This document shows, in pieces, positions 1 to 64,000 of a stretch of DNA of 64,000 nucleotides. Positions within the stretch are counted from its first letter, which is position 1; every line of letters starts with the position of its first letter. Source of the DNA: Dimorphilus gyrociliatus. Taxonomy: Eukaryota > Animalia > Annelida. The notes under the pieces were generated by a model that worked only from the letters and a program-made list of their open reading frames with translations, ran no database searches and was not told the DNA's origin. The stretch lies in the NCBI GenBank assembly GCA_904063045.1, contig CAJFCJ010000014.1, positions 372,001-436,000 of the forward strand, read 5' to 3'. Made by a program: the position numbers and the translations under genes.

Positions 1-2325
1 TTCTGCGTCGAAAAAAATCAGCGTCTAGTTTTTAAAATCTACATGAAATATATGAAAGAAACCTCTCAGTTTATAATTGATTTCAATTGTTAAATTGGTA
101 AGAATATTTGAAGAAGAGATGAGCAAATAAAAATACTGTTGATTATCTCTCTTGGGATCAAAGATAAACAAGTTTCTCTTCCTGCAAAATGCGTCCACCT
201 GTGCAATAGACCTACGCTCTTCTCCTCTGAAGAGATAATAGCAAGCTCCTCTGTAGAAATATCCATCGCTGCGACTACAGGCTATTGAAGGAGAGAGTTG
301 AGGAGTTTTTCACCCCAATTCATATATCACTTTACCTCTCTGAATTCGTTTTTCGCATCTGATTATAGGAAGAAATCTCGTGTAATAGATAAAGTTCATT
401 AACCTTCTATAAAAGATAACACAAGTTATTTTCATTAATCATATATATGTGAATACTACAATGCTTTGAATTTTTGATCAATTTTATCTTTCACTTTAAG
501 AGAATGCTATTTCGAAAAATGCTCTCGTTTTTATTAAGATCTAACTATCTATTGAAGGTGATACAAACCAACTTGATCCAGTTTGATTGAAATTGACACG
601 ATGAAAAGTTGACAGCATTTGTACAATTTAAATTGAATAATGACATTCCAAAGTATCTTAACCGTATTCGATGAAAAGAAGTTGAACCTGCAGAAAATCC
701 AAAATATCCGCAAACTAGTTTTGCTTCTTTCCAATACAAGTAGAATGGATTAATGTGATACCAGGATTTCTTGTAATATATCTGAAGACTTCCTTCAAAT
801 TCACTTTTTTCATTTACTTTACCAGTTTCCGCAAATAAACTGCCTTTTGAAAAACTATATAGTCTGAGATCCATATCTTTATTGAACAAATGAATATGGC
901 GAGTTAGAGAAATGATAAGGAAAACAAGCAATTTACCTTTATGTTCCATTATGTCATTTTCACAATATATTTGAAAGGTGAAAAAGAGATCGGTAGATAT
1001 TTCTAATGAGCATCCATTCAAGTATGAATCGTCCCATTTGCAATTCTTCAATATGGGCCAATGAGTATCGTTTATTGCAGAATTCTGATATTTAAATATG
1101 TCGTTTGTCTAAATAAAGAGAATATTAATCAATCAGTTTGTCAATTCGTCAATTCATCAGTCAAAAAACAAACGTATTTCGCTTTCATTTTCACACTGAT
1201 CCCGTGAAAGTATATATCAGGTTTAACTGGTTTAAGAGTCAAACCTAAACGTTGACAATTCGCACTCATTGCCATCTGAATATCTTCGTTTATTGAATAG
1301 GCCAAGGGAATTACGCCAAATCTTCGAGAATCTATGTAGTGAAGAACTATTACGCTGCTGCTGCTTGTTTTTGGAGTGTGGTAAAAGTATTTGTAATAGA
1401 ATGAAGGAGTCTCTCTGATGGAGACATCTTTTTAAACAACTGCGATTAAGATCATCTGCTGAGCATCATAATTGAATGCAATACCTTGAATATCATTTTC
1501 CGAGCAGTGAACGTCACTGAATAGAGAAGGTGTAGAGATATTTTCTAAAACAGTTAATTCATTATCAACAATTTCGACAAATGCCTTTTTTTCAATGTTT
1601 TCAATGTTGATTTTGGACTGAACTCTTCTGCATACTTCTCCATGTTTGGCCTCCTTTGCAGACAGTTTGTAGAATTGTTGATTGATTCTCAAGAGTATAC
1701 TAAAAGATACGGAACGGAGTGTGTTTGCTGCTATCAGCACTGTGTTGAGAGAGAGATGAAAAAGATATGTAAATTGAATAGACAGGAGGGTTTGAACGAT
1801 TTACTTGGAGATTTCTTGAGGAAACACTTCAAACAGTAGTAATTGGTACAAGATTGGCAGTTTGCTATTTGAATGGTTCTGATGGATTGACGTTTTTACG
1901 ATTTAAGAGTTTGAATGCTTCGCTGTGTAGTATATACCTTTTTGCTATTCGATCCTTAATGATTGCCTTAATAATGCTAGAATTGCGCTTAAATTCTGTA
2001 CGATATACAAATGGACGGAGACGTTGTATTTGCTTTCACAACGAAGTGACTATTGTAAGAGAAACAAACCTTTCATACAAATATTGGCTGTGCTATGCAG
2101 GTTATCATATCCCATTGAAGAACATATGGCATTATTCTGTTCTATTGATAGTTGACCAAACAGCATTGAATATGTAGTTCTGTTGTCTAGTGATATTGCA
2201 TTTAATGCTCCATAGACATATGACGGATTTTGTTGTATAGGAGAAATGAAGTACGTGATCTTTTCGCTAGAGAAAAGAGGAAGAAACGCAGTGAATATAA
2301 ATACCGAAAGAGGAAGAGAAGCCAT
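1..2325 (-). CDS. Secreted multi-domain protein with degenerate SRCR-like repeats and a C-type-lectin-like domain; multi-exon, runs off the left edge
   Basis: ATG at 2325 gives the signal peptide MASLPLSVFIFTAFLPLFSS. SRCR-like segments: NNAICSSMGY, GEVCRRVQS..DVHCSE, WKEAKLVCGYFGF..FNLNC. Manual translation of 300-120 gives CSRSDGYFYRGACYYLFRGEERRSIAQVDAFCR, a CTLD N-terminus. Some internal exon boundaries are unresolved. Confidence 0.6.
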
Positions 2326-3777
2326 TTGAATTTGTATAGAAATCACTGAGTGTTTTAATTCATGAATTGAACATAAGAGCAATATGCAAATGATTCAAAG
2401 TAACATTGCCTTTATTCAATTTATAGTGAAACTGCTAAGTATAACATAAAATCACTTTTACGTGCTTTCTATCAAATTACATGGCAACACTTTTCTGAAA
2501 TTACCTTCAATGTAAATATAGGAAATGTTTAGTTATATTCATTTAGGAAATTGCTGTAGTAGTCAATTCTTAAATTACAGTATTCACTTAAATTGTCTCT
2601 CTACTAGTTGCCGTCTACATCATATGAATGTATTATTGTATTATTTCGTAAGTTATATATCATTTTTATACAGTATAGTGATTGTGATTTTTTTGTATAA
2701 CTCTAATGATATTCCTTTCAGGAATCTGGCTTGTGATTAAACTGTTTACGAATTATTGAGAGTTTCGATGTAAGCTCCAACAGCCGAGACATTCATTCTT
2801 TTGGTATCATTTTTAATAAATTTTATACTTCAACTATCCAGAGTTGAACATGTAATATCTCATTTCAATAATTAATAATATAAAAACACAAATATATAGT
2901 TTATACTGAATATCGCTGTTTACTGAATGATTAAGTCTGATTTAGAGATCAATTGGATATAAGTTCCTCTTTAATATTTATCTTTTCACGAGGCAGTTCG
3001 TGTCCAAAGCTAAGAAATTGCTTGAATTGAATAGTTCGCTAGAAAACTTCTAATGAGGTATTAAAATTATTGAACATTTTTTAAATGCAATTAACAGCTA
3101 CAAATTGTTTGATAGCATTATGGAGTTGTTAATTAATATATCTAAAAAAGGGAAACAGTTATCAGGGAGGCATTCTTTCTAAAGGTGATAATCTGATGAA
3201 GAGGGAGATCGCATTTGGCACAAAACAAACACTTCATATACCTATTGTCATCTTTCAGAAACGGTTTTGTTGCAGTCCAGAAATGCAAAGGGGATGAGGC
3301 TTAAAATCTGAAAAGAAAACAGTTTTACTAAATCTATTATCTACCCTGCTGTCGTCACAATCATTTGTATATGAAAGATGTTTGTGCATTTATACATAAA
3401 CTTATAAGCAATACAAATTAAATTTATCATTCGTACGTATATTACATTCTCTTCAATACTCAATCAATTGAGCAATATAACTAATAAAGGCTGTTTCATT
3501 GTTTAAAAGGGGTTCTATTTATAATTACTACCTTAAAAAGAACTCTATTTCCTAATCCAAATAATTAACTTGCATTTATATAAAGTATGTAACTATGATT
3601 CTATAGGTTGAGTTAACTTCGAAAAGTGTGGAAGTAAGGGTAAAATTTCAAAAAGAGGGGTTACAAAATGTGAGTTCGCTTTTTAAGGGAATTGAAGAAA
3701 TTTAAATATTAGTATTACAGTGTTGAACAGACTATGTTGTAGGTTTTCAGCTTTTGACATAGAATTAGCCAGTCGAA

Positions 3778-5036
3778 ATGGAAATAATCAATTCGTTTAC
3801 CGATGGCTATGTTGCTGTTATCTTTTCTATGATTATATCTTTAAGTAGTGGTAAGGTAGACATTCTTAGCATTCTATTTCCTTTATAATTCACAACGAAA
3901 GTATGCTCTCATAATACAGCTACAGAAGTTGGATGGAATCCTCTTGAAATTGTACTCGTAGAAGGTGGACAGCAAAAAACTGCTGCGTTTGGTGTACTTT
4001 CAGGTAGATGGCCAAGTGTTCAGAGGATATCTTGTACCTTTGAAGATGATCTTCCGAGTCAATTGACGACAAAGACACAATTCAATATTCCTGGTAGTCC
4101 CAATTTTGGAATTAAAAGCCATCCTTTCATTTTAACATTGGCGGGAAGGGTCGTAAGAGTGAAATTTCAAGCTGGAAATGATAACGCATGCGAGAATAAG
4201 GTCTATAGTTTAAAGGTACAATGTAAACAACAGGAGATTACGATCAATTTTCCAACAATAAAAGTAATAGTTACGAACACAAAGGACAGTAGCATGTGCA
4301 ATGATCCTCACCTTAACCAAAAAGTGAAAGGAATTGACGAAGATGGTAGAAACGTAACGAGAAATATTTGTTATGATGTCTACGGGACGGAGGGCGATCA
4401 GATGGAATTAATTAGCGATGCTATTCTAGGTTTGTCTCTGTACGTATAGATATTTCTTGTTTAAACGATTCATCATTTCCCAAAGGTACATCTATCGTTG
4501 TTGAACTTCGAGACGACTACTTCATCGGTAAAGTGTTTTTTTCTTCTAAGTTGGGATTGCTCAACGTTACTACGACGGCAATTTCCAATCGAGGACAGAA
4601 AATTACCCATTGGGGAAAGGAAGACTTATATGTAATCGGCGAGATAACCACACACGTTCAAGCAGTCCTTAAACTGTCGCTGGATAATCTTATAATTGAA
4701 TACAACGACGGGAAGAGATGTCAATCAATTAGAATTGTTAGAATTCAACAGACATTCGGAAAGAGCTATCTAAATGTGCTTATCGAAAAATCAACTAATA
4801 AAGATGGCGTATTTGACAAGCATCACGGTGGTATTTTTGGTTCAATTGCCAATCAACAGTACCAATTCTGTTACCCTGTTCAAGGAGAAGAAAACGTCAC
4901 TGTAGTTAAAATTAATGGAAGATTTGTTAAAGCTTTTCTAAAGGATAAACCTGATCAAGATCATCAATGTTATTTAATTAGTATTCAAGATCTACTCTTC
5001 CCTAAACATGTTTCTTCGTTTCAAAAGTCATTATAA
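3778..5036 (+). CDS. Array member P1: signal peptide + variable domain + CNDPH + ITI-HC-C-like domain
   Basis: Exon1 MEIINSFTDGYVAVIFSMIISLSS (donor gtaag 3851); exon2 contains ORF 4063-4449; intron 4430-4485; exon3 GTSIVVELRDDYFIGK...FQKSL stop. Confidence 0.88.
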
Positions 5037-5342
5037 TAAGTATTCCCCGTTCTGATCAATGATTGAAAAATTATTTCAGTTAAATAAATTATAAATAAAC
5101 AATGCGATAAGACAAATCAATGAAATTGTGATATTATCTATCCAAATGTACTATGTTCGTTTTAGCGGAGAAGATACGCAACGACTTTATAAATTTGATA
5201 CAAAAGATTACATCTTTAGTCTAATAAGAAATTTAATATGTTTATAATTAGGCGTATGAACATATGAAGAATGACGTAATCTCATAAAAGCTAATCATCT
5301 AAGATTGAAAAGAGTCAACAAATGAAAAAATGTCTAGTTGTA

Positions 5343-6219
5343 TTAATAATGCTTTTGAAAATATTTCAAATTCTTTGGATATAAGATCTTGTTTAAATCT
5401 ACTTTATAAAAGTTCTCTCTATCATTGGAGACTCCTTCTCTCGTCGACAATGATTTCATATATCTACCATTCACTTTTAAAACTTTATTTTCACCGAGTA
5501 TTTCGTAGTTTCGTTTTGAAATCACTCCGAATAGACCGCCGTGAAATTTATCAATTATACCTTCATTTAACGATGAATTTCCTATACGAAATGTCAGGCA
5601 ATCTTGGTGAATTTTCAATACTGTTACATTAAGATGTCGTCTATCACTTTTTAGGTTGAAGAAGGACTGTTCCTCTGTTGATTTTACATCCACTCTAAAC
5701 TGTCTATTACTCATGTCAAACTTGTATGAATTTATCCAAAGGAGCTTTTTATCAAAAGGAACATCTATACCAGATGTTGTTACATTTATAAAGCCAATTG
5801 GAGTTTTAAAATAGATTTTATGGATACAAGAATCATCTCTAAGCTTGAAAACAATTGAAGAGTCTGTGTTAAAAAAAAGAAAAGATAAAATGAGAAATGA
5901 GGGAAAGATAAATGAATAATAAAGACAATAATTCAATATCTTACTTAAAATATAATCAGATATTATTTCAAATCCATGTTTTGGTTTTCCTTTCAAATCA
6001 TACGAGACATTAATGCTGACTTTATTAAAATTCTGATCAAATCCATTAACAATTTGCTTCAAGCCAATATCTATATATATATATATATATATATACAGTA
6101 TATAAACAGCAAAAATAGTAAAAATTAACAAGTATAAACTGTAAAGAATCCCTCTTACTATAGCATTTCATCAGATTTATAAGTATAAAGATGAAAATGA
6201 TATGTAAAAAATGAGCCAT
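5343..6219 (-). CDS. Array member P2: signal peptide spliced directly to the ITI-HC-C-like domain (no variable domain, no DPH)
   Basis: Exon1 6219-6159 MAHFLHIIFIFILINLMKCY with gtaag donor. Acceptor (ta)n-ag at 6071; exon2 NIGLKQIVNG...ISDYIL; 81-nt intron 5944-5864; exon3 SSIVFKLRDD...HGGLFG...FQKHY. Confidence 0.78.
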
Positions 6220-6529
6220 TTCTTTGTGTCAACTTCCTTGCTGAACCTAAGAGCGAATGCTTAACCGGTTAAACTATCTCTATACTTTTTTATATAATGT
6301 TTTCTTGTTATTTTACTCTTTGAGTTGTGTTTTAAAGCAAAAAAATAACATGCTATTCCCTAGTTTAATTACCACGTGCCAACTATGAAAAGTATGTCGA
6401 CTCTATTGTTTTTATCATGTTGGCATTGATCGATAAGACATTTAGTGTTTAGATTAGCAAAATGATGTATTTAATACATATCTGATTTATCTAATCATAT
6501 TAAGACAGGAAATATTTTAATCTTTTACA

Positions 6530-7733
6530 TTAATTTATCATTCTTTTAAACATCTCTATGCTCTTTGGATAGAGTATATCGTTCATGTTCATAAAGTAGC
6601 ATGTTTGATCTTCATTAAAATTCCTTTCTCTAAATATGGATTTTACTAATCTATTATTAATCTTTACTACTGCTGTATGTTCATCTTTTTGTACGGGATC
6701 GTAGAAACGATATTGTTTATTTGATATTTCTCCAAATAATCCGCCATGATATTTATCAAGTTCTTGACCTTTTGATGTTGATTGATCAATCATGATATTC
6801 AAGTAGTTTTTACCAATATTTTGATGGACCTTTAGAACTCTAACATTCAAACTTCTTTCCCCTCTCTTAATTCCAATCATTACGTACTCATCCCTTATTT
6901 CAAAATCTATCTTGAAACTATTTCGCTGATTATTCAAAGAGAAATCTTCGGCTACTTGCCATCGAAACCTTCTACGAGGCGGTACAAAGATACTGCTGGT
7001 TGTAATATTTAGAAATCCCAATGGAGTTTGCAAGAGTACCTTCCCTATGTAGAAATCGTCTCGAAGCTCTAACACAACCGCAGATTCTTTAGAGGATAAA
7101 AGAAACATACAATTTAATAACAATCTTTCAATAAACTAATTAAATTACCAAGAATTCGATCGGAAATAATTTCAAATTGATCTCCAGCGTTTCCGTATAA
7201 GTCGTAGCAGATGTTCTTGCGTACTCTACTAGAGGATTCATCCATTCCTTTGACAAGTTGTGTTAAATGAGGATCTTTTTCAGCACTATCACCTTCCTTT
7301 TTTATGACAAGCTTCAACACCGTATTTTCAATTGGTTCAAGCAATTCGTTTGTTGGACATTGTAACTTGACTTCTATGGTAATAGAATCCTTGCCATCTG
7401 GTACAGTACCTTTTGTGGCAGTAAAAGACAAAGTCTTTTGACGATTGCCGGAAGTGAATATTAATAGTTGGGAGGATAAACTAACCGAAGAGGATGGTAC
7501 TTGAACTGTACAGACTAGAACATCTGTTAAAAATGTTCCAATTTTTACAGTAGATTTAACGCCCGCTCCTCCTTCAACTATTGTTATGCAGTCCGGTTTG
7601 AAGCCAAATTCTATAATATATTTCAATAAAATTACTGTATAAAACTTGTAAATAACAAACGAGTACCTTCACCGGCGATCAAGTTCATGGAGAGGGCAAT
7701 AGTTATCAGGAAAAAAGCACTGCGTTTAATCAT
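6530..7733 (-). CDS. Array member P3 (EKDPH)
   Basis: Exon1 MIKRSAFFLITIALSMNLIAGE at 7733; ORFs 7114-7626 and 6530-7123 carry the family motifs. Confidence 0.88.
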
Positions 7734-8360
7734 CTTTTTCAGGATTCTTCTTCTAGCAAGACGCTAAAGCGACTGGTTTATATCCCGGCTAAATAAATAT
7801 ATAAACATAAGAAAAAACGCCAAGTTTCTTAAGTGAGTGCGTGTTTATATAAAAAGTAAACTGATATTTGGATAAGGAATTGTTATTTAACCTTAAATTA
7901 ATTGAAGCCTATTAGCCATATATTTATTAAATAAACAAAAATCAAATGACTTTACAATCTTAATGATAATATACATTATTATTAATGATAATCCGAAATA
8001 GGTAATCTCTATCAGACAATTTCAACAAGGTATCCCTTGCTTGGATTAAGTCTAGGGGTCTATACTTTCAATTGGCCCGAAAAAAGTAGGAACTTTAAAT
8101 TGGATAGCTGTTTTATCTTATAAAGAACAGAGTAAATTTTCACAGAAATGACTTGAACTCTCCCAAAACGTATTCATTTGTTCGACTATAAAATATTATA
8201 AGTTTATTTAAGAAATAAAACGACAAAATAGCGAAACCATTTCGTATTAACTAAGTGAAAATAAAATTTGTAGAAACATAAAAATAATAAGATTATATCG
8301 TCACGATTGCATCATACGTTGGACATGTAAATTACTTTAAAGATAAATATTCATATGACA

Positions 8361-9569
8361 TTATGAAGACTTTTGAAAATCTTTGACACTTTTTGGAAAT
8401 AGTAAATCTTTCAAGGTTAGTGTAAAGCATTTCTCCTTTTGGTTGAATTCCTGTTTTCTAATCCAAGATTTAACGTATCTTCCATTTATCATTACAGCTG
8501 CGTGACTTTCGTTTTCTTGAACGGGTCTGTAAAATGTATATTGTTTATTGGCAATTTCTCCAAAAATTCCCCCATGAAATTGATCGAATACATTATCCTG
8601 TCCCATTTCTCTACTCATTAAAAGATTTAAATGTTCTTTTCCGTATTCTTCTTTAATCTTGACAATTAAAACGCTAAGAATTCTAAAGCCACTATCGTAT
8701 TTTACGTTGATAGCATTTTTATTACTATTGATTGCTAACATTGGTCCATGTTCTTTATCCAATGTGAAATTTTTCAAGTTGTTCCAAGAGAATTTCGACT
8801 TGGAAGAAGTTTCAATATAAGCAGTATTGATTTCAACAACGCCAAATGGCCCTTGGACGAATACTTTACCGATATAATAGTCATCTCGAAGATGAATGAT
8901 TACCGAGGTATCTACGTTCAATAGAAATTAAATATAATTAGCGAAAATATAAAGATAAAGGAGAAAATCTTACTTAGAATCTTATCGGAAAGAATTTCAA
9001 ATTGATCACCAGATTTACCATATAAATCATAACAAACGGCTTTCGTTTGATTAGAGGACATCTCATCGAAAACCCTAACATTTTGCATTAAATGTGGATC
9101 ATTGCATACTTTTCCTCCAGCAGATTGATCTTCAATATGGATTTTTGCAGTTTTTCGATTAAACGTATTCTGATAATCATTATCGCAATCTATCAGAATT
9201 GTTGCTTCTACTGAATCGCAAGGTATACTATTCTGTAAAGCTAAAACTGAAATTTCAATTGCTTTGTTGTTTGGTGAAAAGAATAGATTCTCTTGCAAAA
9301 TTAGCACTCGTAAGCCAAACTCAGATTGCATATGTAGTAGGCAATGCACATCAATATTTTCATCTATAGATATCACCATTTCACCAGAAGTTCCTTCATC
9401 TATCGTATAACTTGGTTGATTAAAACCAATATCTGTTGAAGTAAGGTTTTATATAGAAATAGATATATGAATAATTGAATAATTATTCTTCTTGATACTT
9501 ACTTTGAGACTGTGCTAAAGTTATGATAAAAAGACCTAAAATTGTTGTAAGCATTACGGAAGCCTGCAT
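8361..9569 (-). CDS. Array member P4 (CNDPH)
   Basis: Exon1 MQASVMLTTILGLFIITLAQSQ at 9569; exon2 begins with Calx-beta-like IGFNQPSYTIDEG; ORFs 8918-9379 and 8361-8921. Confidence 0.88.
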
Positions 9570-9931
9570 ATTTTTCAAGTGTACCTTCGGTAATTGTCAA
9601 CAAGACTGATATACTAAAACAATAGCCTTTCTTATAAAGACGAAATTCTTAGATGAGCAAAGTCATATACAGAACTAAAGTACCTTTTCTAAGAAAGCAT
9701 AAAATAAAAAATGTTGTGATCTAGAAAAAGATATACCAGACCCAGATAGAAAACTTTGCCGACGCCTAATATATAAAATGGGGGATAGGTGGAGAAGAGA
9801 GGGGGGGCGGGCGGGCGGCGACTGCGAAGGCGATAGAAGATGAAATGATATTTAAATACAAATGTAAATATTTTTTTTATAGGTAATACTGTATTTTTCA
9901 ATTTTAATTGCAGTATACAAGACAATAAAAA

Positions 9932-11215
9932 TTAGAGCATTTTATCTAAACGATTCAAAGGTTTTGAAAACTTTTCAAGTAGATTAGGACTTATAATTTG
10001 ATTTAACAAAAGCGTATAACATGTTTCATTATGATCAAAAGTATTCTTTAAATATGATTTAACAACAACTCCATTCACTTTAACAAGAGTCACTCTTCTA
10101 TTTTTTTGAATTGGTTTAAAAAATTCATAATCTTGATTTGAAACAATTTGGAATATACCGTTATGATGTGTATCGAATACGTTCATTTCACCTGTCGATT
10201 CGTCAATCATAACGTTCAAATAGCTTTCGCCATTCTGTCTGGTCACTCTATTTACTTTTATCACTTGAATTCTGTCGGCTTCATAATAGCTAAATATTGC
10301 AGTTGATCCATACAAGTTGACTGATAAATTTGGTCCAGAATCTTCGTCACCATTAAAATAATTACCCTGACCATTCCAAAATAATTGCGTGTGTTTGCCT
10401 ATAGCTATGCTAATAGTTGATATGATAATATTTTCCAATGGAGTGTTAAAGAATATCTTCCCAACATAATAATCTCGCTGAAATTCGAATATAGACGCAA
10501 GATCTGGAAAAAAGAATTCAGCTATAGTTATTTCGTATTCCCTAATTAGTAATAATAATAATGAAGAGATAGCTAGAAAAATATTCACTTAGAACATTAT
10601 CCGAAATTAGCTCATACTGACTACCAGCTTTTCCAAAAGTATCATAACAGATTAGCTCCTTGACCAGTACACCTTCTTCGTTGACGCCTAAAACCTTTTG
10701 AGAGAAATAGGGAGCTTCGCAATGTCTAGCTGGTGTTGAATTTATTACGTATAAATCCAAATAAGCATTTTTAACATCTATCACTCTTCCCGTTTCCTCA
10801 CTTTCAAAGCATCTCGCTTCTATACGATACTTTTTATCGGAACATGATGAATCGTCGTTTAAGCCAAAAAGTTCTAAATTCTCTATTGGCCATGTTTTTT
10901 TCAAATAGAAACTATCACTGGGAATAACTAAATCAACTGATCCAGGTGACTTGAGCTGACATTCAATAGGATTTATATAAGGCCAACTGTCTAAGCTAGA
11001 GATAATACCAAAGTCCAACATAATCTCTTCACCTTCGATGATAGTAGCATTCGTTTTAAACCATCCTATCGCTACTTCTGCTGTTTGACGCTTCAAAGTT
11101 ATATTTTTTCAATAAGCTACAAGAAAAAACACTTACGTTCTAAATCATAATCATAATAGCTTTCGCACGGTATGGAAAGGTAGAGAAAACATAGTATATA
11201 AAGAATAAAGCCCAT
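9932..11215 (-). CDS. Array member P5 (DPH replaced by CEAPY)
   Basis: Exon1 MGFILYILCFLYLSIPCESYYDYDLE at 11215; ORFs 10542-11096 and 9932-10588. Confidence 0.85.
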
Positions 11216-11563
11216 CTCTTCTCTAGTCGGTGAAATTCACCAATAAATGCCTTAATCATATATCACTCAGTCTAATATACCACATGGACTTTTTTACCAT
11301 CAGTCAATACTATATAGCAAGCAGTATTAAAATACATAGATACTTATGAAATATAATTCACAATTAGAGTTGCATTCTTTCCAGAAGATGATAAAAGAAA
11401 TCTGATATTAGTAATAGGCTGAAAAATATGATTAACCAACAACTGATATGATTGCAACACTATTGAGATACTAGTTGACTAATTTCATTAATTTTCTTAT
11501 TAATCTTTTATTTTCAACATGGAATGCTATAATAATAATAAAAAAATAACATCTATAAGAAGT

Positions 11564-12768
11564 TTAGATCTTGATGACGTCAATATTTCTAGGAAACAGG
11601 ATATCTTCAATTTTCAACATATAACAGCTATTATTGTCCTTAAATTTTCTAAAGGACTTGACAATTCTATCGTTAATTAGGACAGTTGCTTGATTGGTAT
11701 CTTGAACTGGTTCATAGAATTTATAGTCATTCGAAAAGACAAGACTCAATAGACCACCATGATATTTATCCATTAATCCCAACCTATCACTCGTCTCTTG
11801 AATATTAATATTCAAATAAGACTTTCCAAAGAATTGTTTGATTTTCAATAGAAACAATTTCAACTTTCTTGAATCTCGTCTAATAATTATAGTAATACTA
11901 TTTCGAACGATAATATCAATCTTATATGCTGAATCATCAATTAAACGAGTTCTCTTCTTATCAAACCAAGTTTTATAATATCCATTCGGTCCTTTAACAT
12001 CTTTAGTAGTTACTTCGATACTACCATATATAGTTTTAATGATTATACTTCCTATGTAATAATCATCCCTCAGAGATGAGATGATGCTTACTCCTTTAAG
12101 AAGAAAGAAAACAAGATTATTTCAATTTTTCTACAAACAACAAATTGTTTATTACCTAAATATTTATCGGATAATAGTTCAAAACTATCGCCACTCTTGC
12201 CGTAAAAATCATAGCATATCGTCTGATTAACGGAATTGCCTTCTTCATCTTTCCCTCTAACGACTTGTGCTAGATGGGGATCGCCACACATTTCCGGCGA
12301 CAATGAATCGCTGATTACATAGCTTACAATGTCCGAATGCATTAGTTTATTTTCTGGCATCATTTCAGGGGTACAATCGATAAGCATACCGGCAAAAGTA
12401 GTACCAGATTTACAATCAAAAGGAATATCAATTTGAATTGTTGTTTTCAAATTTGAAGGAGTTAGATGAAAATTTTCTGGAATAAAAATTAAAGATCTAC
12501 CATCCGGACTTCCGCTTTTTACTTTACAATTTAAATAACTTCCATATAGCATATCCCAATCTTTCAAAACACCAAACTCTTCAATAATTGTGTCTCCTTC
12601 TTGAACAAAGCTCGGACTAACCACATCCCTACTGAACCCAATTTCTGGATAAAAAATTCAATGAATGTACCGTATATATAAATATATTAAACACGTACCA
12701 GAATTAAACGAACAATCTCCAATCGAGAAAACTTCTATAACAATTATGCATACGATAAATTTCAACAT
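11564..12768 (-). CDS. Array member P6 (canonical CGDPH)
   Basis: Exon1 MLKFIVCIIVIEVFSIGDCSFNS at 12768; ORF 12088-12624; exon3 ISSLRDDYYIGS...HGGLLS...DILFP. Confidence 0.88.
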
Positions 12769-13167
12769 CTTTCACTATATTTGTGTTATCTCACATGCAA
12801 TTAGAGAATTGAATGAGTAGTTATCAATATTTTAATATTAAACGCTAACAGACTATTTATTATTAATAATATTATTACAGATAAATCTATTCTTATGATT
12901 TTTATGGTAGAATTTTTCTAGAATGACAAAAAATGCGTAAACTTTTTAAAATTCTACTTATAAGGCAACGTGTATGAAATGAAATGAAACTCAAAGTGTA
13001 CTACTTAACTTGTTTTGTTGTCCTTGTTCTATTCCTTTTTTTATAGATCGGATTGCTCTACACGTGGAGAGCTTTAAAGTTAAGAGTAGTTTGGCTATTT
13101 TGAGTTCAAGCCGGCTAATCATCTGTTTTCTGGGTTAGAGCCTCCTTGAATCAAAGAGACGGCCAAT

Positions 13168-14423
13168 ATGAAATATTTCCCTCTTATTTATTGTATCTTT
13201 TGTCTATGGTCATCGACTTTCGGACAGAGTGATATAGGTAACATTTTATATTCATATATTAAAAACAAAAGAGCATAATCAAATAAATATAAATAAACAA
13301 TACTATGTTCCTTTTAAAGAATTGGGATTTTTCCAATATTCGCCTATTGAATTGGAGGAAGGGCAAAAATGCAAAGCAGAGTTTAGCCTTAAAGGTATCT
13401 GGCCTTCGAAATACGAAAATGATGTTTTCGTTTGTAAAATTATGAAAAGTTCGAAATTGGCGCCTATTTTGGTTACTCCTTTATCATTTGAAATCCATAA
13501 AAGTTCTCCCAAACAGATAATAGTCATAACAGTTAAGGAAGACAACGATTGCAGGGATGACAGACCTTACGTTGGTGTTGAAGTTCGCTGTACGAAGAAT
13601 TCTGAAGAATTAACTATTTCTAAATATAATGGTGTCTATTTTAGTGTTATAGACAACACAGTTGGTGAAATATGTAATAAACATCGTATTCAGCAGTTTG
13701 TCAAAGGCTATAACGAAAATGGCGAAGAAGTTCATGAAAAGATATGCTATGATATTTACGGTGAACACGGCGATGTCTTTGAGTTTGTAACCGACTCTTT
13801 ATTAGGTAAATTAAAATTGAATTAATTCTAGAAAGTAACAAATCATCTAAATAAAGGAAAAAAATACAAAACAAATCTATTCAGGTGTTTCAGCCTACTT
13901 TGAAATACGCGAAGAATATCATGTTGGCCGAATATTTATCATTACTCGTCAAGGTTCAATTGAAATAAACAGAGACTTTATTACTGGACCAGAAAATTTC
14001 CATCAGACTTGGGGTCAAGTTAAAAGAATTGAAGTTGGAACCGACTTTAAACTTGTAATTGATCTAAATAAGAAACTTTTGATTAAGGTAGAAGATGAGG
14101 GTAGAGTTCTGGCACTCGTAATTATTAAAGAAGAGAAATCGTTTGAGAAAAGTCACCTTAATATTGCTGTAGAAGAAACCACACCAAATCAAAAGATCCT
14201 CGACGAATTTCAAGGTGGCCTCTTGGGTTCGGCAGCAAATAACGTTTATCATTTCAATAAATCGGTTCAAAGAGGAAGAGAATCGGTAACGAAAGTAAAA
14301 ATCAATCAAAGGCCAGTCGCGTCTAAACTACAGCTAATCAATGATAACGAAGAATGCCACTTGATAAATATAGAAGATATTATCTTTCCTATGCCTGTAT
14401 CTCTCTTCCTACGGTCCGATTAA
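13168..14423 (+). CDS. Array member P7 (DPH replaced by CNKHR)
   Basis: Exon1 MKYFPLIYCIFCLWSSTFGQSDI at 13168; ORF 13322-13825; exon3 from about 13885 to the stop at 14423. Confidence 0.85.
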
Positions 14424-15502
14424 CAGGAAGGATTGACAGAGGAAAAAATGATGTGGTAACTACCGTTACAAGGAATCTGGCTTATCGTTGAACAAAGCAG
14501 CAAAAGCAAACCGAACCTTTGTATAAAGATTACGTAATTTTTGTGGGGGTGATATATGTTTTTTCTCTTTCTTTTCTTCTTCAATAAAATCATATCAACA
14601 AACTCTTTCGATGTAAATAGTTTATATATAGAACTGATATACTCGGTACAAATTTAAAGATTTCGTGTAAATACTTTGAACATGTACCAAGAATGATGAC
14701 TAATCTAAAGTTATATGCCCTCCTTTTACACTTTTGCGTACACTATCTATGTAAATTGTTTATTGAAAGATTAGGATTAAGGGAAAGATTCTTGTTGTTG
14801 TCACAAATATGAAAATCTAAAGGAAGGGAGAAAGGGTTAATTATAAAATTTATCAAAAGTTATTATAAAACTCTAAGTCTATTTCATTTTATTGCAATGT
14901 ATTCGTTGAATTTTAAGAGAGTGTATGCTTTTATTGCTAGCTTCCTTCCTATCCGAATGATTCACTCTATTAAAATGACGTTTGAACTAAGAGGGAAAGA
15001 GAGTAGAGAGGATCTATTCAAAATGAAAAATCTTTCCATCCTCCCTCATAGTATTTCTTATTTATTAGTAACACTTAATAACAAGTAATAAATTGCCGTT
15101 ACAAACAATAATTATGATTTTTACATTCGGTTAAAGCAATGTTACACTTTAAGACCTAGTTTTGAACATTTTTTTTTAAACAAAAAATCACAGTTATTTT
15201 TTTTCATGTTTTTTATGTTGACACCCGACAGTTTTGAATATTTGTGAGTAGTGCAAAATAAGGCGCTTATCCTTTAACAATAGGGGTTCTTAACTTCATT
15301 ATAATTAGATGCAAAAGTCAATATTTAATAATATATCATCTTTGATTACTTTGCCTTACAAGATTTATTATTTATAACTTAACAATCATTTCTAATAATA
15401 AATATACTGAATGATAAAATATCGACAATCACCATACGAAATACCTATGCTATAGATCAACTTTTGACCAAAAATAAATCGCAAACTGCCAATTTTCCAA
15501 CA

Positions 15503-15545
15503 TATAAATAGAACAGAAAAGTTATGCTAGTCACTATCAGCTTTT
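15503..15545 (+). promoter_or_regulatory. TATA box plus Inr-like core promoter of P8; homologous element at 17844-17880 for P9
   Basis: CATATAAATAG followed about 30 nt later by TATCAGC (P8) or CATCAGT (P9), then a shared 5'UTR agaggtagccgttcaatttagagaa. Confidence 0.55.
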
Positions 15546-15576
15546 CACAAAGAGGTAGCCGTTCAATTTAGAGAAA

Positions 15577-16848
15577 ATGAATTCATTTATTGTTGGCTTC
15601 TTTGCTTTTGTTATGTGCAGTGGGTTTGCTTTAGCGCAGAGTAAGTTTACATTAATTTCATTTTGGTTTTATTATCTTATAATTATTATAATTCTTAGAT
15701 CCATTGGAGTTGTCGTTTGGCTGGACACCAACGCAAGTTCAACTTAAAGAAGGTGGTCCATCAAAAGCAGTTTATCTTGGATTCCAAAATGGTGCTATTT
15801 GGCCAAAATTTTCTACAATTGTATGTTACCCGGAAACAGATGCCCACGATACTATTGAAATGAAAGCTGGTTTGTTGAGCCCATGGAAAAAACTGATCGA
15901 CGTTACAGGAATTGAAATAAACAAGCCTTTGAAATTTAAGAAATTGCTTTTTCGAGCTCGAGAGGACAAAATGTGCCAAAATAAACAATACTTTGTAGAA
16001 CTGGCCTGTTATGACAGAGAAAGTCCCGTAAAAGAAAATCCTTTACTTATAAAGTATACTACTCTAGAAATCAATGTACAAAATACCGAGCAAGGTAGTA
16101 TGTGTTCAGATCCTCACTTAACTCAAAAAGTATCTGGATTTAGTGAAGATGGCGAAAGTGTAACAAAAGATGTTTGCTATGATCTCTATGGAAAATCTGG
16201 TGATCAGATGGAATTGATTAGTGATAATGTCTTAGGTAAATAATTCATTGATTCTATCAATATCCTATTTATTAATTGTAATTGTTTCATTTAGGAACTT
16301 CGATCGTTTTTGAACTTCGAGATGATTATTATATCGGCAAAGTTTTCTATGCTACAAAATTGGGATATTTCAACTTTACTACCGACACTATTTCTACATC
16401 AAAATCTTCAAGTTTCAAATGGAAGAAAGAAGATAGTTTTGTCATTGGCGAAAAGGAGAAATATCCTCACGCAATTATCTCCAAAAATGAAATGGATGTT
16501 CTTATTGAATACTATGATAAAGATAGATCTCAATCCATTAGGATTGCTAAAATCCAACAATCATCATTTGGTAAAAGCTATTTAAATATTATGATTGAAA
16601 AGTCAACAAGTTTCAAAGGCGTGTTTGACGAACATCACGGTGGAATTTTTGGTTTAATTGCTAATCAAGATTATGAATTCTACGAGCCAATTCAAGAGAC
16701 GATCGATTTGACTGTTGTTAAAATAAATGGAAGATATGTGAAGGCATTCCTAACCGGCAAGCCTGGTGATACTGATAGATGTTATTCAATGAGTTTGGGA
16801 GATTTAATGTTTCCAAAGAATGTATATTCGTTCCAAAAGTCGTTGTAA
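15577..16848 (+). CDS. Array member P8 (CSDPH)
   Basis: Exon1 MNSFIVGFFAFVMCSGFALAQ; ORFs 15704-16243 and 16282-16848. Confidence 0.9.
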
Positions 16849-16971
16849 GAGAAATGCTATTTAGCATAAATGTTTTTGTTTAATTATAAATGTCTGAAAG
16901 ACCGTTTTTGTTAGAAATGATATTTCCTTTTTTTTGACAACGGTGTTCGACTATTATTTTTTGATAATAAA
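16145..16971 (+). repeat. About 825-bp near-identical direct repeat, copy 1 (copy 2 at 18479-19303)
   Basis: Read-along comparison: end of exon2, intron 2 (1 difference), exon3 (5 aa substitutions plus a one-codon indel) and 3'UTR are shared between P8 and P9. Confidence 0.92.
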
Positions 16972-17915
16972 CGTTAAAAACAGTTATATGTTAAACCCAG
17001 TTGTTTCATTAATTATTTGAAAATGATGTTCATAAAGGACAGACGGAGCAAAGTAGGCTACTGTCAAAGTTGACCTTCTTAGGTGTCTTTTCTTTTTTGA
17101 AAAATGTAGGCTTTCTATCGTTTACATATACAAGTTTCACAGTATATAAAGCTAAATAGACAACACTAATAAGATGATTTCTACATAGTCTTTTATTTTT
17201 AAATAAATAATAATTAGAGTAATACACGAACGTCTTTATTAATCCACTGATTATGTTCACAGTCAACGAAACTGATGGATTATATAGGAAGTGTTAACAT
17301 ATCGTCCATTTCCAAGTGAAGTGAACACTCGGCATTCCAGGTGTGATTTTGTGCATATTATTTTTGATTTATTATTAATAAATGATAAGAAATAATGAGC
17401 TATCATTTCAGAATATCGTATCAATTATTATTTAAATTGACGTACAAAAAAGAAACTACTTTCCGTCGGAAGTAACGCTACATTTGAACAAGTTGCGCCG
17501 TTCCTATTGTATTTTTAATATAGGACTAAAAAGCTTCAGTTTTTTATTTTGAAACAAGGTTTTTTATGTTCGTAGGGGACAGTTTTCAAAAATACTGAGT
17601 CCTGTAAGTCAAAGAGCGCTCCTTTAATAATAGGGGTTTCTACTTCTGGTATCATTCCATCAAAGTTAATCAGTCAATACTTGCCAGAATAGACCAGCAT
17701 ACTTATCGGCAACTTGGGTCGACAAAAAAATCTATATATTTCGCTGTCTTTGTGATGTAATTAACCAATTAAAAATATCAAATACCTATGCTGTAGAGTG
17801 ACCCATTCAAAAAAATACACAGCAAACTATCAACCGGTTGACATATAAATAGGATAGAAATTGGCTTTGAACACATCAGTTTTTCACTGAGAGGTAGCCG
17901 TTCAATTTAGAGAAT

Positions 17916-19179
17916 ATGAATTCATTTATTGTTGGCTTCTCTGCTCTCGTGCTATGCATTGCTTCTTCTTCAGCTCAACGTAAGTATATATTCATATCTT
18001 ATCTGTTCTATTATATTTTACTAACAACTTTTATTATACCACCGCAGACTCTTTTGGTTGGAATCCCAACTTAATTATATTAAAAGAAGCGGGACCCGCC
18101 GTCAAAGTTGAATTAGGTTTGATTGCTAATTCTTGGCCAGGAGGTGTCTTTGTAAAGTGCAAAGCAGTTGCGCCGAAAGCAAAAAAATTTATTCACACCA
18201 GAGCCCCAAATACCGCTCTCAAATGGAAGCCTGTACCAGAAAATAGTGTACATGTGATACCATTTCTCAATAAAAAGATATCTATATTCTTTAAAGCTGT
18301 AAAAGATGGAAAATGTCATGATCACACTTACAAGATAAAGTTGACATGTTGGAAGTTTGTCTTGAAGAATATTCCAATAAAAATAACAAATAGCGTGCTC
18401 ACCATTAAAGTAAAAAACACTGAAACAGGTAGTATGTGCGATGATCCTCATCTTACTCAAAAAGTATCTGGAATTGATGAAGATGGCGAAAGTGTAACAA
18501 AAGATGTTTGCTATGATCTCTATGGAAAATCTGGTGATCAGATGGAATTGATTAGTGATAATGTCTTAGGTAAATAATTTATTGATTCTATCAATATCCT
18601 ATTTATTAATTGTAATTGTTTCATTTAGGAACTTCGATCGTTTTTGAACTTCGAGATGATTATTATATCGGCAAAGTTTTCTATGCTACAAAATTGGGAT
18701 ATTTCAACTTTACTACCGACACTATTTCTACATCAAAATCTTCAAGTTTCAAATGGAAGAAAGAAGATAGTTTTGTCATTGGCGAAAAGGAGAAATATCC
18801 TCACGCAATTATCTCCAAAAATGAAATGGATGTTCTTATTGAATACTATGGTAAAGATAGATCTCAGTCCATTAGGATTGCTAAAATCCAACAATCATTT
18901 GGTAAAAGCTATTTGAACATTCTGATTGAAAAGTCAACAAGTTTCAAAGGCGTGTTTGACGAACATCACGGTGGAATTTTTGGTTTAATTGCTAATCAAG
19001 ATTATGAATTCTACGAACCAGTTCAAGAGACGATCGATTTGACTGTTGTTAAAATAAATGGAAGATTTGTGAAGGCATTCCTAACCGGCAAGCCTGGTGA
19101 TACTGATAGATGTTATTCAATGAGTTTGGGAGATTTAATGTTTCCAAAGAATGCGTATTCATTCCAAAAGTCGTTGTAA
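17916..19179 (+). CDS. Array member P9 (CDDPH)
   Basis: Exon1 MNSFIVGFSALVLCIASSSAQ; ORFs 18119-18577 and 18616-19179. Confidence 0.9.
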
Positions 19180-19303
19180 GAGAAATGCTATTTAGCATAA
19201 ATGTTTTTGTTCAATTATAAATGTCTGAAAGACCGTTTTTGTTAGAAATGATATTTCCTTTTTTTTTGACAACGGTGTTCGACTATTATTTTTTGATAAT
19301 AAA
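18479..19303 (+). repeat. About 825-bp near-identical direct repeat, copy 2
   Basis: Matches 16145-16971. Confidence 0.92.
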
Positions 19304-19536
19304 TTAAGAATAATTAATAAAAAAGTTGTATAATTCTTTCGTTTAGTTCAAACTAAACATAATGATTGACACGCGTCAAGAATATCGAAGAAGGGAAAAT
19401 GTACAATGATGTTTATCCTACTTCAAAAGTAAATGGTAGCGATAAATAAGGTAAAAACTGTATTGTATTATCATGTTACTTGAAAATCTGATGATTGGAT
19501 GGAATTGACTTTTGATAGTGTCTTAGCGATCTGATT

Positions 19537-19850
19537 GAAAAAGAAGATAGTTTTGTCAATAGGGAAAAGAAGAATAATTGGAAAACCTGGTGATACTGAT
19601 GAATGTTATTTGAGGGCGTCTCACCTCATTATCCCTACATATTTCAAATAATTTGAATGAGTAACCTGTATTTGTACAATAACTGCTATCAACAGACTCT
19701 GTCTAAGCAATAGAAGAAACGTTACTAGTTAATGGAAAATTTCTTAAAGCTTTTCTAAAGGATCAACCTGATCAAGATCGTCAATGTTATTCAATCAGTA
19801 TTCAAGATCTTCTCTTCTCTAAACATGCTTATTCGTTTCAAAAGTTATTA
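19537..19850 (+). pseudogene. Relic fragments of array exon 3
   Basis: 19537-19557 matches P8/P9 KKEDSFV; 19580-19610 matches GKPGDTDxCY; 19728-19850 translates VNGKFLKAFLKDQPDQDRQCYSISIQDLLFSKHAYSFQKLL, closest to the P1 C-terminus. Confidence 0.75.
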
Positions 19851-20131
19851 CATTTCGTCTATAAAATACATACAGTATATATAATACTGTGGCTAGTAAT
19901 AGCTGGGTATTTTTGATGTAGTTTAGTAATAATCCTAGTTATCGGTAAAGTTTTTAAAAAAAATGGCCACTGTTTCCATGAGTATTTACTCAATATGCTT
20001 GAAAACATGCTATCAGTCTTTTCCCAACATAGATAACTAGTTGGATGCTTAATTCTGTCTACAGAAAAGTACTTTCTTTGACTAGTGACTTTTGAAAGAA
20101 CGGTGGATGGTAAAGATAGAAGAAATAAATT

Positions 20132-21405
20132 ATGAAAGCGTTGATAACTTTTCTATTTTCGTGTATTATCATTGTTAAATCACAAGTTGATATACGTTTG
20201 TATAATTTACATATTACTTGTTTAAATTCTTTAATTGTTTAGGAACATTTATTGCTAATTTTTAATTCTTTTAACGCAATATACAAACAGCAATTCAATT
20301 TATTGATAATCGAATTGAAAGCGTTGTCGAAAACTCGTCGACGATTCTCAATGTTGGACTGTTGGAACGATGGCCCGACACCATGGATCTAAGATTTGAA
20401 ACACTGTCTTGCCATATATCGATAAGTGGCAACAAAGAACTACCGGATGTTCGTATTGAACCAAATTACGTTTACCTAAATGCTTTATCCAGCAGGAGGT
20501 TTATAACGTTACATGTTGGATATGATAATGATTGTCGAGATACAACTTTAATACTTCAAATAGAATGTAGACGTCAAAATGGTCAGGGAAAGGCTGTTTC
20601 TCTTCCATCTGAAGCTCGTTTGGAGTTGTTAGTTAATGACAGGATGCCTTTGAATTTTTGCAATGATCCAAGAATATTTCAAACAGTTAAAGTTCTACAC
20701 AACGACGGAAGACAAACTCTGGAAGATATTTGTTATGATTTTATTGGAAAAGCAGGTGAACAGTATGAATTTTTCTCGGATAAACTCCTAGGTAGGCTTT
20801 TATCTATTAATAACAAAATCATGATTCAATTCTCCAATACTATATTAAATAACTATACAGGTGTATCGGTCATTTTCGAATTAAAGGATAGCTACGAAGT
20901 TAGCCGTTTACTTGTAAAAACAAAATTCGGATTAATACAGGCCGGCCTCACTTCTATTGGCCTACCAAATCACAATCTGTACAGTTGGGATAGAATAATG
21001 GACTTAAGTAGTGGAATTAATCCGAGGATTCGTCTAAGACTGTCGCCTAATGAGTTAGTTATTGAATTTGAAGAGAATGGCAGAGAATTAAAATTAAGAA
21101 TTATTAGAAAGTTTGATAATTTTAACATACCTGTATTGAAGACTTTTATCGATGAACTATCTTCTGGACAAGTGATTTTTGACCAATATCACGGTGGTCT
21201 ATTAGGCCTAGTTAGCAATAAGAAATATAATTTCTATCAAGTCGATTCATTTGACAAAACATCACCAAACCTTTATATTGAAGGAAGAGAAGTCAAAACG
21301 TTTAAAAAGCCTAATCCACATTTCGATAACAAGTGTTATTCAATGAATTTAAAGGATATTTTATATCCCAATGGTATTGAATTGTTACTCCGAAACAATC
21401 AATGA
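20132..21405 (+). CDS. Array member P10 (CNDPR)
   Basis: Exon1 MKALITFLFSCIIIVKSQVDI at 20132; acceptor at 20290; ORF 20362-21405 includes a 69-nt in-frame intron 20792-20860. Confidence 0.85.
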
Positions 21406-22317
21406 TTTTCTAAATATAATAAATAGTTTATTCAGTCTAGTTAAGCTCTCTTTTCTTTACTTAATGAATTTATCTCTTTACACCGTAACGAGCTATTCGC
21501 ATAAAACTTCAATTGGTTGGGGAAAGCAATGAATTTAGTCAGAAGAAGCTTACGTGGCTTAGAATAGCAATAAAAAGCCGAGTTGTTAAAAATAACAGTA
21601 ATCTGCTTAATCAATGAAATTGCTCATGGACTCTTAAAAAGTTCTTATACGATTTTAATGGATAAGCTAAAAGTGTTCTTAATCAATAGTTAATCCTAAG
21701 TATATCAAATCTCCATTATTTTGCTACATGGCTATTGAATTTTGTATTATTCTAGTATGTTGAGAATTAAGCCACAGTATTAAGATTGTATCGATGATAG
21801 AAAATATACTGTAGTAGCTGGAGGTAGTATCATCAATTATAAATAAGCCTATTGAGCTTAATAAAGCTTTATATGCTGTATAAAATAGATGATAGACTAT
21901 GGTTCAATGGATATTCAAACAAGAAACAGTAGTTGAAATATTAATCAGCAATGTTTATTTTAAATATTAGATACATATTATACGTTGATTGGTTGTTTTT
22001 CGAGAAATTACGGAGGCGATCCCACGCACTGTAAATGTTTAATTCATTCAAAAGAAAGAACAAAAATAACTTTCTGCATTGCATATAATAAAGCAATAAT
22101 CTTGAATGTTATTAATAATCTAAAATATTCCCTATTGCATTATTGCTATATCATTTATAGCAATGATAAAATAGTGATATTTTATCAATTAGTCATTAGA
22201 TCCATTGAATATAATCACTTCTTTCTCTTCTCGAGTTTTCCCTTTATTTAACTAACAGGAAAATGAGATAGTTTGTCATAAAATCACTTTTGATTTCTTC
22301 TTAAACCGCCCTCCCCC

Positions 22318-22354
<37 letters not shown>

Positions 22355-22576
22355 CCACTCCCTAATTTTCAAACATTAATCAAGCAAAGTTGGTTTCGTA
22401 GGCGACAAATTTTTTTTGAAAAGCTTTGATAAATTGATAATACTTATCATTCTTTATATCATTCTTTAATACGTAATGTCGACAATAAGTTTTTAGTCCA
22501 TTAAAGCATAGATTTTTCAAATTTGTTTTCTTTTTTAAAGATAAGGTAAAATGTTTTGGATTTTTATAAAAATTAT

Positions 22577-24400
22577 TCAAGAATATTTCAAAACTATGTA
22601 AAAAATGTCGAAAATCATTTTTTGGCAACTGAAAATAGCAGAGAAGAAATTATTGATAAATTCAGTAAAAATGATAGAAAGAAAATAGTATATTACGTAT
22701 CTAAAATCAGTATCAATAAGCGATTTTAATAACAGATCGTAGGCATCCCCTTCCGGAAATGAATCAATTATTTCCAAATATTTTGAAGCTAATTGAATTT
22801 TTTTCATACACTGTATATAAAAAAGAAAAGAAGGTTAAAGATACTCTTTGTTCTTCTGCTTATGAATATTAATTAACTTAATTACAAAATGTATGTAATG
22901 AAATCTGGATAGAAGAATACTAGAAAGTTCGAATGAAACATGATAGAAGATCGAATTTCTTATACCAAGTTTATAAATCTCTTCAAAAATTTTACAACCA
23001 ATTTCGACTATTTTCATCCAATTATCCTCATTATTTGATACGATTTTGATACAATTAACTAATCTAAAGCACCATCTAACGGCTAGCAAATCGCCAAGAT
23101 TGTAACCACATTTCGTTATTGAATATTTATAAATATCTAAAATTTCCAGCAAAACCTTTTGGAATAGAAAAAGGAAAGAAACAATCTAAAATTAGTATCT
23201 CTGTTATCCAGTGTTCAAGTCTATTAACCTTCCAAAGTCTGTTAAGATTAATGGTCGTCCCGGAACAAAGGATTCTAACTAGAATAGTACTGTAATAGTT
23301 TATCTGAACCGGGGAGCATTTCAGATAGTCTAGAGCATTGACAATGATATTAGCATCAACATTTGCCTCCGACTAAATAGAAAAGAGAAGGTATAGAAGT
23401 ATTAATAGATTATTTATACTTACCAATCCCTGTTGAAAAAATAGAATATCTGAAGAAGTTGAAAGATACAAACAATATACGCCTACAGACTGGCAATCTA
23501 TTTCAAAGAATTCAAGGTTGCGATGATTCGCTATAAATTTCCTGGAAAGTAAGACAATAACTTTGATAAGTACAAATGAAATATGAATAATAATCATAAC
23601 TAATAATAGCATTCTTACTTGACTATATCTTGTGATATTGTAAAATGAAGATACACTCGGAAGAATTTTAACAATGTCCAAACGTTCGAGTTGATAAAGT
23701 TCTCTTCAATATATTCAAGACTTTTAGCCGTAATAAAGCCAATATTTAAATATTCAATACATTGAAGATGATATAGATAGTACAATTGTTGAAAATTAAT
23801 AACAACTTCATTAGAAATTCTATAATTAAACGATTTTAAACTGTGTAGATGTTCAATTGGAGATAATAATTGAACACTTGTCTTTGTTATATCCAAGTAT
23901 TCTAACGAAATTAATTCAATACATATGAAATTGAAGCAATTATCATCAAATTTCGTAAAGCTTACGTCCAATTTAATTAAATTCCTAAAATTTTTCAAAT
24001 GATTTATCGAACTAATTGGTTCTTTGTTACTAAGAAGACAATCTATTATAGATAATTCTCTTAAATTCTCATTATTAATATATTCAACCCAATCTGATAG
24101 ATAGAAATTATTTAAGTTTTGAATATGAATACATTCCAATGGATGATTCTTTAGAAAAGCCAAAAATGATTTATTTACTATTCTCCTTCCATTAAATTTT
24201 ACTCTTCTTAGTTTAGTTCTTATCGAATCGAAATATTCTAAACAATCCTCCTTAATGCCAAGGTTAAATTCGTCTAAATAAGTAAATATCCTCTCAGCCA
24301 AGTGACACGGAAGCCTCTTACCCTTATTCACATCAACATTTAGGATTATATAACTATTTTTAGCGATAAATCTTACACATAATTGCTTCAAGGTAAACAT
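22577..24400 (-). CDS. ZYG11/ZER1-like leucine-rich-repeat protein (putative Cullin-2 substrate receptor)
   Basis: N-terminal BC-box-like MFTLKQLCVRFIAKN and LP..LAERIF, LRRs (NLIKLDVSFT, LEYLDITKT), then KFIANHRNLEFF and ARM-like exons. The 3' end is uncertain. Confidence 0.7.
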
Positions 24401-25437
24401 TCTATTGGAAATGGAGCGTGTGAGTCATATTAATCTATTGATTCGCTTGGTTGTCAGGTGGAAAAAATATAGAAATATAAACTATAGTCTTGTAATTTTT
24501 AACTTTCTTTCAATCTCCCTAATAACTCTTTATTAATAGAAATGTATGATTGATATTGTCCATATCCGTTATCAGTTCTACATGTCATATGTTTTTAATA
24601 TATTTTCAATCTCCTTTATTTGACCTTTTTTTGCGCAATAAACGCGTTCAGAGCAATTGCATTTGTTTGACGAAAGAAGGTAAAAGTGTTTACAATAAAT
24701 AGAAAAGAAAATAAGCAAATACACGAATATTTGAATAAGAAAGATAGAGGAAGAAGTGAAAATAAAAGGCTATTGAAATAGAATACAATCAGCATATTTT
24801 AAAAATGTCCAGTTTAACAAGTTCCAAAAGTATAAAAACATCTGTTCAAGCTGTTCAAACAAATAAAAACTCTTTTCTTAAATATTTCAATAAACAAATA
24901 AAACAAAAATAGAATTTAAAAGTCTACATGTTTAAACTGTACTGTAAATTAATAACATTTACGGCAAATTGTTAATTAAAACAGAATAAAAAGCTAATAT
25001 ATCTTCAATAAATATGGTCCGATTTCTATTTTCTATCATTACGATTGAATGTTATATATGAAAGATGACATATTTCAAAAAAGATTATTGTATCCTCTTA
25101 ATAATAGCGTTATTTTATTTTATGGTTTTCTGAAATGGGAATTTTTACTTGCTATTTTTCGTGTCCTAGATATTTAAAAATAATCTTTGTAATAGAATTT
25201 TTAGTGTTTTCTTAGTCCTTTATACTTTTACTTTCTGTATTGTGGTTATATCTCTATTGGCTTTGTCAGAGTTAATACACCATACATCGAGATTAGATTA
25301 ACAGATAGTGATAAGGTCAAACTTCGAAACGTTTTCATTGGAAATGAAAATAGATTGTCACGTTTACAGTCAACATAAATAGTAAAACCAATAAAATACA
25401 ATTGAAATTGGTTTTTTAACAATGTAATTTCACTCTC

Positions 25438-26690
25438 TTAGGCAATTGAATAATCCACTTTACAAACATCAATTGATAGATTTTTATTATTCAGAATTAG
25501 TAGAAAGCTTCCAGAACTGGTGTTATTGACACAAGTATATTTGCAGTAGGAGTTATCTAATAAGGTGATATCACAACGACTCGTATAGTCATTTCCGTTA
25601 GATAATTTTCTACTTACTGCTAAATTATGAAGGATATGGTGGATGATTAATATCATAGTTCCTGTTTACCAAAAGCATTAACCTAGAGATTGAATTTCTT
25701 GAAAACTTTAATGGAAAACACGTTGAATCATCATGATCAATAAAAAGATTTAATGACTTTTCATATTGACAATCAAAATTTTCAAGAGAACTTAATTCTG
25801 ATATAGAATTTTCATCTAAAATCTTACCGTAAACTTTAACAGTTGCAAAGCCAGGTGAAAGATTCTGGTATAAGGATAGTATTATAATCTTTAACGTTTT
25901 AGTTGTATAATTCTTATCAAGTTCAATTTCAACTTCATCCAATCTACCGCTTGGCATTATAAAATTCATAAAGCTACCATCTTCCATTTCCAGGTCAATG
26001 TTCTTCCTTTGTTGAAGGATAACTTTATAAATTGTATATCGGGATTCAAATATAAGTTCATAGAATGCGGGTGTTGTTGTATCTGAGGCCTCCCATTCCC
26101 TACCTGTTTCTAATGATAGAGTAGATGGATCTTAATAACTCAATTCGTTTAAAGCGAATTGACATAATTTATTACCCCTGAAACTAGACTGACTACATAA
26201 TGTACCCCTATTAAATTGAGCTATATTTCTTTCTGATCTTATTCCATTATCTGTAAACTTGATTTCCGAACCTTCAACTTTTGACGGACAAAATTTGTAT
26301 TTACAAAAGTAGACAAATGCATAAATTTGAATTTCCCCAACACCATTAGAAAATGTCAATGTTATTTTCGTTCGAGAATTTTCCATTCCATCAAAAAATG
26401 CTGATGGTATTAATTTCAGCAAGCAAATTCCAGTGTAAATTGATCCAAAATTTTACTGGATTTGGAAATGTTGATAGCCAAAAGTGTGGAATGCTTGAAT
26501 TAACGTTAAAGATTCCATCATAAACTTTTTCACAATTATGATCTTCATCTTGAAAAGATGAAATTTGGAATTCAATTGAAAATTTGGAATTTATTATATT
26601 CATTAACTGTCTGCCATATTTTGAATTTGACGATATTGTTGAAAAACTTGAAATATATAATAAAAGAGAGAAAGAATAAAAATTGAACAT
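25438..26690 (-). pseudogene. Disrupted secreted protein with galactose-binding-like (F5/8 type C/discoidin-like) repeats
   Basis: Signal-like N-terminus MFNFYSFSLLLYISSFS; FWINLHW, ITLTFSNG and GFATVKVYG segments. Frameshift in a T run near 26395, in-frame TAA at 26132-26134, and a further frame change near 25640. Confidence 0.55.
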
Positions 26691-26948
26691 TTGTCACTTT
26701 CTAATATTCAGAATGATTGAATATTATTCAAGTAAAAACTTCATTATTCTTATTTCCTACGTAGTTGCCTGTAAAAGATTTCCACTTAAGAGTAATAAAC
26801 TATGAAATACATAGATTACTTTATTATTTTTAAACTGTTGTTAATGATAAGAAACAGATTCGTTTGCATTTTCTACTTGTTGTATTACAACGATGTAGAA
26901 TACACAAATGTACATTATACATGTTTCAATATGGAAGTCATAATGGGA

Positions 26949-27669
26949 CTACTCCCTACAATTTCTCAAATGAGGGCAATTGGGAAAATGTTTCTTGTGC
27001 TCGTCAAGTGGTTTGTCCCCCAGACTCCACTTTCTTAAAATACCATTACAGAAGTAACATTGGACCCTATCAGCTAATCCTAAATAGAAAAATCCCACTC
27101 TTGCTAGTTCTTTTTCATCGATTACACTCTTGAGAGGCCAAGGATTTTTTGGATTTGTAAATGTATTTAGTCTATCCTTCTCTCTTGATAAATCCTCAGC
27201 ACTATTGTCGAATGTGTATGATGCGTTTAGATTTTTTTCGGCTGCTTTAGTCGGCATCTCTGGGCTGTCTTGCGCTGATTTTCCATAACGATTCGGTTTC
27301 GGACGTGCCTGCTGAACCGATTGTGACTGATTTCTAAGAGGATTACTGGAGGCAGCAGAGGGGACGTCAGAAAGTTCGTTATATTGAAATTCAAGCTTAT
27401 TTTCAGAATCATTAGACGATAATACAGCTTTTTCTTTTTTAGCACTCTGAGGAGAGTCCTTATAATATTCACAAGTAGTTTTATGTTTAAGATCTGTCAT
27501 GTCTTTTTCATAAAAACAGAAATGTTTTACTGCGCATTTATGACACGCAATACTATCATCGTCCCTGAAGTAATAATATCCATTATATGCCAATTGAGCG
27601 AAGGTACATTTACACATTTTACATTGTTTATAAGAAGAGAGTCGCTTAGTCGCCTTATCCATATTATAC

Positions 27670-27671
<2 letters not shown>
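26949..27671 (-). CDS. BIR-domain (IAP-family) protein, intronless, two BIRs, no RING
   Basis: BIR2 RLNTF..WP..ELARVGFFYLGLADRVQCYFCNGILRKWSLGDKPLDEHKKHFPNC; N-terminal BIR atypical (C-x2-C-x16-H-x3-C). Confidence 0.88.
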
Positions 27672-27702
<31 letters not shown>

Positions 27703-27722
27703 CATATATATATATAGGTATA
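27669..27722. repeat. (TA)n microsatellite, imperfect
   Basis: Direct reading. Confidence 0.9.
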
Positions 27723-28877
27723 TATCTAAATATGTTCGTAACTTTCAAAGATAGTCCGAAATTGAAATCAAGCTTCGGATAAAACTTTGAATGATAGATT
27801 ATTCGTACCAATATTTCTTATTTGAAAATATCTGTTAAAAATAACGACAAATATTAAATTATTATCATTAATAGTAGTAATTTTCTATTTTCAATTCTAT
27901 TTAATATAAAAAGCCCCGATTATCGCTCACTTTTTAGGGCGTATTATTTCAGATTACATTTCAAAATATCCATTTTAACTTAATATTACCAAAGTTATAA
28001 TTATATAATTCTCTGAACAATACAATTGACGAGAATTAAAGCCGTGAGTATTACTAAACACTCTGAAATAGTCAATGTACTTTCCCCATTCTAACACTTC
28101 TATAACCAGTTTTCAAATAAAACGTTGATAACCCTGACGAAAAATGTACTGTACCTGTAAGAACATCCAGTTTTTCGTATTTGTAGCTATTAAGATAATT
28201 GATAATGCTCCAACTATGTTTAACTTTTCCCTTCAACTTGGAGCGATCACAGCATATTACAGAATGAGCCTTCACAAAAAAGGGAATTTCCAGTTTCAAA
28301 AATAGCTCAATGGTTATACGGCTTATCAAAGAGCTATGGTTGGTGTTGGAATTTCCATGATTTTTATTCAACGGTTTTATCAATCGAACAGAAAAACCAG
28401 AAAGCTCATCCTATTATTTGTCTATAATAGTCTTTTTAATGTTTATCTGCTGTCTTGTTATTTAAAACTCTTTTTAGTTGATAATTTTCTATGTTTTTAC
28501 TTTCGATTTTCATTTAACTGATGTTATGTGGTGTTTTGGTGGCAAGGGTCAGTCTCCGGTTAGATAAACAAATCTTAAGATATTCATATTGAACTGCTTA
28601 TCTTTATGACAAATGTATACGTTATATAAAAACTGTACAGAGTCATTTCATTATTCATTTACTTTTATAAACGAAAGAAGGAAAACCCATCTTGGCCTAA
28701 ATTCACGACGCAATGCTTAATGCTTTTAATCGTTGAATAAAACCACATCATTTATCGTTTAATATAGAACCCTGGATTTGTCAATATTTCATTTCTATAT
28801 TTAGAGTTTTAGCCTGATAGAAATGATTAACACGAGATTTATAAATTAAATAATAAATGTAAATTATGCAATTGCTT

Positions 28878-29555
28878 TTAAATATTATTTCGTTTATTAA
28901 GTGCATATGAACAGTGTGGAAAATGTTTTAAATGTTCAACTAATGGTTTATCTCCATAGCTCCATTTGCGGAGTATTCCATTGCAATGGAAACATTGTAC
29001 TCTGTCTCCAACTCCCAAATAATGGAATCCTGCCTCTGCAAGCTCTTTTGCTTCAATGACATTTTTAAGGGGCCAATCTTTAAAAGTTAAATATCTTTGA
29101 GAGACTTTTTGCAAATCGTCTTTTAAAAACGTTCTATCCAGATTATTATCAATGCACGAATCGCAACAATCCGAATCGTTTGATGAAATACTGTCATCTT
29201 CCAGTGAATTTTTTTGAAATTGTTCCCGATTTTCCTCGTTTGACGAAGAGAATGAAGATAATGAAAGTGAATTTGTACAGCCTGAGGAAGGAAAACTTGT
29301 AAGACTTAGAGTCATTTTTTCAGCTTTATTCTTTTCCAATTCACGTTGCATTGAACAACCCGATTTATGAATTAATGACTGCATATTTAAATTTTCAAAG
29401 TTTGTAATTATACAACCACACTCAAAACATCTTATAGATCTATCATCATATACGTAATAGAAGCCCAACATAGATAATTTAGACCAGCTTAGACTCCAAG
29501 ATGGAGCATCTTTATATGTTCGTAATCTTGCTGGAAGCTTTATGAAGGTCATCAT
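28878..29555 (-). CDS. Second BIR-domain (IAP-family) paralogue, intronless, two BIRs, no RING
   Basis: ATG at 29555 (MMTFIKLPARLRTY); BIR2 RYLTFKDWP..ELAEAGFHYLGVGDRVQCFHC...EHLKHFPHC; Ser-rich linker. Confidence 0.88.
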   Translation of the reverse strand: MMTFIKLPARLRTYKDAPSWSLSWSKLSMLGFYYVYDDRSIRCFECGCIITNFENLNMQSLIHKSGCSMQRELEKNKAEKMTLSLTSFPSSGCTNSLSLSSFSSSNEENREQFQKNSLEDDSISSNDSDCCDSCIDNNLDRTFLKDDLQKVSQRYLTFKDWPLKNVIEAKELAEAGFHYLGVGDRVQCFHCNGILRKWSYGDKPLVEHLKHFPHCSYALNKRNNI

Positions 29556-31152
29556 AAAGTTATTAATTCGAATTTTCCCAAAAACGAATACCACTACGTT
29601 GCCCTAATTAGATAAACAATACCCTTTAGGTGCAACTCTTCTTTACCAAGAATATATAAATATCTACGAAGACAAATCCAATAGAACAGTGTCGTGGACA
29701 TTATCTAACTAAAAGTTATATGTTATATATAATATATATATAAGCATAAAACCATAGGAATTCCAGTTTCGTCTCGACGGATTAATGTAAACAAATGCCA
29801 TATTCATCGTTTTTTTTATGTTACTTTTACTGTTTACTTCCTATTCTTCCTTTTTCTACAAAATGTTTACTTTTTGAATTCCATATCACCTCTCATATTG
29901 ATGGATTGAAGAGATAAAGACGTTGGACGACTATTTACCAAAACAACAAGTGCTTGTTATATCAGTTAAAGATACGTTTTTATTTTTAGACCTAGGATAA
30001 ATACATTATACTCACTTCAGACAAATAATCTATCAATTGAACCAATTTTATCATATTGTTTAGTTCGATCATGTAGAAATATAAGAATATCTGCCTTTGT
30101 AACTACTATAATAGTCGATAGATGTCTCCACTGTCGGGAGATGTCACCAACCCAACCGCTAGCAGGCGCATCTTGACGCAGCACCCGGCGTCAAAAACTG
30201 ACAGATCAATATACTAGCGTTTCTGGCGTTAACAAGGCGTCCCTCCCCCTATTCGCCGGTATTAAACCGTAAGTACTCTCTAATTTTAAAAGAACACCCT
30301 TAAAAAAAATATATCCTTATCGTACTCGTGCCTATTACGTAATGCCTGAGAGAGATAGAGAGAGGGAGAGACAGAAATCGATGCCGAGGAGAAAGAGAGA
30401 AGTGGCGAATTCTTAAAGGGCACCCGGTTAATCGGAAATACTAGGATTCCATTCCGCTCTTATTCTAGCGTCTTCTTTTTCGTACAACAGCTATTTTAAA
30501 GATAGATTTACTGCTATCAATAATGAGTTAACGTTTACCCTTTTAAAGCTTAGGGAGCAATAGAGCGATACCTAAGGTGCTTTTGAACCCCACCGGAAAT
30601 GAATGAACATGACAAGTTGATAGAAGAGCGTGTTTATTAATCAATTATTAACGGTGAGTAGCGTCGATTGTTCAAGAAAGTCATACTGATCAATAATCAT
30701 AGTACCAGTCTTTTATAGTATTATCACGAATACAGTTAAATAGCAGAAAAATTATGACGCCTACGTTTTCTTCTTTCATTCTACTTTTTCCTTACATCTT
30801 ATTTTTTCTCCGTCTTCTTATTCCTTTTCCTCTTTCCCTTTTTCCCGTCCCTTGTCCGCCGTCTTCTATCGTCTTCTTTCTTTATTGTATATTATGTATG
30901 TCTTTTATTATTTCTTAACTTTTATCTTATTTTCGCCAATTCCAGGTGATATTCGAATGAAGCGAACAAATCGAAAAAGTACGAGTTTTTAATTACAACG
31001 TTCCTTTGTCGTCTTTGACGAAAAACTGTAAAGAAGAGAGAAGAGAGGATAGGGAGGAAGAGAGATAGCTAAAGAAAAAGTTGGCATATCCTTGTCTCTC
31101 TTTCATTCTCTTTCTCTTTTTCCCCATTCTTCTAATTCGTTTTTTATATATT

Positions 31153-32774
31153 ATGAATTGTCAAACGAATGAATCGACGTCACCGAATGGGAAATGGAAT
31201 ATTCTACAATCTTTGGCTATTTGTTTGTGCTTAATGAGCATTCGTTCTCTGTGGTCGTTCGCTTATCTCATGCTGCTACCGCATTCGTCCGCGTCCCTAC
31301 TACCCTATTACATCTACCTCTTCCTCCTAATGGCGCCTGCAATTTTCCTCCAATTCGAGGTCGGCGCAACTTATAAAGCGGGAATCGCTAGGATTTGCAC
31401 CAAGGCCAAACCGCTCTTTAAAGGTTTTAAAAATTATATCTTTCATCATAAGTACGATGGTAGAATAATCTGTCTTTCTAATGTTTTGATAGACTCTTTT
31501 CCTTCTCCTTCTTCTTCTTCTTCCAATACTCTTTTGATTTCCTCTTAAGTTCTTCTGCTTGCCCTTATATATTTTTAATCATTATAACTACAGTTAAATT
31601 TAAAAGTAATTGCAGTTGTTGCAGCACTTATCACATTAATTTTTTTATTCTCTTTGCTATCGGGGTTTTTTTTACATGTTTTTCATGGAGATAGGGTAAA
31701 AAGAGAAGGAAAAATGTCGAATGAAAATTCATAGTTAGTAGAAAGTGTATACTGCAATTGGAACGGGAGACGTCTCTTAGCAATCCCGTATAACCGTTCG
31801 ACTGTAACCAGTAAGCCAATATGTAAAAATTTTGCCTAAACTGACGTCCGACCAATCAAGAAGCAGGCGCTGCCTGCCCAGATTGTCGCCTAAAAAAATA
31901 TGGCTAGTGTTCAGCGGAACAAATACTTTAAAATGAATAAAACGAGTTAGAGGCGTCTGAAATTGTTAAATTAGATTTAGAAGCAGACACATGATAGAGA
32001 CGCGGCCTTTCCGTTCTCTTCTCATTTCCAATTTCATCGTACTAGTAGAAAATTTGCTTAATCAATCACTTTTACATATTATATCGTTTTTCTATGCAAG
32101 CTTATGGATGATAGTATTGATTGAAAGTAAATAATTAATCAACAGGAATCGGCATCGCTTACATAATAAAACTGGTGCTAACAATCATATACATGCAGTA
32201 TCCACTTGGGCATATCATCTATATTTTATATAAAGTTATTCAGGGTGACGTTCGAACATGGAATTCTAAAGATTTAAATTTTGGAAGCCTTATAAATAGT
32301 ACCACAGCTAGACCAAGGGACACATTCTATCAACTAGACATACTCCGAACACACAAGTCCGAAGGACTAGGGCACAATGGTACATTTGTTTGGTACCTCT
32401 CTCTATGCTCTATTCTCGTATTCGTCCTCATCTTTTTCTATACTCATAGAGGTCCCAGATTTTTTGGATGGGTAAGCATTTCTGTTTTCTTACCTTTTTA
32501 TGTCTTTGTACAGTATACATTAGACTAAATGTATGTATATATATGTATATTTCCCTACTTAATCGATTTTCAATTACCGAGATATTTACCTGTGATGCAC
32601 TTGACGAAAAATATGAATGAAATAAGACGTCTATTATAATTTAGCATTTGAAAGCCCCTAAAAGCCTGTAATAGTTCTTTACGACATAAAAATCGACGTT
32701 TAACAAATAATAAACGTAAGAAAGATGGATAGATGGATAAAAGATAGATAGATAGATAGATAGATAGATGGATG

Positions 32775-32823
<49 letters not shown>

Positions 32824-35800
32824 AGAAAAAGGAAGGAAATGAAAAATAAAACCGTGATTTTTTATGTTTTATTCTTCAAAAAAAGGTTGTTTTTCCTTTT
32901 TTATTCCACAAGTACACCATGTACAGATTACCAATCAAGTTTTTATTGATGTAATAAATGTCAAGGCTACGCCTGTAAGCTGTTTTAGTAGGAGGTTGAT
33001 TATACTATTTAACAATTACTACTCTCTTAATTATTCTATATAGACATTCTTTTATTCTAATTTCCTTTATAATATTTTCATAGATTTAACATTTGTCAGC
33101 AGTTTTTTTTATATTTACTATTGTTTAACAGATTGTCCTTTTATCAGCAACCTTTTCATTTGCTCTCTTCATCCTCTTTATTGCCTATGCCTTTTCCGCA
33201 TTAAAATTCTCCAAGGAAGAAAGCGCTACTAAAAGTTTAAATTTAGTCTACGAGGCGGATTGGCGGAGGTTAGGCTTAAAGAATCGTTCAAATCCTAGTC
33301 AAACTACTCTACCAAAGGCAACGTTCAACGTCCTATACCAACCTGAACCTCCCGTCATTAAACAACCTGACGCTCTACTGGTGAGTCAGGCTTGCGTAAG
33401 TGTAAAAATCAAGCGCGCCATCTGTGCTTTTTAGATCATATTTACTGTATGTATATCTTAAGATAAGAAGAAAAGACAAAGGGATTATGAGCGCAATACA
33501 ATCTTACAGTTCTTTATTTTTTGTATACATATATATATACTGTATAAGGTATATACTAAGATATTAATAGCTCACAATGGCGAAATGAAACGCCTCTTTC
33601 GTTAAATGATTTCGTAGTTAAGCCAACCGATTGTAAGAAATATTCATTAAGTATTAATACTGTATAGGTTAAAAAAAAGTATAAAAAAGAAAAAAGCCGT
33701 GTCATTTTCATTGATAGATCTGGTTAAGACCGTTGATAGAAGTCGTTTTAGCATCCCAAATTGGTTCTGGAATATTGCCAGCCGTTGGAAAATTTGGTGG
33801 GAATCGATTGGGAAGGATAGTGCCAATTTTTTTCACTCTATTCGTTGCCGTATTACCGCATTTGTGCACTTGCGCAATACTGCCCTATATCGATTTATAT
33901 TTACACGTAATTTGGACGCATAGAGAGAAGAAACATCATAAAGAAGTTTGGTACAGACATGGTTTGTAAATAATTAATAAATATAAAATTATAGACAAAT
34001 AAATTCGTTTGCTTATGCAATATTCGATATATTAAAACGAAATTTTCAGCTCCCTTCTCGGGACCTTTGTTCCAAGAAGGCCTTTGGGCTTTTATGGGCT
34101 CAGATATTGGGATTACTCCTGCAATTCGTATTCTATTCTTCGTCATGTTATTCTTTATTCAATTCCATATCGTAGTAAGTGCTTGCCTTTTATTCCATTT
34201 ACCATTATTACTTTTACTATAACTATTATTACTATTATTACTATAACTTATTTGTGTACTTATCTCTTTTATCTCTGCTTACTTTTAATATAAACCATCG
34301 ACTATTTAACCATCTCTTACCTGTTTAACAGGCTTTGTACATGTTGGTGTTATTGGATTCACTAGAAGAGTACCTTTTGCCTCTCTGGAAAAGAGCTTTA
34401 ACTCAGTCCAAGTGCATTTTTCGAATGACATTATCGTTTAGTCTATGTGCCTTGATGTACCTTCTTACTCTACCTTTAAACTTTTCGGTAAGTTGTTAAA
34501 CACAAGCCTTTCTTCCCCCTTCCCACCTTCTCTCTATCTTATCTACATCCTACACTCTCATTCGCCTTACGCGCTCACTCCTCTCTCTTCCTTAAGCTCT
34601 TCTCCTTACCTTTTTTCTTACCTAAATAGGGAGGATTTTATTGGATAGCTATTCTAGACGGCTATACAGAAAAACTACTCTGCCTCTTAATACTATTTAG
34701 TATCGTACCATTTACAATATCTTATCGTAAGTTTTCTCATTAAGTATCCCATTAGTTTTTTACTAACATTACATAATTATAGTAAAAAAGAGACCGAAAA
34801 CATATTGCGGTACATTATTATGTATCTGGTTTTGTTTCTCATCAGTTATCGTATCGGTAAGTACAATATTAAAAGACTTTTTTTTTCAAGATTTTGTTCT
34901 CATTAGTTATCACAGTAATTATTAATTTTACTTAGTGTATAGATAGGTGGCGCACGATAAAAACCGAGCAGTTTATAATCTAATAATTTCGCTTTTTGCG
35001 CTTGACTATGTCACTTGTGCGACTTTTAAGTGTAGGTTTTGCATGATTGAGTATCCTTCCTTTTTCATAATTTAGTACATTTAATTCCCTTGCAAAGTAT
35101 AAGATGTTTGGAATATATAACGATATAATACACGCATGTAGATAGATGCATCACTCTCTCTCTCTCTCCCTGCAGAGATACTTGTCGGTCTGCCCAAATT
35201 GCAAATTTACATGCTAGTAATTACGACGCACAGTACTTTAAACCAAGAAGATTACTTGAGATATTGAGCGGCTTTTTGATTATGTAACTTACTAATTAAT
35301 TTCGCTACCAGTGCCACCTTATTAGCATTGACAAAAGCTTAATAATTAATAACTAACTATGCGTAGGCTGATTCCGTTTTATTTTTCCTCTTTTCATTTA
35401 TCATTTCTTTTTAATGAAAGACGGCGAATGTCGTCAAGTCTTGCTTTTGGTCAGAGATTACGTCAAGTTCACTTGTAAGAAACAAAGAAAAAAAAAAGAA
35501 ACGCTCAATTTTCTTCAATGAGCACTAATTGCCATTCCCGGAGACTTTTAATTAGTTTAATAAATCTATTAAATATACAATATATATGACTATCTATCTC
35601 TATTATCAATGGCTGTAGGCATAAGGAGATTGATTGTAAAGAGCGGGTAATATGCAGAAAGAATATACTCTATATAAAGTATATAAATTTATATATCTAT
35701 ATATGTATCCCTCGCTTGAAATAATATTAAAAAGACGAGCAAGCTGTAGCTGTTTTATCCGTAGGCAATACTGGTTTTTTACAGTACGAATTCATTACGT

Positions 35801-36296
35801 ATATCAACAGGGACTATTGGCTTTCCACGCTTTAGGCGATCTCCTATCGAATGCCTCCTCAATTCTCAAATTTTCTATAATCCGAGCCGTCGCTAACCGC
35901 AAATTTGGCATCTATCATTTCGATAAGCGAGCAGTTGTACTTGGTTGGCTAATTTCGGCAACTCCCATACTGGTCGGTTTATTAGCCGGTCTGTTCCACA
36001 CCATCGTCACCAGCGATGGAAGTTTCACAGTTCGCCTTAATTATTTGTTTAGCGGACGAAAGTCTCAAAGGATGGAAGCGAGATCTAATCATGACCTCTT
36101 GGCGACGGGAACTATCGAAACTGTCCAGCCAACTGACGAGTTATTGGTTGAAAACAAGCCAGAGCCGACAGTAAGATCTTGGTACGAATCTTACGAAGAA
36201 GCAGTGTCAAAATCAGCAACTTTACCGCTAGTTCGGACAGCCGTTCCACCACATCCATCAGCAACTCTACCACGTATAAAAGAGAATTACGTTTAA
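31153..36296 (+). CDS. Divergent SLC6 (sodium:neurotransmitter symporter)-like membrane protein, about 10 exons
   Basis: Segments align in order with SLC6: SLWSFAYL..PY..L..P..LQFEVG..PLFKG; DIL..SEGL..G..W.L..C; ATFSF..ADW; IWL..EVV..GSG; LFFVML; GGFYW..LDGY; GWLI..PI. Long cytoplasmic tail. Confidence 0.75.
32745..32820. repeat. (GATA)n-(TA)n compound microsatellite in an SLC6 intron
   Basis: Direct reading. Confidence 0.9.
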
Positions 36297-37535
36297 AATG
36301 GATGAAAAGGCTAGTGGGAGGTTATGATGAAGAAAATGGGCGGAATGATTTGGGGATTGAGGGTAAAATGGAAAGAGGGTAAAATTCGTCTAATTTTTTT
36401 GTCATTGTTGCAAATTAACCATTTTAATTAATTTTCCAAGAATTTGCAGTATTTAACTTTAAAATGACGATGATAGAAAAGGTTAAATAGGACAAAAAAG
36501 AAAATTCTATTTATTCTCTGCATATGAGATTCTAGTCGAGATAAAAAAAAATGTCGAAATGTAGAAAAAAGAGAAATTATTGGTGAAATGTAGATGTTTC
36601 TTTTTCATATTTTGGTAATGTTTGTTTAGAAACGAAATGCTCAGACGTTTTTCTCTCTTTTATGTTAATTTTTTTCCTTTATTTTATGCTGTTAAGAATT
36701 GAAACAAATACAAACAAACAATAATCAAACGAATAAGGAAATCGTTAGTAGATATATTGTTACACTTTATTAGGAAAGTACCAACGGGAAATTACAGAGA
36801 GAATGTTGTCGAATTAATTTCCAAGTTATTTATGGCTGTTTTTAGGTAATGCGTCAGTTTGATTAGTCGTCTGTATCTCTATTCTTCTCTTCTTTCAATT
36901 GCGAGATACGAATCATCTATCTAATATTCTATTTCTATAGATGGAAAGGAATAGTAATTCTGAAGTGGTTAATTAAGATAAAGACCATTTGGTATGTTTA
37001 TCGCATGTCAACGACGTATTTTAGGCGTTTTCACTTCACCTAAAGTATCTTTTGTAGTAGAAAAGAAGAAATAGGTAAATTCTCACGATTTTGTAAGCTA
37101 AAAAATACTGCCTACTCTTTCTTCCGCAAAATACAGTTGGCCCGTTGAGAAAAAAGAAAAAAATTATTGTTTATATAGGATAACTTTGGCAAGCTGGTCG
37201 ATAATCCCTCATCTGCGCCTATTCATTCATTTCTGCAATATAGCACGGTAGAATTAGGTGGGATGTACTGGTCAAACTTCAATAGGCATCTCAGTTTTCT
37301 ATTCAATACCTAAGCAGTTAAAATCATTATTGGATAACCTTCAATTTAGCCTTTGTATAGCCTTCATAAAACAATGTACATTTTATTCAATATTATATAG
37401 ACTGAACACTTTCAGCTGCTGTAAATTTTCGTTATATTTTGCTACATTTTAATATTGTAATATTAAAATAGGATAAATGCATCTATATTTATATTTATAT
37501 CTCAAATAGAAAGTCTTCAAACAGAAAAATGATTT

Positions 37536-39707
37536 CTACTGCCTTCGTATTCTCTGTATATGCTCTTTTAGTTCAATATTCTCTTGTAGTAAACTTTCTG
37601 TGATAGGACTTGTGTTTCCACAGCCAGTTGCAGGACATCTGTATAAATCGAATAGTTAAATTATTAATTGTCTTCAGTGGGATAGGGAATAATCCTAAAA
37701 ATTTAGGCTAAGTATAAAAAAAAAATAAATTCATTACTTTGCGATATTAGGCTTTCTCTTCATATGCGCTTGGATAGCAAATTTTTCATAGTTATGTTGG
37801 CAAATCATATTCATAACCGGATCTTTCATGTTCAGCTGTGTAATAGGACACTTAATACCGATTTCCGTATCACACAATATCAAATCGTCATCTTCGTCTT
37901 CAACTTCCATTTGCTTAGAATCACTTTCATGCAATAAATTCAATATTCTGGCAGCCTGAGCGGAGCATATCTCACGAACAACGTTTTTATCACAATCTTT
38001 ATATTTTAAATTGACAAGTGCCTGAGTTTTCTTTTCTCTTAAAGGCTTCAAGCATATTAGAAAGTATTTATGACTTTCGTTATCCGTTACTTTTCCATAA
38101 TAAGGCTCCGAACCGAAAGTCATCTTTAATTTGTTCCTCAATGTATTCATGGCAATTGGTCCGAATTCAACGAATAAACAGCCCTTCTCGATATTAACTT
38201 TGATATGTACTATATCTTTTAAACTGCAGTCAAAGTTTATCTTCTTGTTTTCATGATAAAATATTAAATTAAGTGAGTGTCCTGATAGTTTACATTCGTC
38301 TTTTTCGTCAGATTTAATAACTAATGATCCTATATGAATTTCTTTCATGTCTAATCTACAAGCTTCAACGTGCCACTGGCACTTAGTAAAATTTGAGCCG
38401 TTCCACATTCCGATATATGAATCTCCGTTATCTCTAACCCTATAGATGCCATTTTTTGATAAATCGCTCACGATTCTCTGCCTTTCCATTGGATTATTTG
38501 GTAATACAATTTCTGGTTGCGAGGACACGAAACTCGTTGGTAGCTGCTGAGTAGCTGATGTTGACTAATAAAAAATTATAGTCAAATTAAGTTCAGGTGA
38601 AAATAAAATTTAACTCTTTTCCTGGAAATAACTTACAGCAGCAGCACAATCCTTCTGTTGGGTAACAGTGATATTCCTGGGAGTAGTTAACGTTACTGTA
38701 GCTACCTGAGGTTGTCGTGCACTAATTGCATTAATAGTCTGTATGTTGGTGGCCTGTTTATATAATAAAGAATTAATTCAAAATTACCATTTATATTGAA
38801 AATTAGCTGAGACTTTTTTTTTATTTTGCTCAAGATTTTACATGTATAATAACAAATTATAGTTTTTACCAATTGCAAGTTGGATGGACTACTGTTAAGC
38901 CAAGCAGTGAAGTTTCCTTCAGTTTGAAACAGCAAGTCCAAGACTTGGGTTGGTGATATTATTGTTAATAACTCTTCCTGACGCTTAAATTTGTTTTTCA
39001 TCAAGGCACATTTTGAAGCTATTTGATTCTTCATTGACTGAGTTATGTCATTAGGCGTCAAGATGAAAATTAGGCACCTTTGTAATTCTCCTAAAATTCA
39101 TAAAGAATATTTATTATTTAATGTAAAAAAGAGATAAAGAACATAATTATTCTATCAAAAAGAAGAAACGTGTTGTATACTTTCGTTATTATCTCCGAAC
39201 TCTTCATTACTGAGGTTAAAAATTTCTTTCAGTTGTCTGATTGATGAAGACTCTAAATGAACAAACATAGCCGGGAACGGATGTTGAAAGTTAATAGTTA
39301 TTCTTGTTATTGATTTTGTATTAATCAAAACCGGGGAAAATTCTCCTTCATCTTCATTAAAACATATTCGTTTAGAATTAATAAAATTTTACCTAAAATT
39401 AACTCTTACTTTTCACGTGGAACATAACGCCATCGTTTTGGAAAGTTACTTTGGAATTATGAGAAGTAGTTTCGAATTTCCTAAGTCCCATTCTTATTTC
39501 CATAACGACTAAAACAGGATCAGTTGATGGAGGTGGTCCTGCAGTTATTGGCTGTCTTGGAATAATAGTTGGAATAGTTTGTTGCGAAACGACCGAGCGG
39601 CCTGGCTGGCGTATTAATGTGTGAACAGGCACAGTCATTTGATTAGTGTTAGATATTGTATTTGGCGGCTTCATAAGGGCAATATTTTGTGCTGGATATC
39701 GCTGCAT
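37536..39707 (-). CDS. SP-RING (NSE2/MMS21-type) SUMO-ligase-like protein with two N-terminal SENP6/7-type PH-like domains
   Basis: C-terminus DDDLILCDTEIGIKCPITQLNMKDPVMNMICQHNYEKFAI...KCPATGCGN (last exon 37639-37536). Upstream repeats LVVMEIRMG.. and LDMKEIHIGSL...LRNKLKM...ESHKYFLICL. Confidence 0.7.
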
Positions 39708-39789
39708 TATACCAAATACTAATGCTTTCTAATGACACCATATAAAATCTTAAATCTTCCACTTTCAAACTCTAACCAACAAATTTATC

Positions 39790-40004
39790 TTGGGGCTTCC
39801 GGTCTATATTTCCGGCGATTGTCGGTTGACCGGTTTCCAATTTAAATAAAAGAATATAAATGTTGACTTTTCGAAATATAATTTTGTAATAAAAAAATTT
39901 AGATTTTAAAATTTTTCAGGGCAATTGATTTTCCATATTTCATTAGCACTACATTAGCTATATTACGAAGATCTTCCAACTCGTCACTTCCGGCGGCCAT
40001 CTTG
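39790..40004. promoter_or_regulatory. Bidirectional housekeeping promoter with ETS/GABP (CTTCCGG) and YY1-like (GGCCATCTTG) motifs
   Basis: 330-bp head-to-head gap; CACTTCCGGCGGCCATCTTG at 39985-40004 and GCTTCCGG near 39795. Confidence 0.5.
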
Positions 40005-40036
40005 AAAATTTTGAAACACCCACTTCGTCGAACAAA

Positions 40037-41782
40037 ATGGACAATTTCAAAGCCTTGGGAGACACACCACCTCCAAATGTAGTTGAAGAAGACCCGGCAG
40101 CTGAATTCCTAGCTGCTGAACAGAATCAGCTGGCACAACTCGAAGGAGATGACTTTGACTTCGACCAAGCGGCTGGTGAGAATATTCTTTTTTCAATTAG
40201 TCATAAGTCTTTCAACAATAAATCATCTATTTCAGGATTACAAAATGGTGACACTAATCCAGAAGTCAAGAAAGACAAGGTAAGTGTCTCTTAATGTATT
40301 TGTTTTTTTGTTTTTCGGTACTTGACATATAAAAATACCTTTTATCACTATAACAAAGGAAGAGAATGTAAATTCAACAAATGATATTGGGATTTTTGAC
40401 GACGTAGCTAATGACCCAGCTGATTTCGTAAGGCATTTTATAGGGTTTTTGTTTCACCAATCCTTGATCTCTTTCTTAACTGCCTTTTACTATTTGCTTT
40501 ATAATAACCTTTGCAAGAGTGGAAAAATTGAAAAAAATTTCAAGATCAAAATTGAACATAAATGTTTTTCAGATGTCCGAAGGGCAAAATCAGCCAGCTT
40601 CTTATTCTCCACAGTCGACTTTGCCCAAAATCGAACCGGAACCAATCAGAAAATGGAGAGAAGACCAAGCAGTTATGCTAAAAGAGAAAGATGCCGCCTC
40701 TGAGGTAAATTTTGATTATATTAAATTTAATAAATGAATTTATGTATATATATATATAGAAGTCTATAGTTTAATCAATTAATTTAATTTAGGAAAAAGC
40801 TGCTGAATGGAGACAACAGGCTTGTCAGGAATTAGATGACTGGTATCGTCATAGAGAAGAACAGCTTCAAAAAACTAAAGAAACGAACAGGTATGACTAA
40901 ATGTGTTTCCTCTACAAAAAACACAGAGATTTGCCTCTACCACGATTTCTAAAGAATATGCATCATATTTTGCTGTTGAAAGACTTTTTAAAAAGAAAAG
41001 TTCAGCAAAAAATGCTGCTATTTTGATTTTTGTCACCTTGTCAATTTTTAATCGCAGACAATAGTGTTTTCAAGTGCTTAACTGTTTGTTAAATGCGATT
41101 TTTTTCTCTTTTTTGCGATGTCTGCTTTCTTCAGGGAATTAAACAAGTGAGTGAGTCTGTGTCTTGTCAACTTGCATTCTTTTCTTGGTGTCTGAGGCTG
41201 TCTATTACACAATTTAGTATTTCCTTCTTTGAGTATGTAATATAAAGCCTCTTGACGTTGTTTCAGCATCTCAAACCATTATATTTTTTATAAAAAAAAG
41301 TCATAGTTACAATTAGTCAAAATAGATTGATATACTTACATAACTAACTGGATTCAGTGTGTAAACCGAAAAAAGAAAGATCGAGTGGCTTAAACTGAGC
41401 AGTTAACCAAGTTTTTATTTTATTCTCCTATTTATTATTTAGATTTTGTTTTACATGAAACAAAAACCACCTAATTTGTAAATCCGTCATTAATAAGTGT
41501 TGAAATTACCCACAGAATCCTCTTATGTTTTAGGAGCATTAATTTCTATTTTTGAATTTGACAAATTTGTATTTATTTTTGCTTTTTCGTTTTATTTATA
41601 GAGAATCTGAGGCGGCTTACATGTCTGACAGAGATAGACCACAACCAGGTCACGAATGGGAGAAGGTTACTAGTTACTGCGAATTTAATCCGAAATCTGC
41701 CCCCAGATCTTCAAAGGATTTGTCTCGCATGCGCGGCATTTTATTGCAACTGAAGCAGAATCCGATAGAAATTCGTCAATAA
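40037..41782 (+). CDS. CLTA: Clathrin light chain
   Basis: EEDPAAEFLAAEQ; EPEPIRKWRE; EWRQQACQELDDWY; EWEKVTSYCEFNPK..KDLSRMRGILLQLKQ. Confidence 0.95.
41135..41146 (+). other. Candidate 12-nt in-frame microexon of clathrin light chain
   Basis: Long pyrimidine tract with TGC motifs, then ttcag|GGAATTAAACAA|gtgagt. It preserves frame between the NR and ESE exons. Confidence 0.6.
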
Positions 41783-42466
41783 AAACTATAGATCATTGTT
41801 GGTGTGCACGTTGGTAATTTAGTAGGTAAAAAAAAACGAGATACAAAGAACAAATCTTTGCAATAACAAGCATTTTTTTTTCCATTTATTTAAAATGATT
41901 AACTAGATTTATTTCGCTAAATGTTGTCGAGGTGAACTGTAAGAATACTGAGTCTAGTCTCATCTAAGAGGACTTATATCGCATTCCTTAATACAGTCTT
42001 GAATCGAGATAAGTAAAAAAAAATCACTTAAAAACATTGTGAATTTTCATACTTTACCTCATTCAATTTGTCAGTCATTTCTCTTCATCTAAAGACGCGT
42101 TCATCTAGCAAATATATTTAACAGATCAATCACGTACCTCCTATAAACCTTAAACAATTATACGAATAAAATTGTCAAAAAAGCTTGAAAACATGAGATT
42201 GTTAATGTTCCAATTTTTTATTTCAACTCCAAAACTCGACGATTCCCGCCAAACCTTTTAGTCTGTGAATTCTCTTTAGAGAATTTCTTCCACATATCTT
42301 TGAGCTGTATTAGTTACTTTGAAGACGTTGAAATCTATTCTGAATTTAGCACTACTCTTAATAGTATTTAGCATTACCACAAAAAAACTGGTTGATGATA
42401 TCTGGAACTTCATACGAATTCACACATTTGCTCTTTTTAATATTTTAATTGGAGCACAACTTCATT

Positions 42467-43479
42467 ATGTCGAAGTCTATAAAACTGTTTTACGATTTCG
42501 CATCGCCCTACTCCTATATAGGATTTGAGGTTTCCCATCTAACTTTTATTCTCTTCTGTTTAGATTTCTATTATTGTTTTGTTGTTGTCTAAACAATTAT
42601 AGCTTGCAAAGCGTCTAACAACTGCTTGGAAAGTTGACCTTCACTTGAGACCGATGCTGCTTGGTGGAATATTTAAGAAACTGAAATCAGCTGCACCTTC
42701 AGACCCTAAAAAGGTGTACACAGATATTGACCTTAAAAGACTATGTCGTTATTATCATATACCTATGGTTGACAATCGTGCAGTAAGTAAAAGAAAACTA
42801 AACATACTCAATCAAAACAATGAAATATATTCCACTTATTCTACTTTGTGCAGTTTTTTGTTCAAGTTGCAATCTTTAAGGGAACTTTAATACCGATGAG
42901 GTTCATTACAGCCATTGATATGAAGAAGCCAGATATAACAGAACAAGTTTCAAGTGCAATATATAGAGCATTCTACGTAAAAGTATATAACCAAATAATT
43001 TTCCTTTTTCGTCTATTGCCCATCCTCTAATTCCTTTCGCAGGAGCAAGATATTAATGAAATTGATATTCTAAGAAAAGCAGCTCTCAGTTGTGGATTAG
43101 ATGCACAATTCGTTGATCAATGCGTCTCCGACATGACGAGTGATCCTGTTAAAAATCGACTTAGAAATTTTACTGACGAAGCTTTAGATTCGGGTAAAAA
43201 AAATTTTTAATGTTCATAGCATAGATAATTGGCTTTGTTTATTTATTATCCGTAAACTTTCCTCTCTTTCAGGTTGTTTCGGTGCGCCTTGGTTCGTTAT
43301 TAGGGATGAAAGGAACGTTGATCATAGCTTCTTTGGTTCAGAAAGAATTAACGTGATGGCTGACATTCTGGGTAGTAAAAAAAAACTTTCAATCAAAAAC
43401 TTTTGTTTTCTTTCCATCTAATGCTTTCTCTTTTAAAGGTAAAGAATATCCAGGACCAATAAGGCAATCAACCCTATAA
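42467..43479 (+). CDS. GSTK1: Glutathione S-transferase kappa
   Basis: MSKSIKLFYDFASPYSYIGFE; LRPMLLGGIF; PMRFITA; GCFGAPWF; FFGSERINVMADILGKEYPGP. Confidence 0.93.
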
Positions 43480-43669
43480 ACCCTAGTGAAAATAACAAAT
43501 ACGATACACACTATTTTAAATTTGATTGAATAAATGTAAACTTTTGAAATGAAATGATAAAGAATCAAATAAAAATCCGTAACTTTTTTATATACACGTA
43601 TTATCAATTGTAAACAATGAGCGATAATTACGAGTTTTTTCTCTGGCGCGAAGTAATATTGGCAAAGTA

Positions 43670-44572
43670 ATGAATGTTTTGCTGAGGCGTTCCCTTCATT
43701 GCGATATATTTACCACGTTCTTTCAGTTTCGGTTTCGACCATCACACAGAAATATGTCCGAGATAAAAAAGATAAAAATTTCGAAAGAAAATCAATCCGA
43801 GGATAATTTGGTATGGATTGATTGTGAGGTTTGTTTTTCATATTTTCCACAGTAATATTTATATATAAGATCTTGTCGTCTATTAGATGACAGGTTTAGA
43901 CCGAAAAAAAGACAAACTCGTGGAAATTGCTTGCATAATTACTGATGGAAATTTAAATATAATTGCTGAAGGTCCCGACATAGTTATTCATCAAGACGAT
44001 GAAACTCTAAGGGGCATGAATCTCTTTGTACAAAATATGCATAGAAACGTAAGTGTATACACGCGTATCTACATTTTAAAATATTCCTTAATTATCTTAC
44101 TTCATCTTGTATATGAAAAACACTTTCCTTTCCTCTTTTAGTCTGGCTTAACTAGAGAAATTCGAAATAGTAAAATTAGTACTAAAGAAGCTGAGGACAA
44201 GATACTATCATTTATTCAAGAGTACGCTCCGTACGGCAAATGCCCTTTGGCTGGCAATTCTGTTCATTGTGATAAAGAATTTCTGAGAAACGAGATGCCC
44301 AGAGTAAATTTTTCGACCTAAATTATAATGTTAAACATTAATAATAAATTAAACTATCTTCCACGTTTTAACAGATAGTCGAACATCTTCATTATAGAAT
44401 CGTGGATGTTAGCAGTATCCGGGAATTGTGTCAAAGATGGTATCACAATGCTTATAAAATGCCTAAAGTAGGAAATCATCGAGCTCTAATAGACATAAAA
44501 GAATCTATCAAAGAGCTAAAATTCTACAGAGAGAGAGCATTCAAGAAGAATTTTGGCATTAACGCTGAGTAA
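43670..44572 (+). CDS. REXO2: Oligoribonuclease (DEDDh) with a mitochondrial-type N-terminal extension
   Basis: LVWIDCEMTGLD; [11 protein letters not shown]; [14 protein letters not shown]; [10 protein letters not shown]; [18 protein letters not shown]. Confidence 0.95.
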
Positions 44573-44711
44573 TAGAATAAATATTAGTATATAAAATTTT
44601 TCATACTATTTAAAGAAATTACAGTAAATACAGTATAGCAAGATTAAAACCACGTAACTACGTTTGTATTAACTTTAAAACGAAAATAAGTAAACTGTAC
44701 AAGTAATACAA

Positions 44712-47700
44712 CTATGAGTCATTTATTATAGATACTACATCTTTCAAATTATGAATTCCTCTATTAATGTTAGTCTGTAGTCGTTCATATTCTTTCCCCT
44801 TACCCATCATACCGTCCAATTCCGACAATACGCAATCTATTATATTATAAGGTATTGGGTCTTTGTAACCATTTGGATCAGTATTATACAAGAGACGAAC
44901 TGTCTCCAGCAAATCGTTACTTTGGCGAGCTGCTTCCAATAGTAAACCATGTTTATAATAGAGTCTAATCAAGTCTGCCTGATCTTTCTTTCTCATTTCG
45001 TCGATAAGCCAAGCTGGAATCGGTGCATTGGAGCTTAGAAATCTTGACAGAAGCACAGTTAAATGACAACTTCCGTCTCCTGAACCGTAAGATTCTAACA
45101 GCTCCCTCAAGACTTTAATCGCCTTATCATATGCTTGACAGTCTTCTTCAAGTCTTGATAATTGAACGATTTTTAATGCCAAACGTTCAAATACAATAGC
45201 CAAATTTAACTTGCACATTATTGATAATTTTGCGGCGCACGCAAATAAATCGTTGGAACATAATTCGTGTACTAATGCACTTTCTGTATCCGCTCTACAA
45301 GCAGCCTCGTAGTTAACCTTAGATAATTCTAAACGACTACACCCAATAACGTAGTCTCTTTCCAATTCAGGAGCGTTAACAACTTTCAATTGAGAATCAT
45401 TAGCTTTTAATATGTTTCCGTCTTTATCATATTTTACCTCAACAACAAGCTCAACTGGTTCAACAATGCAGAAATTTGTCTTTTCCAATTCCATATATTT
45501 GCTTGCAATTGAATATGTAGACGCCAAAGCGAAAGCATTTTGATTAACCCAACTTGGATCATCCGGTTTCTCTGCGCAGAGTCTTCTTGAATATTCATGC
45601 ATAATACCAGCTGCGCGAACGTCTTCTTTATATTTTAAATGAAGACAGTGCAGAACTTCGTACAAATTTAGTGGTTCAACTGGAACTGGTAGAGATCTGG
45701 CTCTCATTTCCAAGACTTTAACAAGTTCATCATAAACTTCACTAGACCAATTTAACTTAAGAATGATATTTAGCTTATTCGACGAGCTTAGTACGTGCGT
45801 AAACTGTACCAAACAGTTTCGTAATATATCTTCGTATCCTGCTAATTTTACAAGAGCATCACAGCAGTCCTTAAATTTTTTGGCTGAAAGACTAAGCGTA
45901 AATTTCATAGATAACAATTGACTATATATCGCAGCTCCTTGAGGGAATTTAGCAATGTTGTTCCGCTCCATCTGACCAATAGATTCGTCAAGAATAACTT
46001 CTAAAATTGGATCCCTGTCTAAGCAATAGATTATTTGCGCTGTTTTGTAAAGAAGAAGTGCTTTTGAGCTATAATTAGGATCAGTTTCATCAATAACATC
46101 ACTGGCGTCGATAATCTCGTCGGGGAAATTAGATATCTTATTAAGACATAAAAGCACGTCTTGAGGATGATAAGATAAGTAAGCCCTTGCTAAAGATTCT
46201 AGAAAGTATAAAATGTCAGATTGTTCCATTATACTTTTCGCAATATCCAAACGAGCAATCTTTCCGCAATCAGTCCAATCAATAACTGCTTCAAAACATC
46301 CAGAAGATATTAAACCTGCCGCGGTATTTACGCAAACCTCTAAATTAGGTAGAGAGGCTCGCTGAATGAACTGCGATAGACATTCAAATTGTATGGGTAG
46401 TGACTTAAATGTCTGCTTTACCAGCGAATAGTAATTTGTAACAAAGTTATCATCACCTAGGAGTATATCCAAAATTCCAATCTTTTCTTTCTCAATACAG
46501 CCTTTATAAGATGAACACCTTAAGAAAGGTAGATAATTGGTAATTTCGTTGACGACTGATCCATCTAATATCGTTCTCTCGTAGGTTCTGTGCAGCATAT
46601 TATGGAATGCGTTGAGTACAGCTAACAAACTGACTAATTCTTCAATAAACGAATCGTCAATACCAAAAAAACGTTCGCATAATATGGAAAGAATAGTGAT
46701 ATCAAGTACTAGAACCCTTTTCTTAGCAATTCCATATGTAATTTTGGAGCGTAGTACTTTCTTGGAAATTGTAGACAGACTACATTCAATTGGACCGGAC
46801 GGTGGATATCCCTCAGCATCTAGAGCAAATAGAGAATCTTGAAGAACACCTGCTATGTACGTAATAGCCTGTTTTTTAATCTGAAGATTTGACTTTAACG
46901 AATTTTCAAAATTAATTCTCTCTTCCATATCACTCCATCCACCGTCCATAATTCTATCTACAAATTTAGTTACTCCATTCTCCGGATTGGCCTTTATATC
47001 CATCCATAAACAATCTTGCATTTCGGGTGAAATTCTCTCTTCAATTAGGACAATTGCTGGTTGTAAACTTTGTAATAAATCATCGATATTCCTTTCATCT
47101 TTTTTCATATAAGTAGAAGGCTTTAGCCTTTTTGAATAGATGCAAAAGTACGAATCTGACGACGCAAATAGAAAAGAATTGCAATCGCTAACATTTAAAG
47201 AAGCTGGTCGTCTCATAGATATTTCACTACGAACGCAAGTTTGATAAATTTCATTCCAAATATAAAATTCAACCTGACGAACAGTCGATTCGGCATCGTC
47301 ACTTGATCGTCTACTTTCAATTTCATTTTTAGCAAGCATTTGTATAGCTTCTAATATTGTAATTCTACTGGGAAATTCATTTTTACCAACATGCATAGCG
47401 TTCGCCAAAGTTTTTACGTGGAAAAGTTCCTCATCCGCTAGCTTATTAAGGAAGACTTCTGAAATTTTCTCTTCAGAAGATATATTCACGCTAGATAACA
47501 ATTTTTGATATCCAATATCCGAATCAATTTCAGTCAATTTATAATCTTTAGTCCTTTCAATCGGCATTTCTAAAATCTGTAATGAAAAAGTAATGAATAA
47601 ATTAAACTAGCCGTGAATTTTTCTTGTATGCTTAGTAGTTTTAATAACGCTCTTTACCTGATGTCCGCTATCGTCTTGCAATAGAGTATAAATCATTCCA

Positions 47701-48820
47701 AAACTTTCACAGATATCAATTATTTCGCAGCTATCCACTTCAAGGTTATTCATACTTAATAGTTTAACATCCTGCCTTTTCTCGAATACATGAACGAGAT
47801 ACTTTCTATCGCATCTTATAATTAATAGAATATAGATTCCAGATTCAGTTTCTGATATCAGTAGTCTTGCAGATTTAGGCTTAAAAGATTTCTTCTTTTC
47901 GGTATTGTCGTGTAAATTAGATAAAAGAATAATTGATAATTTAGAGTTTTCATCAGTTATACATAATTTATCTTCGGTTGTTAAAGCGGCAGCAACAACA
48001 CCTTTAGTTGTCAATTTAGCAGCAACTTTGACAATTGAATGCGTCTTCTGAAACATTCTAGGGAGCAAATTTAACCCAGTACAACTTAAAGACTGAGTTG
48101 TCATTTCAAAATTTGAGATTGAATAGATAGGCAAAAATGATATCTTGACGCTACTATCAATATCCTTTTCTGAACAGCAAATTCCAATTCTATCATTGCT
48201 TATAAAGATTGTTGCTGCATCAAGAGGTTTCGGAGTTTTAACTATATATTTATCAACAAATTCGCTGAGACTCGACTGCTTAGCGTTTGGTGAACCTGTT
48301 AAAGAATATAAATTGTATTAAAGTAGTTTTTTTAATTTAGAATAATTTAAATTCCACCAGATTGAATATTACAATTTCAGGACATTTGTATTGTACATTA
48401 CACGCAATTTAACGTGAACTTACCTCTGAATATATATTGACGAAATTCATTTTCTCCAACTATAACAATTATAGCGAATCCGCTTACGTAGAATGGCTTA
48501 ACAGAAATTACTTTAGAATCGCATCGTATTTTAACATGATTTTGACTTAATTGGTCATAAAACGATAATTCTATAAGTTCTACAACGTTTTCCCGGCATC
48601 TCCACTCAATCGCCAGAGCTCGCGCCTCATTGTACTCAGTTCCGCTGGAGGTAAAATCGTGTAGTACTTGAACGTACGAAAGTTCATCTTCTTTGCAAGA
48701 TGTATTTATAGCGTTTGACCGTAAATTATTTCTATTAAATTGAACTTCTTCGAAACTGTTTACCGGCGCGGTTACGTCCATTTTAAACGGAGGCGGAAAC
48801 TGTTTGAACACTAGCGACAT
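44712..48820 (-). CDS. NUP160: Nucleoporin Nup160
   Basis: Beta-propeller-like N-terminal exons plus a long helical exon (951-aa ORF) ending PAWLIDEMRK..LIRLYYKHGLLLEAA..PYNIID; overall size fits Nup160. Confidence 0.75.
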
Positions 48821-49275
48821 CTGAAGTCGTAAATTTAAGTTACTATCGTTTACTAATTTTCTTGATAGCTAGAGTTATTTCAAAAACGGACAAAGCGTTA
48901 TTTTAACTCTAAAAAGTAGACAAGAGTACTTTTAACAATTGATAAGATATAATCAATTTAGACAAGTAGTTCCGTTATTTCAAACTTAGAACCTTTAATA
49001 TCTGTATCAATTGCAGTTGTCTAAAGTCAATTAGATACTTTAATATAAAGCAAGTAATGTAAACTTTAGTCAAACAATTAACTTGAAAATTTATAATAAA
49101 GAGAGAAATACATAGTTCTCTTTTGAAAAACAAACTGTATTATATTTAATATAAACAATATAGTACAGAATCTATAAAATAAACTAGAAATTGACTGCTC
49201 AAGAGTAAATCTCTACTTAACAATGAAAAAGAACTAGACAATAGGAAGAAAACATTCATTACTACTGTAAATTTT

Positions 49276-51252
49276 TTATGATTTATCTATTTTTCTATTT
49301 GTTCTTTTTGTTTGAACGAGAAATACTCTTTTCGTCCACGAATCAATGTTTCCTAATCTTTCAATTTCAATTTCAAGATTTGACGTTTTAAGCATTAATT
49401 CAAGTATGAATTTTGAATGATTATTATATGGTATAAATTCATCAAGAGTTTCGTAATAATGCTCCCTTGCCTTGTTTAATTCTCCTAAATATTCTTCAAT
49501 TTTAGCTTGTTTATATAATATCATACCAATAGTTGAATGAGGCGAACCGTAGAATAGTCTAAAAAACAAATTAAGACTCATTAACTAAACAATAGAAGTG
49601 TTTTTATCTATAAAAAAAACACACCTTAATGAATCAATAAACTCCTTAAAGATGTTACTTTTATACAATTCTTCAAATTTCCCACAACCAATCGAAACAT
49701 CAATGTACAACCTATGGAATGCTGCCAATCTTCTATTCAATTTATAATAGGTTTTTCGAACACTGTTCAAAAGGTTTGCGCATATTTCATATATTCTTGA
49801 ACAGTCTAGTGAAAAATATAAACAATATATAATATTCTTATAGTAAAATAACTGTTGAATCATACCGTCTTCCCTATTAATTTCATACTTTTCGCAGATT
49901 AATTTACCAACTTTTTCATCAATAGTTAAAGATTCTTGAAATACGTTATTATCCATTTGACTATCGCATTTTGAACATTCTTTATCTAAGTTGTTTTCAA
50001 GATATTTATAAATTAATAATTAGAAATATATAAGTGTACAAACAAACTTTTTCTCTCAATATAACCGTCGCAATCACTTGATCGACATTTAAAACCCCTT
50101 TCACTATTCAACTGTAAAATTACATAATATTATTGATTGTTTGATTGATATATCTATATTTACAAGTTGTTCATCCGAACATAATTCGCATTGACAATTA
50201 AAATAGTAGGCTTTTTCTAATTGTTCAATCCTTTCGGTTGAGTATTGAAGGATGTCTATATAAGAGATAGTCGACGGTCTTTCGTCAAGTTTAAAAACTC
50301 TTAGTCGAGCACCGGCGAATGAGCAGAGGGCCGACGGTTTACACGAATGATCCATACCTGATGGACTAATAAGATTATATTATATTAGTATATACCTATA
50401 AATTATAAATTAATTACTCAAGGTAAAGTCCAGATCCAAGGGTAATGTCATCTTCAATGATTGAAAACGTATTAATTACCATCTAAGACATATTTGAAAA
50501 TGTAACGGAATAACAAAATTTAATAGTTATTACATCTTTCAATTGAAATGAATAGATAAAGTCACCTTTCCGAAAGTAGTTAGTAATTCTTCAGGAGTTG
50601 GAAGTTCATAAATTGAATCAGTGAACACTTTTAAAGTATCAATTATCAATTTGAATTCATCCATTCTTTTCATATCTTTTTCAATATTTTCTTTATCTAT
50701 TTTATATAAATTGAATTTATTAAATATATCATTTACAATGCTTTTTAATTATATTCTTACGAGATATAAGATCATTAAAGGTGCGAATTGAATTTGGTTG
50801 TAAATCAGCATTGTTTCTTGATCTTATTATTATCCTAAGTAATAGTCTAGCCTCTGGACGAGGAATATAATTTTCGCCAGAACGACTTAAGCAACGACAT
50901 TCAATTTTGTGATAAGCTTTCCAACTATCTTTTTGACACTTTTTACTACAATAAAAAGTCAATTTGCAACCGCTACACTTTTGAAGTTTTGTTGGCCTGT
51001 TGAAATGTTAAAGTTTGAAAGAAATCTATCTTTTCTCAACAACTTTTGTGCATTGGTCTTAAGTATTGTTTACCTTGGTAAGTTTTTATCGTCCAAGTCT
51101 TTGGCGGAATAAAGGGTCTCATCGAAACTTGGAGATTGATCTCCTGAAAAGCCAAGTTTTAAACAGAAGTCACATCTCGACTCTCTATGTTCTGTTTCTA
51201 CAACAGATGCATAAGGATAACAATCAAATATCTCTTCCATTCTATCAGTCAT
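49276..51252 (-). CDS. SMYD3: SET and MYND domain lysine methyltransferase
   Basis: PYASVV..RCDFC; YCSKKCQKDSWKAYHKIEC; DHSCKPSA; ISYID..YYFNCQCELC; TPR-like C-terminus. Confidence 0.8.
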
Positions 51253-51944
51253 TCTTTAATAATATTGGAGTTGAAACTTCCAATTCAAATTTCGCTTAAG
51301 CCAAGGTCATTGCTAAATTATAGTAGCATTCGCAGGAGAATTTAATTTATCCCCAGAGTTAGTATTACCGTTAAAAAATAAAAAATTTTCAACATATTTC
51401 CCCATTAGCAAATAATATATTATCAATCAAATTTTCTCAAATATGACTAACAACTATCAATAAAAGCTCATTCTTTATAAAAGGTTGAATTTACTCTTCT
51501 TGTTTTGAATTTCCCTCTAAATAAACATTATTACTCTATGTTGGTGAACTCTTTTAGTTAGTTTTGAATAGTCACCACCTGTTCTTTTGCCTCCAACTGC
51601 AAATAATTTGTAAAACAAGTAATCTTATATTTTAGATATAGTTAATTAATTTATTTTCCCTACTAGTATATATTAATTAGTTTATAAAATTTCCTATAAA
51701 GTTTACATGAAAAGTAATTATTTACTATGGATGATAAGATAGTTTTTGTTGTTTTTTCGCGTGATTCGATATATTCGCTGTTTCCGAACAATTAAACGCA
51801 TTCGAACAAAGTATAATTATTTAAATTGTCTTGCTTGTACAGATTGAAGACTCTCTTTTCTGTATACCCAATTAAATTTTTTGACAACGACGACTCTTTT
51901 TTGCAACTGGCAACTCCCACTTTCCTTAAAGTTCTTTATCAATC

Positions 51945-53254
51945 ATGAACGTAATAATACTTGCTGCAGGCTATGGAACAAGACTTCAGAATGATATTAT
52001 TAATGACAAAACTGGTAAATATTCGAATTTATTAGATGTACCAAAACCGTTACTCCCTATCAAAAACGATCAACCTCTCCTGTCGCTTTGGATGGAAATA
52101 ATTAATGAAGTTGACATTATTAATAAGGTTTACATTGTAGTAAGTATAGAGTATTGCGAAGAAAAGCATGATAAGAAATTTCAACGCAATACTAATGAAA
52201 AATTCTATTGTTGTTCTTCTTTCAAGATAAATAGAAAGTACGAAGATCAATTTAGGCTGTGGGCAAAAGATCATCCAAATATAATATTAGTTGTGGAAAA
52301 TAGTTGCTCCAACGAGGTTCTTTATACTAAATACAACACAATTTCAAGATATAAATAAATTAATAATTAATAATTTTCATATACAGGATAGAAGTGGAGC
52401 AGTTAAATGTATACAATTAGCATTGGATTCGATGGAAGAATTAACAGATGTCAATGTTCTAGCAGGGTAAGCTTTGAACTTTAGGCTGACTTTGACCTTC
52501 TTTAGAACCACGAACTGGAGTCTAACCTCTTTCTTTTTTAAAAGAGATACACTCTTCATGAAGGATTTTTCACTTTCAAAAGCTATTTGTCTTTTTAAGA
52601 ATATATCTGGAAATAAAGATATATCTCTCATCTCGTATTACAATTGTTCAGACAACGGTATGCTGAATCTTGGTTGGAAAATCCAAAAAGATATAATCTT
52701 AAACCATCTACCTAAATATAAACCTATTTGTTTCAGATGTCTCTAAAAGAGGAATTCTAGAGGTCGACGACTCTGGTCACGTGCTGCAGTTTTTGGAAAA
52801 GCCAAAACCTTCAGTTACAACTTCTAGAAAAGCTGTAATATAACCAAATCACTTAAAATATTAGAAAATTCTTAGTAAACGTAAAGTAGGTAACCTAAAT
52901 CAAAAATTTCAGTGTCCTTGTTTTTATCTCCTGCATCGAAATCATACAAAACTAATTCAAAAATTTCTGCACGAAAAGAGAGTAAGGGCTGTTTTCTGTT
53001 CTTTCTTAGAAGAGAGTACAGCTATTTGATTTTCCTTTAGCATGAAGATATTTCAAAAAGAGACGCTCCCGGAAACTTTATACCATTTTTAATAGAAAGG
53101 TAAAAGAAATAAGGATAGTAGACTTTTAAAAGAAAAGATCCATTTTAACTAATCTTTCAGAGAGGAAGTTAACGCTTTTGAAATTGGTGGAAGATTCGAT
53201 GTTGGCGGATTAGAGTCTTATATTCATTGTAGAGATTATTTTACTAATCGATAA
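51945..53254 (+). CDS. Sugar-phosphate nucleotidyltransferase (NTP_transferase family)
   Basis: ILAAGYGTRL..PKPLLPI; VLAGDTLF; FLEKP; PCFY; DAPG; RFDVGGLESY; 7-8 exons. Confidence 0.88.
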
Positions 53255-53526
53255 ATAAATAGTTTATATAGTAATAAAATAGTAATTACAACAGAAAAAG
53301 CCGTTTATTTGATTGTTTGTTTGTTTATTCTAACATATGTATAAATACTTTATATACAGATTATATATATACAGTATATAATAGCATAGATATATATTCT
53401 GTTTATAGTTAATGTGAAAATACTGCAGATAAAAATCGTTTAAAACAAGTATTTTAACAGAGAAAAATAGCTAAAAAAAAAGAGAAAAGAGGAGTTGGTA
53501 TATTGAATAGAGTAACATTGTTAAAA

Positions 53527-56500
53527 TCAGTCTTCCTTCTTCTTATTGCCAGCTTGGGCTTGTTGTAAATCGTAATAGAAACCTTGCTCATTCAAAAGTT
53601 GTTGATGACTTCCTTGCTCAACCACTCTACCTAAGTCTATTACTGCGATTGAATCTGAATTTTGTATCGTTGATAATCTATGGGCAATGACTATGCAAGT
53701 TCGACCCTTTTGGGCTTTTTCAAGAGCTTCTTGTACGACTTTTTCACTTTCGGCATCTAATGCGCTAGTAGCTTCGTCTAAGAGCTAAACAATAAAACAT
53801 ATATAAAATAATGAATGAAATTGAAATAAATCATTCATACTTACTAAAATAACTGGATCTCTGACTAGAGCACGGGCAATAGCAATTCTTTGCTTTTGAC
53901 CTCCTGATAGTTGAGTTCCCTTTGCTCCAACATTAGTATCATAACCCATCGGTAATGTTTGAATAAAATTATGAATATTAGCCGATTTAGCCGCTTCTAT
54001 AATATCAGTCATACTAAGTGTTTTTGAATTATCACCGTACGCTATGTTCTCGGCAATTGAACAGTCGAATAAAGTCGGCTCTTGGGTAACAATACCAATT
54101 TTGGAACGCAAATATGATGTATTATAATTGGAGATATCTTCCCCATCTAGTGTCTTTTTAAGAAAAATTTTACGCTTTGTACAAAGAGGAAGATAAATAA
54201 GATATATCAATTACTCACCACAATACCATTTCTGGGATTATAAAATCTCTCCAATAAAGATATTGTTGTTGATTTTCCGCAGCCAGAACTACCAACTAGA
54301 GCTAAGGTTTGACCTTTTTCAACAGATAAATTTAAACCTTGTAAAACGGGTACCTCCAATCTAGTTGGATATCTAAATTTAACATCTTGAAAAACAATGG
54401 AGCCTTTGACAGTAGTAGGCTTAACACCGTTAGTAGTTGTGGGATCAATTTCACTTTTTCTATCAAAAAGGGCAAAAAGTTTTGATGCTGATAATTTTGC
54501 TTTACCGTAATCTAATGAAAAAGCCGATGATCTTCCAACAGATTGAGCACCAATAGTCAAAGCTGAAAAAACACGGAAGACACTGGTATATTCTAAACCG
54601 TCGTCAACCAATTTTGAACCAAGACCGAAGGCAGCAGCGTAAGCGTAGAAAAGAACACTTTGGGCGAAAGCGTAAGTGAACGCGAAAACTAGACTCTTCT
54701 TTTTACCATTTCCATACTCTTCGTCCAAAAACTTTCCATATCTTTGTTCAAAGTAATCTTCTCTCGTTAATTGTACTACGGTTCTTATTTGGCTGATGGC
54801 TTCAGATGCAATAGCCTGAGCGCCTTCAACCGCCGTCCTTCCCCCACTATTGAACGACGAGACAATTTTACCTTGAACAATACCACTAAGCAAAAGCGGT
54901 GGTGTAAAGACAAGAATAAGTAGCGACAATTTCCAACTGAATACAAAACCAACAATAACCGCTGTACCAGCATTAGCAAGAGAGAAAAATACAGTAGATA
55001 ATTGAGATCCAACTGCACCTTTAACATTGGCGGCATCAATAGCTAAACGTGAAGTTAAAGCACCAACTTGATTCTTTTGATCATCAAAATAACCCATTTC
55101 CATTCTTAGCATAGACTTAAAAGCCATTTGACGTAGGCGCATAGTTAAATTTTCACCAGCAACACCAAACAAATACATTCTACCGGATACGAAAAGAAAG
55201 CCTGCAAAACCAAAACTTGCCATAATCACAGCGTAAAGATTCGCTCTTCTCTTCTGAACATCTTCTGGTTTTGAAAAATTTCCCAAAAATTCACTAAATA
55301 GTAAGCTAAACATCGGCATCATAACACCGTTTAGAAGAGCGCAAATAGATCCCATTACCAATTGAAACCATTCGGGGGAGTTTATTTTAACTATCCTTGA
55401 TAACGGAGCTTCGGGTAATTTTTGTTCTTCTTCCTTTTCTAATTCTTGTACGCTAACAGTTCTTTGAGAACGAAGTCTCCTCTTTGCCGAACTCCTTCTC
55501 ATACTAGTCAAACGTTTCGGGGCTAAGGGTATTTTCTCCTCAACAACATCAGTCACTTCCTCTTCTATAGTATGGAAAATTAAAAATGATTATATAATAA
55601 AGCGTGTACATTATATAAATATATATTTACCGTCATCGTCACTTCCTTCTCCTTCCATTTCTTGTATCTATAATTAGAAGATATTCATCAATTTAAGTCA
55701 TATATGTATATACATGCAAACACCCATCCAGATAGTATATAAGTAAGGTAAACGATAAGATAAGAGGGGAAGAAACAGGTAAGTGATTAGCATGCATATT
55801 TGTCTTAAGATATATATAAAATTCTTGATATACAATAAGGATTGACAAACTTATTCATGCAAATACCATAAGGTACAGTGAACTCACTTGAATATCTATT
55901 TTATCCGTATTTTGTATCTTATGACATAAATTAAACAATAAAATATATACGATTGGTTTCTTAGTAGAAGATAATTGAAATTTAATCGTTTATATAACAG
56001 ACATATATATATATATTTAGAATATTTACTTGTTGTTTAACAAGATCCGAGTACAGACCGCCTTTCTCCATAAGTTCATCGTGTGTACCTTGTTCAGCAA
56101 CTACGCCTTCAGAAATAGCAACTATAAGATCAGCATTGCGGACAGTTGACAATCTGTGAGCTATAACCAAAGTCGTACGACCCTTAGAAGCTTTATCCAA
56201 AGCTTTTTGGACAATAGCTTCGCTTTGCGTATCTAAGGCGGATGTTGCCTCATCCAAAAACTAGAGAATACAATTTTAAGTGATAAACAGATTAATAATC
56301 AGATTTTTTTTATTTTTAGCTTACCAATATCTTTGGGTTAGACACCAAAGCTCTGGCTAGAGCGATTCTTTGTTTTTGACCGCCAGAAAGTTGAGCACCT
56401 CTCTCACCCACCATTGTGTTATATGAATCAGGCAGTCGAGAAATGAAATCGTGAGCGTTGGCATTTTTCGCAGCTTCGATAACTTGCGCTTCCGTAGCTC

Positions 56501-58919
56501 CTTCGCAACCAAATCTGATGTTCTCTAGTATAGATGTAGCAAAAAGGATGGGCTCTTGAGAGACTATACCAATTTTATGACGCAACCATTTCGTATTTAA
56601 AGTTGTAATGTCATTAGAATCAAGCAATATACGGCCTTTTTGTATATTATATAATCTCATTAGTAATTGAACTACTGTACTTTTACCACAACCACTAGGA
56701 CCTACGAATGCAACTGTTTTACCAGGTTCAATTCTTAAAGATAAACCTTTTAGGATCTATTTGAACGAAAGTAGGATAATTAAAAAGAATTAATGATACA
56801 TTGAATTCTATAGAAATGATATTTACTTGAACATCTGGTCTTGATGGATAGTTAAAGTGGATATTTTCTAATAAAATATCACCTTCTACGGAAACGGGTT
56901 TGTGGCCTTCATTCGAAGCGCTGTCGATCTCGCTCTCAAGATCTATAAGTTTATAGACGGCTGCTGCAGCACTTTGAGCCTGAGCTATTTGTTCAATATT
57001 CGGCATAGCATTACCCAAAGCTATGGTACCCATAAGAATGTTAAAGAGTACTTGAATCATTTCTCCAGGCGATAATTCTTCTTCTCGAACAAGTTTGCTT
57101 CCAAACCAAAATGCTATAGCTAAAGTTCCGAATAAAACAATCCAAAAGGTACCTTGACCAAGACCGAACAGCAGATTCTTTTTGACTCCCATATTTCGAG
57201 CCTTTTCAAGATGCCCGTCGTAGCGTTTAGCTTCTTTATCCTCTCCTCCGAATGCAGACACAATACGAATAGACGATAGTGCTTCTTCAGCAATTGCACC
57301 AGCCTTTGCATAGGTTTGTATTTCCTTAGTTGTCATTGACCTTACAACTTTTGCTATGAAAACGATACAAACAGCAATTAAAGGAGAAGTAGAAATAATA
57401 ACAAGAGCCAATTTCCATCCTCTAACAAATCCCATTATATAACCTACAATAAATGTAGTAAACCACTGAATAAACGTTGCCAACTTTTCTCCAATACCAT
57501 CATTTATCGATTTGATACCTCTGTGAAAATCATAAAAGGGAACTATTAGGTCACATGTACGTCGTCCATCTAAAAATACATCAGTATTTCGCAATACGTG
57601 TAAACAACTCGGTCTATATTATTAGCAAATTTATTATTTTATTTTATATAGCTGATCGATAAATCAGAACAATAAGGTTGTATAATATTTACTAGCATTT
57701 TAACTCTATAGTAGACAATATAGTGACTTATTTTGCAATGATTATTTTCTCTCTATTGTTTTACTATGACCAAAATTCTGACTATTCAATTTGATAATGT
57801 AAAATGAAGATGAATATCTGATAGACTATTTAATATGTAAAATATACTGTAGAATAGCTTTTAATAAACAATAGATAAAAAATCGAGTCCTACAATGCGA
57901 CCAATCATTTAATATTTCATACTAAGATAAGAAATCTACAAATTGTTCTATACTAAAGCAAAATAGAAATAACAAAGTCATGGTATATTAAAGAAAGAAT
58001 ATAAAAAGAAACTCTTACTCTGTCATTTTTGTATTCAATTCTCCTGAAGGATTTGTATCAAACCATCCAATATGCATCCTAAGAATTTTATTTAAAGTCT
58101 TTTTTCTTATAACCCTTGTTTGTCTTTCCGCTGATAACATCCATCCACCCATTTGAACAATTCCAAATAGCAGAACAACAGAGGCATTTATTATAAAATA
58201 GGGTAAAAACTTTTTAACTCTGTCGAAATTGCTTCCCTTGTAAGTAATATTCTCACTTCTTAATATCTCGTCAATTATGCTCTCATTTGTATTCGGAGGC
58301 AAAGAATTGGTAACGTTTCTATTAATTAATAAATGGAAATAGTTAATGCATATAAATTGATCACTTTCGGAAAAGGAATAACCTACTCTCTAGCAGCTTT
58401 GTATAGTGCAGTTTCCACAAAAATATCAATAACTTGACCATAAATTAGAACATTTACGGGCGTCCCACTACCCACTATCATTGCTGCCAAAGTACCTAAT
58501 AGTATAAGCAAGCGGTCCTTAGCGTCCGCAAAGCGAAACTGCGCAGGTTTTAAAATTATAAAAATCCATTTCAAAAAGTTGAAAAGTGACAATTTCACTT
58601 ACTAATTCAAATAACGAAGTTTTTTCCGGTGGTGGTGGAGCGTCACTATGATTCGGATCTTTTATATCAACTTCTGGATCTTTTAAATCATCTTTCTTTG
58701 TTTCTCCATTTGTTTTTTCATCATGAACAGATATTTTGGATATTCTTATCGATTGTTTGCCGTTTTTGGGCGCCTTTTCAACATCATATCTATTTATAAA
58801 AGTAATTAATTAATAACAATAACAACAATTAAACTTTTATTAACTTATCTGTTTTTTTAGAAATATCTCTATTATAAAATAATTCTATTGAAATAAAATA
58901 TTTACATATTCTTCCCCAT
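53527..58919 (-). CDS. ABCB1: ABCB1/P-glycoprotein-like full ABC transporter
   Basis: Two TMD+NBD halves; Walker [10 protein letters not shown] and GSSGCGKST; [10 protein letters not shown] twice; DEATSALD twice. Start inferred as MGKNI|YDVEKAP at 58919. Confidence 0.93.
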
Positions 58920-60453
58920 TTCCTTTCCTCGATAATTGCTCGATACTAACTGAAAGATTATATCCTATAAAGATGTACTAGGTTAAATTTGCCGCTGGTC
59001 AAACGGTAGATGACGTTAGGTCATTTTATCTAGAACAGTGTAGAACATCAATGAACTCTACCTTCAACCAGATCACTAGTGTATGGCCTATATCTCTATG
59101 TCCTATCGCATAGTTAATATTTTAAAAAAATTTCTTTTCTCACCGCTCTCTCATTTATCGTTCTAGTGCGGTTGCACTCACAACCATACCACTAAAGCGA
59201 TTTGCACGAGCTTAGTGCGACATCTACTGATGCACTACTACTGCAAATAGCTAACTCTTTTCAATCGATAGCTCTAACATAAATAAGTGAAGGAGTCGGA
59301 AAAAACGATATTTTCCACCAGAAGAATCATATTTGCTTTATTTTCTTTAGTGTAAATAGTATTTCTTCATTATTGGCAATTGTTTCAGTAATAAGTTTAC
59401 GTTTATTTAGATCAATGGAAAAGTATTCTTGTAAAAGTAACTTTTTCTTTAAAAAAACAAAGTATATAAAAGAAAATCAAAAGTAGTTAATAGTAGAAGA
59501 AAAATGTAAAAGAGATAGAGTTTTGATTGTTTCGGAAAACAATATAGTACACGCCAATATTCCTCTCTAATTTCTCAATGAAAGATGTTGAATTTTGAAG
59601 AAAAAAAAGGATGAAAATTGAATTAATGTTGTATACAAAAATATTGATTTCGTAAAAGCAAACGTTGCGATATTTTAATATAATTTCATAGAAATAATAG
59701 ATAATAGCCAGCCTTCATTATTCTATATTTAAATATATACATTATACATATGTATTCTATAGACATTTTTTTTAATGATAAATGCAACTTTTTGAAGATT
59801 ATTTAGCATTTAAAAGTCAAAATTCAAAAGTCATTGTGATAAAACATAAGCTGGAAGTGTTGAATATCAGTCCTTCTCTTCCAAAATTGACATACTATTA
59901 TAATTTATATCAGTATATTTTTCAAATTAGCATCAAAACTATCATTAAATACTCTATTAAATTTTAAATGTACATACTATGTATATATTATATATATATG
60001 ATTCTTATATTATTTCTATATCGCTTAGTACTAACATTTATCTGATTACCGGAACTGTATCTTCAAAAAGATTCTTATCAGATTGTTCATAATGATCCTA
60101 TTTTAACTTGGAAAGAACAATGTGTCAAGCATTTTATAAACTTTTCTCCTAGGTCTGCTATATTCTAGAAAAAATCAGACAAGAAAACGTAATAAGAATT
60201 TCTCTCTGCTTTTTATTAAAAAATATAAAAAAAAATTGATTAAAACCATGATGTATTAAAATAAAAGATCCTTCGATTTTCTTTTGTTGTTTGTATCTTT
60301 TTTTTTATCTTCAAAAGATTAATTTTCCTACAGTTTCTTTCGCTTTTCTCCATATGTCTTTTTGAAAAATATTCGATAAAGACGTCGAGAAAAGAAATTG
60401 TTTAAAAGCACTTGGGAAATTTACAATATGTTTTTAATACTATGTTTTCTTTT

Positions 60454-61735
60454 TTATATTGAACTGGTTTTCAACTGATTACAATCCGTTCCCTCTTCTA
60501 TTAAGTTTGTACAATTATTTATATTGTCCTTTAATTGATCTTCAGTTATTATTCCTGCTTCGAGTAGTAATGGACTATTATCATTTTCCCTTTCATCGGA
60601 TATTAAAATTCTTTCACCCAACTTGAACGTTGCTCTTTCGTAGGTATGAAGGATCATACCAGATATAAATATTGGTTCTAAATTAGCATCTTCAGGAACG
60701 TCTTCTGATGGTACTCCTTCGATACGTAGAGTAGGTTTACATTCTTGTAACAGAACCTGAACAAATCCTGCATAATTTACTTTTGGCATTTCTTTCATCT
60801 AGATACAAAAATTAGATAAAAATAAAGAACTTTATTATTTCGGATATATATATGTTTACTTTAAGATATTTCAAATTGGGAAGCTTATCTGCCAAGCAAG
60901 CTAAACCACGTTCTGTAATATTCTCACATTTGCTAACGTCTAAATACTCGAGTGATTTATTAAACATATGAAGCCTATTCAATGTCCAATCGTCAACGTA
61001 AGAACAACCGGATAAATTCAAATATCTTAAATGCTCTAATCCCTCTGTAGTTTTATAAAATAAAAATGAAAAAAAGAAATCGTTATGTTATCATTTGCAA
61101 CTGCTATTACCTAACGTTCTTACCTAAATTATCTAAACTTTCAAACATTAATTTTGAATTACTGGCATCGATAGCTTCTAAATGCAATCCTCTTACATAA
61201 GATCTTGGAATAACAACTGGTTCGTTTTTCTTTTTTATCGGCTCAATCCATTTATCAGCACCTTTAAATTTAACTGCAACATTCCTCATAATAAGAAAAT
61301 GGGCAGCAGACAGGTCGGGTCCTAATATTCTGATCCTCTCCGGGTCTAATCTAAATTTATAAATAAAAAAGCCTATTAAATATATTGGTGAATTGAATTA
61401 GTTATTGAAAAAAAAAGTGTAGTTAATGAAATTTATCTGTTTTGAAAAATATATTATAAACAGAAATTGTTATGTTATGTAGTTAAAACTTCTTAACTTG
61501 AATAGATGTATAACAATACTGTTTTTTTAAATAAAACATAGTCAAAAACAAACTTTTGATCGTTAACTAATGTTTCCCACTGTTTCTTCCTCCACCATCT
61601 TTCAACAGAACGTGGTCTCAAATCAATATCTTGCTGTAAAAATATCAGCCAGTCAGGTGGAACACCTTCTACTTTCGAATATATGGTTCTAAAGTGATTT
61701 TTAAATGGTGAATTAATACATAATCTCCGCAACAT
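60454..61735 (-). CDS. DMAC2: Distal membrane-arm assembly complex 2 (ATP5SL)-like mitochondrial LRR protein
   Basis: Mitochondrial-type N-terminus; ERIRILGPDLSAAHFL; LEAIDASNS; LNLSGCSYVDDWTLNRL; LDVSKCENITERGLACL. Confidence 0.75.
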
Positions 61736-62175
61736 TGTCGGGTGAATAACTTTCACAAATTATCGCAACAATCGAAAATATTACCAATAATAAACATACG
61801 GTGTCCGTAATGCAATCGGGTATAACTAAAATATAAATTACGGAAATTTGTTTAAAGTAACTGAAAAGTATGTTATATAAACACTTAAACAATTAAAAAT
61901 AGTACTATAAATTTTCCTACAAATAGTTTTGCAATGTTGCATTATAGAGAAGTTTTTTCAATTATCCATTTAGCAATTAATTGATAAATTGACTTGTTAT
62001 TTAGTTAGACTTTATTCAATAGAGACACCTTTATGTGAGATTGTGAACTATTTTCCTAAACAACTCGTTAAAATCATACAAAAGACTGATATTTCTTGCA
62101 ATATTTTCTGCACTTTTATGTGAAATATGATAAAACGTCTATTTTTATTATCAATTATTTATCTAGTAAATAAGA

Positions 62176-63662
62176 ATGCCGTCAAAGGAAGTGAAATCGG
62201 TAAGATTAGCCATAATTGTCCTAACAACTGTTTTATTCAAAAGACTTTATTTTATTTTAAGGATACTTCTGGCAATTGACCGATATTCACATGAATTTGT
62301 TTTATAATAAATCTTCTACAAATCCTTTGGGTGATTATGTTCAAGGTACTCCTAAAAAACTTGTGCAAACCGTTCTTAAATTCATGAAAAATGAAAAGAA
62401 AAAAGCCGATTTCGTAATGTGGACAGGGTAAATATATTATAGTATCTATCGGATATTCATAAAATATTCATTTTGCAATAGAGATAACATTCCACCGTTT
62501 TATCCGATGAATAATACGGAAATAGAGACAGAGATTGCAGAGTTGACAAGCATGATAAAAAACACTTTTAACCAAAATGAAGTTCCCATATTTCCTGTCC
62601 TTGGTAATCATGATGTCTTCAAAGTAGATCAAATGCCTGCAGATATGAAATTTTACAGAACATTTTTAAATCGTACTCATTGGTCTTCTCTAATAGACAA
62701 TGGTAATTGGAAAGCTGGTTTCTACAGTAGAAAATTGAATAAACACCTTAAAATTATAGTTTTAAATACGTGTTTATACTATAATAATGATAAATTAACA
62801 ATTATGGACGAAGATCCTGGAGGCCAATTTAAGTGGCTTAGTCAGCAATTACAAACAATTAAAAAGAATAAAATGAAGGTATATCTTGTTTCGTTTACTA
62901 TCAGCTCAATTTGTTATTTTCTTTCATCACTTGTTGCTTTTATAGGCTTTGATTACAAGCCATGTACCACCTGGAGACAGATTTCATAGAAAATTCAATG
63001 AGAAATTTCTAACGATTATCTCGAAACATAAAAGAGCTATTTCCGGACTCTTCTTTGGTCATAATCATACTGATACGTTTAGAGTATTCACCGCCGAAGA
63101 GGAAGACATACCAATGTATCTCTCTCCTCCATTAGCTCCTTTCTTGTATAAGAACCCATCCGTGCGCCTATACAAGTACAATAAGAAAACTGGAAAAATT
63201 GACGATATTTTCCAATACTATTTAAATCTTACAGATAAGAATCCAGAGTTTAAATTAGAATATAGTTTCAAAGCAACTTACGGGTTAGAAAATGCTCATG
63301 GTAACAATTTATATAAATTAGCATCTTTGATGTTCAAGAGAAATGGTATTTATTCAAAATTTTGTACATTTTTAAATGTAAGTGCTCCAATATCTTATTG
63401 TCACGATAAGAATATTAAATGGAGTTTGGTGTGCGCTCTGAAAAATTTGAAAGAGGAAAACTTACAACTATGTATTCATAGACATCAGCACAGAAAACCG
63501 GAACATCACGTTCCTAAATATATGTTATACTTGATAATTGTTCTTTCTATTATTGCAGTTTTGTTATTCATTCTTGTTACAATGATTTGTTGTTGCAAAA
63601 AGCGAGTGGTATTCGTTACAAGACCAAGATACGTATTATTATCGTCATCTTCTTTAGGGTGA
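62176..63662 (+). CDS. SMPDL3: Acid sphingomyelinase-like phosphodiesterase with a C-terminal transmembrane helix
   Basis: GYFWQLTDIH; FVMWTGD; PVLGNHD; SHVPPG; FFGHNHTD; NPSVRLYKY; C-terminal hydrophobic span. The 5' exon and start are uncertain. Confidence 0.85.
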
Positions 63663-64000
63663 GGCTGATTAATTGTACAAAGTATATTGTGTATTTATAT
63701 ACTGCTAAAGTAAAATATTCATTAGCAATTAAGTGCAAGCTATAGAGACTAATGTATCAATATACTGTATATATATATTTGTATGTATAAGGCTTCTCCT
63801 TATGCTTGTTTGATTTTTAACTTGACGATCAAAGTTATAAACATTAGTGTATTATTATTACTCTTTGAATACAAGAAAATTGATATTTAAAGATTTTTAA
63901 ACAATCTTTTTATAGATAAGAATTTATTTTGATAAAACTATTTTTAATTTTGCATCTGCCTATTAACTTTCAATACTTTATCTCATTTATCTTTCTCAGT

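Follow-up and report, generated by a model that had tools for sequence, protein, structure and literature searches.

A tandem array of small secreted proteins in the annelid Dimorphilus gyrociliatus combines a variable Calx-beta-like domain with an ITIH-C-like domain and a putative Asp-Pro self-cleavage motif

Between positions 3778 and 21405 of the window (the whole 64-kb stretch of DNA analysed), the miniature marine worm Dimorphilus gyrociliatus encodes ten paralogous genes and a decayed eleventh copy. On balance we think it likely that the genes represent a lineage-expanded group of small secreted two-domain proteins, which consist of a signal peptide, a Calx-beta-type domain, and a VWD fold of the ITIH-C type, cleave themselves at a D-P-H motif, and have a role in recognition or in the extracellular matrix.

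Gene structure and transcription of the array

In each gene exon 1 codes for the signal peptide, exon 2 for the variable (N) domain and the start of the conserved (C) domain, and exon 3 for the remainder of the conserved domain. The introns, all GT-AG and in phase 1, measure 54-95 nt. In all ten genes the reading frame is open and the phase-1 splice sites are canonical, and the spliced models code for proteins of 235-384 aa.

P1: 3778..5036 (+), exons 3778-3850, 3920-4429, 4486-5036; 377 aa; CNDPH at 4297-4311; identical to P0007; both introns in a spliced contig of run X2
P2: 5343..6219 (-), exons 6219-6159, 6070-5945, 5863-5343; 235 aa; intron 2 (5863/5945) by RNA joint, exon 1 joined over a masked repeat in the same contig
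P3 (DgyrCDS9723): 6530..7733 (-), exons 7733-7667, 7610-7149, 7086-6530; 361 aa; EKDPH at 7281-7267; identical to P0002; introns in runs X1 and X2
P4: 8361..9569 (-), exons 9569-9503, 9432-8974, 8911-8361; 358 aa; CNDPH at 9106-9092; introns in runs X1 and X2; annotated P0008 is shorter
P5: 9932..11215 (-), exons 11215-11137, 11080-10589, 10503-9932; 380 aa; degenerate motif CEAPY at 10721-10707, Asp lost; identical to P0009
P6: 11564..12768 (-), exons 12768-12699, 12644-12156, 12093-11564; 362 aa; canonical CGDPH at 12288-12274; identical to P0010
P7: 13168..14423 (+), exons 13168-13237, 13320-13805, 13885-14423; 364 aa; motif lost, CNKHR at 13673-13687; identical to P0012
P8: 15577..16848 (+), exons 15577-15640, 15699-16235, 16295-16848; 384 aa; CSDPH at 16103-16117; joints 15640/15699 (partial contig) and 16235/16295 in RNA
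P9: 17916..19179 (+), exons 17916-17979, 18048-18569, 18629-19179; 378 aa; CDDPH at 18437-18451; identical to P0006; RNA joints 17979/18048 and 18569/18629
Decayed eleventh copy: 19482..19850 (+); 19729-19850 with 91% nucleotide identity to the 3' end of P1; short remnants at 19482-19526 and 19540-19574
P10 (DgyrCDS9730, annotated without signal peptide): 20132..21405 (+), exons 20132-20195, 20291-20791, 20861-21405; 369 aa; CNDPR at 20659-20673, His to Arg
Homogenised tract: 16144..16971 (+) in P8 and 18478-19302 in P9; about 828 nt, 98% identity by pairwise alignment

When the window was scanned with a profile in all six frames, these ten genes (per-exon E of 1e-43 to 1e-86) and a single C-terminal fragment at 19707-19850 were detected, and nothing else. 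Six of the ten spliced models are letter-identical to D. gyrociliatus database proteins, and P4 and P10 are annotated with shorter N-termini than in the models built here. Both introns of P1, P3, P4, and P9 are backed by spliced RNA contigs. P2 and P8 each have one intron with a clean RNA joint and the other covered by pieces only, because intron 1 of P2 spans a masked repeat and that of P8 is seen in a partial contig. Two independent runs contain spliced transcripts, among them those of a divergent strain within a coral metatranscriptome; contig depth is an uncalibrated measure of expression. Run X2 contains 0.77 of the sampled words from 9900-14500, a span that includes P5, and the DNA runs cover the array region with a word share of 1.00. 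The ten three-exon paralogues of the initial annotation, coordinates included, are thus borne out by spliced models, profile scan, RNA contigs, and database proteins, and so are the signal peptides, for which an exon exists in every one of the ten genes.

In P2 the signal peptide is fused straight onto the C domain at the D-P-H position, leaving neither variable domain nor motif. P2 is the sister of P3 in the tree (support 97/87). It has a long branch and has lost both C-domain cysteines, and may simply be decaying.

The variable N-terminal domain

The N domain, a predicted beta-sandwich of about 110-135 aa, is hypervariable, with a mean pairwise identity of 19% among the array copies. The window N domains do not match Pfam Calx-beta (PF03160). 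An hhalign comparison with Pfam-verified Calx-beta segments gives 92.3% (E 5.6e-7, 89 columns) in an alignment that includes the E-G and D..C/E...aromatic motifs, and the TM to Calx-beta/LapA clusters is about 0.76. In addition, DgyrCDS6856, a paralogue elsewhere in the genome with two Calx-beta-like domains, reaches 38.1 bits against the Pfam Calx-beta cut-off of 27. Giant proteins from sponge-symbiont bacteria match the N domain as 8-35 tandem repeats. A relation of the N domain to Calx-beta, as assumed from the beginning, is therefore supported by hhalign and by the paralogue above the cut-off. A by-eye interpretation of the N-terminal part of P0065 and P0101 as C-type lectin had no Pfam support and is no more than a lead.

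The conserved C-terminal domain

The C domain comprises about 225 aa and is conserved, with a mean pairwise identity of 38% among the array copies. A Foldseek search with the AF2 model against Swiss-Prot returned the C-terminal regions of ITIH1-6 as all of the top 24 matches (E 4e-9 to 1e-6). The model of the P3 C domain alone (pLDDT 92) aligns to an ITIH2 cluster with a TM of 0.79 and an rmsd of 2.6 Å over 208 of 232 residues, and to an ITI_HC_C-only cluster with a TM of 0.67/0.72. The TM to ITIH-C is 0.80 for an independent ESM model, and ITI_HC_C clusters score 0.94 and 0.93 by protein-language-model features. The TM of 0.79 to ITIH-C compares with 0.56 to VWD.

To our knowledge, there is no solved structure of an ITIH C-terminal domain. 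Among solved structures, the 19 best chains of an exhaustive VIA-align search are all VWD domains (Z 9.0-11.7, the next being 6.5). These matches surfaced only with the exhaustive search and not with Foldseek against the PDB, where the full model gave generic Ig-like matches only and the C-domain model nothing significant, OspA artefacts coming first and MUC2 at rank 44. The VIA-align alignments begin at the Pro of DPH (model Pro7), opposite residue 169 of 7ne0_D and residue 4081 of 8qci_B. We take the former to be the scissile Pro of RGMB, at its Asp168-Pro169 cleavage site. The latter, a Pro, lies on the C-terminal side of the D4080-P4081 bond at which FCGBP D10 is cut (PMC10880436). According to the models, DPH would be located at the beta1-beta2 position of the VWD fold, where the C-terminal chains of FCGBP D10 and RGMB start. 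The linker just ahead of DPH, where a beta-1 strand might precede the site as in VWD, is poorly modelled in the full-length protein (pLDDT <50 at residues 114-118).

Profile searches revealed much less. No window exon product matches Pfam ITI_HC_C (PF06668) at E values up to 1, so that no window protein reaches the threshold of the family from which the domain had been named. ITI_HC_C is the sole Pfam family with repeated matches among 56 family C domains (three members, best E 6.8e-4, sub-threshold). Pfam VWD (PF00094) matches neither the window exon products nor the 56 family members, and a Pfam run on single exon products of the array found nothing. A profile search of the PDB sequences gave chance-level matches only, and there is no ITIH sequence among the 1, 5, and 25 proteins returned by word-indexed searches. 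The initial interpretation of the domain as ITI-HC-C-like is nevertheless largely supported by Foldseek, the TM values, the language-model features, and the recurrent sub-threshold matches, and the domain is best read as a VWD fold of the ITIH-C-terminal subtype. VIT and vWA domains are absent, as had been noted, and only the Calx-beta-like domain is found ahead of the motif.

The D-P-H motif and the cysteines

D-P-H is found at the N-terminal boundary of the ITIH-C-like domain and is retained in six of the ten array genes, namely as CNDPH (P1, P4), CGDPH (P6), CSDPH (P8), CDDPH (P9), and, with the Cys lost, EKDPH (P3). C-x-D-P-H, which had been regarded as typical, therefore holds for half of the genes and not for the remaining copies. 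The motif is degenerate in P10 (CNDPR), P5 (CEAPY), and P7 (CNKHR) and absent from P2; the Asp is lost in P5, P7, and P2. The P10 orthologue, on a contig from another species, likewise lacks DPH (TEPK). Because three to four of the ten copies have no motif but are intact genes, cleavage is not essential for every member. In the wider family about 50 of 60 members have D-P-H, mostly within GDPHF.Q, whose Gln, five residues past the Asp, is invariant, and D, P, and H are each conserved although the C domains otherwise share only about 25% identity. In the window clade N, S, D, or K replaces the Gly before the Asp, and only P6 keeps the Gly. ITIH1 and ITIH2 are cleaved at D|PHFII with no Gly in front. 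This agrees with the naming of only ITIH3, 5, and 6 as GDPH among the ITIHs (PMC10880436). In FCGBP both Asp and His are needed for cleavage, and a cis Gly-Asp bond has been proposed to favour the attack (PMC10880436).

P3 lacks the Cys ahead of DPH together with its inferred partner Cys in the N domain, and P2 both C-domain cysteines. This co-loss among paralogues suggests that cysteines are paired within domains only and that no disulfide spans the cut.

Family extent and evolution

The family is not confined to the array but includes at least 30 D. gyrociliatus loci and environmental contigs, most with the canonical GDPHF.Q; the non-Dimorphilus contigs are from SRR23372216/28/29, SRR31837527, and JGI. 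An expansion to at least 30 loci is notable in a genome known for gene loss, for which just nine expanded families, mostly local duplicates tied to immunity, were reported (PMC7854359).

The homogenised tract of P8 and P9 starts about ten codons past DPH and extends through intron 2 and about 120 nt into the 3' flank, whereas the N-domain coding parts upstream of it share about 40% identity. Compared with a closely related strain (95-99% alike), the differences listed comprise 30 nonsynonymous and five synonymous changes in the N domains of P8 and P9, and two and three, respectively, in the C domain of P8. Set against a neutral expectation of about 3.8:1, the ratio of 30:5 does not exceed 1 significantly. 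A claim of positive selection for the N domain was therefore rejected, and we limit ourselves to relaxed or diversifying evolution. At the sequence level the C domain shows purifying selection.

Proposed processing and role

The D-P-H motif lies at the junction of the two domains and, by the models, precisely at the point of self-cleavage of VWD, RGM, and ITIH domains. In the copies with D-P-H (P1, P3, P4, P6, P8, P9) the Asp side chain may attack its own peptide bond in the acidic late secretory pathway, leaving an N fragment that ends with Cys-x-Asp and a C fragment that starts with Pro-His. P5, P7, and P2, without the Asp, and probably P10 (His to Arg) would be non-cleaving derivatives. Because the cysteine loss pattern suggests that no disulfide crosses the cut, the fragments could part as in ITIH, unlike those of FCGBP or RGM. 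The array probably evolves by tandem duplication, decay, and gene conversion homogenising the constant half, while replacements build up in the N domain at a pace that is close to neutral or above it. The most probable role of the proteins is that of abundant components of the extracellular matrix or of extracellular recognition, in mucus, adhesive, or egg-capsule material or in immune recognition, with the N domain as the diversified binding part. Several observations speak against this explanation: the replacement of the Gly before the Asp in the window clade except P6, the intact copies that have lost the motif, the poorly modelled linker ahead of DPH, and the lack of any window protein above the Pfam threshold for ITI_HC_C, VWD, or Calx-beta.

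It is conceivable, but rather unlikely, that cleavage leads to coupling. In the style of ITIH, an anhydride would be caught by a glycan hydroxyl. The Asp newly exposed at the C-terminus of the diversified Calx-beta domain would thereby form an ester bond with a glycosaminoglycan, a mucin glycan, or a cuticle or egg-capsule polymer, and the C domain would serve as a propeptide for self-processing and coupling that is then discarded. In ITIH heavy chains 1-3, the Asp freed at D|PHFII is linked to chondroitin sulfate by an ester bond. The C domain is also nearer to ITIH-C than to any VWD, and a tethering disulfide is apparently absent, as in ITIH and the sponge wreath domain (PMC11670116). However, P2 consists of the C domain alone and is transcribed and spliced, which would be odd for a discarded propeptide unless P2 is simply decaying. 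In addition, the cleaved GDPH sites of VWD proteins mostly just hydrolyse. Accepting the family as a miniature, diversified version of the ITIH/sponge-aggregation-factor mechanism, in which the constant domain cuts at Asp-Pro and the Asp of the variable Calx-beta domain goes onto extracellular glycans, is doubtful to the same degree.

Alternatively, D-P-H could be a structural turn of the VWD-type fold in proteins that stay intact as two-domain binders, for example lectin-like or matrix-binding. The Gly at -1 is lost in five of the six window D-P-H copies, several motif-less copies are still intact genes, and many VWD domains function without GDPH. Against this, D, P, and H are each conserved in otherwise divergent C domains. 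The motif also superposes on experimentally cleaved sites, and ITIH1 and ITIH2 are cut without a preceding Gly, so that we give little credence to the absence of cleavage. That the array is an annotation or assembly artefact or a set of dead pseudogenes, as the decayed copy and the truncated P2 might hint, is ruled out for all practical purposes by the spliced contigs from two independent runs and the DNA-run word share, as well as by intact frames and splice sites in all ten genes and purifying selection on the C domain.

Self-cleaving two-domain proteins remain our preferred reading. Here, the ITIH-C fold and the motif are found together in proteins that are only about 340 residues long. Natural versions of the motif (G/N/S/D/K-DPH, DPR, APY, KHR) and a copy that begins at the cut site are located next to each other, so that the array offers a compact, ready-made set of mutants for probing the requirements of Asp-Pro self-cleavage and coupling. 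If glycan transfer took place, the mucus, cuticle, or egg capsule of the worm would be covalently decorated with a repertoire of recognition domains.

Comparison with known systems

The ITIH C-terminal region is the best structural match by three routes. It shares with the array proteins the (G)DPH on the N-terminal edge of the domain, the apparent lack of a disulfide tether over the cut, and a similar spacing of the subsequent Cys-aromatic-Asp/Asn...G..G motif and the C-terminal Cys-Trp/Tyr. In contrast to ITIH, the array proteins have a single Calx-beta-like domain instead of VIT and vWA upstream, about 360 instead of about 900 aa, a sequence similarity below the Pfam threshold, and, in the window clade, a Cys two residues ahead of the Asp. 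In addition, the worm has tens of tandem paralogues compared to a handful of ITIH genes.

The VWD proteins with autocatalytic GDPH (FCGBP, MUC2, MUC4, RGM, SUSD2) have the same fold among solved structures (Z 9-11.7), and the Pro of the array DPH falls opposite the first residue that cleavage exposes in the FCGBP D10 and RGMB chains. However, the array proteins contain no C8, TIL, or E modules and do not match Pfam VWD, and they seem to have no counterpart of the disulfide by which FCGBP and RGM retain beta-1 after cleavage. Unlike Calx-beta (PF03160) and the LapA-type repeats of giant bacterial adhesins, the window N domains are below the Pfam threshold and have four conserved cysteines.

The initial annotation knew the architecture from no described family, but the sponge aggregation factor, compared here by its description, is an analogue and the nearest described architecture, with Calx-beta repeats, Asp-Pro, and a VWD-like wreath domain (PMC11670116). 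The order of Calx-beta domain(s), Asp-Pro hairpin, and a VWD/ITIH-C/RGM-like beta-sandwich is the same, the tethering Cys of the beta-sandwich apparently being absent in the worm as well, and both groups are secreted, tandem-clustered, and variable among paralogues. The sponge proteins are giant (8-29 Calx-beta domains, precursor of about 430 kDa), whereas the worm proteins have one such domain (two in DgyrCDS6856). The wreath domain was reported to be demosponge-specific (PMC11670116), and the fold searches with the array protein retrieved proteins of the ITIH-C and VWD types, none of the entries bearing the name of a sponge or wreath protein. For the sponge factor, too, cleavage and glycan binding through the freed Asp have been proposed (PMC11670116). 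Through this parallel in architecture, a single module connects the self-recognition proteins of sponges with ITIH and VWD proteins, and if the worm family does share the mechanism of ITIH and the sponge factor, the combination of Calx-beta, Asp-Pro, and a VWD-like domain would be an ancient metazoan module common to sponges and bilaterians.

Gene array and transcription

The ten three-exon paralogues that the initial annotation had placed at 3778-21405 (P1-P10) are confirmed far beyond chance by the gene models, the RNA joints and a six-frame profile scan. They are located on a 2.24 Mb scaffold of the annelid Dimorphilus gyrociliatus. ORF listing and stop-to-stop frames provided paired exon-sized open frames for all ten, and every splice site was set by homology and GT-AG. 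All genes share a short exon 1 coding for a hydrophobic signal peptide, followed by an exon 2 of 459-537 nt (126 nt in P2), an exon 3 of about 520-570 nt, and two phase 1 introns of 54-95 nt, which is consistent with the median intron of 66 bp in this species (PMC7854359). Six spliced models match database proteins letter for letter, and two annotated proteins are N-terminally shorter versions. The products of P3 and P10 are DgyrCDS9723 and DgyrCDS9730, respectively.

Transcripts were sought in a 2017 RNA run of D. gyrociliatus and in a 2024 coral metatranscriptome with a strain that is 95-99% alike. Contigs from these two runs contain the predicted joints of both introns of P1, P3, P4, and P9. 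P2 and P8 each have one intron with a clean RNA joint and one covered through pieces only; intron 1 of P2 spans a masked repeat in the RNA evidence, and intron 1 of P8 is based on a partial contig. For the P5-P7 stretch, 0.77 of the sampled words are present in the 2017 run. The high contig depth in one run, which is an uncalibrated measure, suggests that the array transcripts are abundant.

Scanning the whole window in six frames revealed no family members beyond the ten genes and one C-terminal fragment, which derives from a decayed copy:

19482-19850, plus strand: decayed 11th copy, P1-like, between P9 and P10

Nucleotides 19729-19850 match the 3' end of P1 with 91% identity, and upstream of them are shorter pieces left from exon 3 and from the end of exon 2. 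Pfam identified the following other genes in the window:

26952-27671 and 28881-29594, minus strand: two neighbouring ORFs with two BIR (inhibitor-of-apoptosis) stretches each (E 1e-26 and 2e-29)
37737-38528, minus strand: Nse2-type MIZ zinc finger
44715-47567, minus strand: Nup160
54210-57594, minus strand: exons of an ABCB-type transporter
62949-63659, plus strand: C-terminal region of an acid-sphingomyelinase-like protein

The BIR pair seems to have arisen when an IAP-like gene was duplicated locally. The other four neighbours have no obvious functional tie to the array.

The conserved C domain

The signal peptide is followed by an N domain of about 110-135 aa and a C domain of about 225 aa. 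The contrast between a highly variable and a conserved domain, as first described, is borne out by a mean pairwise identity of 19% in the N domains versus 38% in the C domains of the array proteins. The C domain had been called ITI-HC-C-like, and this holds for the fold, but not for Pfam, which gave no match for any single window sequence. The full-length AF2 model of P0003, a close relative with an intact C-E-D-P-H (pLDDT 85), was compared by Foldseek with Swiss-Prot structures, where the best 24 matches are the C-terminal regions of ITIH1 to ITIH6, with VWDE next. Against the AlphaFold clusters, ITI_HC_C proteins rank first and VWD proteins after them. The C domain of P3 alone, modelled from 56 family sequences (pLDDT 92, pTM 0.88), superimposes on an ITIH2 cluster with TM 0.79 (rmsd 2.6 Å, 208 of 232 residues), on an ITI_HC_C-only cluster with TM 0.67/0.72, and on a VWD cluster with TM 0.56. 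The ESM Atlas agrees on the ITIH-C fold by its own model (TM 0.80) and by language-model features (scores 0.94 and 0.93, with 199 and 194 shared features). ITI_HC_C is also the sole Pfam family matching more than one of the 56 C domains, a weak but specific signal (3 of 56, best E 6.8e-4).

No ITIH C-terminal domain turned up among the solved structures. In an exhaustive structural alignment against 48,161 PDB chains the top 19 matches are VWD domains (Z 9.0-11.7, followed by a drop to Z 6.5), including MUC5B, FCGBP D10, VWF, MUC2, vitellogenin, Cypridina luciferase, and RGMB; Foldseek had missed these. The alignments to cleaved C-terminal chains start at model residue 7, the Pro of the Asp-Pro-His (D-P-H) motif that joins the two domains. 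This Pro pairs with residue 4081 of FCGBP D10 and with residue 169 of RGMB, which we take to be the scissile Pro of its cleavage site Asp168-Pro169. The scissile bond of FCGBP D10 is D4080-P4081 (PMC10880436). These two correspondences place the motif at the known self-cleavage position of VWD-type domains. In ITIH3, 5, and 6, the VWD-like sandwich has GDPH placed between its first and second strands, and in FCGBP cleavage depends on both Asp and His (PMC10880436).

The junction and its possible cleavage

The array proteins differ at the junction as follows:

C-N-D-P-H: P1, P4
C-G-D-P-H: P6
C-S-D-P-H: P8
C-D-D-P-H: P9
E-K-D-P-H: P3
C-N-D-P-R: P10
C-E-A-P-Y: P5
C-N-K-H-R: P7

In P2, which is transcribed and spliced, the signal-peptide exon is joined straight onto the residue aligned with the Asp, and the variable domain is absent. 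Its sister in the tree is P3. Cysteines have been lost in pairs: P3 lacks the Cys preceding D-P-H together with one N-domain Cys, and P2 lacks both cysteines of the C domain. These paired losses suggest that the three disulfides are all intradomain, with none spanning the Asp-Pro bond.

Established by the analysis are the fold and the secretory signal, where the motif sits and how well it is conserved, transcription of the array, and the unequal rates of the two halves. In the acidic late secretory pathway, the D-P-H copies would cut themselves between Asp and Pro into fragments that no disulfide links. P5, P7, and P2 are predicted to be non-cleaving, and P10 probably is as well. An argument against cleavage is that most window copies have replaced the Gly before the Asp. 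However, ITIH1 and ITIH2 are cut at D|PHFII without a preceding Gly. By analogy to ITIH the freed Asp might be transferred to a glycan, which we consider rather unlikely. Candidate roles of the array proteins are in matrix, adhesive, egg capsule or immune recognition.

The variable N domain and the wider family

The N domains share a frame of G-W/F near the start, E-G, often W-P, and four cysteines. An exhaustive profile search yielded 519 proteins at E <= 0.001 among 1.8 billion, which form two groups, small proteins matching both domains and giant bacterial proteins matching the N part only. The giants match the first 110 profile positions in 8-35 tandem copies with 10-14 bits per copy; they include proteins of the sponge symbionts AqS1, AqS3, and Thioalkalivibrio sp. 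HK1, and some are Pfam Calx-beta proteins. Calx-beta-like repeats of about 105 aa each are seen in the giant proteins P0020 (AqS3), P0024 (AqS1), and P0122 (Thioalkalivibrio sp. HK1). In the Dimorphilus paralogue DgyrCDS6856, the same C domain is preceded by two stretches that reach Pfam significance for Calx-beta. A profile built from 15 N domains aligns to Pfam-verified Calx-beta segments with 92% probability (E 5.6e-7, 89 columns), and structure and feature searches lead to Calx-beta/LapA-type sandwiches. Thus, the proposed Calx-beta/Ig-like label stands at the superfamily level but not as Pfam membership.

All of the small matches with names that were looked up belong to D. gyrociliatus, where they occupy at least 30 loci spread over many scaffolds, and the remaining ones are on unlabelled Logan or JGI contigs. 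Family members have neither names nor precomputed Pfam domains. The tree places the ten window genes, intermingled with members from elsewhere, in a well-supported subfamily of 17 sequences, and a larger group (n=41) has the canonical G-D-P-H-F-x-Q. Invariant or nearly so across the family are D, P, H, the Gln five residues past the Asp, Cys-Tyr-Asp, two glycines, and the C-terminal Cys. Another species encodes at least three tandem members, one without intron 2, on a 5.2-kb genomic contig (L001 771-4690, Logan SRR23372229). Its P10 orthologue has TEPK in place of NDPR, so that the loss of D-P-H in the P10 lineage must be old.

Two transcripts (P0065 and P0101; L005, Logan SRR31837527) combine a different, Cys/Trp-rich N-terminal module, C-type-lectin-like by eye and without a Pfam match, with (K/G)DPH and the same C domain. 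These transcripts would mean that the constant domain pairs with N-terminal modules of different kinds. DgyrCDS8596, 8597, 8601, and 4491 (P0154, P0057, P0022, and P0039; 608-1236 aa) each carry two or three consecutive N+C units, and are either real multi-unit proteins or tandem genes merged by annotation.

Evolution of the array

P8 and P9 share a tract of about 828 nt with 98% identity, which begins about ten codons past D-P-H, not at the motif itself, and takes in intron 2 together with some 120 nt of 3' flank. Outside this tract, identity is about 85% over the promoter and first exon but only about 40% where the N domain is encoded. A mosaic of this kind needs recombination or gene conversion sparing the N domain. 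Among the differences listed to a closely related strain, 30 are nonsynonymous and 5 synonymous in the N domains of P8 and P9, versus 2 and 3 in the P8 C domain, all of which are small numbers. Such counts are consistent with an N domain in relaxed or diversifying evolution and a C domain under purifying selection. The picture that the genes present is one of birth and death, rounded off by the decayed copy and the truncated P2.

Comparison with known systems

At the level of single domains ITI_HC_C comes closest, and among solved folds VWD with GDPH does. The nearest architecture as a whole is that of the sponge aggregation factor, whose secreted, clustered, and variable genes encode Calx-beta repeats, an Asp-Pro hairpin, and a VWD/ITIH-C-like 'wreath' domain without the tethering cysteine (PMC11670116). 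In contrast to these systems, the worm family is miniature and bilaterian, its C domain is closer to ITIH-C than to any VWD match, and it has expanded in a genome otherwise marked by gene loss.

Follow-up and report, generated by a model that had tools for sequence, protein, structure and literature searches.

Probable gene conversion confined to the 3' halves of two old tandem duplicates, genes for secreted Ig-domain proteins in Dimorphilus gyrociliatus

P8 (DgyrCDS9728) and P9 (DgyrCDS9729), two adjacent genes for secreted proteins in the annelid Dimorphilus gyrociliatus, are best explained as old tandem sister duplicates in which conversion, probably in two rounds, has been confined to the tails. 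This reading as a whole is given a probability of about 0.8, and it is very probable that interlocus gene conversion produced the tract that the two genes share. The genes lie in a 64,000-nucleotide stretch of contig CAJFCJ010000014.1 (the window; Table 1), and the gene models used here agree with the public annotation. They belong to a cluster of ten genes for secreted two-domain proteins, in which a signal peptide is followed by a Calx-beta-like Ig domain, an x-Asp-Pro-His motif, and an ITIH-C/VWD-like domain. P8 and P9 are direct copies 2.3 kb apart, each a separate and complete transcription unit with its own exon 3, its own tail, and its own poly(A) signal, and each encodes a protein of 380 aa with a single basic Ig domain. 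The family has more than 150 genomic matches in dinophilid annelids; a literature search found no paper on it in Dimorphilus and none containing the string DPHFII.

Table 1. Positions in the window of the parts of P8 and P9 and of related clade members
Feature	Positions	Strand	Remark
P8 upstream (promoter) block	15180-15330	+	about 70% identical to 17525-17679
P8 5' block, 24 nt of 5'UTR and first 9 codons	15553-15602	+	48/50 versus P9 17892-17941
P8 exon 1, signal peptide	15577-15640	+	
P8 intron 1, 58 nt	15641-15698	+	divergent relative to P9
P8 variable Calx-beta-like Ig domain, 5' part of exon 2	15699-16108	+	pI 8.3; fold from paralogue g1
P8 Asp159-Pro-His, start of VWD-like domain	16109-16117	+	predicted autocatalytic Asp-Pro site
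5' breakpoint of the homogenised tract (P8), support interval	16121-16147	+	
P8 younger sub-tract	16144-16516	+	1 difference in 373 bp; end of exon 2, intron 2 (16236-16294), start of exon 3
P8 older sub-tract	16517-16971	+	14 events in 454 columns; remainder of exon 3 (stop ends 16848), 3'UTR to AATAAA
P9 upstream block	17525-17679	+	homologous to 15180-15330
P9 5' block	17892-17941	+	48/50 identical to P8
P9 exon 1, signal peptide	17916-17979	+	
P9 intron 1, 68 nt	17980-18047	+	
P9 variable Calx-beta-like Ig domain	18048-18442	+	strongly basic, pI 10.0; 22 K+R versus 7 D+E
P9 Asp154-Pro-His	18443-18451	+	predicted cleavage site
P9 homogenised tract	18478-19303	+	end of exon 2 (to 18569), intron 2 (18570-18628), exon 3 (18629-19179), 3'UTR to AATAAA
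Decayed relic of a further clade member	19400-19850	+	last 122 bp (19729-19850) 91% identical to 3' end of g1
g1 (DgyrCDS9722), third clade member	3778-5036	+	control for silent-site test; protein used for structure model

A self-BLAST reveals one long repeat, 16070-16986 versus 18404-19316, at 95.6% identity. Within it, from 16144 in P8 and 18478 in P9 to a shared AATAAA (16971 and 19303), the two copies differ by 15 events over 828 bp, which confirms the near identity of the constant halves described in the first-pass annotation and agrees with its count of differences; its figure of 187 aa fits exon 3 alone, and the whole tract spans about 214 codons. The coding events comprise five amino-acid substitutions, one 3-nt in-frame indel, five synonymous changes at identical residues, and a further change in one of the replaced codons, and the noncoding events are one in intron 2 and two in the 3'UTR (58/59 and 122/124 positions identical, respectively, or about 98%). 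Beyond AATAAA, the flanks of the two genes are unrelated. From DPH onward, the proteins are 96.9% identical, with a dS of 0.06. Both copies carry derived changes within the tract, most of them silent or conservative, and the tree of the converted part has short branches (0.02 for P8, 0.009 for P9). Conversion templated by mRNA was rejected, given that intron 2 is retained although the tract stops at AATAAA.

The N-domains, on the other hand, share 32.8% amino-acid identity over 128 codons, with a pS of 0.68, a dS of about 1.8, and a dN/dS below 1 (0.78/1.8). At dS values of 1.5-2, saturation prevents the order of the splits from being read. At identical residues, silent differences affect 24/48 codons before the tract versus 5/203 inside it (p=1e-15); silent divergence falls more than 20-fold within a single 828-bp DNA tract, and a change-point model gains 151 in lnL. 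The step is specific to this pair, since g1 is uniformly diverged from both genes (17/38 versus 60/126, p=0.85, and 20/40 versus 58/125, p=0.72). Thus, dS along the genes, which it had been suggested should be checked, is not uniform but drops sharply at the tract, and the earlier argument that selection alone is insufficient holds: silent sites step from about 1.8 to 0.06, and noncoding DNA within the tract is homogenised as well. The maximum-likelihood 5' breakpoint is 16121, and the support interval begins 12 and ends 38 nt past the first base of the Asp codon (16109-16111). Consequently, the breakpoint adjoins the domain border but does not lie at the DPH motif, where it had been placed. 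No repeat or recombination signal was seen at the aligned junction.

The variable halves, which had appeared unrelated, are related. Intron 1 is indeed strongly diverged, as had been noted, but its homology is still detectable (38/58 columns match, p=0.02 against shuffles), and 114/164 columns match in the promoter block (score 58 versus 26+-3). The upstream similarity identifies P8 and P9 as sister duplicates of long standing. The near identity of the 5'UTR and the start of the signal peptide (48/50 bases) was also borne out, and this 5' block represents either a short conversion tract or strong constraint.

In the proposed model, conversion between the two direct copies would have homogenised the tails, with an older round reaching as far as AATAAA and a younger one covering 16144-16516, perhaps joined by a third event, of 50 bp, at the start codon. 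The densities of differences in the two sub-tracts point to two rounds (Fisher p=0.003, with the boundary picked post hoc; permutation p=0.02). The tract would end near DPH because similarity collapses there. The Ig domain would be evolving at about three times the rate of the tail, and selection would probably act against any copy that lost its own Ig domain. As a generic processing module, the tail would be open to exchange.

An identical mosaic would be generated by unequal crossover or a short segmental duplication that, in a single event, placed the 3' half of one gene behind the 5' half of the other to give a chimeric gene. The decayed extra copy at 19400-19850, sharp-edged partial copies elsewhere in the family (L025, L027, and L030), and a weak grouping of the P8 and g1 N-domains are consistent with such an origin. 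However, because the sequence past AATAAA is unrelated, two exchanges would be needed, making this a conversion-like double event. In addition, two zones of differing age and the separate 50-bp block suggest repeated events, and P8 is like P9, and unlike g1, in its promoter and intron 1. A chimeric gene is consequently unlikely. The N-domains of P8, P9, and g1 are mutual closest relatives, as are their C-halves. The N-domain trees are mostly unresolved: the P8+g1 grouping receives 81/92 and 76/82 (not starred), and P8+P9 as sisters is not rejected (AU p=0.36). The P8 N-domain may thus have a separate history.

Somewhat less likely again is an artefact of assembly or polishing, in which tails were homogenised or duplicated in PacBio self-correction or consensus, or haplotypes were laid in tandem. 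The assembly did use PBcR, Quiver, Pilon, and HaploMerger2 (PMC7854359), both proteins are recorded in databases from a single contig only, and an Illumina insert, at 298 bp, does not span the 373-bp zone that holds a single difference. Nevertheless, the 14 differences of the 3' zone leave both frames open and look biological, and a like pattern is present in independent transcript data, described below. Allelic haplotypes in tandem were rejected: the heterozygosity of the strain, 0.16%, is far under the 3% of the tract and the 40% of the front, and the flanks are unshared, whereas a false tandem would need shared ones.

The first-pass annotation had proposed that a constant module is homogenised while variable cassettes are exchanged. 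The first part is upheld, for gene conversion or an equivalent homologous exchange, by the silent-site step and the homogenised noncoding DNA. The second part, in which recombination targeted to the DPH junction would swap Ig cassettes in front of a constant tail, is very unlikely. It would fit the breakpoints of two independent pairs, both less than 40 nt from the Asp codon, the diversifying selection on Ig parts elsewhere in the family, and the position of the variable part between a near-identical 5' block and 3' tract. However, an N-domain profile built without P8 and P9 gave 13 matches in the genome, all in complete genes, with each of the two fronts found once; this search detected no donor or orphan N-cassette in the assembly and no second copy of either front. 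The two genes do not share a tail, no signal was seen at the junction, and the N and C clades are congruent where resolved. Furthermore, the breakpoints of four pairs differ, lying at +12 to +38 and -27 nt from Asp and, for other partial copies, at about +110 and -415. The promoter and most of exon 1 are old-diverged, and P8/P9 is therefore not a recent duplicate with a swapped middle. Two further candidates were discarded: L025/L030 as a second cassette swap, since L025 is a 5'-truncated copy that lies beside a Mutator-type transposase and has its break in an intron, and P0094/P0151 as a shared-tail pair, since their fronts are identical. Finally, it is scarcely credible that the genes duplicated recently and that very strong diversifying selection then acted on nothing but the Ig domain, though such selection is real in other pairs; this reading is refuted by the silent-site step, with silent sites, intron 1, and promoter at or near saturation and intron 2 and the 3'UTR 98% identical.

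The boundary next to the domain border is repeated in L042/L048, two same-clade transcripts from a marine metatranscriptome (de novo transcript contigs), a source independent of this genome and belonging to another organism. Their identity is about 50% in the N-domain, 95-100% from 27 nt before Asp to about +215, and then 67-80%, and silent changes number 21/40 versus 6/78 (p=1e-7). In two other recent duplicate pairs of the Dimorphilus genome, pN exceeds pS in the N part (0.081 versus 0.043, p=0.026); in the C part, pN is 0.010 (N versus C, p=2e-16), and pS does not differ significantly. In one of these pairs, pN is greater than pS in the tail too (8 versus 1 changes). The replacement excess in Ig parts stems from these other pairs, not from P8/P9.

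Pfam and PDB sequence searches with the exons returned no match; the domains were assigned by structure alone. In a structure model of g1 (pLDDT 84.8), residues 154-377 match VWD domains (MUC5B, Z 11.9, rmsd 3.6, 149 aligned; FCGBP, Z 11.6), and residues 26-146 match Calx CBD1 (Z 10.7, rmsd 2.6, 105 aligned) and the Calx-beta domain of integrin beta4 (Z 9.8). The closest atlas clusters are ITI_HC_C (TM 0.74 by target, 188 aligned); the first four atlas rows for the model are ITIH or ITI_HC_C (rmsd 2.8-4.0), in a comparison of predicted with predicted structures. In the model, the ITIH-C-like fold starts at DPH. Pfam ITI_HC_C scores in other family members reach at best E 0.012-0.05 (13.7-15.7 bits versus a cut-off of 27), and the P8/P9 exons gave none. 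Pfam gave no match to VIT, vWA, or Calx-beta (PF03160), and the g1 model contains one Ig and one VWD-like domain only. The Ig domains of P8, P9, and g1 are basic, in place of an acidic Ca2+ site.

The motif at the border is SDPH or DDPH, not GDPH; Asp-Pro is absent altogether from g5 and g7. Downstream there is, as in ITIH, a pattern C-x-D/N-x(2)-G, and the P8/P9 tail has two Cys only. In related sequences, a Cys at -2 before Asp is always accompanied by an extra Cys in the Ig domain (13/13 versus 7/45), and this co-variation suggests that there is probably no disulfide tether between the cut halves. Judged from sequence, P8 and P9 also lack the features of the classical VWD D assembly, namely a disulfide tether across GDPH and C8/TIL/E following. 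ITIH likewise has no disulfide tether (PMC11670116), and in FCGBP the anhydride is simply hydrolysed (PMC8267560). By analogy, Asp-Pro cleavage is somewhat favoured for P8 and P9, while covalent coupling through the Asp is doubtful.

At the protein level, antigen-receptor loci and polymorphic toxins have a variable front and a constant back, as P8 and P9 do. At P8/P9, however, no recombination signals were seen, nor a reservoir of cassettes, a constant exon in common, or an immunity gene, and the mosaic should not be taken for a rearranging immune locus. It is instead a clean case of a known process, gene conversion, and of textbook concerted evolution. Domain-restricted interlocus conversion is known from clustered protocadherin ectodomains, from RHD/RHCE, and from the Innan two-locus model (reviewed in PMC3966226); there, as here, tandem paralogues are homogenised over one domain while the recognition part is divergent. 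Different here is that each gene has its own tail rather than a shared constant exon reached by splicing, and the breakpoint lies within an exon, by a predicted self-cleavage site.

As in P8/P9, DPH in ITIH opens a VWD-like C-terminal domain with no evident tethering disulfide, but P8 and P9 have no VIT or vWA, their cargo is one Calx-beta-like Ig domain, and Pfam scores remain below the cut-off. Cleavage and an ester link to chondroitin sulfate, as in ITIH, would apply to P8/P9 by analogy. FCGBP, MUC2, MUC5AC, and RGM (PMC10880436, PMC8267560) share the VWD fold from the DPH hairpin (Z 9-12 for the g1 model), but GDPH-cleaved VWD proteins keep the upstream strand disulfide-linked and continue with C8/TIL/E, and P8/P9 does neither. 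Sponge MAFp3/p4 and the Amphimedon aggregation factor (AF) cluster (PMC11670116, PMC5400394) are likewise secreted and tandemly clustered with fast-evolving Calx-beta domains, and the AF wreath domain, like the P8/P9 tail, is VWD-like with an Asp-Pro site lacking a tethering Cys. However, AF proteins are giant, multi-repeat, and acidic, in contrast to 380 aa with one basic Ig, and the likeness is by architecture only.

If the analogy with ITIH propeptides holds, the tail would cleave the protein at Asp-Pro within the secretory pathway. This would free an Ig domain of roughly 14 kDa with a reactive Asp at its C-terminus, and this Asp would either be hydrolysed or become coupled to a glycan or an amine. 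The Ig domains would then act as a diversified set of modules that bind mucus, matrix, or the surfaces of microbes. A broader speculation, which is improbable as it stands, is that the ITIH-like self-cleaving tail is a portable coupling device in a large dinophilid family, whose tails recurrent conversion keeps interchangeable and occasionally re-pairs with positively selected Ig fronts. This would give a germline repertoire of binders fixed covalently to mucus, matrix, or microbes, an aggregation-factor-like recognition in a bilaterian.

The value of the mosaic lies in its indirect evidence on an undescribed protein family. At the genome level the protein appears to consist of two modules that meet at the predicted Asp-Pro site: in two lineages, a neighbour's tail can replace the gene's own, with the Ig front kept and diversifying, as would be expected of a tail that serves for generic processing. 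Phylogenies and age estimates drawn from the tail will place P8 and P9 wrongly. At the same time, the two genes are a natural experiment, with near-identical tails and different cargo, and are therefore better suited than any other pair to tests of cleavage, coupling, and binding specificity.

From 16144 in P8 and 18478 in P9 to a common poly(A) signal at 16971 and 19303, the two genes are nearly identical, as the first-pass annotation had claimed: there are 15 difference events in 828 bp, which matches its count. The Ig domains upstream are 33% identical (pS 0.68; dS ~1.8, which is saturated), versus a dS of 0.06 from the Asp-Pro-His (DPH) motif onward. When silent changes are scored in identical residues only, as a guard against alignment bias, there are 24/48 before this tract and 5/203 inside it (p=1e-15); a control paralogue, g1 (DgyrCDS9722 in the D. 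gyrociliatus annotation), gives no such step versus either P8 (DgyrCDS9728) or P9 (DgyrCDS9729) (p=0.85 and 0.72). By maximum likelihood, the breakpoint lies at 16121 (interval 16121-16147), 12-38 nt past the start of the Asp codon. Two zones are found within the tract, having 1/373 and 14/454 differences (Fisher p=0.003, with the boundary set post hoc; permutation p=0.02). Around the start codon, a 50-bp block is also alike (48/50 identical, ~p=0.001 after scanning); intron 1 and a 150-bp promoter block, though diverged, are homologous between P8 and P9, the region upstream of g1 matches neither gene, and past AATAAA P8 and P9 are unrelated. Taken together, these results make a well-supported case for interlocus gene conversion, a process that is already known, restricted to the tail, a predicted processing module, of a secreted family as yet undescribed.

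An assembly artefact is an unlikely alternative, although the 373-bp zone by itself could have been flattened through read correction. Both copies carry polarised changes, which are mostly silent or conservative, strain heterozygosity is 0.16% (PMC7854359 supplement), the flanks are not shared, and the mosaic is seen again in independent data. It had also been postulated that variable cassettes are exchanged, an idea left unsupported by a search of the genome with an Ig-domain profile built without P8 and P9: there are 13 places, all in complete genes, and the P8 (E 6e-11) and P9 (E 5e-14) domains occur once each. Single-sequence genome searches with g1 and an outgroup transcript agree. The P8, P9, and g1 Ig domains are mutual best matches; their trees are poorly resolved and lean toward P8+g1 (81/92, 76/82, unstarred), with P8+P9 not rejected (AU p=0.36). 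The tail tree joins P8+P9 at 100/99 on branches of 0.02 and 0.009, and the resolved part of the Ig tree (three transcripts from other samples, 97/99) agrees with it. Given the single copies and this agreement where there is resolution, the fronts appear to have kept their loci and the tails to have been overwritten. Immediately after P9 lie the decayed remains of a further clade member, with extensive deletions. The final 122 bp of this relic share 91% identity with the g1 3' end, 15 kb distant (compared with ~68% for P8/P9 versus g1 over the tail), suggesting a lost g1 duplicate or further exchange.

Sequences from elsewhere indicate that the mosaic is recurrent. Two same-clade transcripts from one marine metatranscriptome, L042 and L048, share ~50% identity over the Ig domain and 95-100% from -27 nt relative to the Asp codon (interval -30 to -25) to ~+215, falling to 67-80% and then reaching ~90% at the end; silent changes are 21/40 vs 6/78 (p=1e-7). 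Transcripts L041 and L046 match exactly for 930 nt, after which ~17 differences fall within a 130-nt patch. These four are de novo contigs for which chimerism is possible, though the tract contains differences. Thus, breakpoints approach DPH from either side; the simplest explanation would be that any given pair of members becomes more similar at that point, as in the g1 comparisons. Further partial copies in the assembly have their breaks at ~+110 and -415. L041 and L046, from two samples, have a common one-base frameshift soon after DPH (near L041 575-585), either a true null allele or an error made in both assemblies. In L048 (1077-1200), the final codons and stop lie in a tandem repeat (82-nt insert), with a second, diverged C-terminus copy in the 3'UTR.

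Versus g1, dN is 0.8-0.9 in the Ig domain and 0.3 in the tail. In L021/L022 and L014/L018, which lie elsewhere in the genome and are recent whole-gene duplicates or unmerged haplotypes, Ig-part pN/pS is 2.3 and 1.4 (pooled pN 0.081 vs pS 0.043, p=0.026), and, with silent rates similar, replacements are eight times as frequent in the Ig part as in the tail. The replacement changes cluster in the two Ig domains. This excess fits the balance of conversion versus selection known in protocadherins and RHD/RHCE (PMC3966226). P8, P9, and g1 have basic Ig domains (pI 8.3-10.0), in contrast to the acidic ones (pI 4.1-6.4) of most other members of the cluster and of their relatives in other samples.

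Sequence libraries gave no match for P8/P9-type proteins, save a sub-threshold ITI_HC_C in other members. The closest paralogue, g1, was modelled with AlphaFold2 (38-row alignment, pLDDT 84.8), and the model has two domains meeting at DPH: residues 26-146 resemble Calx-beta/CBD1 (Z 10.7, rmsd 2.6), and residues 154-377 the VWD domains of MUC5B, FCGBP, and VWF (Z 11.4-11.9). Among atlas clusters, ITIH C-termini are the closest (TM 0.74 by target). The motif is GDPH in most family members (59 of the stored proteins) and C-x-DPH in the P8/P9 cluster. Such motifs cleave autocatalytically to an Asp anhydride, which is coupled to chondroitin sulfate in ITIH3 and hydrolysed in FCGBP (PMC8267560; PMC10880436); by analogy, we infer the same cleavage and anhydride here. 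The Cys of C-x-DPH is accompanied by an extra Ig-domain Cys in 13/13 cases and is missing where that Ig-domain Cys is missing (g3, another paralogue, has neither), so that pairing within the front fragment is most likely. After the predicted cut, there would be no evident covalent tether between the halves, as in ITIH and sponge wreath but unlike mucin (PMC11670116).

The window (C14:372001-436000 of a 77.9-Mb assembly in 349 contigs) holds ten paralogues, spanning 3778-21405. A profile of the tail has 153 matches in the assembly and only 249 clusters at 50% identity among 1.84 billion proteins, and those traced are all from D. gyrociliatus or marine samples. For spliced models, each exon was searched separately. 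In g2, the entire Ig domain and DPH are apparently missing, the signal peptide almost directly joins the tail, and many conserved tail residues are changed. In g5 and g7, which are intact, Asp-Pro is replaced (EAPY, NKHR), so that cleavage is presumably impossible. A relative from another species (L043 69-1199) has undergone a comparable loss; this genomic contig (SRR23372228) has three tandem members with the same intron-2 position, so the cluster layout predates D. gyrociliatus. Elsewhere (P0116, P0092, P0081, P0110, L028), the tail is joined to very different cargo, lectin-like or LCCL-like fronts of proteins up to 1880 aa, which shows it to be a portable module. Three small contigs (L025, L027, L030) carry 99%-identical, sharp-edged partial copies of one family gene. 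L025 adjoins a MULE transposase, and in the gene model P0086 a MULE transposase is fused with a domain of the family; Mutator elements may contribute to its spread. Part of an SRCR-domain gene lies in a ~2-kb inverted duplication (96-99% identical to L001 9400-10000 and L002 1-1431), the other copy lying ~10 kb before the window begins.

Features of the window
Feature	Position	Strand	Length	Basis
Inverted duplication	561-2593			
g1 Ig domain	3920-4300			
g2	5343-6219	-		
g5	9932-11215	-		
g7	13168-14423	+		
P8 exons	15577-15640/15699-16235/16295-16848		384 aa	exon model, identical to annotated protein
P8 Ig domain	15699-16108			
P9 exons	17916-17979/18048-18569/18629-19179		378 aa	exon model, identical to annotated protein
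P9 Ig domain	18048-18442			
Relic	19400-19850			
Zer-1-like LRR gene	23615-24400			
Two adjacent IAP genes with BIR domains	26949-27671, 28878-29594	-		
Nse2-type zinc finger	37734-38528			
Nup160	44712-47567			
Putative ABCB transporter	54207-57594			look of ORFs

The main value of these findings lies in the recurrence in a second lineage and in the selection signal, and the P8/P9 pair is useful for testing cleavage and coupling.
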